64,000 bases of DNA, taken from UHGV virus genome UHGV-1366123. One strand, 5' to 3'. Positions 1-64,000 of the stretch are shown in pieces; position 1 is the first letter of the stretch; every line of letters begins with the position of its first letter. The notes under the pieces were generated by a model. The model did not search any database, was not told where the DNA came from, and was given only the letters and a program-made list of their open reading frames with translations. Made by a program: the position numbers and the translations under genes. This DNA comes from a virus.

Positions 1-23
1 TCGTAGAATCTGACTTCGATGTC

Positions 24-665
24 ATGTGCCAAGAGATTGTCTCAAAGTCGGAATACAACCACATTAAGATTCCGTTCATTGAAATCAAGAAGTTTGTCGA
101 ACTTCTGAAAATCTACACCGATGATGAGCAAGTGAACATTAATCTTTCTTGTGATGAAAAGGGAGAATCGCTTGTTGTGGTGAAACTTGAAGTGAAATCC
201 AAGAGAAAATCTTCAAGAATGCCAATGGCGGACATTTCTCTTGTTCCATATCTCCCGAAGGACATCTGGGAGAATCTGCTCCAAAGCACAGAACGCTTGT
301 CATTCTTTGGTCTTTCTCAGAATGACGTAACAGACGTGAAGAAGCTGATGAAGTACGCTTCTGAATCACAGGCATCGGCAAAGGTCAAGGAGATCTCGAA
401 GTTTAGAGTAAAGTTTGAAGATGATCAGACAACGATTATGTCATATGAAGATCGTTGGAACATTGACATTCCAACAGATGGTTCATTCACTGGGGATTTT
501 GTCTTCCCTGCTATTCTCTTCAAGCATCTCTCTTCAACGAACGTTTATGATTGCTCGTTTGTGAAGGCAATGGGCAGAGATACCAAGTTCCTAATCGTCT
601 CGAATGAAACATTAAGAACCACGTGCGTTGTTATCGCAGAAAAGTTCGATATCAACAAAAAATAA
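24..665 (+). CDS. hypothetical protein (reading frame is open back to the window start, so likely 5'-truncated by the window)
   Basis: 213-aa ORF in the track; the frame stays open upstream to position 3; followed by a hairpin terminator; no confident motif. Confidence 0.4.
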   Translation: MCQEIVSKSEYNHIKIPFIEIKKFVELLKIYTDDEQVNINLSCDEKGESLVVVKLEVKSKRKSSRMPMADISLVPYLPKDIWENLLQSTERLSFFGLSQNDVTDVKKLMKYASESQASAKVKEISKFRVKFEDDQTTIMSYEDRWNIDIPTDGSFTGDFVFPAILFKHLSSTNVYDCSFVKAMGRDTKFLIVSNETLRTTCVVIAEKFDINKK

Positions 666-684
666 GATAGGTAACAATTTATAA

Positions 685-735
685 GATGAATGAGGGTGTA
701 CGAACAAGTGCATCCTCATTCATCTGTATTTTCTC
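685..735 (+). terminator. rho-independent-type terminator hairpin
   Basis: Stem gatgaatgagg (685-695) pairs with cctcattcatc (714-724), followed by a T-rich tgtattttctc. Confidence 0.45.
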
Positions 736-744
736 GAAGACTTT

Positions 745-1827
745 ATGCGATACATCCTCGACAAACTGATAATCTTTCTCACAATAATACGATACAAACT
801 TTGGCGATTTCCAATAAACGATGACGGAATAATCGATTCAGTTGTGCTTGATAACCACGAGACACTCACGATAAACGGTTGGAAGCCACTTTCTTCTGTA
901 CATCTAAAAGCTGTTCATGACATATTGGAGGTCGGTGCAGGTGAGTACAAGGTGAGTGGATCTGTCAATCATCTCGTCTATTCTTCCAAGAGTTCACTTG
1001 AAAGCTATCAACCTACGAAAGTCCGAGATCTCTCTTTAGGTGATATCTTAATGACTGTCGATGGTGCACGGAAAGTCTCTTCTCTCAAAAAGTCTCATCA
1101 ACAGATCGTGTTCGATTTATCTGTCGTGGATGAGACTTTGTCGTATTTCTCTGATGGCATACTTTCTCATAACTCTGTAATGAGTGGTATTTTCATTGCG
1201 TGGTACATCTTGACTAACTACGACAAGACCGTTCTTTGTACCAGTGTCAATGCAGACAAGGTCGATGAGCTTGTTGACAAGATTAACTCGATCTTTATGC
1301 ATCTTCCGTTCTATATGAAGCTCGGGATTGAAGTCGATAACGTATCCAAGAAGAAATGGGACAATGGTTGCAAACTGATCGGTGAAACTGCCACTGAGAA
1401 CTCTGGTGCAGGTGAAACCGCAGATCTTCTTTATGCTGACGAGTTTGCACTTATTGAACCAAACATCATCAACGAGTTCTTCCGTGTAGTTTATCCTACA
1501 CTTTCGGCAAGTAAGAAGTCGAAGATGATAATCACCAGCACGGCAAGAGGTATGAACAAGTTCTATCAGCTTTATCAAGATGCACTTGATGGTAAGAACA
1601 ACTTCAACCCAATAAGAATCGACTGGTGGGAAGTCGAAGGAAGGGATGAACAATGGAGACTTGACCAGATTGCAGACCTTGGTTCTGAAGCAGACTTTAA
1701 TCAAGAATATGGCAACTCGTTTATGAGTGGATCGACACTTCTTCTCTCCACTGCTGTCCTCAAGAAACTCGGGAAATACCAGAAGAAGTTCATAAATGGT
1801 GTGTTCTCGAATGACGGTTCTTTATGA
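745..1827 (+). CDS. terL: large terminase (TerL) middle fragment: a 143-aa intein C-fragment (Hint domain from block B to the terminal HN) fused to the ATPase core
   Basis: Hint block B (DNHETLTINGWKPLSSVHL) and blocks F/G (IVFDLSVVDETLSYFSDGILSHN followed by +1 Ser). After the intein the sequence is TerL ATPase-like: SVMSGIFIAWY (post-P-loop), Walker B LLYADEFALI, coupling motif IITSTARG. No Walker A is present in this ORF. Confidence 0.75.
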   Translation: MRYILDKLIIFLTIIRYKLWRFPINDDGIIDSVVLDNHETLTINGWKPLSSVHLKAVHDILEVGAGEYKVSGSVNHLVYSSKSSLESYQPTKVRDLSLGDILMTVDGARKVSSLKKSHQQIVFDLSVVDETLSYFSDGILSHNSVMSGIFIAWYILTNYDKTVLCTSVNADKVDELVDKINSIFMHLPFYMKLGIEVDNVSKKKWDNGCKLIGETATENSGAGETADLLYADEFALIEPNIINEFFRVVYPTLSASKKSKMIITSTARGMNKFYQLYQDALDGKNNFNPIRIDWWEVEGRDEQWRLDQIADLGSEADFNQEYGNSFMSGSTLLLSTAVLKKLGKYQKKFINGVFSNDGSL

Positions 1828-1879
1828 TGAAAATTGTCATTGTTTTTAATTTATAAAAATTAAAAGATAGACGGAAGGA

Positions 1880-2698
1880 ATGATAGAAGATGTTCTCCTT
1901 GAATACGACCAGTACTTTTTTATTCACCCCAACTTTGAACTTCAGTGGTTTAAAGATGAGCGCAATGCGTTCGTTCTATCAATAGACATTGCGGAAGGTA
2001 AAGGAGGTGACTACACGATTATCAACTTCTTCCAAGTCCTTCCAATGACACCTTTAGAAATTGAAGGTGTGAAGATCTTCAACGACGAAGAATCATTCTT
2101 CAAGTTGGTACAAGTCGCCATGTTTAGATCGAACATGGTAGAAACACCAGAATGTGCAAATTGGCTGTATCATTTCATAAACGGTTACATGATACAGGAC
2201 AACTTGAAGATCGTTATCGAGAACAACTTTGAAGGGAATTACTTCCGAAACACACTAATGAACATTTATGGAGAACAGAATGAACTCGACGAAGATGTCA
2301 TATTCTGCAAGTTTCTCTATAATGCTCGAGACGATAACGCCCGAACTTTCAGAGTTGGGATTTATCAAACAGAACCCCGAAAGCAACATTCTTGTAAGAT
2401 ATTCTCCGATCAGCTAAAGAACAATCAACTTGTTCTTACTGAGTTTATGACAATTCAAGAAGCTATGACCTTTGCACGATCAGAAAAATCGTCTTCTTAT
2501 CGTGCAAGCTCGGGACATGACGATTGTGTTATGACGTGTGTAAACGTTGTAAACATTCGAGATATCGAAGAATGGTCAGAACTCGTGGAAATTGTCAGTG
2601 AAAATTGTACAAACGAGTTTTGGAAACTGGTCGACAAGAAGCTCGGGAAACAAGCCGAAAGAAACGACGAACTCGACATATCAGACTATTACGATTAA
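1880..2698 (+). CDS. terL: large terminase nuclease domain (RNase H-like) as a separate ORF
   Basis: FVLSIDIAEGKGGDYTII (first catalytic Asp region) and SSGHDDCVMTCVNV (C-terminal hDDxv motif). Own RBS ggaaggaATG; an in-frame stop lies at 1868, just upstream. Confidence 0.65.
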   Translation: MIEDVLLEYDQYFFIHPNFELQWFKDERNAFVLSIDIAEGKGGDYTIINFFQVLPMTPLEIEGVKIFNDEESFFKLVQVAMFRSNMVETPECANWLYHFINGYMIQDNLKIVIENNFEGNYFRNTLMNIYGEQNELDEDVIFCKFLYNARDDNARTFRVGIYQTEPRKQHSCKIFSDQLKNNQLVLTEFMTIQEAMTFARSEKSSSYRASSGHDDCVMTCVNVVNIRDIEEWSELVEIVSENCTNEFWKLVDKKLGKQAERNDELDISDYYD

Positions 2699-2702
2699 AC
2701 AT

Positions 2703-3353
2703 ATGGACAAAACAACTACCCTCAATGTCTCATCGAAGGCGAAGATAGAAGATGAACAACAGGAGGAGGACATGCTCTTCATACCACAGTCAAAGACTGG
2801 TGGCAACATGTACAAAGAGAACTCTTGTGGTACTTCTTTCTCTGCTGATCAAGATTATCAAGATCAGTTCCTTGATGACATTTATAACCCCGATGAATAC
2901 AGAACAAGACAGAACTTCTGTGAAAAGTTCTATTCATCCTTGCAATCGATCATCAACAAGCATAAGCGATTCTCGTATATACGATCGTTCGATATGAATC
3001 ATGTGAGATGTGGCGACAATGTTTGTCACCTCGATAAAACATCACCATTTATGATAAACTTTGTACTTCATAATGGTGATGTTGTCGTATCTGACGATTC
3101 TTGTACTTTCTATCGTGAAGATAAGAGTCATCTGAAGCCATATGAAAAGCTGATGAACTCGTTCTTCAAGAATGATAGATCTGATCTTTATGATGTCGTC
3201 TATCGGAAAATGGTCGATTTCGATTTCGATCATAAGCTTTATTTTTGCATCTATTGCGAATACTTCAAGATAACAGACCATGAAGCGTTTTTTGATTCTC
3301 TTCCAAAGTTCCATCAAGACAACATAGAACGAATGTATAGACGGAGACGATAA
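2703..3353 (+). CDS. hypothetical protein
   Basis: ORF 2592-3353 trimmed to the first ATG after the upstream gene stop (MDKTTTLNV...). Confidence 0.35.
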   Translation: MDKTTTLNVSSKAKIEDEQQEEDMLFIPQSKTGGNMYKENSCGTSFSADQDYQDQFLDDIYNPDEYRTRQNFCEKFYSSLQSIINKHKRFSYIRSFDMNHVRCGDNVCHLDKTSPFMINFVLHNGDVVVSDDSCTFYREDKSHLKPYEKLMNSFFKNDRSDLYDVVYRKMVDFDFDHKLYFCIYCEYFKITDHEAFFDSLPKFHQDNIERMYRRRR

Positions 3354-3384
3354 GAAAGAGGACAAAAAAACAACACGGAGAGAA

Positions 3385-4881
3385 ATGATCAATTGTAAAC
3401 AGATCAGAGACAAGATGTCGGTGTCTTATTTCGACGAAAACGGAAACATTGCGATATCTGACATAACAATAGACGATCGTGAAAAGTACGTATGGACAAA
3501 GACAACCGAAGATGATAAGTTTCGTGATAAGACTTACGTATCCCAAGACGGATTTCCAGTTAAAAAGGAACGTAAGTCCTATCTCGACAAATATCGCAAG
3601 ATCGAGTTCTTGCTGTCTCTGCCAGAACGTTTACAAGCGAAGATTTTCTCAAACAATCAACCACGTAAGTTCTTCTGGGATATAGAAACCGAGGTGTTTG
3701 ATGATTTCCCCGATGCAGGAAACCCTGTGGGACGAATCTTCACGCATCAGTATTGTGATGAGTTCGGGAATGGTACTGTCATGGGGATCAAGCCACTTTC
3801 ACAGGTGCAAATCGAATCTATCGAACAGAAGATCAACGACTATCTTTCACAAATCACCGATAAAACACTTCATCAGAGGTATAAGTTCCGTTACATTTAC
3901 TACCCCGATGAGTTCACGATGAATAAAGACTTCGTCGAGAATCACGCAACACGGATGCCGTGTATTTTCGGCTGGAACGTGCTGAAGTTCGATACAAGAT
4001 ATCTCGTCAACAGGTGTAAGAAGACGAACATTGATCCTACGATTTTGTCCCCGAAGAGGATGCTTTACTCGACGATTGCGAAAGATAAGTTTGATCATTC
4101 ATCGAAAATTGAAATCGAACTTCCTCTTCATCGACCAATCATCGACTACATGCAAATCTTTGAGTTCTTTGATAGATCGATTAAGCAGAAGTCATCAATG
4201 TCACTCGACTTTATCGCATCGGAGATCCTTGGTGTCAAGAAGATCCATCATTCCGAAACTCTGATGGAACTCTATGAGAAGGACTATGAACGTTACGTGC
4301 TTTATGGTATCATCGATACCTTCCTCGTGGCGTTGATCGATAAGAAGTGCAGAACATTCGAATCAATGAGCGTTCTTGCAAACCTTCTACGTGTCGAAGT
4401 CGCTCAATCGATGTTCGTCAGTGTTGGGATCGAAACACTCTTGTGTGACTACTATTACAAGCATTACAACAAAGTGTTTGTAAAGGATTATGACAAGCAG
4501 ATTCCCGAAGGTGAAACTTACAGTGCAGGATTCGTTCTACAACCAGGTATTGGTGTTTATGACGGCATCGTCATCTATGACTACGAATCACTGTTCCCTT
4601 CAATTATGCAGATGTTGAACGTTGGTGAAGATGTTTACCTCGGTCATACCGATGATCAAGGTAAAACTTACGTGGACAAACTCGGTGAAGAACACGAACT
4701 TGACGAATCGATGTGTTATTCATCAAGTGGTGCAGTTTACTCAAAAAACAGAGATTCCGCAATTCGAACGATGATTTCGAACATGTTCAACAAACGAGTA
4801 GAAGCAAAACACAAAGAAGCAGAAATCAAAGCAGATATTAATCACTTAAAGCAGATATTAAAAGATAACTTCGGACATTAA
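3385..4881 (+). CDS. family-B DNA polymerase, N-terminal fragment (3'-5' exonuclease domain plus polymerase motif A only)
   Basis: Exo I FFWDIETEV, Exo II CIFGWNVLKFDTRYL, Exo III YGIIDTFLV, pol motif A IVIYDYESLFPSIM. The ORF terminates about 100 aa later, before motifs B (KxxxNSxYG) and C (YGDTDS). Confidence 0.7.
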   Translation: MINCKQIRDKMSVSYFDENGNIAISDITIDDREKYVWTKTTEDDKFRDKTYVSQDGFPVKKERKSYLDKYRKIEFLLSLPERLQAKIFSNNQPRKFFWDIETEVFDDFPDAGNPVGRIFTHQYCDEFGNGTVMGIKPLSQVQIESIEQKINDYLSQITDKTLHQRYKFRYIYYPDEFTMNKDFVENHATRMPCIFGWNVLKFDTRYLVNRCKKTNIDPTILSPKRMLYSTIAKDKFDHSSKIEIELPLHRPIIDYMQIFEFFDRSIKQKSSMSLDFIASEILGVKKIHHSETLMELYEKDYERYVLYGIIDTFLVALIDKKCRTFESMSVLANLLRVEVAQSMFVSVGIETLLCDYYYKHYNKVFVKDYDKQIPEGETYSAGFVLQPGIGVYDGIVIYDYESLFPSIMQMLNVGEDVYLGHTDDQGKTYVDKLGEEHELDESMCYSSSGAVYSKNRDSAIRTMISNMFNKRVEAKHKEAEIKADINHLKQILKDNFGH

Positions 4882-4884
4882 AAG

Positions 4885-5142
4885 ATGGAAATAAAGCTAT
4901 TAGGAAAGAAGATCCTCATTAAGCTCAATGAGGTCGAAAAGCAGGTCGATGGCTTCGAACTGGTACAACATAACGATGTAGACCAAACAGCAGGTGTCGT
5001 CACGAATGTTGGTATTGGTGTCACAGAAGTCAAAGTCGGTGATAAAGTAATCGTCAACAAGTTCTCTGGTATTGAGGTGCTTATCGAGGGTGATAAGTTC
5101 AAGGTAGTAGAGGAACACGAAATATTAATCATTGTAAGATAA
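4885..5142 (+). CDS. groES: GroES-like co-chaperonin
   Basis: 85 aa; LGKKILIKL...VKVGDKVIVNKFSGIEV...EHEILIIV matches the GroES pattern. Confidence 0.7.
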   Translation: MEIKLLGKKILIKLNEVEKQVDGFELVQHNDVDQTAGVVTNVGIGVTEVKVGDKVIVNKFSGIEVLIEGDKFKVVEEHEILIIVR

Positions 5143-5151
5143 ACAGACTGA

Positions 5152-6741
5152 ATGAACGCTGTAGATGTAAAAAGTGGATCAGAAGCCAGAGAGCTGATCC
5201 TCGTTGGTGCAAAGACGATCCACGACGTTGTTGGGTCTACTCTGGGACCTGGCGGTCGAAATGTCATCATCAAGCACAACACGTACGATGTACCACAGGT
5301 CACTAAAGATGGTGTGACTGTAGCAAGAAAGATGAAGCTACAGAACTATTGGCACAACATAGGCTGTCAACTCGTAAAGCAAGCATCAATGCGAACTGCA
5401 GTTGATGCAGGTGATGGAACAACGTCTTCTGTTGTGATGGCGTATACGATGATGAAACTAATCGACGGACTTCTAAATGAGAATCCCGAGATTGATGTTC
5501 ATCGACTTCGTCACGAAATGGAAAAGATGAAGGATGTTCTCATTGAAAAGCTTCGGGAAATCGCCACACCGATCGTTGATATTCAGCAGGTCTTCGATAT
5601 CGCAAAGATCTCCACGAACAATGATGAGAAACTTGCAGGTCTTCTTGCAGAGATCTATGGGAAGATCGGTAAAGATGGGATAATCGTTCTTGAACAATCA
5701 CAACTTTCTGATATCACCTATTCGATCGAATCTGGATTCCGATTTGATGGCGGTTGGCAGTCTCATTATTTCGTAAAGGACAAATCAAAGATGTCGTTTG
5801 GATCTGACGATTGTGCAATCTTCATCACAAATCACAAGATCCAAGACGGAAAGACGATGCTCTCGGCACTTTCAAGAATCTATGGTACAGGTGTCCGTGA
5901 CCTTTTGATCATTGCGGAAAACATCGAAGGTGAAGCACTATCGACCTTGATCGCCAATAACCAGAGTGGGAAGATGAACATTTGTCTCGTCAATCCACCA
6001 TATTACGGACAGAAGCGTGAAGAATACCTCACTGACCTCTCCATTTCTCTTGATATGAAGCCACTGATGGTGGGAGACCAATCCGTCACCCCTCTTTCGT
6101 TCACAGAAGAGTACTTCTCTTGCGGTCGAAGCGTCTTTGTGGATAAAAACACCACAACGATCAGAAATGACAAGGAAAGTGTATCGTCTGCCGTCGAAGA
6201 GCATATCTCAAATCTGAAGTCTCTTATGGATTCCGACGAGGAAGACAAGGAATGGATCGAGAAGAGAATAGCGACCCTAAGGTCATCAGTTGCCGTCATC
6301 AAGGTCGGTGGGAATTCAGAATCTGAAGTTTATGAACACAAGGATAGACTTGAAGATGCGATTTGTGCTATAAGATCAGCATACAAGGATGGAATAGTCG
6401 CAGGTTGTGGTATCACGTACCTAAGACTAATCTCTGCACTTGATCCTTCTCTTGACACGTTCCATATCTTGAAATCTGGACTTGAATCCGTGTTCAAGAA
6501 GATTATGATCAACTCATGCATATCAGAGGAAGAAGAATCGTCGATTCTCTACTTCATAGGTGAAGATGAAGCGTATGGTTATGATGCCAAGAAACGTCAG
6601 AAGTCGTATAACTCGATCCAAGATGGCATCATCGACTCGGCACGTGTTATAAAAAACTGTATCGAGAACTCGATATCGGTCGCTATCATGTTTATGATCT
6701 CTGACAACATCGTTATGGAAATCGATGAATCGATTATTTAG
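5152..6741 (+). CDS. groEL: GroEL-like chaperonin (Hsp60 family)
   Basis: 529 aa; AVDAGDGTTSSVVMAYTMM (GroEL ATP-binding DGTTT-like motif); equatorial/apical/intermediate domain pattern. Confidence 0.8.
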   Translation: MNAVDVKSGSEARELILVGAKTIHDVVGSTLGPGGRNVIIKHNTYDVPQVTKDGVTVARKMKLQNYWHNIGCQLVKQASMRTAVDAGDGTTSSVVMAYTMMKLIDGLLNENPEIDVHRLRHEMEKMKDVLIEKLREIATPIVDIQQVFDIAKISTNNDEKLAGLLAEIYGKIGKDGIIVLEQSQLSDITYSIESGFRFDGGWQSHYFVKDKSKMSFGSDDCAIFITNHKIQDGKTMLSALSRIYGTGVRDLLIIAENIEGEALSTLIANNQSGKMNICLVNPPYYGQKREEYLTDLSISLDMKPLMVGDQSVTPLSFTEEYFSCGRSVFVDKNTTTIRNDKESVSSAVEEHISNLKSLMDSDEEDKEWIEKRIATLRSSVAVIKVGGNSESEVYEHKDRLEDAICAIRSAYKDGIVAGCGITYLRLISALDPSLDTFHILKSGLESVFKKIMINSCISEEEESSILYFIGEDEAYGYDAKKRQKSYNSIQDGIIDSARVIKNCIENSISVAIMFMISDNIVMEIDESII

Positions 6742-6820
6742 ATGAAACTATGACACCAAGCAGATTCATAAGAAACTCGAAAACAGAACTTTTAAACAAC
6801 ATCATCAGTCAATCATTATT

Positions 6821-7963
6821 ATGAGCAACGAAGTTTTTGATTTTGGTGGGATTTTCGATATGAAGTCCGATGACTTCAAGCAGAAGGAAACCACCCAATT
6901 CTCCAACCCAGACTTTTACTCTCCTCGCATCGACGACGAGAATGTAAAGGACAACATCTATCAGTCAAAGCTGAGATTCCTACCAAATGTCAACGTCGCC
7001 CCCAACGGAGAGCGCACGAACATCGTAGTAAAGCACGTCTACTACGTTCCCGATCCAGATAACCCTGGGCAGAAGTGCTACATCGATGCACCATCGAACG
7101 AGCCTAAGGCGAAGGATATCGCATCTGTAGCGTTCATGATGTTCGGCTACGATAAGAGCAAGATCTACAGATCAGATGCTCCTGCAATCGTCAAGAAGAA
7201 TGCAAAGCAGTTGAAGCGCAACACCTACCACTACTCTTTGGTGCAGGTCATCAAGGACACACAACATCCAGAACTCGAAGGATCGGTAAAGATCTTCAGA
7301 TACGGTGGTGTGATCTACGAAAAGATCATGCAACTTATCAACGGTAACCCAGCTCTTGGGATCAATCCAATCATCCCATTCGATCCTCTCAATGGTAAGG
7401 AATTCATCATGGTTCTTTCCAAGGGTCAGAATGATCAAGGTCAAGAACTTAACACCTACATGCAGTCGAGATTCGTCGATGATCGTTCCGCAATCACGAT
7501 TGATGGACGAGAAATGACCGATTCTAATGAGGACAAGCAGGAGATCTTCAACTTCCTCAAGGAAAAGTCTCCCGATCTCTCACAGACGATGTTCCAAAAG
7601 ATGACGGAAGACGATGTTGAACGTCTCAATCGAGCAGTCCGTGATGTCATTGACGATGATAAGTGGTTCGGTATGGCTTATCAAGCATGTTATGGGAAGC
7701 CATTCATTCCCGATGCAGTCCGTGAATCTGTCGTGTCCACAGAGAAGTACGATGATGAAGATATCGAAGTCGAAGAACAGGTAGTCGAAGAACCAGTGAA
7801 GAAATCTCCACGACGAGAAGAACCAGCTTCCTCTACGATGTCCAAGTTCAAGTCCCTCAAGGAAGAAGCTGAAAAGCCTGCACCTGCAAAGAAGCCGACT
7901 GATAAGCAACCATCGATCTCTGACATGATGGAAGATATCGATGACGATCTCGACTTTGAATAG
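6821..7963 (+). CDS. single-stranded DNA-binding protein, T4 gp32-like
   Basis: KLRFLPNVN...KHVYYVPDP...KCYIDAPS core, with a long acidic C-terminal tail ending DDDLDFE. Confidence 0.6.
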   Translation: MSNEVFDFGGIFDMKSDDFKQKETTQFSNPDFYSPRIDDENVKDNIYQSKLRFLPNVNVAPNGERTNIVVKHVYYVPDPDNPGQKCYIDAPSNEPKAKDIASVAFMMFGYDKSKIYRSDAPAIVKKNAKQLKRNTYHYSLVQVIKDTQHPELEGSVKIFRYGGVIYEKIMQLINGNPALGINPIIPFDPLNGKEFIMVLSKGQNDQGQELNTYMQSRFVDDRSAITIDGREMTDSNEDKQEIFNFLKEKSPDLSQTMFQKMTEDDVERLNRAVRDVIDDDKWFGMAYQACYGKPFIPDAVRESVVSTEKYDDEDIEVEEQVVEEPVKKSPRREEPASSTMSKFKSLKEEAEKPAPAKKPTDKQPSISDMMEDIDDDLDFE

Positions 7964-7989
7964 CTAATTGATTGATGTTTAGTTGAAGC

Positions 7990-8031
7990 TTGAAGCCCCC
8001 TTGGATGTGAAAATGTTCAAGGGGGCTTCTG
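7990..8031 (+). terminator. terminator hairpin followed by a CTGTATAAGA motif
   Basis: gaagccccctt (7991-8001) pairs with aagggggcttc (8019-8029). Confidence 0.45.
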
Positions 8032-8041
8032 TATAAGATGA

Positions 8042-9220
8042 ATGATGGAAAATGTACAAGGAATCTTCGATTTTTCTACGGAAACAGAGTCGTTTTCTCA
8101 TGACGAGTTCATAAGAAAGTTCATCCCTTTGTTCAAGTCTGTGCTCGTATCCAAGTTCGGTACGTCATACAAAGCGAAGATAAGTATGACAAGCCGTGAT
8201 ATTAATTGTGGATGTCCACATTGTGGAGATGGTAGCAGTTCATACAAGAGGAGATTTCACATATACTTCCAAAACTACTCTTATAAATGCTACAACGATT
8301 GTCACAAGCCGTTTGGCTCTTTGTACAATCTCATACATGAGTACGGACTTCAGTACAGTTTCACGCATGTAGAACTTTCTCACATCAAGCGAGTTTTCGA
8401 GGACTTCATGAAAAGTGGTCTTGCGAAAACCGACAAATCGATCAAAGTCACTGGTCGTGACATTATCGACAAAGATGGTCACATATCGACGCAAGTCCCA
8501 GAAGTCAACGATTACGCATTTCCAAGAGAAGAGATAATGGGCGCAAAACATCTCCGAGAAGTCAGAAGATCACCTGCGCTCATCGAATATCTCCGAAAAA
8601 GAGCAGTGATCACCGATAAAACCGATCTTTACGAAAACAGATTGAGGACGTTTGCATATAACGAGAAGTATGAAGACCTTTATGTTTTCAATCTTGCGAA
8701 GAATATGCGTGATGTGATAGGTGTGCAGATCAAGCACCTCTCTCCGAAGTCACGGAGAAGGTTTACAACGATGTCATGGTCTAAAATATGGACTGACATT
8801 TTCCAGCTTCAGCCGAAGGGTTTCGAAGAGCTTTCCGTGAAGTTTGACAAGATATCAATGATATGGAACTCGTTGCATATTGACTTCTCTCGAAGATACA
8901 ACATTCTTGAAGGGACTTTCGATGCCTACTTCGTGGACAATTCGATCGCATGTTGGGGACTTTCAAACTTTGTCTATAACAAGAGCGCATACTACATCAC
9001 CGATAATACGCTCCTTGATATGGCAGGCAAAAAGAAGTCATTGGAACTGATAAATGGTGGTTACAACACCTTCTTGTGGGCAAAGTTTGCAGAAGATTTC
9101 CCAGATATTGCTTACACGTGCAAAGATATGAACGACATAGTCAGAAAATTCCCAAACTTCAATATGGGTGTCTTGGAGAAGTACTTTGGTAATGATGAAT
9201 TTGATACACTTTACATATGA
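8042..9220 (+). CDS. zinc-ribbon protein, possible DNA primase (gp61-like)
   Basis: CGCPHCGD...YKCYNDCHK zinc-binding pairs near the N-terminus; sits among replication genes; no clear Toprim motif seen. Confidence 0.35.
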   Translation: MMENVQGIFDFSTETESFSHDEFIRKFIPLFKSVLVSKFGTSYKAKISMTSRDINCGCPHCGDGSSSYKRRFHIYFQNYSYKCYNDCHKPFGSLYNLIHEYGLQYSFTHVELSHIKRVFEDFMKSGLAKTDKSIKVTGRDIIDKDGHISTQVPEVNDYAFPREEIMGAKHLREVRRSPALIEYLRKRAVITDKTDLYENRLRTFAYNEKYEDLYVFNLAKNMRDVIGVQIKHLSPKSRRRFTTMSWSKIWTDIFQLQPKGFEELSVKFDKISMIWNSLHIDFSRRYNILEGTFDAYFVDNSIACWGLSNFVYNKSAYYITDNTLLDMAGKKKSLELINGGYNTFLWAKFAEDFPDIAYTCKDMNDIVRKFPNFNMGVLEKYFGNDEFDTLYI

Positions 9221-9336
9221 ACAAGAAGAAAAGAAAGAAGAATGTTGACGTGACGAAAATAGTCACCAACGGCATAATTGCGACTATTGTCTTGATGCTC
9301 GTGATGGTGATTATTCAATCGATCATTCTCATCTGA
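9217..9336 (+). CDS. small membrane peptide (39 aa)
   Basis: ATGA start/stop overlap with the upstream gene; MNKKKRKKNVDVTKIVTNGIIATIVLMLVMVIIQSIILI has a basic N-terminus then one TM helix; below the ORF-track length cut-off. Confidence 0.25.
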   Translation: MNKKKRKKNVDVTKIVTNGIIATIVLMLVMVIIQSIILI

Positions 9337-9382
9337 GAAGATTAGAAGGTTAGAAGAAATAGAAACGTTTTTTATATGTTAT

Positions 9383-9430
9383 GGAGGGTGGTCGTGAGAA
9401 ATCTGGCCACCCTCCACGACATATAAAAAC
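9383..9430 (+). promoter_or_regulatory. hairpin followed by an ACATATAAAAACG promoter-like motif
   Basis: ggagggtgg...ccaccctcc stem flanked by the inverted pair ttttatatgt / acatataaaa. Confidence 0.35.
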
Positions 9431-9626
9431 GACGAAAGAAACACAAGAACAATCGATAACAAATAACAACCCCACAAAATGATCCGTAAGATCTTAAATA
9501 CGTTAGTAGTGATCGGTGCATCACTTTTCCTCATCTTGATCATGTCCATGATCGTTTTCATTGTATCGTGTGTTATGGTCATCATGAGTTTCTTCATGTA
9601 AAACCACGACGATACTAACAAGAAAA

Positions 9627-9842
9627 ATGGACGATTTAAAGCAAAACGTAGTAATAGCCGTAATCTCGATAATAATAACCGCAATATTCGGATTGTTAGT
9701 GATTTCGATATCGGACTTCATAGATGCGAGATCATCAAAAGACAACCTCATCCACTACAACTTCCAGATATCAGAACCAGAACCCACAATAGTTATTGGC
9801 GTAGGTGAAAATGCTGAAGGTAGCGACACGTGGTCGTTCTGA
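9627..9842 (+). CDS. small membrane protein
   Basis: VVIAVISIIITAIFGLLVISI TM segment. Confidence 0.3.
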   Translation: MDDLKQNVVIAVISIIITAIFGLLVISISDFIDARSSKDNLIHYNFQISEPEPTIVIGVGENAEGSDTWSF

Positions 9843-9898
9843 AAACATATCGTCTTTTAAATAACGAAACCTTTATACCTCGGTGTTGAAAGACGATT

Positions 9899-10123
9899 AT
9901 GACGATCAAGGATTGTATAATAGACATTTGTAAGTCTATAGGAAAAATCTCAGTTTCTGATATCTTGAAATATGTTCGGAACAATGGATGGTTTGAAAAA
10001 GATCTCTCCATTGACATTGATGACGATGACCAGACCAGTATTGGAAAAATACAAAAGTTCGTAAGAGATGGTATAGACACCATAACGGAATCGGAATCGG
10101 AAGAAGTAAACTCTGAAGAATAA
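9899..10123 (+). CDS. small acidic protein, weak member of the downstream paralogue family
   Basis: MTIKDCI N-terminus resembles the MTxxEYI family start; acidic tail. Confidence 0.3.
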   Translation: MTIKDCIIDICKSIGKISVSDILKYVRNNGWFEKDLSIDIDDDDQTSIGKIQKFVRDGIDTITESESEEVNSEE

Positions 10124-10128
10124 CGACA

Positions 10129-10539
10129 ATGACGATCAAATCATACATCAATCAACTCGAAGACAGAGACATCATCCGAGCATATGTCGCCTGTGTGATA
10201 CACCAATACGAGGACAAAGTCGGAACTAAAGATCCCGATGAGTTCTTGAAACTGGAATATGAAGATGTTTCCAAACATATCGATGAAATAATCAAGAATG
10301 CTCGTACGACGTTCATGTGTTACGCCACTAATGAGGAGGAAATGGTAGAGTTCGTCAAGAGCGACGGATATATCGAACTTCTCCGAGAAGGAGGTGACTA
10401 TGAAGATGTCCTTCAAATGTACGGAGGTGATGAAAACGCAATGATGGTTGCTTACTTCTATGATCTTATAGAAGATGATGTGTTTGAACACGACGGTTAC
10501 TTTTTCTATATGATGGAAAATGACTACGAACGTGGATAG
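10129..10539 (+). CDS. acidic paralogue family member P1
   Basis: MTIKSYINQLEDRDIIRAYV...DGYFFYM; very D/E-rich. Confidence 0.55.
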   Translation: MTIKSYINQLEDRDIIRAYVACVIHQYEDKVGTKDPDEFLKLEYEDVSKHIDEIIKNARTTFMCYATNEEEMVEFVKSDGYIELLREGGDYEDVLQMYGGDENAMMVAYFYDLIEDDVFEHDGYFFYMMENDYERG

Positions 10540-10581
10540 CTTCCGCAACAAATAAAGAAACAATCTTAATAAGAAACAAAT

Positions 10582-10983
10582 ATGACCGCAGAAGAATATG
10601 TCGGATCGTTACCCGACAAAGATCTCATCTTTGCGTATATCAATTGCATCATCTTCGAATATCTCACAGGTGCGGAATTCGAAGATTTTGATATCTTCAT
10701 ATTCCACAAACAGTATGAAGATGTTAAAGATTATATCGATGCATTTGTGGAAGAAGCTCGTGATCGTGCACTCACCGACTACCCAATCACATCTGAAAAA
10801 GATGTTCTCAGATACTACGATGAAACTTGTTATGGTCATGAAAACGATCCAGATGTCGATATCCAAGAAGGAAGAAAGAGATTCGAAGATGATCCATTAG
10901 GAATGCTCCACCAATTACTCGATACGATGAGTGATAACTGGGCTGAATACAACGGTTATTATTTCGTGGTTGGTGCTTGGTAA
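10582..10983 (+). CDS. acidic paralogue family member P2
   Basis: MTAEEYVGSLPDKDLIFAYI...EEARDRALTDYPITSEKD...NGYYFVV. Confidence 0.6.
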   Translation: MTAEEYVGSLPDKDLIFAYINCIIFEYLTGAEFEDFDIFIFHKQYEDVKDYIDAFVEEARDRALTDYPITSEKDVLRYYDETCYGHENDPDVDIQEGRKRFEDDPLGMLHQLLDTMSDNWAEYNGYYFVVGAW

Positions 10984-11010
10984 TATAAAAAATCGTAAAA
11001 GAAAGAAACA

Positions 11011-11400
11011 ATGACTGTAAGAGAATACATCAACACATTTGAAGACGCAGGTCTCATTCTTGCGCATATCGAACTTGTCAAAGATGGGAAGTATGGGAAA
11101 GAAACCGTAGATTTTGATATCGACAACGATGAAATCGAAGATGTCAAAGACCAAGTCGATAAGCTCATATACAAATCATTCGATAGGTGCGTGTATCCAG
11201 ATCCAATAAGAACTGAGGAAGACATCTACGAGTATCTCAAGACTTGTGTTGGTTATGGTACTGATGATGATCCAACATACTTAGAATATAAGGCAATATG
11301 GGAAAAAGATCCATGGACTAAGTTCTTCCAATCGATTGACGAACAGTGTCCTTGGTTTGAACAAGATGGTTACTACTTCATGGACACTTATAACATGTAA
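11011..11400 (+). CDS. acidic paralogue family member P3
   Basis: MTVREYINTFEDAGLILAHI...DPWTKF...DGYYFMD. Confidence 0.6.
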   Translation: MTVREYINTFEDAGLILAHIELVKDGKYGKETVDFDIDNDEIEDVKDQVDKLIYKSFDRCVYPDPIRTEEDIYEYLKTCVGYGTDDDPTYLEYKAIWEKDPWTKFFQSIDEQCPWFEQDGYYFMDTYNM

Positions 11401-11419
11401 AAAGGAAAGAGAAAGAAAT

Positions 11420-11821
11420 ACGACTGCAGAACAATATATCAAGACACTACCAGATTCGGAGCTTATTCTCTCTTATATCGCATTGGTAGTATCTGAAGAC
11501 ATCGAAGGAACGGAAGGTATGGATGCCGACATCAACAACGATGAATACGAAGATGTCAAAGACCAAGTCAACACACTCATCGAACAAGCTCGTGATCGTG
11601 CGATCATCAATTATCCTATAAGATCCGAAGAAGATACTCTCAAATATTTCGAAGACACCTATGGTGAATTCATTGAGAATAATGAGGATCTCCAAGAATA
11701 TGAGAAGAAATGGAAAGAAAACCCATGGAAGGAATTCAAAGATTCTCTTAATGAAGTGAAAGCTTATTACAAGAATGGTAAGTGGTACGAACACAATGAT
11801 TATTACTTCATAGTCTGGTAA
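11420..11821 (+). pseudogene. acidic paralogue family member P4 with ATG->ACG start
   Basis: Paralogues begin atg-act-g..; here it reads aat-ACG-act-gca (T-to-C at start-codon position 2). The track ORF 11336-11821 only extends upstream by chance, inside P3. Confidence 0.4.
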
Positions 11822-11848
11822 TTCGTATTCATAGAAAAGATAAAGATT

Positions 11849-11891
11849 GACGTGGCGAAATGTTTGATTTCGCCACGTCTGTATATAAAAG
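11849..11891 (+). promoter_or_regulatory. terminator hairpin plus TGTATATAAAAG promoter-like motif (cassette boundary)
   Basis: gacgtggcgaaat...atttcgccacgtc stem, then tgtatataaaag. Confidence 0.45.
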
Positions 11892-11907
11892 AAAATTCTG
11901 ATATAAA

Positions 11908-12252
11908 ATGAAAACGAGATTAAGAGAATATATCGAAACGCTACCAGATTCATACATCGTTTCTCAATATCTTACATGTGTTGAACTTGGATATACGCAC
12001 GATAAAGAGATTATCGATCTATACGAACAACATGCTCATGATCGTCTACTCATCGATCGTCCAATACACACTAGTTATGACGTTATGGAATACTTTGATG
12101 ATACCTTTCCCGATTGGGAAAACGATCCAGATCTCGTAGAAGAAAGAAAGAAATGGGAAGAAGATCCATGGGGAAAATTATACAAAGTACTCGACGAAAT
12201 GGGTACTTGGTGTGGATATGGTGGTTGTTATTTCTTGGCTGAAAAACGATAA
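11908..12252 (+). CDS. acidic paralogue family member P5
   Basis: MKTRLREYIETLPDSYIV...FPDWENDPDLVEERKKWEEDPWGKL. Confidence 0.6.
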   Translation: MKTRLREYIETLPDSYIVSQYLTCVELGYTHDKEIIDLYEQHAHDRLLIDRPIHTSYDVMEYFDDTFPDWENDPDLVEERKKWEEDPWGKLYKVLDEMGTWCGYGGCYFLAEKR

Positions 12253-12292
12253 CACAACTTCTGATAGATATATAAAAAATAACGATAGAAAA

Positions 12293-12643
12293 ATGGAAAA
12301 TTTAACGCTAATAGAATATATAAGGACGCTACCTAATAGTGAACTCATCGAAGCGTACATGGGATCTCTCGCAATTGGACAAATGAGAGATAAGGAAATT
12401 ATTGATATGTACGAACAACATGCTCGTGAACGTTTAATCTTTGATCATCCAGTGCATAAAGAAGATATTATTGGAATCTTTGATGAAATGTTTCCAGATT
12501 GGGAAAACAACCCAGACCTCGTAGAAGAGAGAAAGGAATGGGAAGAATATCCATGGTATAAGCTACGACAAGCACTTGATGCAACGTACGGTAATAATTG
12601 GCATGAATACCAAAGTTATTATTTCGTTGACAATGTTCGATAA
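12293..12643 (+). CDS. acidic paralogue family member P6
   Basis: MENLTLIEYIRTLPNSELIEAYM...FPDWENNPDLVEERKEWEEYPWYKL; near-duplicate of P5. Confidence 0.6.
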   Translation: MENLTLIEYIRTLPNSELIEAYMGSLAIGQMRDKEIIDMYEQHARERLIFDHPVHKEDIIGIFDEMFPDWENNPDLVEERKEWEEYPWYKLRQALDATYGNNWHEYQSYYFVDNVR

Positions 12644-12685
12644 CACAGTTCACTCACGAAAACACTGATAGAAAATAACAAGTCG

Positions 12686-12730
12686 GATGTGACGAAAGGT
12701 TCAAACCTTTCGTCACATCTGTATATAAAG
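12686..12730 (+). promoter_or_regulatory. terminator hairpin plus TGTATATAAAG motif
   Basis: gatgtgacgaaaggtt-caa-acctttcgtcacatc, then tgtatataaag. Confidence 0.45.
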
Positions 12731-12763
12731 AAAGAAAAACAATCTTAATAGAGAAGAGAGAAA

Positions 12764-13156
12764 ATGACTGTAGAAGAATATATCAAGACGCTACCCGACG
12801 CAGATCTCATCTTTGCGTACATTGCGTGTGCTGGAACAGAAGATATCGACGTTGGTGAAGACCTTCGTGAACTCGATATAGAAAACGACGAATATGAAGA
12901 CTTTAGTGATGAGGTCGAAGAACTCGTAGAACAAGCACGTGACCGTGCCATAGCTGAATATCCTATCAGCTCTAAGGAAGATGCTCTGAGATACTTCGAC
13001 GAGTGCTATGGTGATGATCTTGAGGATGATGAAGAACTCCAAGAATGGAGAGAGAAATGGGAAGAAGACCCATGGACACATTTCTATCATGTACTTGACG
13101 AAATGGGTGATTGGTATGAAGACAACGGTTATCACTTCAGAGCTGAAGAGTGGTAA
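12764..13156 (+). CDS. acidic paralogue family member P7
   Basis: MTVEEYIKTLPDADLIFAYI...EQARDRAIAEYPISSKEDALRYF...DPWTHF...NGYHF. Confidence 0.6.
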   Translation: MTVEEYIKTLPDADLIFAYIACAGTEDIDVGEDLRELDIENDEYEDFSDEVEELVEQARDRAIAEYPISSKEDALRYFDECYGDDLEDDEELQEWREKWEEDPWTHFYHVLDEMGDWYEDNGYHFRAEEW

Positions 13157-13174
13157 TAAGAAGAAAAGAGAAAT

Positions 13175-13621
13175 ATGACTGTAAAAGAACATATCAACAC
13201 ACTTAAATATCCAGGTGTCGTCTTTGCGTATATCGAATGTGTTTTAAAAGAAGGCATCGATGTAGTTGAGAATTTACGTGATCTCGATATAGAGAACGAC
13301 CAGTATGAAGATGTTAAAGATCTGGTCGATGAACTCGTAAAACAGGCAGACTATTGTTCTCTCGCTGATTATCCAATCATAACCAAAGAAGATGTTCTGA
13401 CATACTTTGAGGATTCCTATTGGGAATACCATGGTGAAAACGGAGAGTACATAAAACTCGTGGAATATAAGCGTGAATGGAAGAAAGATACATGGAACAA
13501 GTTCCGTCGATTGATTGAGAGAACTGTAGAGGATGTCAGAAGGGAAAATAATAGTAACGATACTTTGTATGAATGCAGAGGTTACTACTTTATAATCGAT
13601 CCTCAAGGGCACAACTCGTGA
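13175..13621 (+). CDS. acidic paralogue family member P8
   Basis: MTVKEHINTLKYPGVVFAYIECV...YPIITKEDVLTYFED...RGYYFII. Confidence 0.6.
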   Translation: MTVKEHINTLKYPGVVFAYIECVLKEGIDVVENLRDLDIENDQYEDVKDLVDELVKQADYCSLADYPIITKEDVLTYFEDSYWEYHGENGEYIKLVEYKREWKKDTWNKFRRLIERTVEDVRRENNSNDTLYECRGYYFIIDPQGHNS

Positions 13622-13646
13622 GCTGACCATAATAGAAAATCGAGAC

Positions 13647-13690
13647 GGTGGCGAAAGGTTTAAACCTTTCGCCACATCTGTATATAAAAG
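13647..13690 (+). promoter_or_regulatory. terminator hairpin plus CTGTATATAAAAG motif
   Basis: gtggcgaaaggttt / aaacctttcgccac stem, then tgtatataaaag. Confidence 0.45.
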
Positions 13691-13722
13691 AAACGAAAAA
13701 GAACAAAAACCTCCGTGAAATT

Positions 13723-14058
13723 ATGACTATTAAAGAATACTTAGAAGGTCTCTTCGAATCGAAGATGTATCTCAAGTTTTACGAGTTGTTCGGTGACAGA
13801 TTCGGATTCTCTCTTGAAGATGACTATTCTCAGTTTGAAAAGAAAGTAGACTATTTCGTCGAAACTGCAGATATCGAATTCTTCTGTCTTGAAGAAAACC
13901 TCGAAGACACTGTTGACAAATTCTTCATCATTCCAATGTTGAAGAACATGAGCGACATCAGTTATATTCGAAAGTTCTTCGATTATGAATCGTATAAGCA
14001 GATGCTCATTGATCGTGGTTACACAGTCAAAGACAACTACGTGTTCTCACCATTCTAA
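13723..14058 (+). CDS. acidic paralogue family member P9 (divergent)
   Basis: MTIKEYLEGLFES...; track ORF 13648-14058 trimmed to the ATG after the hairpin. Confidence 0.5.
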   Translation: MTIKEYLEGLFESKMYLKFYELFGDRFGFSLEDDYSQFEKKVDYFVETADIEFFCLEENLEDTVDKFFIIPMLKNMSDISYIRKFFDYESYKQMLIDRGYTVKDNYVFSPF

Positions 14059-14078
14059 ACAATAAGAAACAAAAGATC

Positions 14079-14459
14079 ATGACTATCAGAGATTATATCA
14101 GAGAAAACTGTCATATTCCTTACGAAGCAATAATTGCCTATTACGAATATGATACCAGTGTCAGTGGTATCGATATCGACTTCGAATACGACGAAAAGGA
14201 AGCAGGAGGATTCGAAGCCATGGAAATTGATATTCAGAAGGAACTTGCAGATAAACTCATCGACAAGGCTGAAAGCGTTTATCAATGTGATGAAGATTCG
14301 TTTGAAGACATGGTAAACGATCACTATATCGATCAATACATAGCCGATGGGGCTGATCCGAAGGGGATTTATCGCTTCTTCGATTATGATAAGTTCAGAG
14401 AACACCTTTTCAATGACGGTTTCTTCGAACATAACGGTTATTGGTTCATCGGGTATTAG
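14079..14459 (+). CDS. acidic paralogue family member P10
   Basis: MTIRDYIRENCHIPYEAIIAYYE...NGYWFIGY. Confidence 0.55.
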   Translation: MTIRDYIRENCHIPYEAIIAYYEYDTSVSGIDIDFEYDEKEAGGFEAMEIDIQKELADKLIDKAESVYQCDEDSFEDMVNDHYIDQYIADGADPKGIYRFFDYDKFREHLFNDGFFEHNGYWFIGY

Positions 14460-14487
14460 TCGAAAGAAACTAATAAACGTAAGAATC

Positions 14488-14543
14488 GAACGATGGGGGG
14501 GGGGTCACGTAGTTATCTTTTATTACATGACCCCCCCTCGTTC
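14488..14543. repeat. hairpin with a G10/C7 homopolymer stem
   Basis: gaacgatgggggggggggtca ... tgaccccccctcgttc. Confidence 0.45.
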
Positions 14544-14576
14544 ATTTAAATAACAAAATCTAAAGAAACAAAAATT

Positions 14577-14990
14577 ATGACGACGACTATTAGAGACTAT
14601 ATCAGAGAAAACTGTCACATCGACTATGAAGCAGTGATCGCCTACTACGAAAGTGGCTATTGTAATGTTGAAGTCGATATCGACTTCGAATACGACGACG
14701 AAAAGGAAGCAGGGGAATTCGAGACTTCGGAAGATTACGATAACTACTACTCAGAAATCGACGTTCAGAAGGAACTCGCAGATGCGATCATCGAGAAGGC
14801 AGAAGAAAACTATCAGTGTGATGATGATGGATTCGAAGACATGGTAAACGAACTCTACATCGACCCATGTATTGAAGGTGCAGCTGATCCAGACACGATC
14901 TATCGTTACTTCGACTATGATAGTTTCAGACGTGACCTTCTGATGGGTGACTACTTCTATCAAGACGGTTATTACTTCCTCGCCTACTAG
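14577..14990 (+). CDS. acidic paralogue family member P11
   Basis: MTTTIRDYIRENCHIDYEAVIAYYE...DGYYFLAY; near-duplicate of P10. Confidence 0.55.
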   Translation: MTTTIRDYIRENCHIDYEAVIAYYESGYCNVEVDIDFEYDDEKEAGEFETSEDYDNYYSEIDVQKELADAIIEKAEENYQCDDDGFEDMVNELYIDPCIEGAADPDTIYRYFDYDSFRRDLLMGDYFYQDGYYFLAY

Positions 14991-15020
14991 TCGAGAGATT
15001 CATAATATCATAAAAATCAG

Positions 15021-15052
15021 AGAGGGCAAGGAAAACTATTTCCTTGCCCTCT
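15021..15052. terminator. bidirectional terminator hairpin between convergent genes
   Basis: agagggcaaggaaa-actatt-tccttgccctct. Confidence 0.45.
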
Positions 15053-15126
15053 CCTTGTGTTTGAGCCTATTTCTCCTTGCCGAACTACCTTCACAGTCGT
15101 CAGAGATCAAGGAAAGTACCTCTCCG

Positions 15127-15834
15127 TCATTTCCTCGATTCTCTCTTCTTCACATAGTCTTGTACTTCTTTTATCTTTGTTTTTACAATTTCCACATCTT
15201 TATGCTTTCCTATACCACTTCCGTCAAGATTTCTCCAATATCTCCAATAGATCGCTCTTATCTGCATCTTCTCGATGTATCTTATCGGGAACGTACAAAT
15301 CTTGTACCAATCTTCATATGAAACAATCATTGGTTTCGATTGGAATCTTTCAAGTCTGTATGATCTGATTGCAAATTCGAAACCGCTGTTTTGAAGGACT
15401 TTCTTTGCCACATCATAATAAAGCGGAATATCCAAGATCGGTGTTTCTCCAGCGTTTATCTTTTCTATGTTTGGACTTATGACTTGCGTATTCCAAAGCC
15501 TTATTATCGTGTCGAGAACCTTTATACGCATCGACGGAGGGATAAACGACAGGTTTATCCCATAAGGAAGAAGATGACCTTCCGATGTTATCTTATAACC
15601 TATTATGAAAGTCAATGGACACCATGAGAAGAAGTCCATTTCATCCTTAGTTATAGGATCATAGAACCACGTATAAATCTTGCCTATCTTTGGAATAGGT
15701 GTTCGAGATTCTTCTCTGGGGTTCTTCTCTTTCATAACATAAACGTCATCAAACCACTTCTTTGATCTACTGACGATAGTAGAGTAAGGCGTGGTCTCGG
15801 ACATTTTCATTATGGTTTCTGATACAAGCTCCAT
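15127..15834 (-). CDS. hypothetical protein
   Basis: 235-aa minus-strand ORF, convergent with the paralogue array. Confidence 0.4.
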   Translation of the reverse strand: MELVSETIMKMSETTPYSTIVSRSKKWFDDVYVMKEKNPREESRTPIPKIGKIYTWFYDPITKDEMDFFSWCPLTFIIGYKITSEGHLLPYGINLSFIPPSMRIKVLDTIIRLWNTQVISPNIEKINAGETPILDIPLYYDVAKKVLQNSGFEFAIRSYRLERFQSKPMIVSYEDWYKICTFPIRYIEKMQIRAIYWRYWRNLDGSGIGKHKDVEIVKTKIKEVQDYVKKRESRK

Positions 15835-15882
15835 CGTACTTTTCTTTTATTTGACGGTTAAATAAAAGAAACTCGGAAAAGA

Positions 15883-17490
15883 ATGATTGCGGATTTCTTA
15901 TCAAAATTGAGAATTAAGGCATACGACACACTCAACGACACCATAAACTTCCTAATCCAAAAGTACAAGACTGATATTCGTTCATTCTCGTATTCATCAC
16001 CCTTTGGTCAGATTCTTATTGTTTTGCAGAACCATATGCAAAACATTTACTATTATATCACAGATTCCGCAAATCAGACAAATTTCCACACTGCAAACAG
16101 ACAATCTTCCGTTTATGGCTTGGCCAGACTTCAAGGTTATAACGCTTATCGTGGGAAATCTGCGACTGGTGTCATAAATCTGAAAGTCAAACCAGATGCA
16201 AAGACGAATCTCATAACTGGGAATCGTGTTTTTATACCGAATTATTCAAAGCTTACGTGTCTGCAGAATGGTCTCGTTTACATGCTCGATCTTGGTAAAG
16301 ATTACGAGATCTTCGACATTCAAAAAAGAGTAGACGTTTCCTTGAACATAATAGAGGGAAAACTTGAGTACCAAACGTTCACAGGGACAGGTGAAGATAT
16401 TCAGTCTTATGAAGTTCATGCATCCCAATGGAACATGTTTGACAATGACTTCGTTATTGTTACTGTAAATGGGAAAGAATACCCTCAGTACGATTCACTT
16501 TACGACATACCTTACGGAGAATGCGGATGTTTGGTGAAAACTGGGATGACTTCTGGGATCGATGTCATCTTCGGGAAATCATCTCATAACGAAGTACCTC
16601 CTCTTGGTGCAGAAATACGAGTGGACTACATCACTACGAGTGGTTCTGTGGGGAACGTTTTCGAAGATACGGTCTTGTTTTCCCTCAATGACACTTGCTT
16701 TGACACTTATGGAAACGAGATAAACATGTCCGATATCTTTGTTGCCGTCAATGAGGTCAATCCTTCATTTGGTGCAGATTCAGAACCAATAGAAATGACA
16801 AAGATTCTCGCACCAAACATTTCTCGCAACTTTGTAATACACGACAAACGAACAATTGAGAACTTCTTCCGTCGTATGAACTACTTCTCATTGATAGATG
16901 TTTTCAAGAGAGAAGTGAATCATCACAATGAGTATTCCGTCGTTCTTGTTCCAAAGCTCAAATCCCTCATACTTCGAAACGAAGACTACTTCGATTTCAA
17001 CACAGATCACCTTTTTATAAAGGAAAATGAAAAGCAGAAACTGATCGACACGATAAAGTCGTATGGTAACAAATCGTTAGATATTTCAATAAGCATTGTA
17101 AACCCAGAGATTAGAAGATTTGTGGTTTATCTTTATGTTGAACTTTTCCGAGAAGTGAAAGGAAAACCGACGGACTTTGAACGTGTACAATCCGACATTC
17201 GTCATGCACTTTCTGCTTATCTTCTCGATTCACAGAAACTGACGAAGATAACTCATTCTGACATAGTTTCACAGATTGACGGTATAGTTGGTGTCGATAG
17301 CGTCAAAGTGGTGTTTGTTCCAGAGTACGAAGGTGATGTGGATGAAATCGGCAACATTTCTCTGAAGCCATCACAGATCGCAGTCCTTCGTGGAGGTTTT
17401 ACAGATTCTCAAGGCATCTCTTACAAGGACACTTTCACGACACCAAACGAGATGTCATCGGTCAACATAGCAATAGAGTATTCCAAATAA
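15883..17490 (+). CDS. hypothetical protein, possibly a virion structural protein
   Basis: 535-aa ORF; no catalytic motif recognised. Confidence 0.35.
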   Translation: MIADFLSKLRIKAYDTLNDTINFLIQKYKTDIRSFSYSSPFGQILIVLQNHMQNIYYYITDSANQTNFHTANRQSSVYGLARLQGYNAYRGKSATGVINLKVKPDAKTNLITGNRVFIPNYSKLTCLQNGLVYMLDLGKDYEIFDIQKRVDVSLNIIEGKLEYQTFTGTGEDIQSYEVHASQWNMFDNDFVIVTVNGKEYPQYDSLYDIPYGECGCLVKTGMTSGIDVIFGKSSHNEVPPLGAEIRVDYITTSGSVGNVFEDTVLFSLNDTCFDTYGNEINMSDIFVAVNEVNPSFGADSEPIEMTKILAPNISRNFVIHDKRTIENFFRRMNYFSLIDVFKREVNHHNEYSVVLVPKLKSLILRNEDYFDFNTDHLFIKENEKQKLIDTIKSYGNKSLDISISIVNPEIRRFVVYLYVELFREVKGKPTDFERVQSDIRHALSAYLLDSQKLTKITHSDIVSQIDGIVGVDSVKVVFVPEYEGDVDEIGNISLKPSQIAVLRGGFTDSQGISYKDTFTTPNEMSSVNIAIEYSK

Positions 17491-17496
17491 AGAAGA

Positions 17497-17868
17497 ATGG
17501 AAAAATCAATCAAGTTAACAAGAAACAACTTTCTTGTAGAAGAATTGTGTAAAGATGCGCTCCTCGATTTCGATTCTCCGAGAAATGTTGGTGTTGTCGT
17601 ATGTGGTAACGAGAAATATGAAGATGTGAAAGTCGGGGACAAGGTCTTCTTCGGTGAAACCAATGGTTACATGATAGAACTCAACGGCATTCGTTATTGT
17701 CTTCTGTCATATTCCGAAATGCTCGGCATTATCGAGGGTGAATGTGGTCGGGAAGATATTATCGTTGGGAGATACCGAGACCTTGATGACTACATAGACA
17801 AGCTCACACAGAAGAATCTTCTCGGTGATAATCCGATCAACATACACGAAGGTATGTTTTATAAATAA
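17497..17868 (+). CDS. hypothetical protein (weak GroES/gp31-like flavour)
   Basis: VGDKVFFGETNGYMIELNGIRYCLL; weak. Confidence 0.3.
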   Translation: MEKSIKLTRNNFLVEELCKDALLDFDSPRNVGVVVCGNEKYEDVKVGDKVFFGETNGYMIELNGIRYCLLSYSEMLGIIEGECGREDIIVGRYRDLDDYIDKLTQKNLLGDNPINIHEGMFYK

Positions 17869-17903
17869 CGAAATCATAAAAAAGAATTAAAACAAGAATA
17901 ATT

Positions 17904-18743
17904 ATGCTTAGAAATAAATCACTAAAGCGATATTCAGCTGGTGCAAGAAGAGCATTCGAAAGCGCATCGAATCCTTCAGTAAAGCAGGCTAGCAGAGCAT
18001 CTTCAAAGAAGCAGGTCACTGATGCATCTGTAAAGCAGGCTTCTTTCCGTGAAGCTGTAACACGCACGATTGAGAAGCAGAAGGCATCTTCAAAGAGACA
18101 GGCTTCTCTCCGTGAAGCAGTTTCTCGTACGATTTCGAAGGAAGCTTCTGCTCGTCAGAAGTCACTCGCCAAGCAGGCTTCTCTTCGTGAAGCTGTTTCA
18201 CGTTCTATCTCAAAGCAGAAGGCATCTGCCAAGCAGTCATCAATTCGTGAAGCTATCGCAGAAATGTCCGCCAAGCAGGCATCTTCTGCAAAGCAGGCAA
18301 CCTCTGCAAGCCGTAAGACTCGTCTGTCTTATAAGGAAGCATCTGCAAAGCAGGCATCTCGTCAGTCTCAGAAGGCAGTATCACTCAAGAGCGCTGATGA
18401 ACTCGTACAGCAGGACATCCTCAACTCTGAAGATGTAGAAAACGTACTGAAGCAGGCAGAACTCTCTACGAAGCAGATCGACGCAGTCATCGACGCTCTC
18501 CCAGAGAAGAAGGAAGTTTCACTTGAAGAAGTTGTAACTGAACTCACCGAACAGAGCGTTGAAAAGGAAGTTATCGATGATGTCATTGAAATTGCAACTG
18601 AAGAAGCTGTCAAGGTTTCTGTCAAGGATACGCAGGTCAACGAATCACAGGCTCGTCGACTTCGTAGAGCAATTAGAGAATCGCTCTCGAGAAAAGCTAA
18701 TCGTGCAGTCTACGAAAAGCGTCTTTCAAGAATCCGTCGCTAA
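17904..18743 (+). CDS. highly basic Ser/Lys/Ala-rich protein with internal ~20-aa repeats
   Basis: Repeats ASFREAVTRTIEKQKAS / ASLREAVSRTISKEASA / ASLREAVSRSISKQKASAKQ, followed by an acidic coiled C-terminal half. Confidence 0.5.
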   Translation: MLRNKSLKRYSAGARRAFESASNPSVKQASRASSKKQVTDASVKQASFREAVTRTIEKQKASSKRQASLREAVSRTISKEASARQKSLAKQASLREAVSRSISKQKASAKQSSIREAIAEMSAKQASSAKQATSASRKTRLSYKEASAKQASRQSQKAVSLKSADELVQQDILNSEDVENVLKQAELSTKQIDAVIDALPEKKEVSLEEVVTELTEQSVEKEVIDDVIEIATEEAVKVSVKDTQVNESQARRLRRAIRESLSRKANRAVYEKRLSRIRR

Positions 18744-18770
18744 AAGACAAAACTAACATACAAAAGAAAC

Positions 18771-18820
18771 TGTTTCAGCCCGACCATAATAAGAATGGTC
18801 GGGCTGAAACTTTTTATATG
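18771..18820 (+). terminator. terminator hairpin plus T-run
   Basis: gtttcagcccgacca ... tggtcgggctgaaac tttttatatgg. Confidence 0.5.
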
Positions 18821-18861
18821 GTTCAATTGATAAGAATCATATAAAAAAGGCGTATACACCA

Positions 18862-19608
18862 ATGGCTAAAAAATCACAGTACATAAACCCTTCGGAATAC
18901 AATGATGAACTGGTTAAATGTGTGAAACAAGATAAGTTGTCGGCAAAGATGATAGAAATGTTCTCCATTCATGCGAAGAATGTCTGCAGACGTTTCTATT
19001 TCCCAGATGATGACGATAAGAATGATGCAGTTTCTACGTGCATGGTCGATTTTCTCCACAATTGGAAATCTTTTGCCGTACAAAACAACGTGTTCCTAAA
19101 GTTCAATAGAAACTTTCAAATTGGTGAAAAACTTGAGCTGATAATCGAAAACTCGGGAACGTTCATCTTTACTGCTGGAGAACATCTCGATAAGGAAACG
19201 ATGACCTTCGAGATCAGAGATACCGCAAACAAGTCGATCAGATCGCTTATGATACTCTGCCAAGAAAAGCCACTTTCGGACATCATAAGAGTGACAAACA
19301 ACACATCTAACCACAAGATGATGATTAGAGACCTTCATAATCAAGAAGATCTGACAGTGTTCTCAAAGTTGATCGTCCATGAGCTTCCAAATGAACAACC
19401 ACTAATCCTTGAAGATGGCTATTATAACATTATCGGTGAAAATGTCTACTCATTTGTTCCATTTTCTCCTGCATTCCAATTCTTAACATCTTTGTGTAAC
19501 AACTCGATAAAGAAATCGCTTGACTACACATCACCCAAAGCCTTGAGAGGTGGGAATCAAGTAAGACTCTCGTGTAACGCAGAAGATAACGGAATCTACA
19601 CGCTATAA
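18862..19608 (+). CDS. hypothetical protein
   Basis: 248-aa ORF. Confidence 0.35.
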   Translation: MAKKSQYINPSEYNDELVKCVKQDKLSAKMIEMFSIHAKNVCRRFYFPDDDDKNDAVSTCMVDFLHNWKSFAVQNNVFLKFNRNFQIGEKLELIIENSGTFIFTAGEHLDKETMTFEIRDTANKSIRSLMILCQEKPLSDIIRVTNNTSNHKMMIRDLHNQEDLTVFSKLIVHELPNEQPLILEDGYYNIIGENVYSFVPFSPAFQFLTSLCNNSIKKSLDYTSPKALRGGNQVRLSCNAEDNGIYTL

Positions 19609-19622
19609 AAAGGTTAAAGAAA

Positions 19623-19844
19623 ATGAAGATAAAGATTTTCGAAAGCATTAAGAACATCAAGATCAAACCGATCCACATGTTACTGATTGCGGTGTTACTT
19701 ATCATCGCATCAAGGTATGTCTTTGAATACGTCAACCCATGGCTGGGGTGGATGTCTTATGGAGGGTCGATTTATGTCCTCTACAAATCTCTGACAGGAA
19801 TCTATAAAACTCATATCGAAAAAGAAGATGAAGAAGATCGCTAA
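19623..19844 (+). CDS. small membrane protein with an N-terminal TM helix
   Basis: HMLLIAVLLIIASRYVF TM segment; 3' end overlaps the next gene. Confidence 0.35.
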   Translation: MKIKIFESIKNIKIKPIHMLLIAVLLIIASRYVFEYVNPWLGWMSYGGSIYVLYKSLTGIYKTHIEKEDEEDR

Positions 19845-20631
19845 ACTTCTGTCTATCGGTGCACTTGCAACACTTTCCATCTCATGTGAGAGAGTTGCAC
19901 CAAACTATGCTGGTGTTCTCATGGAGAACTATGGCAAGAATGGTAAATCCGACTTCAACATAGTAACTGGCCGTGTCAACACGTTTGCACCAGGTACTGA
20001 ACTTTTCCAAGTCCCTCTGTTTGAACAACGTGGGGAATTCTCGGAAAAGGTAACTCTCAAAAGTTCTGATAACACCGAGTTCACTGCTCGACCAACGTAT
20101 TCTTACAAGGTTATCAAGGATCGTGCAATTGATGTCGTGTTTGATAACAAGCATATCGAATCAAGTCCTCTGAATGATTCTACAAACTTCATCTCATCAA
20201 TCGAGGACAACATCATAGAGCCAAGAATCTATGACCTCATCAAGGAAGAATCTCGAAAGCATAAAACGGATGAACTCATGGCGGACGGTGGTTCACTTTC
20301 CTTTGAAAAGTCTCTTGAAGATGTCATCCGTGAGGAATTCAAAAAGCGAGGATTCGAACTACTGACTTTCTCTGCACAACTCGAATTTTCCGAAAAAGTC
20401 AGAGAGAAGATCGATTCTCGAAATGAGGTCAACACCAATCTTTCTGTCCTTGATCAACAGATAGAAGAACAAAAGAAAAGAAACCAACTCGAACAGCTTC
20501 GTGCAGAACAGAACAAGATCCGTTCGAGTGGAATTGATGAAAAACTTCTGATGAAGGAATTTATAGAAAAGTGGGATGGTAAGACACCAATCTACGGTAA
20601 AATCCCAGACATCATCAAGTTAGAGAAATAG
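19828..20631 (+). CDS. putative lipoprotein
   Basis: MKKIAKLLSIGALATLSISC signal peptide with lipobox; C-terminal coiled coil EEQKKRNQLEQLRAEQNK. Confidence 0.45.
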   Translation: MKKIAKLLSIGALATLSISCERVAPNYAGVLMENYGKNGKSDFNIVTGRVNTFAPGTELFQVPLFEQRGEFSEKVTLKSSDNTEFTARPTYSYKVIKDRAIDVVFDNKHIESSPLNDSTNFISSIEDNIIEPRIYDLIKEESRKHKTDELMADGGSLSFEKSLEDVIREEFKKRGFELLTFSAQLEFSEKVREKIDSRNEVNTNLSVLDQQIEEQKKRNQLEQLRAEQNKIRSSGIDEKLLMKEFIEKWDGKTPIYGKIPDIIKLEK

Positions 20632-20794
20632 CAGGTTATAGAAATAACAGACAAATCGCCCCCAGACGAGAAAGAGCCGTGCTAAGGAGAAAGTTCCTTC
20701 AGCACGGCTCTTGGTGTATAGATGAAACCATGCTGATTATAAGATTAATGAATGATGAAGAAATATCAATCAACTAATCAATCAAAGTAAGAAT

Positions 20795-21049
20795 ATGAAA
20801 AAGATAGGTCGCATAGGCTTTAGAGTGGTTTCCGTCTATGAAGTAGAAGAATGTGAAGTTCCCGATCACGTATACGAATCATTCAAAAAACTGGAAGAGA
20901 TGGGTGTTGATGAAATAAGCAACTTCTCCTCGGATGATGATGAATGTCGAGTTTATGACTACATCATGAGAAACTATGACAGTCCGCACGAATCTATCAC
21001 GTGTGAAGTAAAGCTCGATGAGATCTATCTTGACGAGAATAACTATTAA
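20795..21049 (+). CDS. hypothetical small acidic protein
   Basis: 84-aa ORF. Confidence 0.3.
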   Translation: MKKIGRIGFRVVSVYEVEECEVPDHVYESFKKLEEMGVDEISNFSSDDDECRVYDYIMRNYDSPHESITCEVKLDEIYLDENNY

Positions 21050-21060
21050 CAACAGACAAA

Positions 21061-22407
21061 ATGGAAAAGATGGAAAACAACTATCCTCAGATGCCAAATG
21101 GTCTCCTGCTCACCGAAGAGTTCAAGAAAGCGTATGACCTTCTTGAACACACGAAGGAATTCGTGTTTTTGACTGGGGATGCAGGATCTGGCAAGACCAC
21201 ATTCCTAAAATGGTGGTTAAGTAACACTTCAAAGAAGACAGTCGTTCTGTCTCCAACTGGTATGGGAGCTGTAAATCTTCTCCCAATCAAGGCATCAACC
21301 GTCCATAAGTTCTTCAAGTTTGGCAATAAGCCATTGTTCACATCGAACATCCCCCGACTTTCGTCTCAGAAATACAAGGAGAACAGACAGTTGTATCTCA
21401 ATGTCGACACGATCATCATTGATGAGTGTTCGATGGTATCTTCCATGATGATGCAGGCAATCGATGATTTTTATCGAATTAACTTTGATTCTGATGAACC
21501 ATTCGGTGGAAAGCAGATAGTCCTTGTCGGTGATATGGCACAGCTCCCACCAGTTATTGGGTCTGATGCCGAAAGACAATACACTAAGGACAGATTTGGT
21601 GGGAAATACTTCTTCTATGCGAATATCTTCAAGGAGGTAAGTATCAAGTTTGTCGAGTTCACAGAAATCTTCAGACAGAATGATCCCGAGTTCATTGGAT
21701 ACCTCAACAAGATCAGAACTGGGACGATAACACAAAGTGATATCATAAAGCTCAATGACATCTTCACATCAAACAAGGTGTCTGATGATGCTATGGTGAT
21801 CTCGTTCAGAAATGATGTCGTCGACATGATCAACGACTATAAGCTCAATGAGATCAAAGCAGAAGATGTGTTCCTCTATTCATCGATCAATGGCTTCTTC
21901 AATCCAAAGTCTTGTCCAGTCAAGGAAATCACACGTGTAAGACCTGGGTGCCGTATAATGTGCAGAAACAACGACAAGGAAGAAAGATGGGTGAATGGAA
22001 CGATCGCAAAGTTCGTCAAGAAGATCAATGACGATAAGATTATGATCGAACTTGAGGGAGGTGACAAGCAGATTATGGAAAAGGTCGAGTTCACCGATTC
22101 CAAGTTCGAGTACAACTCAAAGACTGGGGAAATCGAAGCCAAGGAAACATCTTCCATGACCTGCTTCCCTATCGTTGTGTCTTATGCAATGACTGCACAT
22201 AAATCGCAAGGGATCACACTTGACGAGGTGAAGATCGACATTGGTAAAGGTGCTTTCGACACAGGTCAGCTTTATGTAGCACTGTCACGTTGTCGGTCGA
22301 TGCGAGGAATACAGCTTATATCAAACATGTCGATACGAGACGTGAAAGTTGATGATAAGATTTATGAATTCTATAAAAAAATGAGAGAAAACAATGGAGT
22401 ACTTTAA
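21061..22407 (+). CDS. SF1 helicase, Dda/Pif1/RecD-like
   Basis: Walker A GDAGSGKTTFL, motif II IIIDECSMVS, motif III VLVGDMAQLPPV, C-terminal YVALSRCRS. Confidence 0.7.
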   Translation: MEKMENNYPQMPNGLLLTEEFKKAYDLLEHTKEFVFLTGDAGSGKTTFLKWWLSNTSKKTVVLSPTGMGAVNLLPIKASTVHKFFKFGNKPLFTSNIPRLSSQKYKENRQLYLNVDTIIIDECSMVSSMMMQAIDDFYRINFDSDEPFGGKQIVLVGDMAQLPPVIGSDAERQYTKDRFGGKYFFYANIFKEVSIKFVEFTEIFRQNDPEFIGYLNKIRTGTITQSDIIKLNDIFTSNKVSDDAMVISFRNDVVDMINDYKLNEIKAEDVFLYSSINGFFNPKSCPVKEITRVRPGCRIMCRNNDKEERWVNGTIAKFVKKINDDKIMIELEGGDKQIMEKVEFTDSKFEYNSKTGEIEAKETSSMTCFPIVVSYAMTAHKSQGITLDEVKIDIGKGAFDTGQLYVALSRCRSMRGIQLISNMSIRDVKVDDKIYEFYKKMRENNGVL

Positions 22408-22816
22408 GGTAGTAATTGCTTACCGTGCGTCAGATGATGAAGGTAAGCTGAAGAAATTCACCAAGCAGATCATCGTGAATTCCAAGAACTTCGCAGAAGC
22501 AGAAAAGGACGCTATGCACGCCTTTGGGGAAGCAGTTCCCGAAGGTCATGCCGAATTCGAGATGAAGTCCATCTCAAAGGTACATTTCGAATACATCTTC
22601 GGCATGGACAATCAACAGATCCTCCACCGCCCACAATGGTATAAGGCGACAGTAAAGACTGATTCTGAGAAGTTCCAGATTCTAATCTGTGGTGATAACA
22701 ACATTTCTGATATCTCAAACGATATCTCCGAGAGAATGAGCAACGAGGTGGTTATTCCTTTTGGTGTGGTTCAAGTCACCTCCACCAACATTCTCACTGT
22801 AGAACTCACGGCATAA
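22394..22816 (+). CDS. hypothetical protein
   Basis: 140-aa ORF. Confidence 0.35.
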   Translation: MEYFKVVIAYRASDDEGKLKKFTKQIIVNSKNFAEAEKDAMHAFGEAVPEGHAEFEMKSISKVHFEYIFGMDNQQILHRPQWYKATVKTDSEKFQILICGDNNISDISNDISERMSNEVVIPFGVVQVTSTNILTVELTA

Positions 22817-22840
22817 GCCATCAACCAATAACCACGACAA

Positions 22841-22900
22841 GATATTCTTGAAGGCACAGAGAGGTATTTCCGTTGCGCTCTGTGCCTTCAAGAATATAAA
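22841..22900. terminator. 20-bp perfect inverted repeat hairpin carrying the TTTCC..TTGCGCTCTG core, followed by AATATAAAAAATCG
   Basis: atattcttgaaggcacagag ... ctctgtgccttcaagaatat. Confidence 0.45.
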
Positions 22901-22915
22901 AAATCGATACAAAGT

Positions 22916-23674
22916 ATGGGAAAAAGAAAGAAGATACAAGAAAAGTTCAAGAAACTGAGGAAGTCGGGGTGTCTTAAAGATATCGCATCGATCAGAAATA
23001 CAAACCCCGAAATGATGGGCAAAGGGGTGACTATCACAAACATGGCAGACACCTTCAACCTCTTCGATTTCAAGGCAGAAAACATCAACATTCATGCGGT
23101 GGCCAGATCACTGTCGAATCAATGCAGATACAATGGATCGACGAATGGGTTCTACTCTGTGGCTCAACATTGCGTTCGTATGGCAGAATCCGCTTTGCTT
23201 GCATATGGTGACGTTCGACTTGCTCTCGCAATTCTGCTCCACGACGCTACAGAGTGCTACGTTTCCGATATCCCTTACACGTTGAAGAGGGAACTTCCCG
23301 ATCATATCAAGCAGATCGAGAAGGATATCGAGAAGGTGATTTTCTCACACTTTGGTGTGGGTGAATACCTCGATTCAAAGCTTATGAAGTTCATCGACAC
23401 ACAAATCTGTAATGATGAACTCGAGTTCCTTCTTGGTCAGCAGATCGGCATTGACGAGTATCTCTCAGACAAACTCAGAGATCTCGACAATCGTGATTGG
23501 TCACGTGGTGGCATTTACCCATATCAAAAGCCAATCGTGTTCGAGTTCGACTATTGGTCTCCAGAGAAGGCATATGAACAATTCATCACACACTTCTATA
23601 AGTACACTTACCTCATCGAAAAGTATAAGGGAAAGGAAGTGTTGACGAAGTTTGGTGTTAACACAGAGAAATAA
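22916..23674 (+). CDS. HD-domain phosphohydrolase (YfbR-like 5'-nucleotidase family)
   Basis: HAVARSLSNQCRY ... LAILLHDATECYVSDIP (H...HD motif). Confidence 0.55.
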   Translation: MGKRKKIQEKFKKLRKSGCLKDIASIRNTNPEMMGKGVTITNMADTFNLFDFKAENINIHAVARSLSNQCRYNGSTNGFYSVAQHCVRMAESALLAYGDVRLALAILLHDATECYVSDIPYTLKRELPDHIKQIEKDIEKVIFSHFGVGEYLDSKLMKFIDTQICNDELEFLLGQQIGIDEYLSDKLRDLDNRDWSRGGIYPYQKPIVFEFDYWSPEKAYEQFITHFYKYTYLIEKYKGKEVLTKFGVNTEK

Positions 23675-23689
23675 AAAACCTCCGCACTT

Positions 23690-24661
23690 ATGATAGATCA
23701 GTTATTCGTATCAAAGTTCTCTCCGAAGAAGCTATCCGCATTTGTTCTTCCACAGAGAATTAAGGACATGTTCAAAGATGAAGATGATCCACTCAGACAG
23801 TCTATGATCTTCTATGGTCTTCAAGGATGTGGGAAGTCAAGTCTTGCGAAATACCTCGGTAAGAAGTACGTTTTCTTGTACATCAATGCATCGACAAACG
23901 GAAGAATTGAAGATCTTCGAGACATGGTCACAGAATTCTGTGATTCTTCCCCACTTATCTGGGATGATGGGGTGAAATCTGATCGAAAGGTAGTCCTTTT
24001 TGATGAGATAAATGGCGCATCCGCACAATTCTTTGAAGGTCTCAAAGGGTTCATGGAAGAATACTCATCAGTTATCTTCCTTGCAACAACGAACCACTTC
24101 CACAAGATACCAGATCCGATCAAGTCAAGAATGGTTTCGGTCGACTTCACACCTCAGAACAAAGAAGAAGAAGAACAGATCTTGAAAGGATACAAATCAA
24201 GAATTGGGAAGATCCTCGAAGGTTGTGGGATCGAGTGCTCGGAAGAAGGATTCGAAATGCTGATGAAGAAGTATTACCCAGATTTTCGATCAACCTTGAA
24301 CTTCCTGCAGAGCGTCTACAACGGATCGAAGATAGTCGACAAGAACTCGATATCGTCCTATGGTGACAGATTCTCCGAAATCTACGACATGATTCTTGAC
24401 AAATCGGCAAATCCTGTCGACATTCATAAGCTCCTCGGTGGTGACTATTCATCAATGGCTTCCGAAATCATAGAATCGCTAGATACTGACTTCATCGAAT
24501 ACATGACTGGGAAACTCGGTTCTTCGATGACATCTGCAATTCCCACGATTTGTATTGTGGTCTGTGATCATCTTTACAAACTGCAAATGTCGGTCGATCC
24601 TATGATCGTCTTGAAGTCATGTGTATTCACGCTAAACAACTATTATAAATCCCTGAAATGA
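23690..24661 (+). CDS. clamp-loader AAA+ ATPase (gp44/RFC-like)
   Basis: Walker A GLQGCGKSSLAKYL, Walker B VVLFDEINGA. Confidence 0.6.
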   Translation: MIDQLFVSKFSPKKLSAFVLPQRIKDMFKDEDDPLRQSMIFYGLQGCGKSSLAKYLGKKYVFLYINASTNGRIEDLRDMVTEFCDSSPLIWDDGVKSDRKVVLFDEINGASAQFFEGLKGFMEEYSSVIFLATTNHFHKIPDPIKSRMVSVDFTPQNKEEEEQILKGYKSRIGKILEGCGIECSEEGFEMLMKKYYPDFRSTLNFLQSVYNGSKIVDKNSISSYGDRFSEIYDMILDKSANPVDIHKLLGGDYSSMASEIIESLDTDFIEYMTGKLGSSMTSAIPTICIVVCDHLYKLQMSVDPMIVLKSCVFTLNNYYKSLK

Positions 24662-24960
24662 AAGCCATGGATTCAATAAAAGTGAGACAATCACTTCTCA
24701 GTGTTTACAAGAAATACGGATTATCGTGTAAGTATGAAAGTTCATCAATATCTTCTGGGATTATGAAGATACACCAAGAGACCTGCCATAAGTTAGGAAG
24801 TGTCGTCACGAATATCACTTTCGACGACAAGTCCAACATCTGCACCATAACACATAACGATGGTGAGAAATGGTCTACGAAGTCATTCAGATTCACGTCA
24901 TCTGAAGAATTCTTGTCATTGTACGACAAAACGATCGATGAGCTTCTGAACAAAAAGTAG
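24658..24960 (+). CDS. hypothetical protein (position fits a clamp-loader small subunit)
   Basis: ATGA overlap with the clamp-loader gene; 100 aa. Confidence 0.3.
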   Translation: MKAMDSIKVRQSLLSVYKKYGLSCKYESSSISSGIMKIHQETCHKLGSVVTNITFDDKSNICTITHNDGEKWSTKSFRFTSSEEFLSLYDKTIDELLNKK

Positions 24961-25045
24961 GAAGACAAAAAAGAACGGTAGTTGGAAGATTGGTGATGAG
25001 CAATGCCTAAAAAACGTTGCTCATCATCTGTATTATAGAACTTAT

Positions 25046-25384
25046 GTGGAAACTAATAATAACAACAAATCAATCAGTCAAACACTTATGGACAAACAAG
25101 AACTCGAAAAGATCGTAAAACCACTCTGTTGGAGAAGCTATGACAACGGAAGAGTTATCACCGCAGAAACAGTCTTGAAGTACAATCTGAAACTTGAAAA
25201 GGTAGGTGAATGCTACTTGGTTCACAGAATATACTCGGATAATGACTGCTTAGAGTATAACAAACCAGTCACGCTTCAAACTGCAAAAGATATCGCATGG
25301 ACTGCTTATCTTCATACGATAGGTTGTATGATGGAAACTGTAACACAAGACGACAACGATAATGGCAAAGGCAAGAGTAAGTAA
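25046..25384 (+). CDS. hypothetical protein
   Basis: 112-aa ORF. Confidence 0.3.
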   Translation: METNNNNKSISQTLMDKQELEKIVKPLCWRSYDNGRVITAETVLKYNLKLEKVGECYLVHRIYSDNDCLEYNKPVTLQTAKDIAWTAYLHTIGCMMETVTQDDNDNGKGKSK

Positions 25385-25763
25385 AGGAGCGTTTTCTTTT
25401 ATCGATAAATTCCTCGATGATTGGCGCAAGGAAAAGGTAAGTGATGTCGATGAGGTCGTCGCATTTGTGAATGATTGTATTGACAAGCTACAGTCGTTGA
25501 CAAACTTTGAAGTGTACTCACGAGAAACAAAAGTGTCTGATGGAACGTTCAATATAAGTTGCGAAATGGAGGGAGACGAATACGGATTCGTGAGAGTTTA
25601 TGCAACGCTGTTCGACGATCATAGTTACTACGCATCTTTGACTTATATCGACAACGACACCCACGAGATTATCGATGGTCAGATATCAGTAAAGAAGAAG
25701 ACGACAATGATCCAGAAGATGCAAGAGTTCGTGGAAAGTGTAGAACGTAAAATCGGGAAGTAG
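25362..25763 (+). CDS. hypothetical protein
   Basis: 133-aa ORF. Confidence 0.3.
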   Translation: MAKARVSKGAFSFIDKFLDDWRKEKVSDVDEVVAFVNDCIDKLQSLTNFEVYSRETKVSDGTFNISCEMEGDEYGFVRVYATLFDDHSYYASLTYIDNDTHEIIDGQISVKKKTTMIQKMQEFVESVERKIGK

Positions 25764-25766
25764 TTT

Positions 25767-26207
25767 ATGGGATTTTTAAAGGCATTGAAGGATTTCGTGA
25801 ACAAGAGAGGTGTTGTGAACACGAAAAGATCGTATGTTCACACAGATGATCTTCGTCTCAATCCTTCTTCTGAGCACCAAATATCAGAGGTCACAAAGTA
25901 TGACATTGTACCTCATAACATGGTCGTGATAGCCACTCATGGAACTGGCTACTTTGTACGTAGTGAAGATTGTCACACATACAAGGAAACAAACACGACG
26001 TGCTATGACTTCATACTTGAGAATCAATATGATGGATCGTTTGTGGATATCGTCATAAACTACGAAAGTGATGGAAATGGAGAAGGGAAGATCTGTAACA
26101 TTTCCATGGCGTACGAATATGAAAACGACTCATCAATCGAAAACGTATCGAAAGATGAAGCGATAAAGTTTATGGCTTCATTCCTACAAAGAACTCTGCT
26201 ATTATGA
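25767..26207 (+). CDS. hypothetical protein
   Basis: 146-aa ORF. Confidence 0.3.
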   Translation: MGFLKALKDFVNKRGVVNTKRSYVHTDDLRLNPSSEHQISEVTKYDIVPHNMVVIATHGTGYFVRSEDCHTYKETNTTCYDFILENQYDGSFVDIVINYESDGNGEGKICNISMAYEYENDSSIENVSKDEAIKFMASFLQRTLLL

Positions 26208-26300
26208 CAGAGTATGACACGAACGGATATGACAGACATATGACAAAGATGACAGACGTATGACAAAGATGACAGACGTATGACAATTTTGTCATGACAA
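26204..26300. repeat. iteron-like array: nine ATGACA(R) copies including 2.5 copies of a 20-bp unit GTATGACAAAGATGACAGAC
   Basis: tatgacagagtatgacac...atatgacagacatatgacaaagatgacagacgtatgacaaagatgacagacgtatgacaattttgtcatgacaa. Confidence 0.5.
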
Positions 26301-26387
26301 CGATAATTTGGCACGATTTTTGTTATAATTATTATGAAAGATCGATCACTCGGATCAATCAACTTCAACCCAACATAAACAACAACA

Positions 26388-27068
26388 ATGACTATGACAA
26401 CAACGGCAACCATACAAGACAAACTCGACAAGAACGTAGAGTTTGTTTGTTCATTGTACAAGGCACGATTCGAAAAGTCGAAGGCTGTACAAGACGAATC
26501 GTTATACCACGTAACGTACACGATCACCTGTGAAGATTCCCACACTATCATCTTCCACGCAAACCTCTTTCCGAAAATGTTCGGGATGGTCATCAATGAT
26601 CTACTGAATAATAATGAATCTTCAATGATCGTGGAGACACTTGAAAACGAAGATGACTACGCAGAAAAAGTCGTGTCGACGCTTTCGGGTCTCATGTCTT
26701 ACAAGAAATCAGAAGATGAAGAGGATCATTCTTCTGCAGACATGTACGACCTCGTAGGTTTTGCGGTTGGTGCAACAAAGAACGCCACGTGGGAACACAA
26801 ATACGGAAAAGACGATATCAAGAAAACCTCATATGATCACTTCATCATCAATATCAACTATGAGGTGACAATGACTATCACACTTGAATATTGGGCAGAT
26901 GGTCGTCCGTACGTTTCCGAAGTCGATATCCTCACGTTCACCGTACGTACTCTCAGTGGGACTTATGAGAAGAAGACACTCAACACTACGATATCGGACG
27001 CTATGCTTGAATCTGTCGATTTCATCAATCTTGCCAACAGGTTCTCGGGTGGTAGAATGATAAAATAG
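26388..27068 (+). CDS. hypothetical protein
   Basis: 226-aa ORF. Confidence 0.3.
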   Translation: MTMTTTATIQDKLDKNVEFVCSLYKARFEKSKAVQDESLYHVTYTITCEDSHTIIFHANLFPKMFGMVINDLLNNNESSMIVETLENEDDYAEKVVSTLSGLMSYKKSEDEEDHSSADMYDLVGFAVGATKNATWEHKYGKDDIKKTSYDHFIININYEVTMTITLEYWADGRPYVSEVDILTFTVRTLSGTYEKKTLNTTISDAMLESVDFINLANRFSGGRMIK

Positions 27069-27225
27069 AAACCTCCGTCTCCGTCGAGATCGACATTGAC
27101 GTTTTTAAATAACACAAGCAAGTGAAACCTCGTGATAACAATTATCACGAGGTTTCACTTTTTTCGAAAATATCAATATCAATATCGATCATCGATCATA
27201 ATCATCATTATCAACATCCATCAAT

Positions 27226-27858
27226 ATGTTAGAGGTAGATTTAGCAAAGCTGGTAGTCTCTCATTTCTCCAAAGACTGTGAAGTGTATCAAGAAGTGAAA
27301 GCTTGTTCTTCACGTGTCATTGATATCGTGGTTCGTAGGAAATCGGGACTTATGGCAATAGAAACCAAAGTGACGTTGAATATGAAACTTTGGGAACAGG
27401 CATTCAAGAACAAGAAGTGGTGTAATTACTCTTTCATCGCAATTCCCGAGAACATCTATAGGAAATCTCGACGAAAGATGATCTCTGGTATATGCAGAGG
27501 TCTGAACATTGGTATCATTGTTGTAGATTTTGATGGAAATGTAAGCATTCAGTACAACCCTGCAGAAGAAATCCCCACACAAACCTTAAAGCTGTACGAC
27601 GAACAGAAGTCGTTCGCTCTTGCAGGAAGTGGCGGTGTTCCATACTTTACACCATTTAAGAAGACCGTCTCCGAGATCAAGAAGTATCTCGAAAAGCATG
27701 GGAAGTCAGAACTGGTAACCGTGATCAAGTCTATTGATCATCACTACAAAACAGAGCAATCTGCAATACAGTCGATTCGAAATTATGCTTCCAAAGGTGT
27801 TTTAAAAGGTATTGTCTCGTCGGAAGACGGTAGGTATTTAGAGCTTTCCCAACCTTAA
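27226..27858 (+). CDS. putative PD-(D/E)xK-fold nuclease
   Basis: RVIDIVVRRKSGLMAIETKV (D...E.K arrangement). Confidence 0.3.
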   Translation: MLEVDLAKLVVSHFSKDCEVYQEVKACSSRVIDIVVRRKSGLMAIETKVTLNMKLWEQAFKNKKWCNYSFIAIPENIYRKSRRKMISGICRGLNIGIIVVDFDGNVSIQYNPAEEIPTQTLKLYDEQKSFALAGSGGVPYFTPFKKTVSEIKKYLEKHGKSELVTVIKSIDHHYKTEQSAIQSIRNYASKGVLKGIVSSEDGRYLELSQP

Positions 27859-27888
27859 ATAAGCAAACAATTCAAGAAAGACTATCCA

Positions 27889-29844
27889 ATGAGTAACAAT
27901 AAAAATGTTGTAATCTTTGAGAACCATAGCGTTCCAATGAATCGTGTAAATGAATCGTTGGAAACCGCAAATGGGGTCAAAGATTACGTCTTTGAGGGTG
28001 TCTGTGCTACCTTTAATGGGAAAAACGAAAACGCAAGATTCTACGATAGAGACGAGTATCTTCGTCATGTTGAATACCTTCAGAAGGAAATAGAACAGAA
28101 CTCTCTGGCAGGATCTCTTGATCACCCAGATGGTGATGAAGAGGACGAAACGAAGGACATCTTCACCCCTAAAATGAAGGATCTGTCCCACCTCATCACA
28201 AAGCTTTGGTACAAGCCAGAGACTGATGAAGTCTGGATCAGAATCAAGCTTCTTGATACTGAATGGGGTAAGGATGCTAAGGCTTGTGTTGATGCTGGTA
28301 TGCCACTGTTCATTAGCTCAAGATCATCTGGTTTCATTGACAAAGATGGGCGAGTATGGCTTGCACAAATTCACACATACGATATCGTCTACAGACCTGG
28401 GTTTGGTAACGCTAAACTTTCTCCAGTCCTCGAATCATTCGATGGAAAGAGCACATATCTCAGCGTCTACTCACGCCAGAAGGAAGTAGACAGCACTGAA
28501 TCTGAAAATACTAATATGGAAAAAAAGACTTATAAACTAAGCGAACTCACAAAGGAAGATGTTCTCTCGCTTCTGTTCAATCCTTCGGTGAAGGGAGCTT
28601 ATGATTTCACGAGTGATGTGATCGAAAAACTCGACGAATTCTTCGATTATCCAAAGTTTATCGATTACTTCAATGAAAACGATCCAATGCTTTCTGACGC
28701 AATCGTGAACTACTTCATGGATTGTGGAAGATACGTTTATGATGATGGTACTTCTTGTGAAAATATCGCCGACTTCATAAAGATCGAAGTTGGTCGTGCA
28801 TGTGACGACTATTTCGCAGAAATCAAGCAGACGTTCAAGGACAACTTCGGGGATTTTGTTGAAGAAGGTGATGGAAAGGTAGACATCGATCGTTATGCTC
28901 GCATCATCGAAGAAAGCAAGAAATCAAAGAGAAATGTTCTGCGCAAGATCCAGTCGGTGAACGAATGCGAATCTGTGAAGTTGGTAGTTTCTGATTTCTG
29001 CAATGATCCTTCTTACGGATATGAAGATAAGTTCGAAGTCGCCAGAGAGTTCTTCGTCAAGTATCCCGAATATGGCGTAGTTGTCGATGATTGTTCTATG
29101 GAAGATGTTGTTCTTATCGCTTGTGATATGAAGAACGACTGCATCTATGACGAGATCGAGAACTCTGAAGTCAGAACCAAGAACGAAATCGCAGATGTCA
29201 AGCGTATTGTCAACAAGCTTTATGCTCAGATCAACCAAGACAGAGCAGAATATAAGCAGACGATAAACTCACTCGTTCGAAATGTAAACCAAGTCCTCGA
29301 AGAGTACAAGGCAGATATCGAAAGTGCATTCATCACGATTGATGAAATCCGTGACGATGTTTACAACATAATCTCATGGATCGAATCAAACAACAGTGCA
29401 CTTGACAAGTCAGAGGAAGTTGCACAGATCTCCAAGAAGCTGGATGATGCTACCCAGAGCTTTAGTCAGAAGATTGGTGAAATCGAAGCATCACAGGATG
29501 CGGTAATGTCTCACGTAGACAATATCGAAAGTGATGTTTCCCTTATTGCCGAATCTGCAAACAGAACGAAGCAGATGGTGAAGGAATCTGCAACGGCACG
29601 AAAGATTGAAGATGCGACAAGCATTGGTTCAAGAATCAACAACGTCATCGAGACGATCAAGGCACAAACACCCGCTTTCCGTGTGTTTGAATCTGACGGT
29701 TCTCTCTACGTTCCTAACAGATTTGCAAAGAGTTATAACTCGCTCGACGAAGACCAGAAGACTTTCGTCAAGTCTGTTTTTGAAACAAAGAATCCGAGAT
29801 CTAAATCGGAATTCTTCTCCATTTGGGATTCTCTCGGTCTTTAA
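27889..29844 (+). CDS. prohead protease (T4 gp21-like) fused to a long coiled-coil scaffold-like C-terminal region
   Basis: VIFENHS...FEGVCATFNGKNENARFYDRDEYL...LAGSLDHPDG matches the gp21 family N-terminus; 651 aa with a heptad-rich tail. Confidence 0.55.
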   Translation: MSNNKNVVIFENHSVPMNRVNESLETANGVKDYVFEGVCATFNGKNENARFYDRDEYLRHVEYLQKEIEQNSLAGSLDHPDGDEEDETKDIFTPKMKDLSHLITKLWYKPETDEVWIRIKLLDTEWGKDAKACVDAGMPLFISSRSSGFIDKDGRVWLAQIHTYDIVYRPGFGNAKLSPVLESFDGKSTYLSVYSRQKEVDSTESENTNMEKKTYKLSELTKEDVLSLLFNPSVKGAYDFTSDVIEKLDEFFDYPKFIDYFNENDPMLSDAIVNYFMDCGRYVYDDGTSCENIADFIKIEVGRACDDYFAEIKQTFKDNFGDFVEEGDGKVDIDRYARIIEESKKSKRNVLRKIQSVNECESVKLVVSDFCNDPSYGYEDKFEVAREFFVKYPEYGVVVDDCSMEDVVLIACDMKNDCIYDEIENSEVRTKNEIADVKRIVNKLYAQINQDRAEYKQTINSLVRNVNQVLEEYKADIESAFITIDEIRDDVYNIISWIESNNSALDKSEEVAQISKKLDDATQSFSQKIGEIEASQDAVMSHVDNIESDVSLIAESANRTKQMVKESATARKIEDATSIGSRINNVIETIKAQTPAFRVFESDGSLYVPNRFAKSYNSLDEDQKTFVKSVFETKNPRSKSEFFSIWDSLGL

Positions 29845-29903
29845 TGACCGAGAGAAATCTCTCCTAAATAACGAAATCAAAATTATAACAAAAGAAGATT
29901 TAT

Positions 29904-31526
29904 ATGACTAAGATAAATGAAGGTCTTCTCAACAGAGTGGTCAATGAACACTCTTCTAAGTTGAGAAAGCTGTTTAAGGACAGAGGTTATTCTGTCAATG
30001 AGTCTCGACTTCGTGATATCGCCCTCATGGCTCACACCAGAAAGATTTACGAAAGTGCTTCTAATGGTGCTAATGTCCCAGGTCGTGGTGCATTCTCATT
30101 CGGATCGGCTACTGAGCGTGGTTCTGCAGAAATGTTCGACAGACTCTTCACGGTGTTCGTAGACACTGCAGCTACTAACGTTGGTTTCGACCTCCTGCAC
30201 GTAGCTCCTATGACGAAGAGCAACATCACGATGGTTGTCGCAGAACCAGTTTATGCTGGTGGTAAGAAGGAATCTGCAAATGGTAATCACCTGCAGGTCT
30301 TCCAGATCAAGGCAAAGACCACGACGAGTGCTGATCCTCTGAAGGTAGGTACGAAGTACGAAATCAAGGAAACTGGTGGTGCAACGAAGGTTGCTGAAGC
30401 CAAGTTCATCGGCATCCATCAGTACAATGGTAACTTCATCTTCGATCTCGTAAGTGTTGAAGCCACTCATAAGGACAAGGTTCTTGCAGAAATCCTCGAA
30501 AACGCAGAAATCACCTCGGGTAGCGGTAAGTGGGTTCTCAGTGGTAACACTGTAGACTACGTAAACGGCTTCACGAACTTCATCGCTGGTTTCTCGGGTT
30601 CTGGTCTTCAGAACAACGATCCTTTCCACGTTGGTCGTAACAACGGTAAGACGCTGTTCAAGCCAATGTCACGTGAAGTTGGTGAAACGCAGGGTGCACG
30701 TACTCTTGGTACGAAGATGTGGAACAGAACGTTCTCTGCAGAAACCTTCCACGTTGACCTCTCTCTGACGACGGAGCAGATTCAGGATGCTCGCATGGAT
30801 CACGACTTCGACATGCTTGAATTCTCTGAAGAAATCATGAAGAATGACCTCGATCAGTCTATCAATGATCACATTCTTTCTATGATCTTCGCTTCGGGTT
30901 GGGATCATCACGTTGCTATCAACAAGCTCTCCAACATCAACCTCAACGCAAACTTCGGTACTGGTACTGGTGCAACGCAGGAATTTGTTGGTCTTGATGG
31001 TGAACTCAAGCAGATCTCTGGTGCAACCTCTGTTCTCCCTGCTGTTGGTGCAATCGCAGAAAACCTTTCCACCCTGCAGAAGAGAATCATCACGAGAATG
31101 TTCTTCGCTTCTACGATCATCAAGAATCGTGGTCGTGTAGGTGCAGGTAACACCGCTGTTGTCAATGGTACGAACTCTACGGCTATCCGTGACGTTCGTG
31201 GTTTTGCTATCGCCCCATTTGAAAACACGCTTCAGACGCAGTCATCCCTCGCCCACCTCGGTCAGTTCTACGGAATTGATGTCTTCGAAGATGGTCTGAT
31301 GGATCTGAACGACTGCCGTGTGGCTGTCTTCAACAAGGGTGGTGAAAAGACCCCAGGTCTCGCATTCTGCCCATACATCCTCGGTGAAAAGGTTGAAACC
31401 GTCGCTGAAGGTACGATGGAGAAGAAGTTCAGACTTAAGTCTCGCTACGTTATCGCTGAACGTGGTTCTCATCCAGAAGCTCAGTACATGACGTTCGTAG
31501 TAGAAGGTAGCGACAAGCTCGTCTAA
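29904..31526 (+). CDS. putative major capsid protein
   Basis: 540 aa; immediately downstream of the protease-scaffold gene; codon use looks highly expressed; strong terminator after it. Confidence 0.5.
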   Translation: MTKINEGLLNRVVNEHSSKLRKLFKDRGYSVNESRLRDIALMAHTRKIYESASNGANVPGRGAFSFGSATERGSAEMFDRLFTVFVDTAATNVGFDLLHVAPMTKSNITMVVAEPVYAGGKKESANGNHLQVFQIKAKTTTSADPLKVGTKYEIKETGGATKVAEAKFIGIHQYNGNFIFDLVSVEATHKDKVLAEILENAEITSGSGKWVLSGNTVDYVNGFTNFIAGFSGSGLQNNDPFHVGRNNGKTLFKPMSREVGETQGARTLGTKMWNRTFSAETFHVDLSLTTEQIQDARMDHDFDMLEFSEEIMKNDLDQSINDHILSMIFASGWDHHVAINKLSNINLNANFGTGTGATQEFVGLDGELKQISGATSVLPAVGAIAENLSTLQKRIITRMFFASTIIKNRGRVGAGNTAVVNGTNSTAIRDVRGFAIAPFENTLQTQSSLAHLGQFYGIDVFEDGLMDLNDCRVAVFNKGGEKTPGLAFCPYILGEKVETVAEGTMEKKFRLKSRYVIAERGSHPEAQYMTFVVEGSDKLV

Positions 31527-31554
31527 ACGAAGCCACGAAAATACACTCTCCTTT

Positions 31555-31600
31555 TTTGAGGGGCTGATGAACCATCTTGAGGTTTGTCAGCCCCTCAAAG
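31555..31600 (+). terminator. terminator hairpin
   Basis: ttttttgaggggctga ... tcagcccctcaaag. Confidence 0.5.
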
Positions 31601-31657
31601 TGTTTCTAAAATATAAGAAACGTGGAGAAAAATGGTAACATCCATTTATGAATTAAT

Positions 31658-33427
31658 ATGGCAAAAACTATCTTTAACGGAAACGCAAAGAGTTTTTCAG
31701 AGATCAACCAATTCATAGGAAACTTTGATAAATCTGGTGGTCTGCTCTCTGAACACACAACAGCAGAAATCCGAGAATGGGTTCACACAGGTTCTTATGT
31801 CCTCAACGCCTGCATATCGGGATCAATCCTCAAAGGTGTACCTTCTGGCAGAATCATCACAATATCTGGTGATCCAAAGACTGGGAAATCCTTCGTTCTT
31901 CTGTCATGTATGGCACAGTTACAAAAGAAGGGTTATTTCTGCATCTACTTCGACACCGAGAACGCCACAAGCTATGACAGATTCATAGCACAAGGTGTTG
32001 ATCCTCAAGGCGTACGTGTGATTGTACCAGAGACTGTGGCAGACATCACTGTACAGCTCACACAGCTCACACAATCACTGCTTGACACCAAGAAGGAATA
32101 CGAGCAGAAGAACAAGAAGCTTTCCGAAGATGAAAAGCTCGAAATCCCAAAGGTTGCAGTTTTCATCGATTCACTTTCTGCACTGAACTCATCGAAGCAA
32201 TTCTCCGATGCTCTAAGTGGTGAAATGAAGCAGGACATGGGGACAGTAGCCAAGGAAATCAAGCTTCTGTTCAACATGATCACACCTCGTCTTGGGAAGC
32301 TCGACATCCCAATGCTCTGTACTGCACATGAATACGAAGCCGATCAAGGGTATCAGAAAGTTCGTGTAACAAGCGGTGGTAAAGGGATCACTTACATGGC
32401 ATCTGTTCTTGTATCTCTTCGTAAGAAGTTCGACCGAGATGAAAACAAGCAGAAGATGGGTGTCATTGTAACGGCAGGGATCAACGAATCTCGATTCTCG
32501 ATTCACAGACCAGTAGAGTTTTACATCTCCTTCACAAAGGGGCTTAATGCTTACATGGGTTTGCAGGAATTCGTATCATGGAACATCTGTGGGATCGATC
32601 GAGGGAGAATGGTGGCGTATATCGACACTGCATCAGAGATATCGAAGAAGATCGGTCTTGACAAAACGAAGACTTACTCGACGAAGGAAATAGAACGAGA
32701 ACTTGCACAGGCAAAGAAGCAAACGTTCTATCAATCTCTGTCATACGACCTCTACAATGGTCATATTCGAATTGTATCGTCAGATAACACGATCGTACTG
32801 CCCGACCTCGTACGTATGATGGAGCAAGATGGGTTTGACTTCACAGAAGATCTCGAAACAAAGACGATCAAGGACAAACTGATCGTGCACGGCATCTATT
32901 CTGATGAAGCAATGGCGAAGATGATCTCGAGCTATATCGACAGCGGTGATGCTTATATGGTCGGGAATGTGAAACTCGACGTTGCAAAGAATCAGAAACT
33001 CAAGTTCAAGAAGTCGATCATCCAGTCGATAAATGATAATTCTTACGAGGAAAGACTCGTGGAAGTCGAATCTGAACAGACGCAGGAAATCAACGAAAAG
33101 AAGGATCAGAAATTCGTATTCACCGAGAAGTTCTTCACAGAAAGATTCGAAGATGGAAAGCTTATCCCATCGTCTGTCGAGAAGGTCTGTTTCCCCACAC
33201 CTACTGGGACTGAATGGGTAGTCCGACATCTCAACAAGTCCTTCAAGAATCTGGAAATCTTCAACAAACATGTCTTCACTGACGAAATCTTGAAAACGCT
33301 TGATGAGAAGGTCATGATTCCTCTGTTCTCTTACAGAGATAAAGAATATGAGGACATGGACGGTGATCTTTCAAACACCGATATTGAAGAACTTTCCGAA
33401 ATGGACAAGATTATGAGCGGATTATGA
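31658..33427 (+). CDS. RecA/UvsX-like recombinase with an extended C-terminus
   Basis: Walker A GDPKTGKSFVLL, Walker B VAVFIDSLSAL. Confidence 0.6.
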   Translation: MAKTIFNGNAKSFSEINQFIGNFDKSGGLLSEHTTAEIREWVHTGSYVLNACISGSILKGVPSGRIITISGDPKTGKSFVLLSCMAQLQKKGYFCIYFDTENATSYDRFIAQGVDPQGVRVIVPETVADITVQLTQLTQSLLDTKKEYEQKNKKLSEDEKLEIPKVAVFIDSLSALNSSKQFSDALSGEMKQDMGTVAKEIKLLFNMITPRLGKLDIPMLCTAHEYEADQGYQKVRVTSGGKGITYMASVLVSLRKKFDRDENKQKMGVIVTAGINESRFSIHRPVEFYISFTKGLNAYMGLQEFVSWNICGIDRGRMVAYIDTASEISKKIGLDKTKTYSTKEIERELAQAKKQTFYQSLSYDLYNGHIRIVSSDNTIVLPDLVRMMEQDGFDFTEDLETKTIKDKLIVHGIYSDEAMAKMISSYIDSGDAYMVGNVKLDVAKNQKLKFKKSIIQSINDNSYEERLVEVESEQTQEINEKKDQKFVFTEKFFTERFEDGKLIPSSVEKVCFPTPTGTEWVVRHLNKSFKNLEIFNKHVFTDEILKTLDEKVMIPLFSYRDKEYEDMDGDLSNTDIEELSEMDKIMSGL

Positions 33428-33687
33428 AAATCGATGAACTCGTAGATAAGCAGGATCTGAAGATAAAGCACATCTCTGGTGAATATCTTCACTATACGAA
33501 CCACTCGATAGATGATGTCGTTTATGCTATCTTATCGAAAGGTAGGAAATCGATGAAGTTCAACGATATCGTGAAAGTGTTCGGTGAAGAGAAACGTGAT
33601 CAACTTTGGTCTCTTGTGGACGATATGGTCTCGCTTGATTATGCTTCCGTTATAGGCGAAGAAGACAAGACGATTTCTCTCTTATAA
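33424..33687 (+). CDS. hypothetical small protein
   Basis: 87-aa ORF, start/stop overlap with the upstream gene. Confidence 0.3.
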   Translation: MKIDELVDKQDLKIKHISGEYLHYTNHSIDDVVYAILSKGRKSMKFNDIVKVFGEEKRDQLWSLVDDMVSLDYASVIGEEDKTISLL

Positions 33688-33692
33688 AGAAT

Positions 33693-35159
33693 GTGGGGGC
33701 TTTTCTGGAAATAAAAAGCAGAAAGCCCCCACTAACTATCTTCAAAAATTACAACAAGAAAATGGCTGTTGGATTTGGTCAGAACTTTGAGAACATAGCT
33801 TACGTTTACATAAACTCACAACCTCACCTTTGGAAATCTGTTGATCATGAGTTCTTCAAATCTCCAACTCTGAAGGCACTATCAAAGCTCACCAAACAAT
33901 TCTACGAAAGATTCCACGAGCAGATATTCTCTCCCGAAAATCCAAGTGTAGAGCAGATCGAATATCTCGTAATGGAAGACAAAAAGTCGTTTATGATTGA
34001 CTTGAACATGTCAGAGGACGACAATGCGAAGACTTTCATTGCGAACGCATCATACATCATCAAGACAAACATAAAAGCATTCTCTGAGGAATGGCTTGAC
34101 GAGACTGTTGGTGCATGGATAATGTGGCAAAACAACCAGCGAGCATATAAAGAATCAATCTCTTATATGCAGACACAGAATATCACACCCGAGAATGTAA
34201 AGGAAGTGATCTCCAAAGCACGAGAGATTGTGGTCAGAGGTTCATCTCTATCGTTTGGTGATGAGGAGGTCTTTGACTTCTATGATCCTCAATCTCACAA
34301 GCAGATTTCCGTGGAAGACTACATCGACACTGGCTACGAGATGCTCAACCAGATGCTCACGGAAGACAGACATAACGGATTCATACCTGGTACTCTCAAC
34401 ATGTTCATGGGTTCTACAAACTCTGGGAAATCGGTGATCCTTGGTAATCTTGCACTCAACATTTCAAGATCGGGTAAAAACGTGTTGTTTGTATCTGTGG
34501 AAATGTCAATCCCAAGAACTTTCCGACGAATCGGCTCTAACGCTTTTGACATTCCAATATCGGAATATGACACGTTCTCAAACGACGACGCACTTCTATC
34601 AGAATCTATACAAAAGTTCAGAGCAAAGAACATGAACATTGGTGTACCACCAGGCAAGTTCCTCGCCTTGAAGTTCCCAAAGACTGGTGTCTCAAACATT
34701 TATGGAACTGCAAAGCGACTGGAAGAGAAGCATGGGATAAAGTGGCATGCAATCGTAATTGACTATTTCACGGAACTACAAAACGATCACGGCACGGCAC
34801 AAGATAAAACGTATCAATACCACAAGCAAAATGCTGATGATCTCTACCAAATGGCTTCAGAGACGAATTGGTGTGTGATAACTGCCCATCAGTTAAATCG
34901 AGGTGCTTTGAACATGTCCGATATGACACTTTCATCTGTTGCTGAATCTTACGGTATTGTTTACAGATGCGATAGTGTTATCGGGATGATTGCCACTGAG
35001 AAGATGCAGGTCGAACACACGATGTACATGAAGAATCTGAAATGTCGTGATTCGAAATACAAGAACTTCTTCGCAAAGTTTGATACAGAATTCTCAAAGA
35101 TGAGAATCATAGAAACTGGGGAACTCATAAGCCCAGAAGATTATCAGATCTTCACATAG
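33693..35159 (+). CDS. DnaB-like replicative helicase (gp41-like)
   Basis: Walker A MFMGSTNSGKSVILGNLALN; VLFVSVEMS; RecA-fold C-terminal domain. Confidence 0.7.
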   Translation: MGAFLEIKSRKPPLTIFKNYNKKMAVGFGQNFENIAYVYINSQPHLWKSVDHEFFKSPTLKALSKLTKQFYERFHEQIFSPENPSVEQIEYLVMEDKKSFMIDLNMSEDDNAKTFIANASYIIKTNIKAFSEEWLDETVGAWIMWQNNQRAYKESISYMQTQNITPENVKEVISKAREIVVRGSSLSFGDEEVFDFYDPQSHKQISVEDYIDTGYEMLNQMLTEDRHNGFIPGTLNMFMGSTNSGKSVILGNLALNISRSGKNVLFVSVEMSIPRTFRRIGSNAFDIPISEYDTFSNDDALLSESIQKFRAKNMNIGVPPGKFLALKFPKTGVSNIYGTAKRLEEKHGIKWHAIVIDYFTELQNDHGTAQDKTYQYHKQNADDLYQMASETNWCVITAHQLNRGALNMSDMTLSSVAESYGIVYRCDSVIGMIATEKMQVEHTMYMKNLKCRDSKYKNFFAKFDTEFSKMRIIETGELISPEDYQIFT

Positions 35160-35332
35160 GTCTCCGAACTCAAGGAAGGTACTTTCCTTGCACTCTGATG
35201 GTATTGGTGGTACTTACATAGCATCGAAGGCAAGAAAGCCCAAGGAAAAGGCAAAGAGAAAGCCCAACAACTTCTATCAAGTTGTTGGGCTTTCTCGTTA
35301 TTAATCAATGATTATTGGTTGATGGATGGTTT

Positions 35333-36679
35333 TTATTTCCCACTTCCTTCTTCTTCATCGTCTCCTTTCCAAAAGTCACGTTTTACACACTTTAGTCGTG
35401 TATAAAAACCTCTATCAGACCTGTAAACGTAAGAAAGATCATCAGAGACGTATTGGCCAGATAGCATGTTGTCGAATCTGATCCCTTCTTCTCTGTCTCC
35501 TGCTCTGTCTCTCTCTTCTCTTTCTCTTTGGATAAAAATTGGGATCTGTTGACATACACGAACGTAGTTGTTTATGTCCATCAAGTGACACTCAAGACCA
35601 AATCGTGAAGATGACTTTCTTTGTAGGAGGTTTGACATCTTTGAGAAGTAATAGTTCTTGTGAACATTTTCGGAATATTGCTCGATGAAGTTCACTGATT
35701 TATGAACCGTTCGATCGGTGAGTTTGTGGCTATCACCTTCAGTTTCCAAGCTCTTTTGGAAGAACTCTTTATATTCCGAGGAATCGTGATCATAATAATG
35801 ACAGCTTATTTTGTTACCGTCTTCTGTCATATCTCCGATAGAGTTCACAACACGATAATACGAGATTCCGTTCTCTGTCAAGAGCTTTATGTTAGCATTT
35901 GACAAGAAGAATGGTGTCATCTCAGATTTTTCCTCATCACTCGTATCGAAATCACGATCACCATACTTCAGTGATTCTCTTACTTTTCGAAGATCGATAT
36001 CAATATCAAAAAGCTCGTTGACCTCGACAACATTTAAGTAGTAATACTGATCAACAAAAACTCTGAAGAAAGATTTATCGTCTTTGTACATTGAAGGTAT
36101 GAGATCAGTCTGCAGGAACTCTTGAATGGTGATGTTCGGACAGATCCTCGTCATCACGTCATCAGTTTTCGTGTCGTTTGATGCAAATCCAAGACCGAAC
36201 ATTTTTGCAATATCTTGAAGTGTATCAAACGAAGATTTCTTCCCGAACGATTTCACAAGATCATGGTGGAAATCTTCTATTTCAAGAATACCAAAGATCG
36301 TGATTCTCGCATTTTCTGATCCAGATGAAGATGACGAGTTTATGATTCTGAAGTTCTGTCTTATTGGTTTGAAGTCTTTGTTATCGGAACGAATGAACAA
36401 CTTTAATACATCATCTGTCAGAGTTCCATAATATCTCATCACCCCGAAAGTGTCTTGGAGAGTACAAGAAATCGTAGGTAAAAAAGACTTACCAATTGAA
36501 AGTTCAAAGCTCTCAATTGAACCGTGGTCAAATTGGAATCCATTGATATCAATAAACGGAGCGTATCTACCGACACGCTTCTTTGTTTCTACTGGGATAT
36601 CCTTGATATCTGGGATTTTTATATCACCATGCTTCTGGATATCAATGGAAGGATCAAAAATAACGACTACTTCTTTCAT
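35333..36679 (-). CDS. hypothetical protein, possibly structural (baseplate or tail)
   Basis: 448-aa minus-strand ORF overlapping the next gene by 4 nt. Confidence 0.35.
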   Translation of the reverse strand: MKEVVVIFDPSIDIQKHGDIKIPDIKDIPVETKKRVGRYAPFIDINGFQFDHGSIESFELSIGKSFLPTISCTLQDTFGVMRYYGTLTDDVLKLFIRSDNKDFKPIRQNFRIINSSSSSGSENARITIFGILEIEDFHHDLVKSFGKKSSFDTLQDIAKMFGLGFASNDTKTDDVMTRICPNITIQEFLQTDLIPSMYKDDKSFFRVFVDQYYYLNVVEVNELFDIDIDLRKVRESLKYGDRDFDTSDEEKSEMTPFFLSNANIKLLTENGISYYRVVNSIGDMTEDGNKISCHYYDHDSSEYKEFFQKSLETEGDSHKLTDRTVHKSVNFIEQYSENVHKNYYFSKMSNLLQRKSSSRFGLECHLMDINNYVRVCQQIPIFIQREREERDRAGDREEGIRFDNMLSGQYVSDDLSYVYRSDRGFYTRLKCVKRDFWKGDDEEEGSGK

Positions 36680-37140
36680 CTCTTCTCACCCTTGAATTCG
36701 CTCTTGGGAATCTGTTCGATTATGGTCGACATTGCGATATCGGTCGTACCGTTATAACCTTTACGGAAGTATGAGAACTTTCGACGATGAACGTACATGT
36801 TCGACATAGAATCGACCCTATAAAGTCTCCAGCCCGATTCGGCAGACCATTCACGTCTCCCACGTCTTCCAGATTTTGAAACAGATCGAATCTTCACTTT
36901 TCCTCGGAGGTTATCTTCTTTGTCTGTCGATGCCACCATCCACGCACGGAGATATTGACGAATCTTGCCGTCGACAACTGAATAACCATAACAATAGGGT
37001 TCTACAAATCTGGGACCTGGGAGCACACCGTCGTCATCTCGAGAATAGTAGAATTGTACGTAGTATCTTTGCCGTATAGCAGATTGTAGAACACTTCCGT
37101 TTATCTCTCCAATCCCCTCAAAGATCTTCAATTTCTTCAT
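36676..37140 (-). CDS. hypothetical protein
   Basis: 154-aa minus-strand ORF. Confidence 0.35.
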   Translation of the reverse strand: MKKLKIFEGIGEINGSVLQSAIRQRYYVQFYYSRDDDGVLPGPRFVEPYCYGYSVVDGKIRQYLRAWMVASTDKEDNLRGKVKIRSVSKSGRRGRREWSAESGWRLYRVDSMSNMYVHRRKFSYFRKGYNGTTDIAMSTIIEQIPKSEFKGEKR

Positions 37141-37223
37141 ACCTGTCGAATATACATTTCGTTATTTACAAATGTTTCCGAAATACGGTCAGAACGAAAC
37201 TCTAAATAACGAAACTCGTTCTG

Positions 37224-38804
37224 ATGAATATCAAGAAACTATACGACAATATAGCCGACGGCAATCTTACAACAGGTATTGTCGATGATCTCTTATGGAA
37301 AGATGCAGAGAGGATCAAGACTGGGAAAGACAGACCACAAGACCTTGATTCACTGCTGGAGATGTACTCAAAGTGGTATCTTTCGAAGAAATCACTGATC
37401 AGAATCGAAGATCCAACATTCCTCTCTTTTAAGATAATCATCGATTGGACATCACCACTTTTTAGGAACAACGACAAGCGTGTTCAAGTGAGGAAAGAGA
37501 AAATGGGAGGTGGTGAAAGTCTGTCGTATTACTTAGAATCGGTAAACCAGACTTGGAGAAAGGAAAAACTTCTGAGTTTCCAAGGAAAGATGCGAGAACT
37601 GATGACCAATCGATTCCACTACATGAAGTCAATGGATGGTCTTGGAAGTTTTTGGAAGATACAGCCAAAAGTCGCATTTCTCCCACAAGAGATAACGATT
37701 AGCACGATAGAATCGATGGACATGTTCATATCTTCGATGGCAGATGACTATCTTCATGCAACGTACGACTATCAGAACATGAAGAATGTTGCACCGATCA
37801 ATCTTCGACGGTTTGATATGATTATTGTTATCCACGAAGTCAGAAATATAAAGTCGCTCCTCTCTAACTATTTCAATAATGATGAGAAGTACAAGAAGAC
37901 AATGGAAGAACATGGCGGTGAATCTGAGAGATTCATAAAAGACAAAGATGGGATGGTCTTCCTCAATCCTTACCTCGGAACTCATGCCTACAAGTTCACA
38001 GATTGTGAGTTCGACTTTTCAGAAACTTTCTCCTATCTTTCCAGTGTCTCCAATGAAGGAGGTAAAGAAGTGTCCACAAAGTTCAAGATATCGCTTGGTC
38101 GTATGGACTTCAGATATCACGACCTTGATGTCTTCTCAGAATCGGCAAGAAAGAAGAGATTCCTTGAGGAAGTAGAACCACACGTTTATCAGAGATCAGA
38201 CAAACAATCTGAAATCTCGAGAGAGGTCAGAAGATTTACCGTCGGTGGAGAAAAATCTTCATCTTCGGGGATTGGTGATATTCTCAAGAAGGTAGCAATT
38301 GAAGAAGCTCGCAAAACATCAGAAGCTATTACAAGAGCAATTGATAATCAGATCAAGGGGACTGTTTCACATGCAACAAAAGCTCTGAAGAAGAAGCTTG
38401 ATGAACTTGAGACCGAGTTCAGACCTTCCAACGTTGCAGGAAGATTCGCAAACAAACAAGCAAAGAAAGCAGGTGACTCGGCAAAACGTGCAATCGATAA
38501 AGTAGAATCGGGAGCAGATACCGCAATTTCGAAGTTGAAGGCTTTTATGGGTGACACAGGTAGTGCAGGGAATGATAGTGAACAAGGTGGGCAGATCATC
38601 AAGAGCCATAACGATCAGTTCGGCACATCAAAGGAAGAGACTGCAAAAGCACTGAAGTCGATAAAGGAGAGTTCCGAATTCGAATTCCCAAGACACCAAG
38701 AAGATGATACTCGTGAACAGCTCCGTGAAATAATAACCGAGAATAAATCGAAGTTTGAATATGTTCGATCTGTTCTTGAAGAATCGATGAGACAAAATGG
38801 ATAA
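37224..38804 (+). CDS. hypothetical protein with a C-terminal coiled coil
   Basis: 526-aa ORF. Confidence 0.4.
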   Translation: MNIKKLYDNIADGNLTTGIVDDLLWKDAERIKTGKDRPQDLDSLLEMYSKWYLSKKSLIRIEDPTFLSFKIIIDWTSPLFRNNDKRVQVRKEKMGGGESLSYYLESVNQTWRKEKLLSFQGKMRELMTNRFHYMKSMDGLGSFWKIQPKVAFLPQEITISTIESMDMFISSMADDYLHATYDYQNMKNVAPINLRRFDMIIVIHEVRNIKSLLSNYFNNDEKYKKTMEEHGGESERFIKDKDGMVFLNPYLGTHAYKFTDCEFDFSETFSYLSSVSNEGGKEVSTKFKISLGRMDFRYHDLDVFSESARKKRFLEEVEPHVYQRSDKQSEISREVRRFTVGGEKSSSSGIGDILKKVAIEEARKTSEAITRAIDNQIKGTVSHATKALKKKLDELETEFRPSNVAGRFANKQAKKAGDSAKRAIDKVESGADTAISKLKAFMGDTGSAGNDSEQGGQIIKSHNDQFGTSKEETAKALKSIKESSEFEFPRHQEDDTREQLREIITENKSKFEYVRSVLEESMRQNG

Positions 38805-39030
38805 CTACAAGGTACTTCATAGAAGAAAGACAAAGCTGAAGAATCTCGGGTACGATTATCGAGGAAAGATCATGCAAAGATCGCTTTCGTCGATAATCTA
38901 CCTTAATGAAAACGTCGAAGGATTCTTGGGGTATATCGAAGACATAATGACGCATCTGGTCTATTCAGTGAAATCTATCAAGAAGAGAGTGAACTTCCTT
39001 GTCGATAAAGATGAAGACCACATCAATTAA
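38797..39030 (+). CDS. hypothetical small protein
   Basis: 77-aa ORF overlapping its neighbours. Confidence 0.3.
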   Translation: MDNYKVLHRRKTKLKNLGYDYRGKIMQRSLSSIIYLNENVEGFLGYIEDIMTHLVYSVKSIKKRVNFLVDKDEDHIN

Positions 39031-40417
39031 AGACATCCTCGGTGAGGATCTTTTCAAGGAATATGAACGTGTGATGAGGAGCACGGCAGAAGTCGACATG
39101 TGTAAGATACACTTCGATGAGATTCCTGCATGTCCTCTGGAAGGATGTCACTTGACGATACCTTCCGACATAAAGCCTGTGATTGACAAGTCGTTATTAG
39201 ACGCTGTCGACAAACTCACAAAGCAAGAAGAACCACCATTTTCAATTGATGAATGTTTGTCTTCGATTAGTTCTACTATAAGTAACGTATCTACAAGAGT
39301 AGAGAAAGATAAAGGAACAATTCGAAGAATACTTGAACTTTCCAAAGATCTGTCTTTGATTTATGCTTGCTCTTTTATCCACGAGAAATCTTTAAAAGAT
39401 AGATCGAAGATAACTGGTCTTGAAGCGGGTATCCCTTCGAGAGTTTATGATGTGATTAAAAATGCCCATCAAAAATCATCATCACCAATAGAGAGAGTTG
39501 AAGATCTCTCTCGAAAACTCAACTTTGAGAGTTTGGAGAAACTTCTCGAATCTCTTGATTATGCTCTTCGTATATTCAACAATTGTACAAACAGCAAGAG
39601 GAAGTACGATTCGAAGAATGCGATAAAGATCTTCGGGAAGAAGGATGGTAAAAAACTGAAGTCGAGAATCTTCCATCAGTCTTACGTAGAACACTTCATT
39701 ATAGACTTTTGTAACAAGTTCGTAGTTTTCGATACAGAACTCAAAGAGAAACAGATCGTGGATGATCTTCGAGCGGTGAAATGTGTAATACAGTCAATGA
39801 TCGGTGACGAAGGTGTTAAAGATCAATCGAACATCAACACTAACACTAATCAAGATGCTGATATGTCTTTACGTGAAATCTCCAGAAATCCAAAGGCTTA
39901 TGACATCACAAAGCCTGCATATTGGAGAAAGTTCACGAGTTTCTTGAACATTGTCTCGGTGATCCCTACGTATTGGACAACTGGTATAATCCTTCCACCT
40001 TCCACACCTATCAAGCTTCCGATCATCCACAAGTTCATGGTGGTCATTCCTGCAGTCATAATTGGGAAGATCTTCGTGATATGGCTAACTATCAATGGTG
40101 TTGTGGTTTTCCCCACGATGCTTGAAATAGACCTTAATCGAAAAGTCTCGTCCACATGGAGGATTCTCTTCCGTGGAGGATCTGTGAAGATAAAAGACAA
40201 TGGAGGATCGATTGTTATAAACACAAACTTAAAGACGGAGACGGAAAATGGAGGATCTGCAATAGTCGACACGAATCCTTCCGAATTCCAATCTCTTGCT
40301 ATACAATCTGACGATTTCCCACCTTTTGAGAGAATGGGAATGAATAATTTACAATTCATAGCTTTCCTCAACGAAATGATGAGGAAGCAAGTGCCTTATA
40401 TGGGCTTCCCTGTGTAG
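38999..40417 (+). CDS. hypothetical protein with a hydrophobic segment
   Basis: 472 aa; IIHKFMVVIPAVIIGKIFVIWLTINGVVVF TM-like stretch. Confidence 0.35.
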   Translation: MSIKMKTTSIKDILGEDLFKEYERVMRSTAEVDMCKIHFDEIPACPLEGCHLTIPSDIKPVIDKSLLDAVDKLTKQEEPPFSIDECLSSISSTISNVSTRVEKDKGTIRRILELSKDLSLIYACSFIHEKSLKDRSKITGLEAGIPSRVYDVIKNAHQKSSSPIERVEDLSRKLNFESLEKLLESLDYALRIFNNCTNSKRKYDSKNAIKIFGKKDGKKLKSRIFHQSYVEHFIIDFCNKFVVFDTELKEKQIVDDLRAVKCVIQSMIGDEGVKDQSNINTNTNQDADMSLREISRNPKAYDITKPAYWRKFTSFLNIVSVIPTYWTTGIILPPSTPIKLPIIHKFMVVIPAVIIGKIFVIWLTINGVVVFPTMLEIDLNRKVSSTWRILFRGGSVKIKDNGGSIVINTNLKTETENGGSAIVDTNPSEFQSLAIQSDDFPPFERMGMNNLQFIAFLNEMMRKQVPYMGFPV

Positions 40418-40435
40418 TTAGAAAGAAAACAGAAG

Positions 40436-40912
40436 ATGCTTCAAAATCCTAATCCGAATAACGTCAGAGGTTATAAACAAGGTTACTACATTCCAATCAA
40501 TAAGGACAAGTTTGTTGGTCATTTGAATAAAGAAGGTGTTCCGTACAGATCATCTTTGGAACTCAAGTTCATGAGACTTATTGATTCGAATCCGAATGTA
40601 GAAAAGTGGACATACGAACACCCCGACACAAAGATCTCATATTTCGATCCAATGATGCAAAAACAGAGGACTTATTACCCAGATTTTTGGATGCAGATGA
40701 GAGTGAAGGGAGAACTTAAAACGTTCCTCATAGAAGTAAAACCCTACTCTCAAACCCAGATTCCGAAGAAATCTACAAGGAAATCGAAATCGACATATAG
40801 TAGAGAACTACAGACAAATCTGAATGTTGAAGTAAAGAGAAGATCTGCAGAAAAGTTCTGTGCAGAGAGAGGTTGGAAATATCTCTTTGTGACAGAGAAG
40901 TTCTTCAAGTGA
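40436..40912 (+). CDS. putative PD-(D/E)xK nuclease
   Basis: YYPDFWMQMRVKGELKTFLIEVK (D..E.K). Confidence 0.35.
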   Translation: MLQNPNPNNVRGYKQGYYIPINKDKFVGHLNKEGVPYRSSLELKFMRLIDSNPNVEKWTYEHPDTKISYFDPMMQKQRTYYPDFWMQMRVKGELKTFLIEVKPYSQTQIPKKSTRKSKSTYSRELQTNLNVEVKRRSAEKFCAERGWKYLFVTEKFFK

Positions 40913-40935
40913 AGGATACCTCTTCTGATTAAAGA

Positions 40936-41027
40936 GAGGTACTTTCCTTGAGCTTGGAGGTACTTGGAGGTACTTTCACCCCACCGATAATTCTCGAATG
41001 CAAGGAAAGTACCTCTCTTTAATTCGA
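40936..41027. repeat. palindromic ~90-bp element copy
   Basis: agaggtactttccttgagc ... gcaaggaaagtacctctc, flanked by cctcttctgatta / tttaattcgac. Confidence 0.5.
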
Positions 41028-41145
41028 CAAACCAGAATAACTTCGAAGGTTGATCTAAAGACAATCCCGATATACAGAAAAGGCGACAACTCTCTAAATC
41101 GAGTTGTCGCCTTTTCAACAACAAAAAGTGGTATCACATACGATG

Positions 41146-41216
41146 TTGTCCCTCATTGATTCGAACAAAGACTAACAGAGCCAAGGTCTGTTGTGCTACC
41201 ATTACACCAAAGGACA
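41146..41216 (-). tRNA. tRNA-Gln(TTG) candidate
   Basis: Acceptor TGTCCTT/AGGGACA with 2 GU pairs; D-arm GTGTAATGGTAGCAC; anticodon stem ACAGA/TCTGT, loop CCTTGGC (C33 is unusual); T-loop TTCGAAT. Confidence 0.5.
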
Positions 41217-41260
41217 ATTCGAATGTCCCTCCGCCGTCTACTACGTTCAAGGGACTGATG

Positions 41261-41335
41261 GGTGATGGATGGGACTTGAACCCACAACCAATAGAACCAC
41301 AACCTATTGCTCTAACCAATTTGAGCTACCATCAC
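41261..41335 (-). tRNA. tRNA-His(GTG)
   Basis: GTGATGG acceptor; D-arm GCTC-AAATTGGTTA-GAGC; anticodon loop TTGTGGT; T-arm GTGGG-TTCAAGT-CCCAT; 3' CCATCAC. Confidence 0.7.
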
Positions 41336-41423
41336 AGACGTAGTGAGAGGTTTCGCTCCTCTGAATATCTTCATCAAGAAGCACTACGTTTGATAAAAAG
41401 GTGGCGAGTTGTCCATACTCTTC

Positions 41424-41496
41424 TCAGTCTGGTAGGATTCGAACCTACATCATCTAAGAACCACCTTATAGGAATTTCCGATTATTCTACAGACTG
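41424..41496 (-). tRNA. tRNA-like gene with an aberrant anticodon arm (4-bp stem, 6-nt loop)
   Basis: Perfect acceptor CAGTCTG/CAGACTG, D-arm GAAT-AATCGGAA-ATTC, T-arm GTAGG-TTCGAAT-CCTAC, but the anticodon region TATAAGGTGGTTCTTAG does not fold canonically. Confidence 0.4.
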
Positions 41497-41862
41497 AACA
41501 ACAAACGATAATGAAGATTCAAAATGCTGAATATCTGCAAATCGGAAACTATGATTGATTCATCTTTTAGACAGCTATGGACAATACCGAATGGGGTATC
41601 AAACCAGTAACTTGAAGATTTTTATAGATTGCTGTAAGTCCATAATCTAAAAGACGTTTTTTCTATCTTTTTCGTCGAAATCTTTACTGCAGACGTTATC
41701 TATGAGCCAATTATGAAGATTCTGTTTGCTGTGTGTCTACAGATCCCGACATTAAGAATTCTTTAAAAGAACGCTTTGTGAATGATGACTTCCCAGTGGA
41801 CTACGTAGTTTTAGGAGCAATTGCATAGTAATTTGCTGTGAATCCAATAGATCATCATTTTG

Positions 41863-41947
41863 AGGAAGAACAGGGATTCGAACCCTGGGAACCTTGCAGT
41901 TCAACGGTTTTCAAGACCGTCGCAATCGACCACTCTGCCACTCTTCC
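41863..41947 (-). tRNA. tRNA-Ser(TGA), type II with long variable arm
   Basis: Acceptor GGAAGAG; anticodon arm ACGGT-CTTGAAA-ACCGT; long variable arm; T-arm CAGGG-TTCGAAT-CCCTG. Confidence 0.65.
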
Positions 41948-42292
41948 AATATTGAGAAAACGATGGAAATCAGACTTACACTATAATCCCGAAACGTCAC
42001 GATCTCGATCATCCAACCCCGTGGAAATCAGTACCACTTAGAGATTTAGCTTTAGAAAGTTGGACGACTTTCATCGATTTTCTCAAGCACCTTTTTTGTT
42101 GACAACCAGCAACTTAGGAGATAACACCCATTAGAGCAATGACCTTCCCATATTCATAGGTCTTCTCTGGATAGAGTTGATGTTCAATATTGCGATGCCT
42201 TCTCAAAATCCCAACCCTATGAAAGACTTCTCAAAGACAACCGTTGTATATCGTTTCAAACGGTACTAAGTCGCTTTTTCTTTTTATTTTTG

Positions 42293-42362
42293 CGAAGAGA
42301 AGAGGGATCGAACCTCTCTGATCTTTATGGCTAGATCATCAGACCTTTTTCTGAATCTCTTC
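42293..42362 (-). tRNA. tRNA-like gene with a non-canonical anticodon arm (8-nt loop AGCCATAA, or 10-nt loop)
   Basis: Acceptor GAAGAGA/TCTCTTC, D-arm CAGA-AAAAGG-TCTG, T-arm AGAGG-TTCGATC-CCTCT; the anticodon arm folds as GATCT-AGCCATAA-AGATC. Confidence 0.35.
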
Positions 42363-42405
42363 ATAAGTCTTATTATTTGATCTTCTTATCGGTTTCGTTT
42401 CTTTT

Positions 42406-42873
42406 TTATGTCCGTACAATATAAGCATCATAACCATACTGCAAACCATCAAAATAAGAGCTTATGTATTCATAACAACCTCGTAATGTTAGATATGCGT
42501 AATAGTCTGATCTTGAATTGTAGTTGCCATTTTGATAGCTATAACAAGCATTGGAGAAGTTGCTTATAAGCCGTTCCAATTTGGCAATGGTTTCATCAAC
42601 CTCTTCAGACGACTTCCAACGTAAGTGACTTAGTTTCACTCCTATAATGAAATCATCGATTTCTCGTTGATTTCTTTTTATCGTGAGCTTAAACTCATAG
42701 GGGCTGTCATAAGGATCGTCTTTGATATGTTCACGTGTCTTTGTTGTTGTTATTTCAACTTCAAACATCGGTTCTCCATCGTAATATATCGTCTGTACAG
42801 ATTGGAATATCTTGATGTTTGTCTTGTACACACCTCTATCAAGACCTTCATAAAACTCTGTAGGGCTAATCAT
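42406..42873 (-). CDS. hypothetical protein
   Basis: 155-aa minus-strand ORF. Confidence 0.35.
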   Translation of the reverse strand: MISPTEFYEGLDRGVYKTNIKIFQSVQTIYYDGEPMFEVEITTTKTREHIKDDPYDSPYEFKLTIKRNQREIDDFIIGVKLSHLRWKSSEEVDETIAKLERLISNFSNACYSYQNGNYNSRSDYYAYLTLRGCYEYISSYFDGLQYGYDAYIVRT

Positions 42874-42892
42874 TGATCTCTGTTTGATCAGT

Positions 42893-43846
42893 TCATTTAG
42901 TCGTAGTTTGTTTCTTCTTGATGATCATTCTAAAATAAGTCTGCTCGCCATTCACAGACAAATATTTCCCGTCGTTTCCCCTTCTGGATGTCACAATCTC
43001 AAATTGTTGAGGATTGAATTTATACAAGAATGTTATCGGAACCCCCATGCAACCATTGTAATCTCGTGGTATATCCTTGACCCTATCGACATTTATACCA
43101 TCATAATTGTCGTATTTGGGATATTCATGTTCGTGTCCATAGTAGTTTTTTGTAAGCGGAATATCTTCATGTCGCATAGAGTGGTTCAAATTCGTAAACC
43201 ACAGACAATTATTGGTGGGCGTGATCATATTACCAGATTCGTCCATCCATGTTTTTTTCATGTAGGGTTCATAATGGGCTGGTATGATAAACCCAGAAAA
43301 TTCGTTCCCACGATTTACACCAAGCCATGCCTTACCATCTTGAACGGATTTGAAGATTTCTTTGTTGGTGATAGAATTGATATTCCCAATAATGAGAAAG
43401 AGCTTATCGTATCTGATCAGTTGTGTCATATATTCACGGAACAACGAAAATGGTGGATTTGTAACAACTATGTCAGATTGTTCCAGCAAATCGATACTTT
43501 CTTGACTACGAAAGTCGCCATCACCATTGAAGTAAACAACATCAGCTGTCTTTGGATCTGTATCGACGAGTTCTGTCCCTGTGTATTCAAAGAAAAAACC
43601 ACGACTGTTTTCCTTATAACAAGATGCAATCACCTTCCGAAGTCCCAATTCTTTGAAATTGGAAACGAAGTATTTGAAAAAGTTACTCGTCAGAGGATCA
43701 TCACAATTGCAATACACAACTTTCCCTTTAAAATGGCTTTCATAATGTCGCAATTCTCTTTCGATATCAATAAGTTGCGTATAGAACTCGTCGTTCTTTT
43801 GCTTTCTAGCATTACGAAGTAACTTGCTGGTTGTTGCCCTTGCCAT
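42893..43846 (-). CDS. DNA N6-adenine (amino) methyltransferase
   Basis: DIVVTNPPF catalytic motif IV (NPPF), DEFYTQ N-terminal motif, CNCDDP. Confidence 0.55.
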   Translation of the reverse strand: MARATTSKLLRNARKQKNDEFYTQLIDIERELRHYESHFKGKVVYCNCDDPLTSNFFKYFVSNFKELGLRKVIASCYKENSRGFFFEYTGTELVDTDPKTADVVYFNGDGDFRSQESIDLLEQSDIVVTNPPFSLFREYMTQLIRYDKLFLIIGNINSITNKEIFKSVQDGKAWLGVNRGNEFSGFIIPAHYEPYMKKTWMDESGNMITPTNNCLWFTNLNHSMRHEDIPLTKNYYGHEHEYPKYDNYDGINVDRVKDIPRDYNGCMGVPITFLYKFNPQQFEIVTSRRGNDGKYLSVNGEQTYFRMIIKKKQTTTK

Positions 43847-43849
43847 ATT

Positions 43850-44300
43850 TCCGTCTTTTAATATAAATCTTCAGAATAGAGAATCGTCTTATCTTTTACA
43901 TCTTCTATTTGATCAGCTTCTTTAGCTATCTTACAAACTTCATACCTATCAACAAATATCACTTTAGAAGTGTAGAAGCCTTATCGTATGTGAAAAATCT
44001 GCGTTTTATCCAGTTCTCACTTCTTGTTTCAACCTGCCATTACTTTTTAGGAACACGAGGTTCGGTCATCCATAAGAGGGCAGTCCGCAAGCGTAAATTC
44101 GGTGCTACGAACACCTACTCGATTTTTTATATGTTAGACAGTTTGAAGTTTTCTTTGTCCTTCAATGAGAATGTTCTTCGAAGCGTTTATATCTCTGTCG
44201 TGATATTCACCACATTCGGGACAAGTCCAAAACCTATCACCGAGTTTCAAGTCTTTCTTCTTGTAACCACAACATAAACAAGTCTTTGAACTTGGATAGA
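43850..44300 (-). ncRNA. putative omega-RNA/right-end region of the TnpB element (boundaries unknown)
   Basis: Inference only: omega-RNAs of IS200/IS605 TnpB overlap the 3' end of tnpB and extend into the downstream non-coding DNA; a 287-bp non-coding stretch follows the tnpB stop. Confidence 0.25.
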
Positions 44301-45276
44301 ACCTATTGATAAGAACAACTCGCTTATCATTCATAAGAGCCTTATATTGCAATATCGACTTGAACCGATAAAATCCAGACTCTTGGATAGCATTCGCAAG
44401 ATAACGATTTCCAAGCATCCCTTTAATATTCAAGTCTTCCATGAACACCACGTCGTATGATTTGAGGATCTCGTTCACAACTGAGTGGATGTAGTTCTCT
44501 TTCTTGTTCGTTATATTCGCAATCACTTTTGCAAGTCTGATTCTCTGTTTGTTCCTATTGTTTGAACCTTTGACCTTTCTGGATAGTTGACGATGAAGTC
44601 TTGTGATCTTCTTTTCCTCCTTCTTGAAGAAGTGTTTGTTTTCAAACACAAATCCATCAGAGGTTATGACGAAATCTTTCACACCAAGATCAATACCGAC
44701 TTGCTTGTTGGTCTTTTCAAACTTTACAAATTCTGCTTCGGGAATGTCGATAAGGATTGATAAGAAGAAATTCCCACTCTTGGTTTTCGAGAGAGTTGCA
44801 CTTCTTATGTTATCTTTGTACTTCTGTAAGCGTTTGTGATACAAGTCAGAACAACGGAATCTGAGTTTTTGAAGAGAAGTGATTAGTGTTATATGTTTCG
44901 TTTCGAAAGTGTTCCTCTTTGAAATAGCATTACGAGGAAACAATGCTGATTGTTTGTCTTTCTTTGATTTAAACTTTGGAAAGCCTTTATGATGATTGAA
45001 GAAGTTTTGATAAGCACCGACCATCTGTTTGATTGCTTGGTTCATCACCTTTGTGTTCTGTTCTCTCAACCAAGCATATTGTTCATCTTTCAACAATGAT
45101 CCGTGGAAATATTTCGATAGATCGCTTTCGCTTAGGTTTGTCTTGTCCGTTTCATAAGCCTTTTGTTTTCTATCGAGCATGTGATTATAGACAAAACGAT
45201 AAGCACCAAGAACCTTGTTGAGTTCTTGTTCCTGCGCTTTGTTTGGATATAACCTTATTTTAATCGCTCTAAACAT
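44134..45276 (-). CDS. tnpB: TnpB (IS200/IS605-family OrfB, RNA-guided RuvC-like endonuclease)
   Basis: N-terminus MFRAIKIRLYPNKAQEQELNKVLGAYRFVYN; C-terminal zinc finger CLCCGYKKKDLKLGDRFWTCPECGEYHDRDINASKNI. Confidence 0.8.
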   Translation of the reverse strand: MFRAIKIRLYPNKAQEQELNKVLGAYRFVYNHMLDRKQKAYETDKTNLSESDLSKYFHGSLLKDEQYAWLREQNTKVMNQAIKQMVGAYQNFFNHHKGFPKFKSKKDKQSALFPRNAISKRNTFETKHITLITSLQKLRFRCSDLYHKRLQKYKDNIRSATLSKTKSGNFFLSILIDIPEAEFVKFEKTNKQVGIDLGVKDFVITSDGFVFENKHFFKKEEKKITRLHRQLSRKVKGSNNRNKQRIRLAKVIANITNKKENYIHSVVNEILKSYDVVFMEDLNIKGMLGNRYLANAIQESGFYRFKSILQYKALMNDKRVVLINRFYPSSKTCLCCGYKKKDLKLGDRFWTCPECGEYHDRDINASKNILIEGQRKLQTV

Positions 45277-45295
45277 GCCTATGATTGATTATCCA

Positions 45296-45520
45296 TTACA
45301 GATCTTTTTCTTCTGCTAATATCCTATCGAATTCCAATCTCAGACAGCGAAGATAGCCGTTCATGTATTCATACTTAGTCTGCTGGAAGAACTTCTCATC
45401 TGGTGTCAACTTCTCAAACTCTAAAGATTGGATGAAATCGAGTTGCTTCAAAGTGACTTCTTTGAACCTTTCATAGCTCTTTAAAGCTTTCCGTCTCCTC
45501 TGTCCAAATTCTTCAAACAT
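45296..45520 (-). CDS. hypothetical small protein
   Basis: 74-aa minus-strand ORF ending 19 bp before tnpB. Confidence 0.3.
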   Translation of the reverse strand: MFEEFGQRRRKALKSYERFKEVTLKQLDFIQSLEFEKLTPDEKFFQQTKYEYMNGYLRCLRLEFDRILAEEKDL

Positions 45521-45526
45521 AACCTA

Positions 45527-45739
45527 TTAATCATTAGAGATTTTTGTAACAGCACCGAACTTCTTCAACTTTTCTGCAAGATCAAGGACATCTTGATCGT
45601 TCTCTGATTCATATAGAACTGGTTCATTCTGACGGACAAGTTCCATGGCATAACTCAAAGAAATCTTTCGATAATCCATCAAGCACTTTATAACTTGAAG
45701 AGGTGCTTGACCTTTGTCTATGAGAATCAGCTTATACAT
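45527..45739 (-). CDS. ribosomal protein bL12 (L7/L12) C-terminal-domain-like or ClpS-like mini-protein
   Basis: YKLILIDKGQAPLQVIKCLMDY..ISLSYAMELVRQNEPVLYES..DVLDLAEKLKKFGAVTKI aligns by eye to the bL12 CTD ([52 protein letters not shown]); ClpS has the same fold and a similar N-terminal pattern. Confidence 0.5.
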   Translation of the reverse strand: MYKLILIDKGQAPLQVIKCLMDYRKISLSYAMELVRQNEPVLYESENDQDVLDLAEKLKKFGAVTKISND

Positions 45740-45764
45740 TTTGCTTGTTTTTATTTTTAAAAAG

Positions 45765-45831
45765 TGCTTCGTGAAGGATTCGAACCTTCATCAATTCCGT
45801 CGAATCGCTCTGGCCATTGAGCTAACGAAGC
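45765..45831 (-). tRNA. truncated tRNA-like gene; the anticodon arm is replaced by a short tetraloop hairpin
   Basis: Acceptor GCTTCGT/ACGAAGC, D-arm GCTC-AATGGCCA-GAGC, T-arm GAAGG-TTCGAAT-CCTTC, but only 16 nt (GATTC-GACG-GAATT) lie between the D-arm and T-arm. Confidence 0.4.
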
Positions 45832-46033
45832 CCTCATAGATTCCCAGTTTTAACGGAAACTGTGGCGGACTATGAACCCCTGCGTGAAACCGCACTTGAA
45901 CTTCAACCAAGATCTGTACGTACTTTAACCCAAGTGATAGGTTTTGAACCCTAATTGAAGCAGAACTATTCCCATTCTGAGAGGGGACGTTATCAACTTA
46001 AAAATTGGTGAAACGTCCTAAAGTCAACATCGG

Positions 46034-46106
46034 TACGCCATGAAGGATTTGAACCTTCGACCGCCAAGGTATAAGCTTGGAACTCTAACCACTGAGTTAA
46101 TGGCGC
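46034..46106 (-). tRNA. tRNA-Ile(TAT) candidate
   Basis: Acceptor GCGCCAT/ATGGCGT; D-arm ACTC-AGTGGTTA-GAGT; anticodon arm CCAAG-CTTATAC-CTTGG; T-arm GAAGG-TTCAAAT-CCTTC. Confidence 0.6.
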
Positions 46107-46141
46107 ATTTTCATCTTTCTATTTTCTTATTGATGGATCTT

Positions 46142-46687
46142 TTAGAACGTTTTACTGTATCCAAAAACGTCGGAAAGATCTCTCAGAGAATCATTCATAA
46201 GTATCTCGTGGACATTGTTGTAAACCGTACCAAGAAGATTCGATCCTCTCCATTTCGATTTATCAACTATACGAATATCAGTTTCAGAAAGTCCACATCC
46301 CCAGATTTTGTCATAAGGACTGGCTTCTACAAACTCATAACCTTCATTAATTAGTTGTGTGTAGTGATCTCTGATTTTCTTTGAAGATCTTAGTTTCATC
46401 AGTACCACAAAGAGCATCACATCATATCTGACAGATGACCAACGACCATCATTGTAGTTTCGAACAAGTCTTCCAAGCTCTTTACAAAAACGTGGGTTAT
46501 CAGAATTCTTGAGGATCTGCATTGCGATATCTTCGTCTCCGAAGTACTTTGCTTTCAAGAACATGAACAATGATTCACCGCAATGGAAAACAAGACCATT
46601 ATAGTTGATCTCGGATTTATAGAAGTTGCTGTAAAAATCCGAACCAGTGAAGAAAGTCACCAATTTATGATCTTTGAAAATCTTCAT
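46142..46687 (-). CDS. NADAR/YbiA-like (DUF1768) protein
   Basis: FFTGSDFYSNFYKSEINYNGLVFHCGESLFMFLKAKYF...PRFCKELGR...RWSSVRYDVMLFVVLMKL...DKIWGCG matches the NADAR pattern. Confidence 0.55.
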   Translation of the reverse strand: MKIFKDHKLVTFFTGSDFYSNFYKSEINYNGLVFHCGESLFMFLKAKYFGDEDIAMQILKNSDNPRFCKELGRLVRNYNDGRWSSVRYDVMLFVVLMKLRSSKKIRDHYTQLINEGYEFVEASPYDKIWGCGLSETDIRIVDKSKWRGSNLLGTVYNNVHEILMNDSLRDLSDVFGYSKTF

Positions 46688-46709
46688 CGTGTCTCTTGTT
46701 CTTTTTTTG

Positions 46710-46782
46710 TGATTCCAGTGGGGCTTGAACCCACAACCCCTGCATTAAAAGTGCAGTGCTCTACCTGTTGAGCTATGAAATC
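46710..46782 (-). tRNA. tRNA-Lys(TTT)
   Basis: Acceptor GATTTCA/TGGAATC; D-arm GCTC-AACAGGTA-GAGC; anticodon arm CTGCA-CTTTTAA-TGCAG; T-arm GTGGG-TTCAAGC-CCCAC. Confidence 0.65.
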
Positions 46783-46922
46783 TAAACCATTGTTCTAAGC
46801 GAATCTCTTCAAGTGAATGATTAATCGCTTCGGTATTCTTATTGTGAATGTCAAGATATTAGTTTCAATGATAGTTACCAACAGCTATTGGAGATTATCA
46901 ACAAATATTAGCAGTTCCCATG

Positions 46923-46998
46923 CCAAGAAGACCCCCCCCCGATGAATTGATTCTTTTTTATCAAAAAGAATCAATTCATCGGGGGGGGGTCTTCTTGG
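46923..46998. repeat. 76-bp perfect palindrome (36-bp arms, 4-nt loop) with C9/G9 tracts
   Basis: ccaagaagacccccccccgatgaattgattcttttt-tatc-aaaaagaatcaattcatcgggggggggtcttcttgg. Confidence 0.7.
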
Positions 46999-47016
46999 AG
47001 ATTATCGTTTATGGGT

Positions 47017-47067
47017 GAAGATTGAAGATTGAAGATTGAAGATTGAAGATTGAAGATTGAAGATTGG
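47017..47067. repeat. tandem heptamer repeat (GAAGATT) x7
   Basis: gaagattgaagattgaagattgaagattgaagattgaagattgg. Confidence 0.7.
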
Positions 47068-47120
47068 CTTCCGCATATTGAAGAAATGTGTTAAAGTGTA
47101 TTATCAACTGATACGCTTTA

Positions 47121-47203
47121 AAGGAAGGTATTTTCCTTGCGCTCTGAGAGGTTCAAGAATATGAAAATAGCGGAGAATAGATCAGAGCGCAAGGAAAGTA
47201 CCA
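47121..47203. repeat. palindromic ~85-bp element, copy A
   Basis: aaggaaggtattttccttgcgctctga ... tcagagcgcaaggaaagtacc, with inner core gaatatgaaaatagcggaga. Confidence 0.6.
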
Positions 47204-47411
47204 AGGAAAGCCAAGGAGACATATCCTTTGGAATGATGGGTTTCTGTCGGGAGACAATGACTATTTCCAAGGATTATGAGAAGACTATGACAATAATGGA
47301 GGACAATGGAAGATTATCAATGACTTGAAAGACAATGGTTGGAAAATGACTGATTTTTAGAGGATTATCAGAGGACTATCTTTTGGAAAATGGTTGGTGA
47401 TTATCGAATTA

Positions 47412-47493
47412 AAGGAAGGTACTTTCCTTGTCCTCGAAGCTATTCGAGAATATGAAAATAGCGGAGACCATACTCGAGTTCAAGGAAAGTACC
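47412..47493. repeat. palindromic ~85-bp element, copy B
   Basis: aaggaaggtactttccttgtcctcgaag ... ctcgagttcaaggaaagtacc; same inner core. Confidence 0.6.
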
Positions 47494-47559
47494 AAGGAAA
47501 TCCAAGGAGACATATTTTCGAGGATTATGGTCTCTGTGGCTAATGGGAGGAATATCTTG

Positions 47560-47960
47560 GAAAGAGAATATCAGTTTAAAGGTGTTAAAAGGTGTTAATC
47601 TGTTCGGGGATTTAGTGAAGGTCTTTTTTAAAGTTTTACGCATGCGTTTTTTAAAGTTTTACGTGCGTGCGCTTTTTTTTGGAGTTTCACGCATGCGTTT
47701 TTTAAAGTTTCGCAACACGCACCTGGTACTTTTGGTTTAAACTGGAGATTTAAAAACATGCGCACGACATGTTTCTGCGCTCAATGTATGGTTTGGGGCA
47801 GCCTGGCTTGGCACTATCGTGCCAAGGCTGACCCCAAACCAGTTGTAAATACTTTGTATTTACGATAAAACTGGAAAAAAATAACGCATGCGTATACGGG
47901 TATACACGGGAATTCGCGCGTTTTTTCAAAGTTTCGTGTATACGCACGGTTTGTCGGCAA
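47560..47960. repeat. GC-rich island with a triplicated ACGCATGCGTTTTTTAAAGTTTT motif and multiple palindromes
   Basis: Three copies of (c)acgcatgcgttttttaaagttt; long hairpin ggtttggggcagcctggcttggcac-tatc-gtgccaaggctgaccccaaacc; gtatacgggtatacacg / cgtgtatacgcacg. Confidence 0.55.
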
Positions 47961-48229
47961 ATTCCGAGATTAGTCTGATTATCTTTCAATTTCAGTCTTT
48001 CAATTTTCAACTTTCCATTCAAAATCAGTTAACAATTCTTAACAATTCTCTGTTCTTGGAATGATTATCTTTCAATTTCAATCTTTCAATCTCTCTTTGA
48101 ATAATCATCCATTGTCTTTCCAAGAATCATAGTCTTTCCAAGAATCATAAATATCTCGGGAATCATCAATGGTCTCTTTCAATTGTTCTGGTCTGTTCTG
48201 GGATTAAAAAGACTAATTTTGATTTTCAA

Positions 48230-49340
48230 CTTTCCCTTTCCACAATAAAACCATTTAGTGATTGTCTTTTGTCTTCAAAACGATTATCATTAAAGGGGCG
48301 GAAATCTATGATTCAGACAAAAGTCATCTTCTATTAACAAATCTTTAGAGAATTCTTTCAATCTTTAGAGAAATTTTTCAAAGAGACTATGACTTTTTCT
48401 ATTGTCTTTGATAATCTTTTCACGATCCTCTATTGTCTTGGTGATTCTTTGATGATCAGTCATTGTCTTTGATTATGGTTGATTGTCTTCCATAGTCTTC
48501 TGATAATCACTGACAATAGTCATTGTCTTCCGACAATCATACCACCATTCAACAGAATACCTCTTCTGATTACAGGAAGGTACTTTCCTTGCGCTCTGAT
48601 CCATTTTCCGCTATTTCTATCCCACCGAATGTCTTCGAGGACAAGGAAAGTACCTTCCTTTAATTCAACCATTCTCAACCATTTTCTGGTAGATCATCTT
48701 CATAATCATTCAAAGAACCAGTTGTGAAGACGGTCATCATTGTCTTTCCATAATCCTTTGATGGTCAGTCATTGTCTTTGATTGTTTTCCATAGTCAGTC
48801 ATTGTCTTTGATTATGGTCGATTGTCTTTCCATAGTCTTCTCATAATCCTTCGAAATAGTCATTGTCTCCCGACAGAAACCCATAATCCTCGAGAATATG
48901 TCTCCTGATTACAGGAAGGTACTTTCCTTGAACTCGAGTATGGTCTCCGCTATTTTCATATTCTTGAATATCTCAGAGCGCAAGGAAAGTACCTCGTCTT
49001 AATTAATGAATCAGAACTATTGTCTCTTCATAGTCTTCTGATAATACTTCAATAATCGTCCATTGTCTTTCAATAATCAGCCATTGTCTTCCGATTATGG
49101 TCGATTGTCTTTGATGATTGTTGATTGTCTTTGATGATTGTTGATTGTCTTCCATAATCAGTCATTATCTTGGATAGTCTTCCATAATCCTTCGAAATGG
49201 TCTATTGTCTTCGGATGATGACCCATAGTCCCCGAGAATACCTCTCCTTGGCTCTCCTTGGTACTTTCCTTGCATTCTGATACACTTTCCGCTATTTTCA
49301 TATTCTCGGGCTATTTCGAGGACAAGGAAAGTACCTCTCT
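48230..49340. repeat. three tandem ~340-bp direct repeats rich in CATTGTCTT(T/C) sub-repeats; each ends in a palindromic element copy (C 48573-48660, D 48912-48996, E 49251-49338)
   Basis: Repeated gtcattgtctttgattatggtcgattgtctt(c/t)ccata(g/a)tc... blocks; each terminates with (c)ctcttctgattacaggaaggtactttccttg...caaggaaagtacct...ttaatt. Confidence 0.55.
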
Positions 49341-49479
49341 TTAATTCACAACTCTGTGACCATTTCTCCAGCCAATTTTCTGATTATTGCTGGAAGGTCA
49401 ATGTTTGGATACAGATGTGGGGAGAAGAAATCAAACTTCTCCCCACATTCTTCTTTTTGATTTGTAGGTTTCTTTTCTT

Positions 49480-51285
49480 TTAGTGAATGGTTCTTCTTTT
49501 AAGGAAACTTTCGTTGATTTCTCTGAAAAGTGATCTTGATTTCTTGTCCAAGTTCAATGGATCACGACAATCGTCGATTATGAAGAACTTCGAAGGTGTC
49601 TTCACAAGGGATTTCGACATGATGTAAGAATGATAAGTTTCATCAACTTCGTGATTTGCGACACGGATCTGTCGAATTGCGTATTTCCCAGTGATAAGTG
49701 AAACCTGTCCATCAATCTCCAAAACAGATGATCTTTCTCTATAAAGAAGTTTCATGACCTTCTCCAATGGTTCTGTATGATTAAGCAAACTCTTGAGAAT
49801 TGTTGAATCGTTATCATTTACAGAGTAAACGTTGAACCTCATGAATCCGTGCTCATTGTTGATCCCTACGACAACACAATAGAACTTTCTCTTCTCAAGA
49901 TCAACGTTCAAAGAGAATGAATATTCACCACTGACGACTATGTTCTTTGTCGATATAGAAATTGAGAATGGTTTCCCATCAACTTCGATCACCTTCGAAA
50001 GACTCTCGTCGAGAAGTTCTATCCAGAACATGAATGACAATCCCTGCTTTGAGGAAACTCTCTGTTGATACTTGATAGCTGTTTCTCCAGTTTTCCCTAC
50101 TGACATGTCGTAGATGAACTTCCCAAGTGAATTTCCATTGTTATCATAGTCACATCTTTCAGATTTTACAAGACTTGGATCGAACTCTGAGTGCAAGAGA
50201 TCATCGATACCTACGTTGTCCAGATTTTGTTTCGTGTTCTGTATGTCTTCCATTTCGTCCAGCTGTTCATCTGAATAGTCGTCGATTTTCACGTTTTCTT
50301 TTAAAAACTGGAGATCATCGTCTCTTTTGTCGACATTCGTCATGTCCTCATACTTCTTGATTGTACAGACATAGAAGCTTCCATGTTCACCTATCCCATG
50401 ATTCAGATAAACGTCTTGGATCATGTACATTCTGTTAATCTCTGAGAAGTAAAGGTAGTCCATTCTTCTTGGTTCTTCTCGGACACCAAACACTTCTTCG
50501 AAATAGGTCTTCTCAAAGTAAACTTCCAGTTTTTCAAACTCGATCCCCCATTGTGAAAATTCGTGCCGAGGTTCTGGGATCTGGTTGTCTTTCAAGACAA
50601 CTTTGAGAATCTTCATCGCCACAACATTGTGCAACGAATATTCTCTTAAGAATTCATCTTTGGACTTCAAATCTGGATTTGTGTGCCAATACTTAACACT
50701 CACCGCTGAATGTTGCTGGATGTAATAGTTCATGTCGATCTCCAGCTTCTGAAGACCTATCGACATTCGAGCATAATCTTGAAGAGAATCCACACCAGAC
50801 AGCAGGAACGATTCTCCTTGATCTATAAAAGTCGTCTGTGGAGATTTGTACTTAATAAGTGGCTTCTCGATCTCTATTTTTGATCCTAAGAAGTTCTCCA
50901 CGAGGACATATCTGACTTTGATGTATTTTCCGTGGATTCCAACAAGAGAATCTCTGTTATACGCTTTCCACGTATCCCAATTTTTCCCATCGGAAGATGT
51001 TGTATAATCTCGAAGAAGCAAGGAAGATGAGTTTTCACCTTCCACTTTCTCCATGACATATTCGATCTCTCTTGCGGATTTCTCTATATCGAATATAGCA
51101 ACAGAACCTACGGTCTCCAGTTTTTTCATACTTTTTAAAGAAACGTTTTGTTGTTTATCTTCTATAAGACGTTGCAGATGGTGCATAAAGCCGAAAGATT
51201 TACAATAAACAACGATTAGGTAAAAATGAAGATTCTCATAATTGGTGACGTTCACGAAAGCGACTTCTGGATAGACCACGTTCAA
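49480..51285 (-). CDS. hypothetical large protein; the true start is probably internal (Met at 51186 or 51129)
   Basis: 601-aa minus-strand ORF whose first 60 nt overlap the convergent-start + strand gene at 51226; internal Mets MHHLQ and MKKLETV. Confidence 0.4.
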   Translation of the reverse strand: MNVVYPEVAFVNVTNYENLHFYLIVVYCKSFGFMHHLQRLIEDKQQNVSLKSMKKLETVGSVAIFDIEKSAREIEYVMEKVEGENSSSLLLRDYTTSSDGKNWDTWKAYNRDSLVGIHGKYIKVRYVLVENFLGSKIEIEKPLIKYKSPQTTFIDQGESFLLSGVDSLQDYARMSIGLQKLEIDMNYYIQQHSAVSVKYWHTNPDLKSKDEFLREYSLHNVVAMKILKVVLKDNQIPEPRHEFSQWGIEFEKLEVYFEKTYFEEVFGVREEPRRMDYLYFSEINRMYMIQDVYLNHGIGEHGSFYVCTIKKYEDMTNVDKRDDDLQFLKENVKIDDYSDEQLDEMEDIQNTKQNLDNVGIDDLLHSEFDPSLVKSERCDYDNNGNSLGKFIYDMSVGKTGETAIKYQQRVSSKQGLSFMFWIELLDESLSKVIEVDGKPFSISISTKNIVVSGEYSFSLNVDLEKRKFYCVVVGINNEHGFMRFNVYSVNDNDSTILKSLLNHTEPLEKVMKLLYRERSSVLEIDGQVSLITGKYAIRQIRVANHEVDETYHSYIMSKSLVKTPSKFFIIDDCRDPLNLDKKSRSLFREINESFLKRRTIH

Positions 51286-51951
51286 AAAAACAAAGATCGT
51301 GTCGAGAAGATCGTTTTCATGGGGGACTATTTCGATTCATTCAAGAAAGTCTCTGCGCAGGTGGCTTTCGAGAACTTTAAGAAGATCCTCGCTCTTCGTC
51401 AGACTTTAGGAGAAGAGAAGGTCATCCTCCTTATTGGCAACCACGACTTCCATTATACAAAGTTCTGTATGGGAAGATATAGCGGATTTTCAACCACGAC
51501 TTTTGTCCTTGTAGGGAGCTTCCTTGATGAACTGGTTGATAATGGAACTTTGGTTCTCTCCTATGAATCTGGCGGTTATCTTTTCTCTCATGCTGGGGTC
51601 TCCGAGACTTGGTTTAAGGAGATGACTGGTGAAGATTCAAGTGTCGAAGATATCAACCCATTGTTCAAGCAATCTCCAAGAATCGTCGAATTCCGAAATG
51701 ATGAACGAACCACGTCGCAATATGGCGACAACGAGCATCAGTCTCCGATTTGGATTCGACCAAATGCTCTCTCAGAGAATCCTTACGGAGATTATCATCA
51801 AATAGTTGGTCATACTGCTTTCGATTTCTCGAATATCGATTCTAATCGTGTGACTATGGACAATGGTAAGAACCTCTATTTCACAGATTCTAATCAACAC
51901 GAAGCATTCATCTTGGATACCGAGACTGGAGAGTGTGAAATCCTAAGATAA
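51226..51951 (+). CDS. calcineurin-like metallophosphoesterase
   Basis: ILIIGDVHE, VFMGDYFD, LLIGNHDF motifs. Confidence 0.6.
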   Translation: MKILIIGDVHESDFWIDHVQKNKDRVEKIVFMGDYFDSFKKVSAQVAFENFKKILALRQTLGEEKVILLIGNHDFHYTKFCMGRYSGFSTTTFVLVGSFLDELVDNGTLVLSYESGGYLFSHAGVSETWFKEMTGEDSSVEDINPLFKQSPRIVEFRNDERTTSQYGDNEHQSPIWIRPNALSENPYGDYHQIVGHTAFDFSNIDSNRVTMDNGKNLYFTDSNQHEAFILDTETGECEILR

Positions 51952-51969
51952 AACAATAATCCGAACACA

Positions 51970-52013
51970 GATTGGGCGTAACAACTTTCTATTTTTGTTG
52001 TTACGCCCAATCT
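51970..52013. terminator. bidirectional terminator hairpin between convergent genes
   Basis: agattgggcgtaacaac ... gttgttacgcccaatct, then ttatttttaa. Confidence 0.5.
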
Positions 52014-52019
52014 TTATTT

Positions 52020-52616
52020 TTAATCGATAAACTCGTAATTGTCGGGATTGTTCACAATGTAGCAACCTACATCAATGTAGTAAAACTCACCACCACTTTT
52101 TATAACGTTTGATTCTCGAACGTCATCTATTAAGTAATAACCATCAAAGTAGATGTTTCGAGAATAACCAGTTTCTTTGTTTTTACATGGTCTAAAACCT
52201 CTCTTGCGAAGATCTCTTCTTATTTCTTCTTCTGTAGCATCAACACCTTCGATGAACTTCTGAGTGGTCATAAAGTAACTGCTGTCGTTCTCGATTATGC
52301 AGAAAGCTATCGGTGTTATCTTACTCTCGGGGAAAACTTTGTTATAAGTTTTAAGAGATCTGCACCAGAAATCAGCGTTTACTTCATAGTCGCAAGATAC
52401 ACCAAGAAGTCTTGTGGATGTGCTTTTGACAACCTTGTCTCCGTCGATATGCTTCCAAACGAAACTTTCACCACCTGTGTTTAATGGTTGCATAATGTCA
52501 CCATCAATCACCGAAGCGAGTATTTCGTCATAGATATCAACATCATAGCCACAATCAATAACCCTTGTGAAATCTGATCTCCAACTTTCAAAGATTGGTT
52601 TTATTAGGCGGTTCAT
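52020..52616 (-). CDS. hypothetical protein with a faint protein-kinase-like catalytic-loop pattern
   Basis: YYLIDDVRESNVIKSGGEFYYIDVG (HxD..N / DFG-like spacing); weak. Confidence 0.3.
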   Translation of the reverse strand: MNRLIKPIFESWRSDFTRVIDCGYDVDIYDEILASVIDGDIMQPLNTGGESFVWKHIDGDKVVKSTSTRLLGVSCDYEVNADFWCRSLKTYNKVFPESKITPIAFCIIENDSSYFMTTQKFIEGVDATEEEIRRDLRKRGFRPCKNKETGYSRNIYFDGYYLIDDVRESNVIKSGGEFYYIDVGCYIVNNPDNYEFID

Positions 52617-52718
52617 GATGATTTTTCCGTTTCTTTATGTAAAATAAAGAAACGTTTCCGTCGGGCAAATATACCACCTTAAATAAGCAAAATATCTAAA
52701 AGAAAGACGAATTAAAAT

Positions 52719-53303
52719 ATGAGTAACAATACAAGAGATTATCACTTCTCCAAGAGTAGAGTGAATAATTCGCTGGATGAACCATTGTTCCTTACGAAGT
52801 TCTCTGCCAACATCATACTTCCAGACATCCTCAAAGAAAAGTACGGTACTGCAGAACTTCTCCATGAACAGATGCTGAAAATTGGTGGTCTTGATCTCGA
52901 TAAGGTACCAGGTACTGTCACACAGAAGTTCCGCTATAACGATAGATCGTTCATTGGTACTATTCTTGATACTAAGGTCGAACTATCGTTTGACTTTGAA
53001 GTAAACGTCGATTCAGAAACGAACGTTCCTTATCCTTACAACCTCCTGCAGGATTGGCTTCGTCTATGCTATGACCCTAACACTGGCTTCCAATCTCTCA
53101 AGAAAGACTATGCAGGGAAATGTACGATAGATGTCACTGACAAGATCGGCAGACTTATCAGACACGTCGACGTTGGTATCATGTTCCCAAAGTCAAATCT
53201 ACCTGCATGGGAACTGAACAACACACAGGAAGCGATCTATAAGATCACTGGTTTTAAGTTCCAGTGTGAAAATGTGAAGTCATACAGAGCAGAAGACATC
53301 TAA
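52719..53303 (+). CDS. hypothetical protein
   Basis: 194-aa ORF. Confidence 0.35.
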   Translation: MSNNTRDYHFSKSRVNNSLDEPLFLTKFSANIILPDILKEKYGTAELLHEQMLKIGGLDLDKVPGTVTQKFRYNDRSFIGTILDTKVELSFDFEVNVDSETNVPYPYNLLQDWLRLCYDPNTGFQSLKKDYAGKCTIDVTDKIGRLIRHVDVGIMFPKSNLPAWELNNTQEAIYKITGFKFQCENVKSYRAEDI

Positions 53304-53327
53304 AAACGTCTCAGATTTCATAATTAC

Positions 53328-53384
53328 CATTTATCAGATTGGGCTGTCGGGGAGAAATCTCGACAGCCCAATCTGTATAAGAAC
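53328..53384 (+). terminator. terminator hairpin plus CTGTATAAGAAC motif
   Basis: gattgggctgtcgg...ccgacagcccaatc. Confidence 0.45.
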
Positions 53385-53406
53385 AAAAAACCAATCACTC
53401 TTAACA

Positions 53407-53757
53407 ATGAAAGTCTTAGAATTAGTACAGAATCTGAATCACGAGGTCATAACACTCTTTCACGATTCTATAAGCTCATCACTGATATCCAACAACTTCC
53501 CTTTTGATGCTTTGAAGGTGTCAGTGTCCTTGCATGAAGGTAAGTCCACTCATGTCGATTGCGAAATATCTCAAGAAAACATGGAGAAGACGTACACGAT
53601 CTGTGTCGTAGAAGATGGTGTTCTCTATGCTCTGTGTGACACATCGATCTATGGGAAATACCACGATGAAAATCAGAGTGTCATGGAAATCGTGGATGAA
53701 TCTACAACTGTAGATGATGTAGTTGAGAGATTTTTACGGTACATCACTCACAGATAG
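53407..53757 (+). CDS. hypothetical protein
   Basis: 116-aa ORF. Confidence 0.3.
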   Translation: MKVLELVQNLNHEVITLFHDSISSSLISNNFPFDALKVSVSLHEGKSTHVDCEISQENMEKTYTICVVEDGVLYALCDTSIYGKYHDENQSVMEIVDESTTVDDVVERFLRYITHR

Positions 53758-53842
53758 CTTATAGGTTGTTTTCTGATAAGTTTTAACGTGTCGTGTTGAT
53801 GGGTTTCCGTGCCACATCAACACGACACGATTTATAAGAAAG

Positions 53843-55069
53843 ATGGAAAATCAAAAAGTGATGGAAAATATAACAACAAATCTGACAACAATAGACGACA
53901 ACAGATTAAAAAGGTATCTTCTACTGATTGGTGACTTACACTTTGGTCGTGCTTCTAATGATCAGTCCGAACTCGATGAAAGTGTGAGATATTTTCATGA
54001 GTTTTTGTTCCCACTTCTCGAGAGAATGAATGAGAAATGCGGAGGGAACATGTCGATCATTCAGATGGGTGATGTCTTTGATAATAAGTCATCTGTTGGA
54101 ACACTGACTGGTAACAACGTCATCGATATCTTCCTAAGACTTGCGTCAAAGAACGACGTTTATGTTCTTGTTGGAAACCACGACACTGTTTATAAGGACA
54201 TCCGTCATATCAACAACAACAAATCGATCTCCTTGATCCCAAGAGTGAATGTCATCCCGAACATCACAAAGATCCTCACAGAATCTGGGACACCTGCTTT
54301 CCTCTTACCTAACTATGGGAACAAGGAACTGTTCAAGAAGGCAGTTGATCTTTGTGAAGATTCTTCTTACATCTTTGGTCATGACGAGATCTCTGGCTTC
54401 CATTATGAAGGTAAGGAAGTTTCTGAGATTCACTCTTTACCAATGTCTGAGTTTGAAAGGTTCAAGCATGTCTTCATGGGTCATATTCACAAGCCACAAG
54501 ACAGTGCAAATATCACCTACGTTGGAAGTGCTTATCACACAAGAGTCAACGAATGGAGAAATGTCCCACAGATCGTGATTCTTGACACAGAAACTGGGAA
54601 GATTCAGAAGATCGAGAACAAGGTATCTTCGAGATACGTGAAAATAGACCTCTTCAAGTTCCTCGACATGAGGAGATCAGAAGCCTTGGAATTCGTCAAA
54701 GGAAACAAGGTCGTTATCCAATGCCCTAACGACACCATTATGCGATTCCAGACACCAAAGATCACCCAGTCCGTTGAAGGTTATAAGAAGATCGACTACA
54801 AACAGGTGTTCGATAAAAATCAAAGGATTGGTGATGGTGGTGAAAGTGTTGACTTGGATGAAGACGAAGATCTTCAAGATATCTCTGGTGTGGAACTATC
54901 TTCTGACATTTTTAGCTACATCAATGACTACATTGAAAGCATCGATTCAGTTGTTATCCAAGGCACGCTGATCCCCTTGTCTGAAAAATCGAAGTTGAAG
55001 ATTTCGGAATCACTCAAAAAGGTCTACGATTCAGTCTCCGAAAAGTCAAAGCCCGAAGATCAAGAATAA
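53843..55069 (+). CDS. Mre11/SbcD-like nuclease (gp47-like)
   Basis: LLIGDLHFGRA, MGDVFDN, VGNHD, MGHIHKP phosphoesterase motifs. Confidence 0.7.
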   Translation: MENQKVMENITTNLTTIDDNRLKRYLLLIGDLHFGRASNDQSELDESVRYFHEFLFPLLERMNEKCGGNMSIIQMGDVFDNKSSVGTLTGNNVIDIFLRLASKNDVYVLVGNHDTVYKDIRHINNNKSISLIPRVNVIPNITKILTESGTPAFLLPNYGNKELFKKAVDLCEDSSYIFGHDEISGFHYEGKEVSEIHSLPMSEFERFKHVFMGHIHKPQDSANITYVGSAYHTRVNEWRNVPQIVILDTETGKIQKIENKVSSRYVKIDLFKFLDMRRSEALEFVKGNKVVIQCPNDTIMRFQTPKITQSVEGYKKIDYKQVFDKNQRIGDGGESVDLDEDEDLQDISGVELSSDIFSYINDYIESIDSVVIQGTLIPLSEKSKLKISESLKKVYDSVSEKSKPEDQE

Positions 55070-55072
55070 GCA

Positions 55073-57697
55073 ATGAAAATTAAAAAGATAGAGTTTCAGA
55101 ACATCTTCTCGTTTGGTAATAAGAAGATGGTCGTCGATTATGACAATCTTGGTGATGGTTCTCTCAACATGATCCTTGGGAAGAATGGTTGTGGGAAGTC
55201 ATCTTTTATCAAGCTCCATAAGTTAGCTCTTTATTTCGATGCCGATGGTGTCACAATGGACAGTATCGCAAACGACATAAACGGCAACGGATTCCTCTCG
55301 ATCGATATCGAATCGAGAGGAAACGACTGGAGGATCGAATCGGAATACACTCGTACAAAGCTGTCCACGATCCGTGTTTACAAGAACGGAATAGAGCAAG
55401 ACTGGGGGAAGATTCCAGATACAAAGAAGATGATAAAGTCGGAGGTTGTTGACATTCCTTATCACATCTTCTCCAACATCCTCAGTCTCTCGGTCAATGA
55501 CTTCAAATCATTCCTGTCAATGTCTCCAAAGGACACGAGAAACATTCGTGACAGAATCTTCGGCTTCTATGTCTTGAATGACATGATGGAAAGTTTGAAA
55601 CTTTCTCTGAAGTCTCAATCGGAAATCCACAAGACCAATCTTCTCTCGCTTCAATCTCTTGAAGAAACTCGTGATGATCTACGTGCAGAGATTGAAGAGA
55701 TTGAAGCAAATAGCGATTCTCGAGAGAAGATCGATGAACTTGAAGGAAAGATCGAAGAGAAGAAAGAGGAAATCAAGGAAACCGACGAGACTATTTCTGA
55801 CCTCGAGAACAAGCGTCATCGTCATCTCTCGTATGAGAATAAGAGGAAGAACGAGAAGCTCAAGGAAGATATACAAAGATTATCGGAAGAGATATTGAAG
55901 ATGAACGAAGATAAAGATTCGCTCGAATCCGAATCTGAAGAATCAAAGAAGAAACTTTCGGAGGTATCTTCAAAGATCGCTTTACATTCTAAGCATAGAG
56001 AATATGCAAGGAAAGTGAAAGCAATGGAGGAAGCAGAAAAGTTGCAGGGAGAAATCGACACTTTGAAGTCGGAGATTTCCGAACATGAGGAGAGACTTTC
56101 CGAACTGATCTCCGAGAGATCTGTCTATCACGTAAAGCAAGACATCCGATCAAAGATTAATGAATCCGATCATCTTCGTGAAACGATCGATTCCCTTGTA
56201 AAGGAAAAGGAAGATCTTGAGAAAGATAAAGATGATGCTGTGCAGAAGCGTGATGACGCTCAAAAGACCGTCGACGATCTTTCTACGAAAATTGCAGATC
56301 TTCACGTTTCATACAAATCTATAAAGAGAAAGAAGGAGACTTATGAATCTGGCCATTGTGATCAATGTGGATCAGAATTCAAAGATCCTCAGTCTCTGTC
56401 GAAGATCAGTGAATTCGAGGATGAACTTGAGAATATCGAATCTCACATCTCAGAACTTGAAGAGAGCAAGAAAGAATACAGATCGATTGTTTCTGAGTAT
56501 AACGAGAAGATCACGAACCTGACATCGAGAATAAGAAACACCGACACAGACATCGAAGATTCGAAGATTGGTGTTGAAGACATTGATAAGGAAATCTCCA
56601 CACTTCTTCTTCAGAACGACCTTTCTCAAGAGGATATTCTCGGATCTTCGGAAAATGTCGACTATGACACACCGATCGATGAGTTGAAGTCGAAGATCTC
56701 TGAAAAGAAGTCTTTAAGAGATTCACAGATTTCTAAGATGAACTACATCATTGATCAAGTCTCCGACGTTGAAGATTCTGATGTGGAAATCCCCGAAGAA
56801 TCTGAAGAAGAACTCATAGGCGAGAAGTCCTATCTTGAATCTATGAGAGAGAAGTACAACGAGGACATCCGTCAGAAGATCGAGGACATCTCTCATAAAA
56901 ACCTCGCAATGGAGAATGCGAAGATGAGACTGATCGATGGAGACTTCGAAGATTTCACAGAATCTGACCTTCTCCCAGATTCCGAGTTCTCTGCAATTGA
57001 TCAGACAATCCGTGATTTTTCCAAGAAGATCAACACTTTGAAGTCAGAGATTTCGGAGATCAAGATCGAGATCTCCAAGATCAATGTTGCAGAAGAATCT
57101 CAGATCGAAGCGAAGAAGTCTGTGATAAAGAAGTATGATGACAAACTTGAGGAAACTCGAGAGAATATCAAGCGTTGCTACAAGTCTATCAGATTTTACA
57201 ACGTCATGGAGAACATCATCTCCGACGATGGTGTGAAGTCTTACATTATCCGCAACGTAGTCCCTTACATCAACAAATCAGTCAACGACATCCTCTCCAA
57301 TCTTGAGATACCTCTCGTTGTCAGATTCGATGACAACTTCAAGCCTTCGATTTACAGATTTGGGAAGCAGGTTTCAACATCATCAATCTCCACTGGACAG
57401 ACAAAGATGATCGATTCTGCCATTATCTTCACTATCACGAAGTTCTTGATTTCGAAGTGTGGTGGTATTAACATCGTGTTCTATGATGAGATCTTCTCGT
57501 CGCTCCACACATCTGCCGTTTCTCAGATGATGGAAATCATTCACCGTGAACTCAAGGCGGAGATGAAACTGCACGTGTTCCTTGTCAACCACTCTTTTAT
57601 CTCATCCTCGTTCTTCGATAACATCTTTGAACTTGAGATGGTTGACCACTTCTCACGTCTTCAGATTCGATCAATTGATGAGTACAACCAGAAGTAG
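55073..57697 (+). CDS. Rad50/SbcC-like ATPase (gp46-like) with zinc hook
   Basis: Walker A GKNGCGKSSF; long coiled coil; CDQCG zinc-hook CxxC; Walker B IVFYDEIFSSL. Confidence 0.75.
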   Translation: MKIKKIEFQNIFSFGNKKMVVDYDNLGDGSLNMILGKNGCGKSSFIKLHKLALYFDADGVTMDSIANDINGNGFLSIDIESRGNDWRIESEYTRTKLSTIRVYKNGIEQDWGKIPDTKKMIKSEVVDIPYHIFSNILSLSVNDFKSFLSMSPKDTRNIRDRIFGFYVLNDMMESLKLSLKSQSEIHKTNLLSLQSLEETRDDLRAEIEEIEANSDSREKIDELEGKIEEKKEEIKETDETISDLENKRHRHLSYENKRKNEKLKEDIQRLSEEILKMNEDKDSLESESEESKKKLSEVSSKIALHSKHREYARKVKAMEEAEKLQGEIDTLKSEISEHEERLSELISERSVYHVKQDIRSKINESDHLRETIDSLVKEKEDLEKDKDDAVQKRDDAQKTVDDLSTKIADLHVSYKSIKRKKETYESGHCDQCGSEFKDPQSLSKISEFEDELENIESHISELEESKKEYRSIVSEYNEKITNLTSRIRNTDTDIEDSKIGVEDIDKEISTLLLQNDLSQEDILGSSENVDYDTPIDELKSKISEKKSLRDSQISKMNYIIDQVSDVEDSDVEIPEESEEELIGEKSYLESMREKYNEDIRQKIEDISHKNLAMENAKMRLIDGDFEDFTESDLLPDSEFSAIDQTIRDFSKKINTLKSEISEIKIEISKINVAEESQIEAKKSVIKKYDDKLEETRENIKRCYKSIRFYNVMENIISDDGVKSYIIRNVVPYINKSVNDILSNLEIPLVVRFDDNFKPSIYRFGKQVSTSSISTGQTKMIDSAIIFTITKFLISKCGGINIVFYDEIFSSLHTSAVSQMMEIIHRELKAEMKLHVFLVNHSFISSSFFDNIFELEMVDHFSRLQIRSIDEYNQK

Positions 57698-57927
57698 AAG
57701 CTTTATTGTCCCAGATTCCTTTGATGACCTCGAGGATGAATCTGGGACAATAAAACTCAAAGTCGGCTTTGATCTGTCAACGGATGTTATAGAATCGAAG
57801 TCAATCGACAAAGAAATGGACATCGACTTCGAGAAAAGTGTAAAACAAGAAGATGCTACTGAAAGTGTTATAAGAATAATAGAAACAAAGAAGAAGAATA
57901 GCAATCCACTTTGGTGAAGATCTATCA

Positions 57928-58449
57928 ATGGAGAAAGAAATAAACCTTGAAGAATTCTCACATTCCGTAAGATATCTTCTCACAAACGGCATACTTCAAG
58001 ACACCTCGGAAATCTACGAGTATTCTTGTGGTAGAAAGACAAAGGATGTCTCATCCATATCGAACGCTATCTCATCATTCTCCAAGTCGATGGTTTCCAT
58101 TGGTGATCTTTCGAAGATAAGTTCTAAGTTCTACAATTATAGACAAAAGCTCATCACAAGAAAGCAACTTATCCTTGATGATCAATCTTTCATTGTTGCA
58201 GAAATGGCAAAAATGAAAAAGAAGGAGATGATCTCGTATAAGGTGGGTAGCAATGAAGATGGGATTCGCCCTTCAAATGACACAGAGCGCAGGATGATTC
58301 TTGATGGAAATCTTTCTGACATGCAACTCGTTGTGGACACACTTGACAACCACATCCAGTTTATAACTGATTCAGTAAAGAACATCACTGACATGATCTA
58401 CGGCTTCACGTACGTCATCCAGTTTGAAGAATATCGTAAAAACTACTAA
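57928..58449 (+). CDS. hypothetical protein
   Basis: 173-aa ORF. Confidence 0.3.
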   Translation: MEKEINLEEFSHSVRYLLTNGILQDTSEIYEYSCGRKTKDVSSISNAISSFSKSMVSIGDLSKISSKFYNYRQKLITRKQLILDDQSFIVAEMAKMKKKEMISYKVGSNEDGIRPSNDTERRMILDGNLSDMQLVVDTLDNHIQFITDSVKNITDMIYGFTYVIQFEEYRKNY

Positions 58450-58491
58450 CTAATCATCAATCAATAAGCAACTTTTAACAACAACGAACAA

Positions 58492-59037
58492 ATGAAGAAA
58501 TCTGGGTACACAAAAGCACGTAACAACTATTACACATGGTTGGGGAAAATGTTCTTCGATCTCCTATGTCTCGCCATCATTCTCTACCTCGTGTTCTATG
58601 CAGTTGATCGTGATCATTCGTCTGTGTACAGACTGAGATTTGTCATATCAGTGAGTGTCGTTGCAATGTTCTATGTTCATGCAATCACTTACAAGAACTT
58701 CCTCGATTCAAGGACAAAATACAACTTCTATAAGTCTGTGATGAAGGCTTATGAGTTCAACCTCGAAAACTATGAAAATGTGATCGAGGTCATCCGTCGA
58801 CATGAGTACAAATCAGAAGAATACAAGGCAGATATTAATAGCTTGATGAATGCCGAAGATGAAGAAACGTTCTTCATTGTTGGTGAGAAGATCTTCAAAA
58901 ATCTGACAGATGGTGTTTATGTCGATGAGATTGATTTCATCTATGAGCTTCTTGAATCCACCTCTTACATTGTCAAGTACGTCGATGAAGACTTCTTGAA
59001 GAAGACTTTCTTGAAAGAAAAATATAAGTGTAAGTAA
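58492..59037 (+). CDS. hypothetical membrane protein
   Basis: Two hydrophobic helices: FFDLLCLAIILYLVFYAV and VISVSVVAMFYVHAI. Confidence 0.35.
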   Translation: MKKSGYTKARNNYYTWLGKMFFDLLCLAIILYLVFYAVDRDHSSVYRLRFVISVSVVAMFYVHAITYKNFLDSRTKYNFYKSVMKAYEFNLENYENVIEVIRRHEYKSEEYKADINSLMNAEDEETFFIVGEKIFKNLTDGVYVDEIDFIYELLESTSYIVKYVDEDFLKKTFLKEKYKCK

Positions 59038-59134
59038 ATAAACAGGTTCATAGTAAATAACTGTTTATAGATTCGTTGCGTATCTACAGAATATAAGAAA
59101 GTAGGTACGCAACGATATCTGTTTAAATGACAAT

Positions 59135-60742
59135 ATGAAAGCAATACTTTCTGAAGACAAGATGTTTATCGACCTTCATTATGAAAATGAAGGAGAAATG
59201 TTACAGACAAACGACTACTTCCATAGGAAAGTAAAAAACTACCATTTCATGAAGAAGAAATTCAAAGGATGGAATGGTATTGTTGCTTATATCTACAAAG
59301 GGAAACGTATAAGATCGACGATGTGGTCGAAGCTTATCGAAATGTGTGAGAAATATCACTTCCCACTTGAGTTTGAGAACTTTGATGGTTTTATCCGTGA
59401 GGAGATCACCTACGAATTTGTAGAAAAGTTCTGTAAGAAGCTTCTCTCTTGTCATCCAAAGATCAGACCATACGACTATCAGATTGACACTGTCTATAAA
59501 GCAATCAGGTCTCGTTTCAGTTGTGTAGAGGTCGCAACGAGTGGTGGTAAAACGTTGATAATGTACATGTACATGATGCTTCTGAGATACTTGAAAATCT
59601 CGAAGAACATCCTTATCATTGAACCCGACCCAGGTCTTGTTATTCAGTCTTATGATGAATGGCGAGATTATGCTTGTGGAAAATACAACCTCAATGTTGC
59701 AATGATCCATGGTGGTTCTAAGGACAAGCTCTCGGCAAACGATTTCCCACACGCAATAGGAAACTTTGCATCACTTATAAATCTTCCCGATGAGTTCTTT
59801 GAGAAGTTTGACACTGTAATCTGTGACGAAGCACACAGATCCGTTGCCACAACCATCAAGCAGATTCTTGCGAGATGTGGTGCAACAGAAAACCTTCTTG
59901 GATGTTCGGGATCATTCTACAAAGGAAAAGGCGATGCCGATGAGTTCACTGTAGAAGAGAACTTCGGACCAGTTGTGAGAGTTATCAAGAAAACTGATCT
60001 GATCAATAGAGGTGCAGCGACTAACATAACGATCAGAATGATAAACGTCAAGTTCTGTAGTAGACAAGAACTCATCCATTTAGCATCAGAAAAAGACTAT
60101 ATCGAAGATGGTGAGAAGTCGCTGAGATATGAACAACAGTTCATCCGAAATCATAAACGTCTTCTTGAATGGAAATGTCAGTTCATCTGCTCCTTGAAAG
60201 GTAACACCCTTGTCTACTTCAATGACAAGAAGGGTGGTTATGGTCGAAAGATCTATGAAAGACTTCAAGAGATCTCCTTCCAAAGAGGACTTTCTAAGAA
60301 AGTGTTCTATATTGATGGCGACATTTCTGCCACGGAGAGAGAAGTGATTAAAGACTACATGAGAAACGACACCACAGGTCAATCGATTCTCGTGGCGAAT
60401 TATTCAGTTTTCTCTACTGGTCAATCGATTAAAAACCTTGTGAATGTTGTCACTGGTGAAGCAATTAAGAGTGATATTCTTCTTAACCAGTCATCTGGTC
60501 GACTTTTGAGACTTTCTGATGGTAAGGAGATGTCATACTTTTACGATATAACAGAAGATACTACTGTAGTTCGTTCAAATCCGATGACTGGACAAAAGGA
60601 AACCAAGAAATGTTTCATGGTGAATTGGTCAAAGTCGAGACTTGAATACTACAGATCTGAAGATTTGATCGTAGAATCCTACAATGTTGATATAACAAAG
60701 GAAGGTTCTATGGAAATCAAAGAATCAGAGACTATCTTTTAA
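59135..60742 (+). CDS. SF2 helicase, UvsW-like
   Basis: Motif I VATSGGKT, motif II VICDEAHRS, motifs V/VI region QSSGRLLR. Confidence 0.7.
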   Translation: MKAILSEDKMFIDLHYENEGEMLQTNDYFHRKVKNYHFMKKKFKGWNGIVAYIYKGKRIRSTMWSKLIEMCEKYHFPLEFENFDGFIREEITYEFVEKFCKKLLSCHPKIRPYDYQIDTVYKAIRSRFSCVEVATSGGKTLIMYMYMMLLRYLKISKNILIIEPDPGLVIQSYDEWRDYACGKYNLNVAMIHGGSKDKLSANDFPHAIGNFASLINLPDEFFEKFDTVICDEAHRSVATTIKQILARCGATENLLGCSGSFYKGKGDADEFTVEENFGPVVRVIKKTDLINRGAATNITIRMINVKFCSRQELIHLASEKDYIEDGEKSLRYEQQFIRNHKRLLEWKCQFICSLKGNTLVYFNDKKGGYGRKIYERLQEISFQRGLSKKVFYIDGDISATEREVIKDYMRNDTTGQSILVANYSVFSTGQSIKNLVNVVTGEAIKSDILLNQSSGRLLRLSDGKEMSYFYDITEDTTVVRSNPMTGQKETKKCFMVNWSKSRLEYYRSEDLIVESYNVDITKEGSMEIKESETIF

Positions 60743-60753
60743 TTAATAGAAGA

Positions 60754-61377
60754 ATGAAACAGAAAAAAACAATCTATCTTGTAGGTGCTGTAGTACTTTT
60801 GTTTGTGATTACAGTCATCTGTGTAAAAAGCTGTAATGGTAGTTCTGGTAAATCTATCACTGACACTACCGCTCTTGAATCGACTGTTGTAGATTCTCTA
60901 CCACAGGATTCATTAGAATCTGTAATCACGATCGAACAAGAGATCGAAGCTCCCTTGAAGGTCGATTCTTCAAAGTTCCCCGACTACGTTTATTCTTATG
61001 AATACATCGAAGTCTATGAAAAATTCAAGCCACTACTTTCCGCAATAGCACATGTTGAATCTCGTGGGATTCCAAACATGGTCTCCAAGAGTGGAAAGTA
61101 TCAAGGTCTTCTCCAACAGTCAATCATCAATGTTGATGATTGTAACCAATCGACGAACTCTGCGTTCAAGTACGAAGATCGAAAGAATCCCAAGAAGGCG
61201 GTGCAGATGTTCCTCATAACTCAGAAGAAGTACAATAAGAAGATGTCTTACGAAATGGCTTGTAGAATCTGGTCACGTCACGACATCAGTGGGACAGACC
61301 CCGAAGCTGGGAGATACTGGGAAAGAGTAAAACAAGAACTCGATAAGCACGATTATTCCCCACTTTGGGAGAACTAA
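60754..61377 (+). CDS. membrane-anchored lytic transglycosylase (SLT domain), putative endolysin
   Basis: N-terminal signal-anchor TIYLVGAVVLLFVITVICV; SLT motif AHVESRGIPNMVSKSGKYQGLLQ. Confidence 0.5.
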   Translation: MKQKKTIYLVGAVVLLFVITVICVKSCNGSSGKSITDTTALESTVVDSLPQDSLESVITIEQEIEAPLKVDSSKFPDYVYSYEYIEVYEKFKPLLSAIAHVESRGIPNMVSKSGKYQGLLQQSIINVDDCNQSTNSAFKYEDRKNPKKAVQMFLITQKKYNKKMSYEMACRIWSRHDISGTDPEAGRYWERVKQELDKHDYSPLWEN

Positions 61378-61395
61378 TAACCAAGAGATAAATCG

Positions 61396-61440
61396 AAAAG
61401 TGTCGGAGGTATCTGAAAAAGGTATCTCCGACATTTCTCT
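61396..61440 (+). terminator. terminator hairpin followed by an AATATAAAGAAAAA promoter-like motif
   Basis: gtcggaggtatc...ggtatctccgac, then atttctctttttg. Confidence 0.45.
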
Positions 61441-61473
61441 TTTTGAAAATATAAAGAAAAAACCGAGAGACAT

Positions 61474-61935
61474 ATGGCGAAGAAGGTTGTAGAGAACATG
61501 CTGTGGTCTACAGAACGTGTAGAGAAGCTCATACAGGAATTCAACGACAAGGGTGTACTTCCCAAGAAGAATCCGTTTTATAGTGGTGATGTTCGCTTGA
61601 GGAAACCACGTATCAACTTCTCATACACAGAGGATGAACTTCTTGAACTTGCAAAGGTTCAAGATTCTGTCTTGTACTTCTCAGAAAATCTGGCCAAGGT
61701 AAAAACTGATGATGGTATCAAGCATATCAAACTGAGACCATATCAGACAAGAATCATCCAACAGCTTCAGTATTACAGACACAACGTCATCCTTGCTTCA
61801 CGTCAGATTGGGAAAAGTAAAGGCTGGGGATCTGTTATAAATGGACTCGAAGGTGACTTCAAGATTTCTGACCTCTTCCCTCGAACACTCATCAATAGAC
61901 TAAGATCAAAGCTGTATTCGACGATCTATGGGTAA
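61474..61935 (+). CDS. terL: large terminase N-terminal fragment (N-extein with Walker A) fused to a 39-aa intein N-fragment
   Basis: LRPYQTRIIQQL...NVILASRQIGK, then SKGWGSVINGLEGDFKISDLFPRTLINRLRSKLYSTIYG (Hint block-A-like). Its partner, the IntC-plus-ATPase ORF, is at 745-1827. Confidence 0.7.
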   Translation: MAKKVVENMLWSTERVEKLIQEFNDKGVLPKKNPFYSGDVRLRKPRINFSYTEDELLELAKVQDSVLYFSENLAKVKTDDGIKHIKLRPYQTRIIQQLQYYRHNVILASRQIGKSKGWGSVINGLEGDFKISDLFPRTLINRLRSKLYSTIYG

Positions 61936-61944
61936 ACGACTTCA

Positions 61945-62028
61945 CGGAAGGCACTTTCCTTGCGCTCTGAAGATTTCGGTGTTGTTCTCATAGCTCTTTG
62001 ATATACAGAGCGCAAGGAAAGCACCTCG
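61945..62028. repeat. palindromic ~85-bp element, copy H
   Basis: cggaaggcactttccttgcgctctga ... cagagcgcaaggaaagcacc. Confidence 0.55.
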
Positions 62029-62039
62029 TCTTTATCCGA

Positions 62040-62098
62040 AGATATATTCGAAAACCGATTGGGGTCATCTGATGCTATTTTCAGATGACCCCAATCGG
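62040..62098. terminator. bidirectional terminator hairpin
   Basis: aaaaccgattggggtcatctga ... tcagatgaccccaatcggtttt. Confidence 0.5.
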
Positions 62099-62119
62099 TT
62101 TTCTTATTTCTCTTTCCTT

Positions 62120-62926
62120 TTAAGGAGAAACTTTACACGTGCCACTGAGCACGGACTGTTCCATAGATTGAACAAGCGTTGATGCACTTGGATCGATCGG
62201 CAGTTTAGTGCCTATTATCTGCGCCAGACCCTTCAGAAGAATCATAAGTGGTTCACCATTCACCATTTTGTAGGAAGGATTCGCACCTGCCATGTACTCA
62301 GAACCATTGTCGTGTATCTTCTGTGAGTTCACGGTGACGCTATTCTCTGAAGAGATGTTGATCTGATTCTTGGAGACAATGTCGATATCGTCACCTCTGA
62401 GTTCTATAACTGCAGATCCTCCACGATGCGTGATCACTATCGACCCATCTGGCTTGATGTTTACGTTTGATTCGTTATAATCGATCATCATACCTTTCTT
62501 TTTACTGTAGAAGATCTTCATCTTCTCATCAGTATCGAACAGAAGTGAATGGAAGTTCTCGGGATCATTCTTGATCTCCTGCCGAAGTTCCTCGTCTAAC
62601 CATTCAATAGAAAAGTAACGAGGGTGATAAATGTCGTCCTTGAACACCACTCTTACAACACTTCCCACCTTTGGTGCAGAATACGCACCTGCACCACTTT
62701 TGCTACCAAATGAAAGGGTTTCTATTGGATAAGCGTATGGAAGATCTTCATCTGGTATGCTTCCGAGATCTTTGGAATCGAATACACCAAAGACCCTAAT
62801 CTTCACTCTGCCTGGGTCTTTGTCTGTTCCCTCAAGAGAGACGATTTCTCCAAGATGACTGCATGACATCATCTCCTTGAGTTCACCAAAAAGGTCTCTG
62901 TGGATTATTTCACTTCTATTAGACAT
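62120..62926 (-). CDS. hypothetical protein, probably baseplate/tail
   Basis: 268-aa minus-strand ORF in an operon with a gp25-like gene. Confidence 0.35.
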   Translation of the reverse strand: MSNRSEIIHRDLFGELKEMMSCSHLGEIVSLEGTDKDPGRVKIRVFGVFDSKDLGSIPDEDLPYAYPIETLSFGSKSGAGAYSAPKVGSVVRVVFKDDIYHPRYFSIEWLDEELRQEIKNDPENFHSLLFDTDEKMKIFYSKKKGMMIDYNESNVNIKPDGSIVITHRGGSAVIELRGDDIDIVSKNQINISSENSVTVNSQKIHDNGSEYMAGANPSYKMVNGEPLMILLKGLAQIIGTKLPIDPSASTLVQSMEQSVLSGTCKVSP

Positions 62927-63482
62927 TTTCCAGTTTGTATTGTACTTCTCTTATGTCTTGAGGTCTTACAACGTCAAGACCGTAGTAGATCGCTTTCCTT
63001 TTGAATTCGTCTGCTTCTTTTCTCACCTTTATATTTGTCGATATCACAACTACAACATTGTCTTGGAATCTCGAGAACTCGTTCGTCTCTGTCATCGATC
63101 CATAATTCGTCGATCGGATTCCATAGTTGAAGATTCTCGGGATTTCGTCTATCGCTCTTTTTGGAAGGTACATGTAGAAAATCGTCTCCCCTCCTTCATC
63201 TTCATAGTTTGGATTCTTCTCGATCTTGTAGCCATTCGTGATAATCGTCTGATTACCATTATCACCACGGACTATTGCAGATGTTGACTTTTCGAGAATA
63301 TGCTCCATAGAAATCTTCCCTTGGTAGTACCTCTCGACGATGTTCTTGACACCATAGTACTTCTTTTGTGGAACATCTTGAAGTCTCATTCCGCCTTTGA
63401 TAACTTTCAAGCACAATGCGAAAAGTTCACGCTGTTTTGAGCTTGTGGTGAATTGTCGCCCATCTATTCTTGCCGAAGTCAT
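62919..63482 (-). CDS. hypothetical protein, probably baseplate
   Basis: 187-aa minus-strand ORF. Confidence 0.35.
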   Translation of the reverse strand: MTSARIDGRQFTTSSKQRELFALCLKVIKGGMRLQDVPQKKYYGVKNIVERYYQGKISMEHILEKSTSAIVRGDNGNQTIITNGYKIEKNPNYEDEGGETIFYMYLPKRAIDEIPRIFNYGIRSTNYGSMTETNEFSRFQDNVVVVISTNIKVRKEADEFKRKAIYYGLDVVRPQDIREVQYKLENV

Positions 63483-63525
63483 AAAGAATCGTTATTAGTT
63501 GTTTTTAACACTTCCTTTATGATTC

Positions 63526-63867
63526 TTATCGTATAACGAATGACAGTTTTTTAGTATAGTTTATTGTTATGTCAATTATGCAAGTATCTCGCTCCTCGGT
63601 TTCCATGAAGCTAACTTCAACCTCAGTGTGGAACATGTCGTAATAAGTAGAATATTCTCTTATCTTCGTCATTATCTCACGTTCCAGCGCCTTATTATCG
63701 ATGTTTGTCTCATAAACCAGTCTTTCAAGATCAAGTGGCATTCCAAAAGATCCCATGACTTCATGGGGTGAAGTGTTGAGGATCATGACAATTTCTTGGA
63801 TGTATTTGTTGATATTGTCATTTATGTCCATTTTTGTTGCACTTGGATCGATGTTGATATCTTTCAT
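63526..63867 (-). CDS. baseplate wedge protein, gp25/GPW-like
   Basis: NDNINKYIQEIVMILNTSPHEVMGSFGMPLDLERLVYE matches the GPW_gp25 family core. Confidence 0.5.
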   Translation of the reverse strand: MKDINIDPSATKMDINDNINKYIQEIVMILNTSPHEVMGSFGMPLDLERLVYETNIDNKALEREIMTKIREYSTYYDMFHTEVEVSFMETEERDTCIIDITINYTKKLSFVIR

Positions 63868-64000
63868 CTTTTTGTTTTTATCTACAGCCTTTATTTAAAG
63901 ATATACGTCGGGAAAAGATATCGTAAATAACGAAATCGCTGACGGAAGATGCTTTCTAATCCAGTTTTTAACAGATTTCACTTATACTTTTCGAGACAAT

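Follow-up and report, generated by a model that had tools for sequence, protein, structure and literature searches.

Short palindromic repeats lie dispersed between the genes of the virus genome UHGV-1366123, and the question that they raise is whether they represent mobile DNA or fixed sites at which the genome is recognized. The preliminary description of the 64,000 nucleotides analysed here (the window) had considered them MITE-like mobile elements, homing-endonuclease or protein recognition sites, or a family of regulated terminators. The interpretation that we tentatively prefer, from comparisons among related phage sequences, is that they might be fixed, lineage-specific cis-acting recognition sites for a sequence-specific factor, probably acting on DNA, and not active mobile DNA.

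The arm core TTTCCTTGCGCTCTGA, with at most 2 mismatches, is matched 9 times in the window as against 0.05 expected, a number that was reached in 0 of 100 shuffled sequences. Each copy consists of two invariant inverted arms of 13 nt, GGTACTTTCCTTG and CAAGGAAAGTACC, with the 9-mer CTTTCCTTG as the core of the arm; these terminal inverted repeats of the small noncoding element are exact over 13 bp and extend to ~24-27 bp in some copies. From the 27-nt inverted terminus that had been proposed earlier, it is the 13-nt arm that is invariant, and the adjoining GCGCTCTGA turned out to be just one of several variants. The earlier size estimate of ~85 bp has likewise to be corrected, to 76 nt from arm to arm and ~125-150 nt with the conserved flanks, where the nhmmer similarity continues into asymmetric sequence and leaves the element with fuzzy boundaries. 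The density is ~10 copies per 64 kb: a noncoding iteron region of the window has five copies, four lie just past gene ends and one is rearranged (Table 1), and all of them are intergenic. The copies named in the preliminary description, whether clustered, dispersed, solo arms or the hairpin at 22841, were all found where it had placed them, and it was correct about their palindromic build and their location after gene ends.

Table 1. Members of the repeat family in the window and the region that holds the cluster. Start to start, the two arms are exactly 63 nt apart in all clustered units and at the gp4 and terminase-fragment sites.
Feature	Position	Strand	Details
Clustered unit 1	47097..47241	-	nhmmer 126.0; arms 47127-47139 (GGTATTTTCCTTG, 1 mismatch) and 47190-47202
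Clustered unit 1, flank			extra direct CAAGGAAAG copies at 47202 and 47212
Clustered unit 2	47384..47532	-	nhmmer 133.3; arms 47418-47430 and 47481-47493
Clustered unit 3	48542..48687	+	nhmmer 114.3; arms 48579-48591 and 48642-48654; variant interior ...CCGCTATTTCTATCCCACCGAAT...
Clustered unit 4	48879..49025	+	nhmmer 131.1; arms 48918-48930 and 48981-48993
Clustered unit 5	49221..49368	+	nhmmer 131.9; arms 49260-49272 and 49323-49335
Clustered unit 5, left flank			direct array CTCTCCTTGG CTCTCCTTGG TACTTTCCTTG
Dispersed copy, gp4 site	40910..41042	+	nhmmer; arms start at 40938 and 41001
Dispersed copy, terminase-fragment site	61925..62050	.	arms GGCACTTTCCTTG and CAAGGAAAGCACC; arm starts 61950/62013
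Dispersed copy, helicase site	35149..35278	.	left arm 35178-35190 intact; right-arm position 35241 degenerate
Dispersed copy, converging genes	15020..15127	.	right arm 15108-15120 exact; left arm 15045-15057 degenerate
Rearranged "inside-out" member	22841..22900	+	hairpin of 19-20 bp, degenerate arm GGTATTTCCGTTG in loop; weak nhmmer match
Setting of the cluster	46900..49450	.	2.4-kb noncoding region without a long ORF; five clustered units

The dispersed copies occupy the gaps in which genes end. The copy at the gp4 site follows immediately upon the stop codon of a gp4-like head-completion gene (40436-40912) and precedes a bidirectional terminator (41084-41117); that at the terminase-fragment site comes after the gene for a 153-aa terminase-like fragment (61474-61935) and ahead of a terminator hairpin (62053-62100); and the helicase-site copy comes after a DnaB-like helicase gene (33693-35159), with a terminator (35256-35296) next in line. 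Another copy lies between the converging genes 14577-14990 (+) and 15127-15834 (-) and includes a small palindrome, CAAGGAAA-ACTA-TTTCCTTG, at 15027-15046. The terminase-site copy, which has orthologues in the relatives L002, L004, L006 and L032, carries the same-strand change of GTAC to GCAC in both arms, a change that is not compensatory. The arms at 35178 and 15108, described earlier as solo, belong in fact to full-length copies with a degenerate second arm (CAAGGAAAAGGCA at 35241 and TGCCCTCTCCTTG at 15045). At the helicase site the place of the right arm is taken by three phased, degenerate direct 9-mers ~11 nt apart (CAAGAAAGCC CAAGGAAAAGG CAAAGAGAAAG; 35230-35262), a state kept in 8 genomes, and the copy is retained in the relative L045 (helicase 79% identical) at 11417/11479, with an arm spacing of 62. 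The hairpin at 22841-22900, described earlier as related, is a member of the family, but a rearranged one, in which an arm occupies the loop and the interior motif TTCAAGAATAT stands inverted beside it, in the 3' half of the stem. Its orthologue in L045 (at 1267) has an exact arm and a stem that is partly different, and the placing of an arm in the loop of a hairpin with a partly covarying stem hints at single-strand recognition.

The region that holds the cluster also contains CATTGTCTT-type iterons ~10 nt apart, T6AAAGTTT/ACGCATGCG repeats, a conserved structured module (47730-47875) and, at 49414-49449, a hairpin that was called in the terminator scan; these genomes have a paralogue of the region at another place (L031, 3031-4557). 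Among the relatives the clusters vary in the number and orientation of their units (2+3, 1+3 and 0+3), and the genes of the stretch at 41-47 kb, which extends from the copy at 40938 to the cluster, are ordered differently. The conserved core recognized earlier, GAATATGAAAATAGCGGAGA, is present in 4 of the 5 clustered copies; the dispersed copies have diverged interiors. Interiors differ among the relatives even at one orthologous site, that after the gp4-like gene, where L009 is a chimera and where, on the gene strand, L048 has the core ATGAAAATAGC as against GCTATTTTCAT in L012, L009 and L026 between the same flanks, which amounts to an inversion. Position-weight scoring of interior orientation was too ambiguous at the helicase and terminase sites, and we therefore claim a flip for L048 only. 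As regards inverton features, there is this one clear flip between lineages, and no recombinase or internal promoter was found in the sequences and ORFs scanned. Since no long stretches other than the arms are identical, the arms would serve as the recombination joints by which interiors are exchanged, and occasionally flipped, between copies.

The arms themselves are 13/13 identical in most of ~90 copies, while the flanking genes differ by ~7-15% at the DNA level. They are still exact in L048, where a neighbouring 550-aa protein is 80% identical, and near-exact in L045. In 68 of 69 pairs their starts are 63 nt apart; in an unbiased scan that allowed gaps of 36-66 nt, nearly all exact pairs had a gap of 50 nt, with 49 at one orthologous site and 52 in one copy. 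Some variation exists (59, 62 and 63 in L048 and 65 in L019), and the spacing is kept across interiors that resemble each other weakly. Direct copies of the 9-mer also stand beside arms at intervals of 10-12 nt (47190/47202/47212, 49242/49252/49264 and 15038/49).

As far as the searches extended, the arms occur only in one lineage of T4-like phage genomes of roughly 145-150 kb. The paired arms had no match in 185,579 bacterial and archaeal species and none in viral or metagenome contigs outside the lineage; a single extended arm gave only ten scattered matches, one per unrelated genome. No near-identical cultured phage was matched by megablast, the best capsid match being Flavobacterium phage MaF61 (39.5%); the phage looks lytic. 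Such repeats are absent from L050, in which a neighbouring protein is 42% identical. A palindrome in L046 (helicase 57% identical), TATGACAAGTTGTCATATGAC, was rejected as a counterpart and assigned to a separate family because a similar ATGACA/TGTCAT motif also occurs within the present lineage (L017).

The family has much of the appearance of a MITE- or REPIN-like selfish element, now or recently mobilized through its inverted arms by a transposase: it is small, noncoding and intergenic, its ~10 copies in 64 kb have arms that resemble terminal inverted repeats, and the pairing of inverted units at near-fixed spacing recalls REPINs. The homology between interiors indicates that the family multiplied within the genome at some time, and a TnpB gene (44134-45276) lies 2 kb from the cluster. 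That gene, however, is the only transposase-like gene found and has no arm-like sequence at either end, and Pfam scans of 46 further ORFs of the window and 42 ORFs from outside loci detected no Y1/RAYT or DDE transposase and no recombinase. In all relatives that cover a given site, the dispersed copy lies at the identical position; no empty site emerged from more than 300 comparisons, flank to flank, of orthologous loci, most of which were retrieved because they bear the element; the single apparent case of presence and absence is a tandem double site; and no direct repeat flanks any dispersed copy as a target-site duplication. The fuzzy ends of the elements and their absence from bacterial genomes and from all viral and metagenome contigs beyond the lineage speak against such an element as well. 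Fixation at identical positions, which the preliminary description had named as an argument against mobility, is what the comparison among relatives revealed, with no polymorphism. The elements differ from MITEs in having neither target-site duplications, insertion polymorphism, a cognate transposase in the ORFs scanned nor copies in host genomes, and the MITE proposal was not borne out; their present-day mobility is largely refuted, and we consider a selfish element of this kind very improbable. Since their places are shared by all relatives, the copies have the look of fixed recognition sites and not of jumping DNA. The suggestion that homing endonucleases recognize them gained no specific support. 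It might also be supposed that the arms persist mainly as short homology, or as nuclease or recombinase sites, in cassettes that shuffle sequence and reshape neighbouring variable regions, for which the PeSLs of T4-like phages are a precedent (PMC4122927). The mosaic interiors at one orthologous site, the chimera and the inversion found there, the variable composition of the clusters and the altered gene order between 41 and 47 kb are all in keeping with such cassettes. Shuffling does not, however, account for the invariance of the arms against mutation down to 80% protein identity; the Pfam-scanned ORFs hold no associated recombinase or homing nuclease; most copies adjoin conserved core genes (helicase, head completion, terminase fragment) and not variable small ORFs; and a PeSL's defining sigma-70-like promoter, Shine-Dalgarno sequence and start codon are missing. 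We regard recombination as an unlikely explanation for the persistence of the arms.

Because all the copies are located where transcripts end, a role in RNA would be natural, with the arms pairing into a 13-27-bp stem in 3' untranslated regions to bring about bidirectional termination, protection from 3'-exonucleases or cutting by RNase III, and with the clustered copies shaping noncoding transcripts. All dispersed copies begin within ~5-100 nt of a stop codon; if transcribed, many copies would form perfect duplexes of 18-27 bp; the predicted stems amount to -37 to -55 kcal/mol over 126 nt, with 24-27 bp perfect at most; the outer flanks on both sides are pyrimidine-/T-rich (e.g. TCTCTTTAATT); and at two sites between tandem genes (L025 1322 and L017 9459) the stretch from the stop codon to the next promoter-like motif contains no further hairpin. 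Yet the variable stem positions of 23 diverse copies are paired in 77.0% of cases, compared with 77.3% in shuffles, with covariation scores of 0.075 and 0.077, respectively. Every arm substitution is one-sided, none being compensatory, and G-U pairs show no strand bias (they are preserved on one strand only by 8 changes and on the other only by 4, with one frame-shifted copy set aside). A hairpin module in the cluster region, in which 6 of 27 pairs have compensatory changes among 8 sequences, provides an internal positive control for the covariation test; the lack of covariation in the stems is weak evidence all the same, since recombination exchanges halves between copies and within the arms there is no variation. 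In L045 both arms are retained at their spacing although the inner stem lacks complementarity. Intrinsic terminators have a G+C-rich stem, a loop of 3-8 nt and a U tract, whereas the elements have a loop of ~50 nt and a T-rich flank that corresponds in part; the terminator scan did not call them but did call the hairpin that neighbours the helicase-site copy. This loop and the separate canonical terminators that stand beside several copies, at the gp4, terminase and helicase sites and also in L034 and L035, argue against simple terminators; regulated terminators, as had been suggested, the elements may nevertheless be. Furthermore, the orientation of the asymmetric part relative to transcription is not uniform (sense at 40938, antisense in L025), and structure alone would neither hold 13 nt invariant nor predict direct arrays of the 9-mer. 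A search of Rfam gave no match to a known RNA family at E up to 1. An RNA hairpin is, in our estimation, possible but not probable as the basis of the family.

Other candidate properties of the elements were rejected. Folding energy and G-U pairs gave no usable asymmetry for the choice of a strand, the bottom strand being slightly more stable on average (-38.7 vs -37.0 kcal/mol). A small ORF from an ATG in the core (bottom strand, MKIAE...) has residues that are unconserved between copies, and its frame is stopped in some variants (ATG TAA at the helicase site; GGGTAGAAATAGCGG variants). As to a promoter within the element, neither of the two motif types that occur upstream of phage genes, one TAAATAACGAAA-like and the other a hairpin with ATCTGTATAAGA, is present, and a sigma-70 scan remained at background.

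Among the original proposals, recognition of the arms by a protein fits best, given their invariance, the lack of covariation, the near-fixed spacing and the direct 9-mer arrays at ~10-12 nt; the binding itself is putative. The functional unit would be the 13-nt arm with its 9-mer, in an inverted pair whose ~63 nt correspond to about six turns of the DNA helix. A sequence-specific factor, most likely a phage-encoded dsDNA-binding protein, would read each arm separately, and two bound arms on the same face of the helix might then form one complex, which extra direct 9-mers ~10-12 nt away could extend. Such complexes might mark the 3' ends of genes and the junctions of transcription units as insulators or roadblocks, and arrays of them would bracket two origin-like or RNA-gene-like noncoding regions. 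Pfam and PHROGs searches of the window and ~70 kb of further genome for a candidate binding protein detected no clear helix-turn-helix or other regulator. What the comparisons establish is the anatomy of the elements, their fixation and restriction to one lineage, the invariance of the arms, the absence of covariation and the mosaic make-up of the interiors; the action on DNA, the protein and the part played as insulator or organiser are inferred. A more far-reaching proposal, which we offer as doubtful, is that the arms provide the address for an organising system of the phage not described before, in which one protein would use ~15-20 paired sites per genome to insulate units at gene ends, arrays with phased iterons would bracket two paralogous loci with structured modules (possible origins or ncRNA genes), and the sites would double as joints for swapping and flipping.

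Dispersed conserved repeats of phages have rarely been explained, and the cases that have been (stoperators, PeSLs and nut sites) revealed phage transcription control or gene reshuffling. The present family is unusually clean in its invariant 13-mers, near-fixed spacing and fixed positions, and it marks two large noncoding regions that might be origins or RNA genes of an uncultured T4-like lineage; the 13-mer offers a bait for finding the factor, and the noncoding regions are candidate origins. It also serves as a caution that a palindromic, repeated and intergenic element need not be a MITE.

The stoperators of cluster A mycobacteriophages are similar in being short invariant motifs, ~20-30 per phage genome, located mostly in the short intergenic spaces at gene ends, and a single phage protein recognizes them and blocks elongation. 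They are, however, single asymmetric sites of 13-14 bp with an orientation that follows transcription, whereas the present sites are inverted pairs ~63 nt apart with phased direct copies. Bacterial REP, BIME and REPIN sequences share with the present family short, conserved, partly palindromic units in inverted pairs at near-fixed spacing, a strictly extragenic location, typically in the gap from stop codon to terminator or between converging gene ends, and copies that are mostly fixed among close relatives. E. coli REP-type elements bind IHF and gyrase and also stabilise mRNA, and the REPINs of Pseudomonas are paired inverted units at near-fixed spacing. The present family differs from these in the unrelated sequence of its unit, in its residence in a phage genome at ~15-20 copies per 150 kb and its absence from the bacterial and archaeal species searched, in its two large arrays in iteron-rich noncoding regions, and in that no RAYT (Y1 transposase) occurs in the window or in the 42 ORFs scanned from elsewhere in the genome.

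Our search of the literature for an equivalent brought up the PeSL papers and general surveys of MITEs and nothing else. PeSLs, too, are dispersed, conserved intergenic repeats of T4-like myoviruses with a stem-loop (PMC4122927, PMC2839356), and like the present elements they are associated with variable regions and with copies that trade sequence. In a PeSL the stem-loop is short and leads into a sigma-70-like promoter, a Shine-Dalgarno sequence and the start codon of the small gene downstream, in hyperplastic regions (PMC4122927), whereas the present elements are without such a promoter, have long inverted arms 50 nt apart and lie downstream of core genes. The phage's own hairpin with the ATCTGTATAAGA motif looks more PeSL-like.

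The palindromic repeat family put forward in the preliminary description is real: the core TTTCCTTGCGCTCTGA occurs nine times, with up to two mismatches, against an expectation of 0.05, and in seven copies the two arms, GGTACTTTCCTTG and CAAGGAAAGTACC, each show one mismatch or none, the arm starts lying exactly 63 nt apart in 7 of 7 two-armed copies of the window. A profile of the clustered copies gives a unit of ~145-150 nt with polarity, one flank reading AGAATAnnTCTyCTGATTAcAGGAA, or else formed by the direct array CTCTCCTTGGCTTTCCTTGG, and the opposite flank TyyCTTTAATTC. The arms described earlier as solo are there but are not solo, both belonging to full-length copies with one degenerate arm, and the hairpin at 22841-22900 is indeed related, as a rearranged member with a single arm in its loop. 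Direct copies of the 9-mer CTTTCCTTG are found 10-12 nt apart beside arms, and at the site following the DnaB-like helicase gene they occupy the right-arm position, a state kept in eight genomes.

The four dispersed copies of the window stand just past a stop codon at four of five converging gene junctions, and three of them are followed by a separate terminator hairpin. Elsewhere in the genome copies also occur between tandem genes, either directly past the stop codon or with a terminator on one side and a late-promoter-like motif on the other. Over the copies as a whole, the asymmetric parts take no single orientation with respect to transcription.

Protein family scans identify the source of the window as a distant T4-like myovirus with a UvsX-like recombinase, DnaB- and Dda-like helicases, a clamp loader, a gp2-like DNA end protector, a gp4-like head-completion protein, baseplate wedge proteins, GroEL, an SbcC-like protein, an SbcD-type metallophosphoesterase, an EcoRI-like methylase and TnpB, together with seven tRNA genes. 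No cultured phage was found near the window at the DNA level; the capsid protein shares 39.5% identity with its counterpart in Flavobacterium phage MaF61 and shows remoter kinship with those of PAU, Lak and Tenacibaculum jumbo phages. In scans of viral and metagenome collections, arm-pair matches were confined to contigs of one lineage, several of them 144-151 kb long, ~85-93% identical to the window and carrying several exact pairs each. When any gap from 36 to 66 nt was allowed, it was 50 nt in nearly all exact pairs (49 at one orthologous site, 52 in one copy). Since the paired arms had no match in bacteria or archaea (185,579 species, one genome apiece) and an extended arm searched singly had ten scattered matches in unrelated phyla, at most one per genome, the element is a property of the phage lineage and not of its host.

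The proposal that these are mobile, MITE-like elements is largely refuted for the present day, by observations of the kind that the preliminary description had itself named as contrary to it. When every element was taken with 300-400 nt of flank and compared with other loci in which both flanks align, the inter-flank distance equalled the element length, and no empty site was seen among >300 flank-to-flank comparisons; distances were sometimes larger within clusters because unit numbers differ, and the one short case was a double site with both copies present. Retrieval of most loci by way of the element makes empty sites less likely to turn up, yet long loci covering several element sites each have all of them occupied. 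No direct repeats flank the dispersed copies of the window, no arms lie near TnpB, the sole transposase-like gene, and Pfam searches that took in 88 more ORFs, including ~70 kb outside the window, detected no Y1 or DDE transposase or recombinase. The family must nevertheless have multiplied within the genome at some past time. The TnpB/OrfB_IS605 gene (380 aa, without TnpA) is kept in relatives at ~88-92% DNA identity.

The arms are almost invariant among relatives (loci of related phages carry L numbers and their own coordinates). In L048, where a neighbouring 550-aa protein is 80% identical, the arms are exact at spacings of 62, 63, 59 and 63, and in the phage of L045, with a 79%-identical helicase, both arms persist with a single change apiece at a spacing of 62, the complementarity of its inner stem being lost. 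Interiors are mosaic at the orthologous site that follows the gp4-like gene: one interior is common to L001, L011 and the window, L012, L026 and L008 carry the canonical core, L009 is a chimera, and in L048 the core is reversed between the same asymmetric flanks.

The main rival explanation, that the elements act in RNA as 3'-end hairpins, agrees with their position and with the strength of their stem, but agrees poorly with the 50-nt loop, with the canonical terminators that adjoin the elements, with the invariance of the arm sequence and with the lack of covariation. The arm substitutions that do occur are all one-sided, with none compensatory and no G-U strand bias seen, and among 23 diverse copies a 30-pair stem model is 77.0% paired as against 77.3% in column shuffles, its covariation score being the same as in the shuffles. 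In contrast, a hairpin module lying 300 nt off in this region keeps its pairing by compensatory changes, which eight sequences are enough to show at 6 of its 27 pairs. The direct 9-mer arrays likewise fit an RNA hairpin poorly; the hairpin model does not predict them, and a factor reading the motif itself does.

The evidence best supports a reading of the arms as fixed recognition sites, each read singly by a sequence-specific factor, although we hold it tentatively because no candidate binding protein was identified. Such a factor would most simply be a phage protein acting on double-stranded DNA, with the two arms ~six helical turns apart, and the arms, as the only long identical stretches, would double as recombination joints. 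Among the closest analogies are bacterial REP/BIME/REPIN elements, alike in architecture and position, the PeSLs of T4-type phages, motifs that are conserved, dispersed and tied to exchange (PMC4122927), and dispersed protein sites of the stoperator type. The element lacks the defining features of a MITE, a PeSL, an intrinsic terminator or a curated RNA family, and we therefore regard it as a variant within the general kind of dispersed cis-acting intergenic repeats.

Locations of features in the window and in loci of related phages
Feature	Window	Related loci	Remark
Paralogous noncoding iteron region		L031 3031-4557; L021 12390-13818; L007 ~6850-8000	outside window
Structured module	47730-47875	paralogues L031 3280-3420, L007 ~7800-7930, L048 12928-13066	two per genome
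Perfect 36-bp inverted repeat	46923-46998		4-nt loop; C9/G9 run
Tandem TGAAGAT	47016-47066		~seven copies
GTCAATCTTTA array		L048 13380-13480	~ten copies
Hairpin + (A/T)TCTGTAT(A/T)AGA	e.g. 7990-8041, 13725-13770, 53350-53406; 49449-49400 (minus strand)
TAAATAACGAAA / TAAATAAG	upstream of 29904, 37224, 36676(-), 17904, 52719, 63526(-)
Second palindrome family		L017 9300-9440; L046 3575-3633 and 11475-11531
TnpB gene	44134-45276 (-)	L048 16463-17605
Terminase large subunit ORFs	61474-61935, 745-1827, 1880-2698		apparently split
Family B DNA polymerase ORF	3385-4881		profile 12-496 of 856
Stretch of variable gene order	41145-46782
Blocks swapped in L033	42407-42879, 42869-43824
tRNA	45765-45831		found by Rfam, missed by ARAGORN
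Odd tRNA	41423-41497		ARAGORN

All five clustered units fall in a noncoding region of 2.4 kb, where CATTGTCTT-type iterons ~10 nt apart stand between an inverted pair of units on the left and a group of three on the right. A paralogue of this region is present in the same genomes, flanked by two diverging genes and with three palindromic units. Common to both are a structured module, A/T-rich repeats with ACGCATGCG-type palindromes, iterons and units, the number and orientation of the units varying among relatives, and the two regions look like candidate replication origins or noncoding RNA loci. The module (~145 nt) comprises two hairpins, one of them between TCTGCGCTCAATGTATGGTTTGG and CCAAACCAGTTGTAAATACTTTGTATTTAC, with pairing kept by compensatory changes at six pairs; it has no Rfam match and may represent a novel structured RNA or an origin element. 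The 36-bp inverted repeat, with a T tract on neither side, lies between tRNA-Lys and the repeat region, at whose edge the TGAAGAT array is replaced by GTCAATCTTTA in L048.

An element lies directly 3' of the first terminase fragment; the terminase ORFs are ~60 kb apart, and positions 91-170 of the phrog_5989 profile are matched by the 153-aa ORF and 170-330 by the 360-aa ORF. The DNA polymerase gene may also be split, the ORF in the window matching the N-terminal half of the profile only and a separate DNA_pol_B match occurring among ORFs from other loci of the same genome. The stretch whose gene order differs among relatives, with tRNAs, methylase, TnpB and NADAR, is bordered by the element at 40938 and the cluster. 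A second, intergenic palindrome family, ATGACA..TGTCAT, is common to both clades and reads TATGACAAGTTGTCATATGAC in a relative with a 57%-identical helicase. A recurrent hairpin followed immediately by (A/T)TCTGTAT(A/T)AGA, shortly before start codons, looks like a composite terminator-promoter or processing signal, and the TAAATAACGAAA / TAAATAAG motif, 15-30 nt ahead of structural-gene start codons, is similar to the late promoter of T4, TATAAATA.
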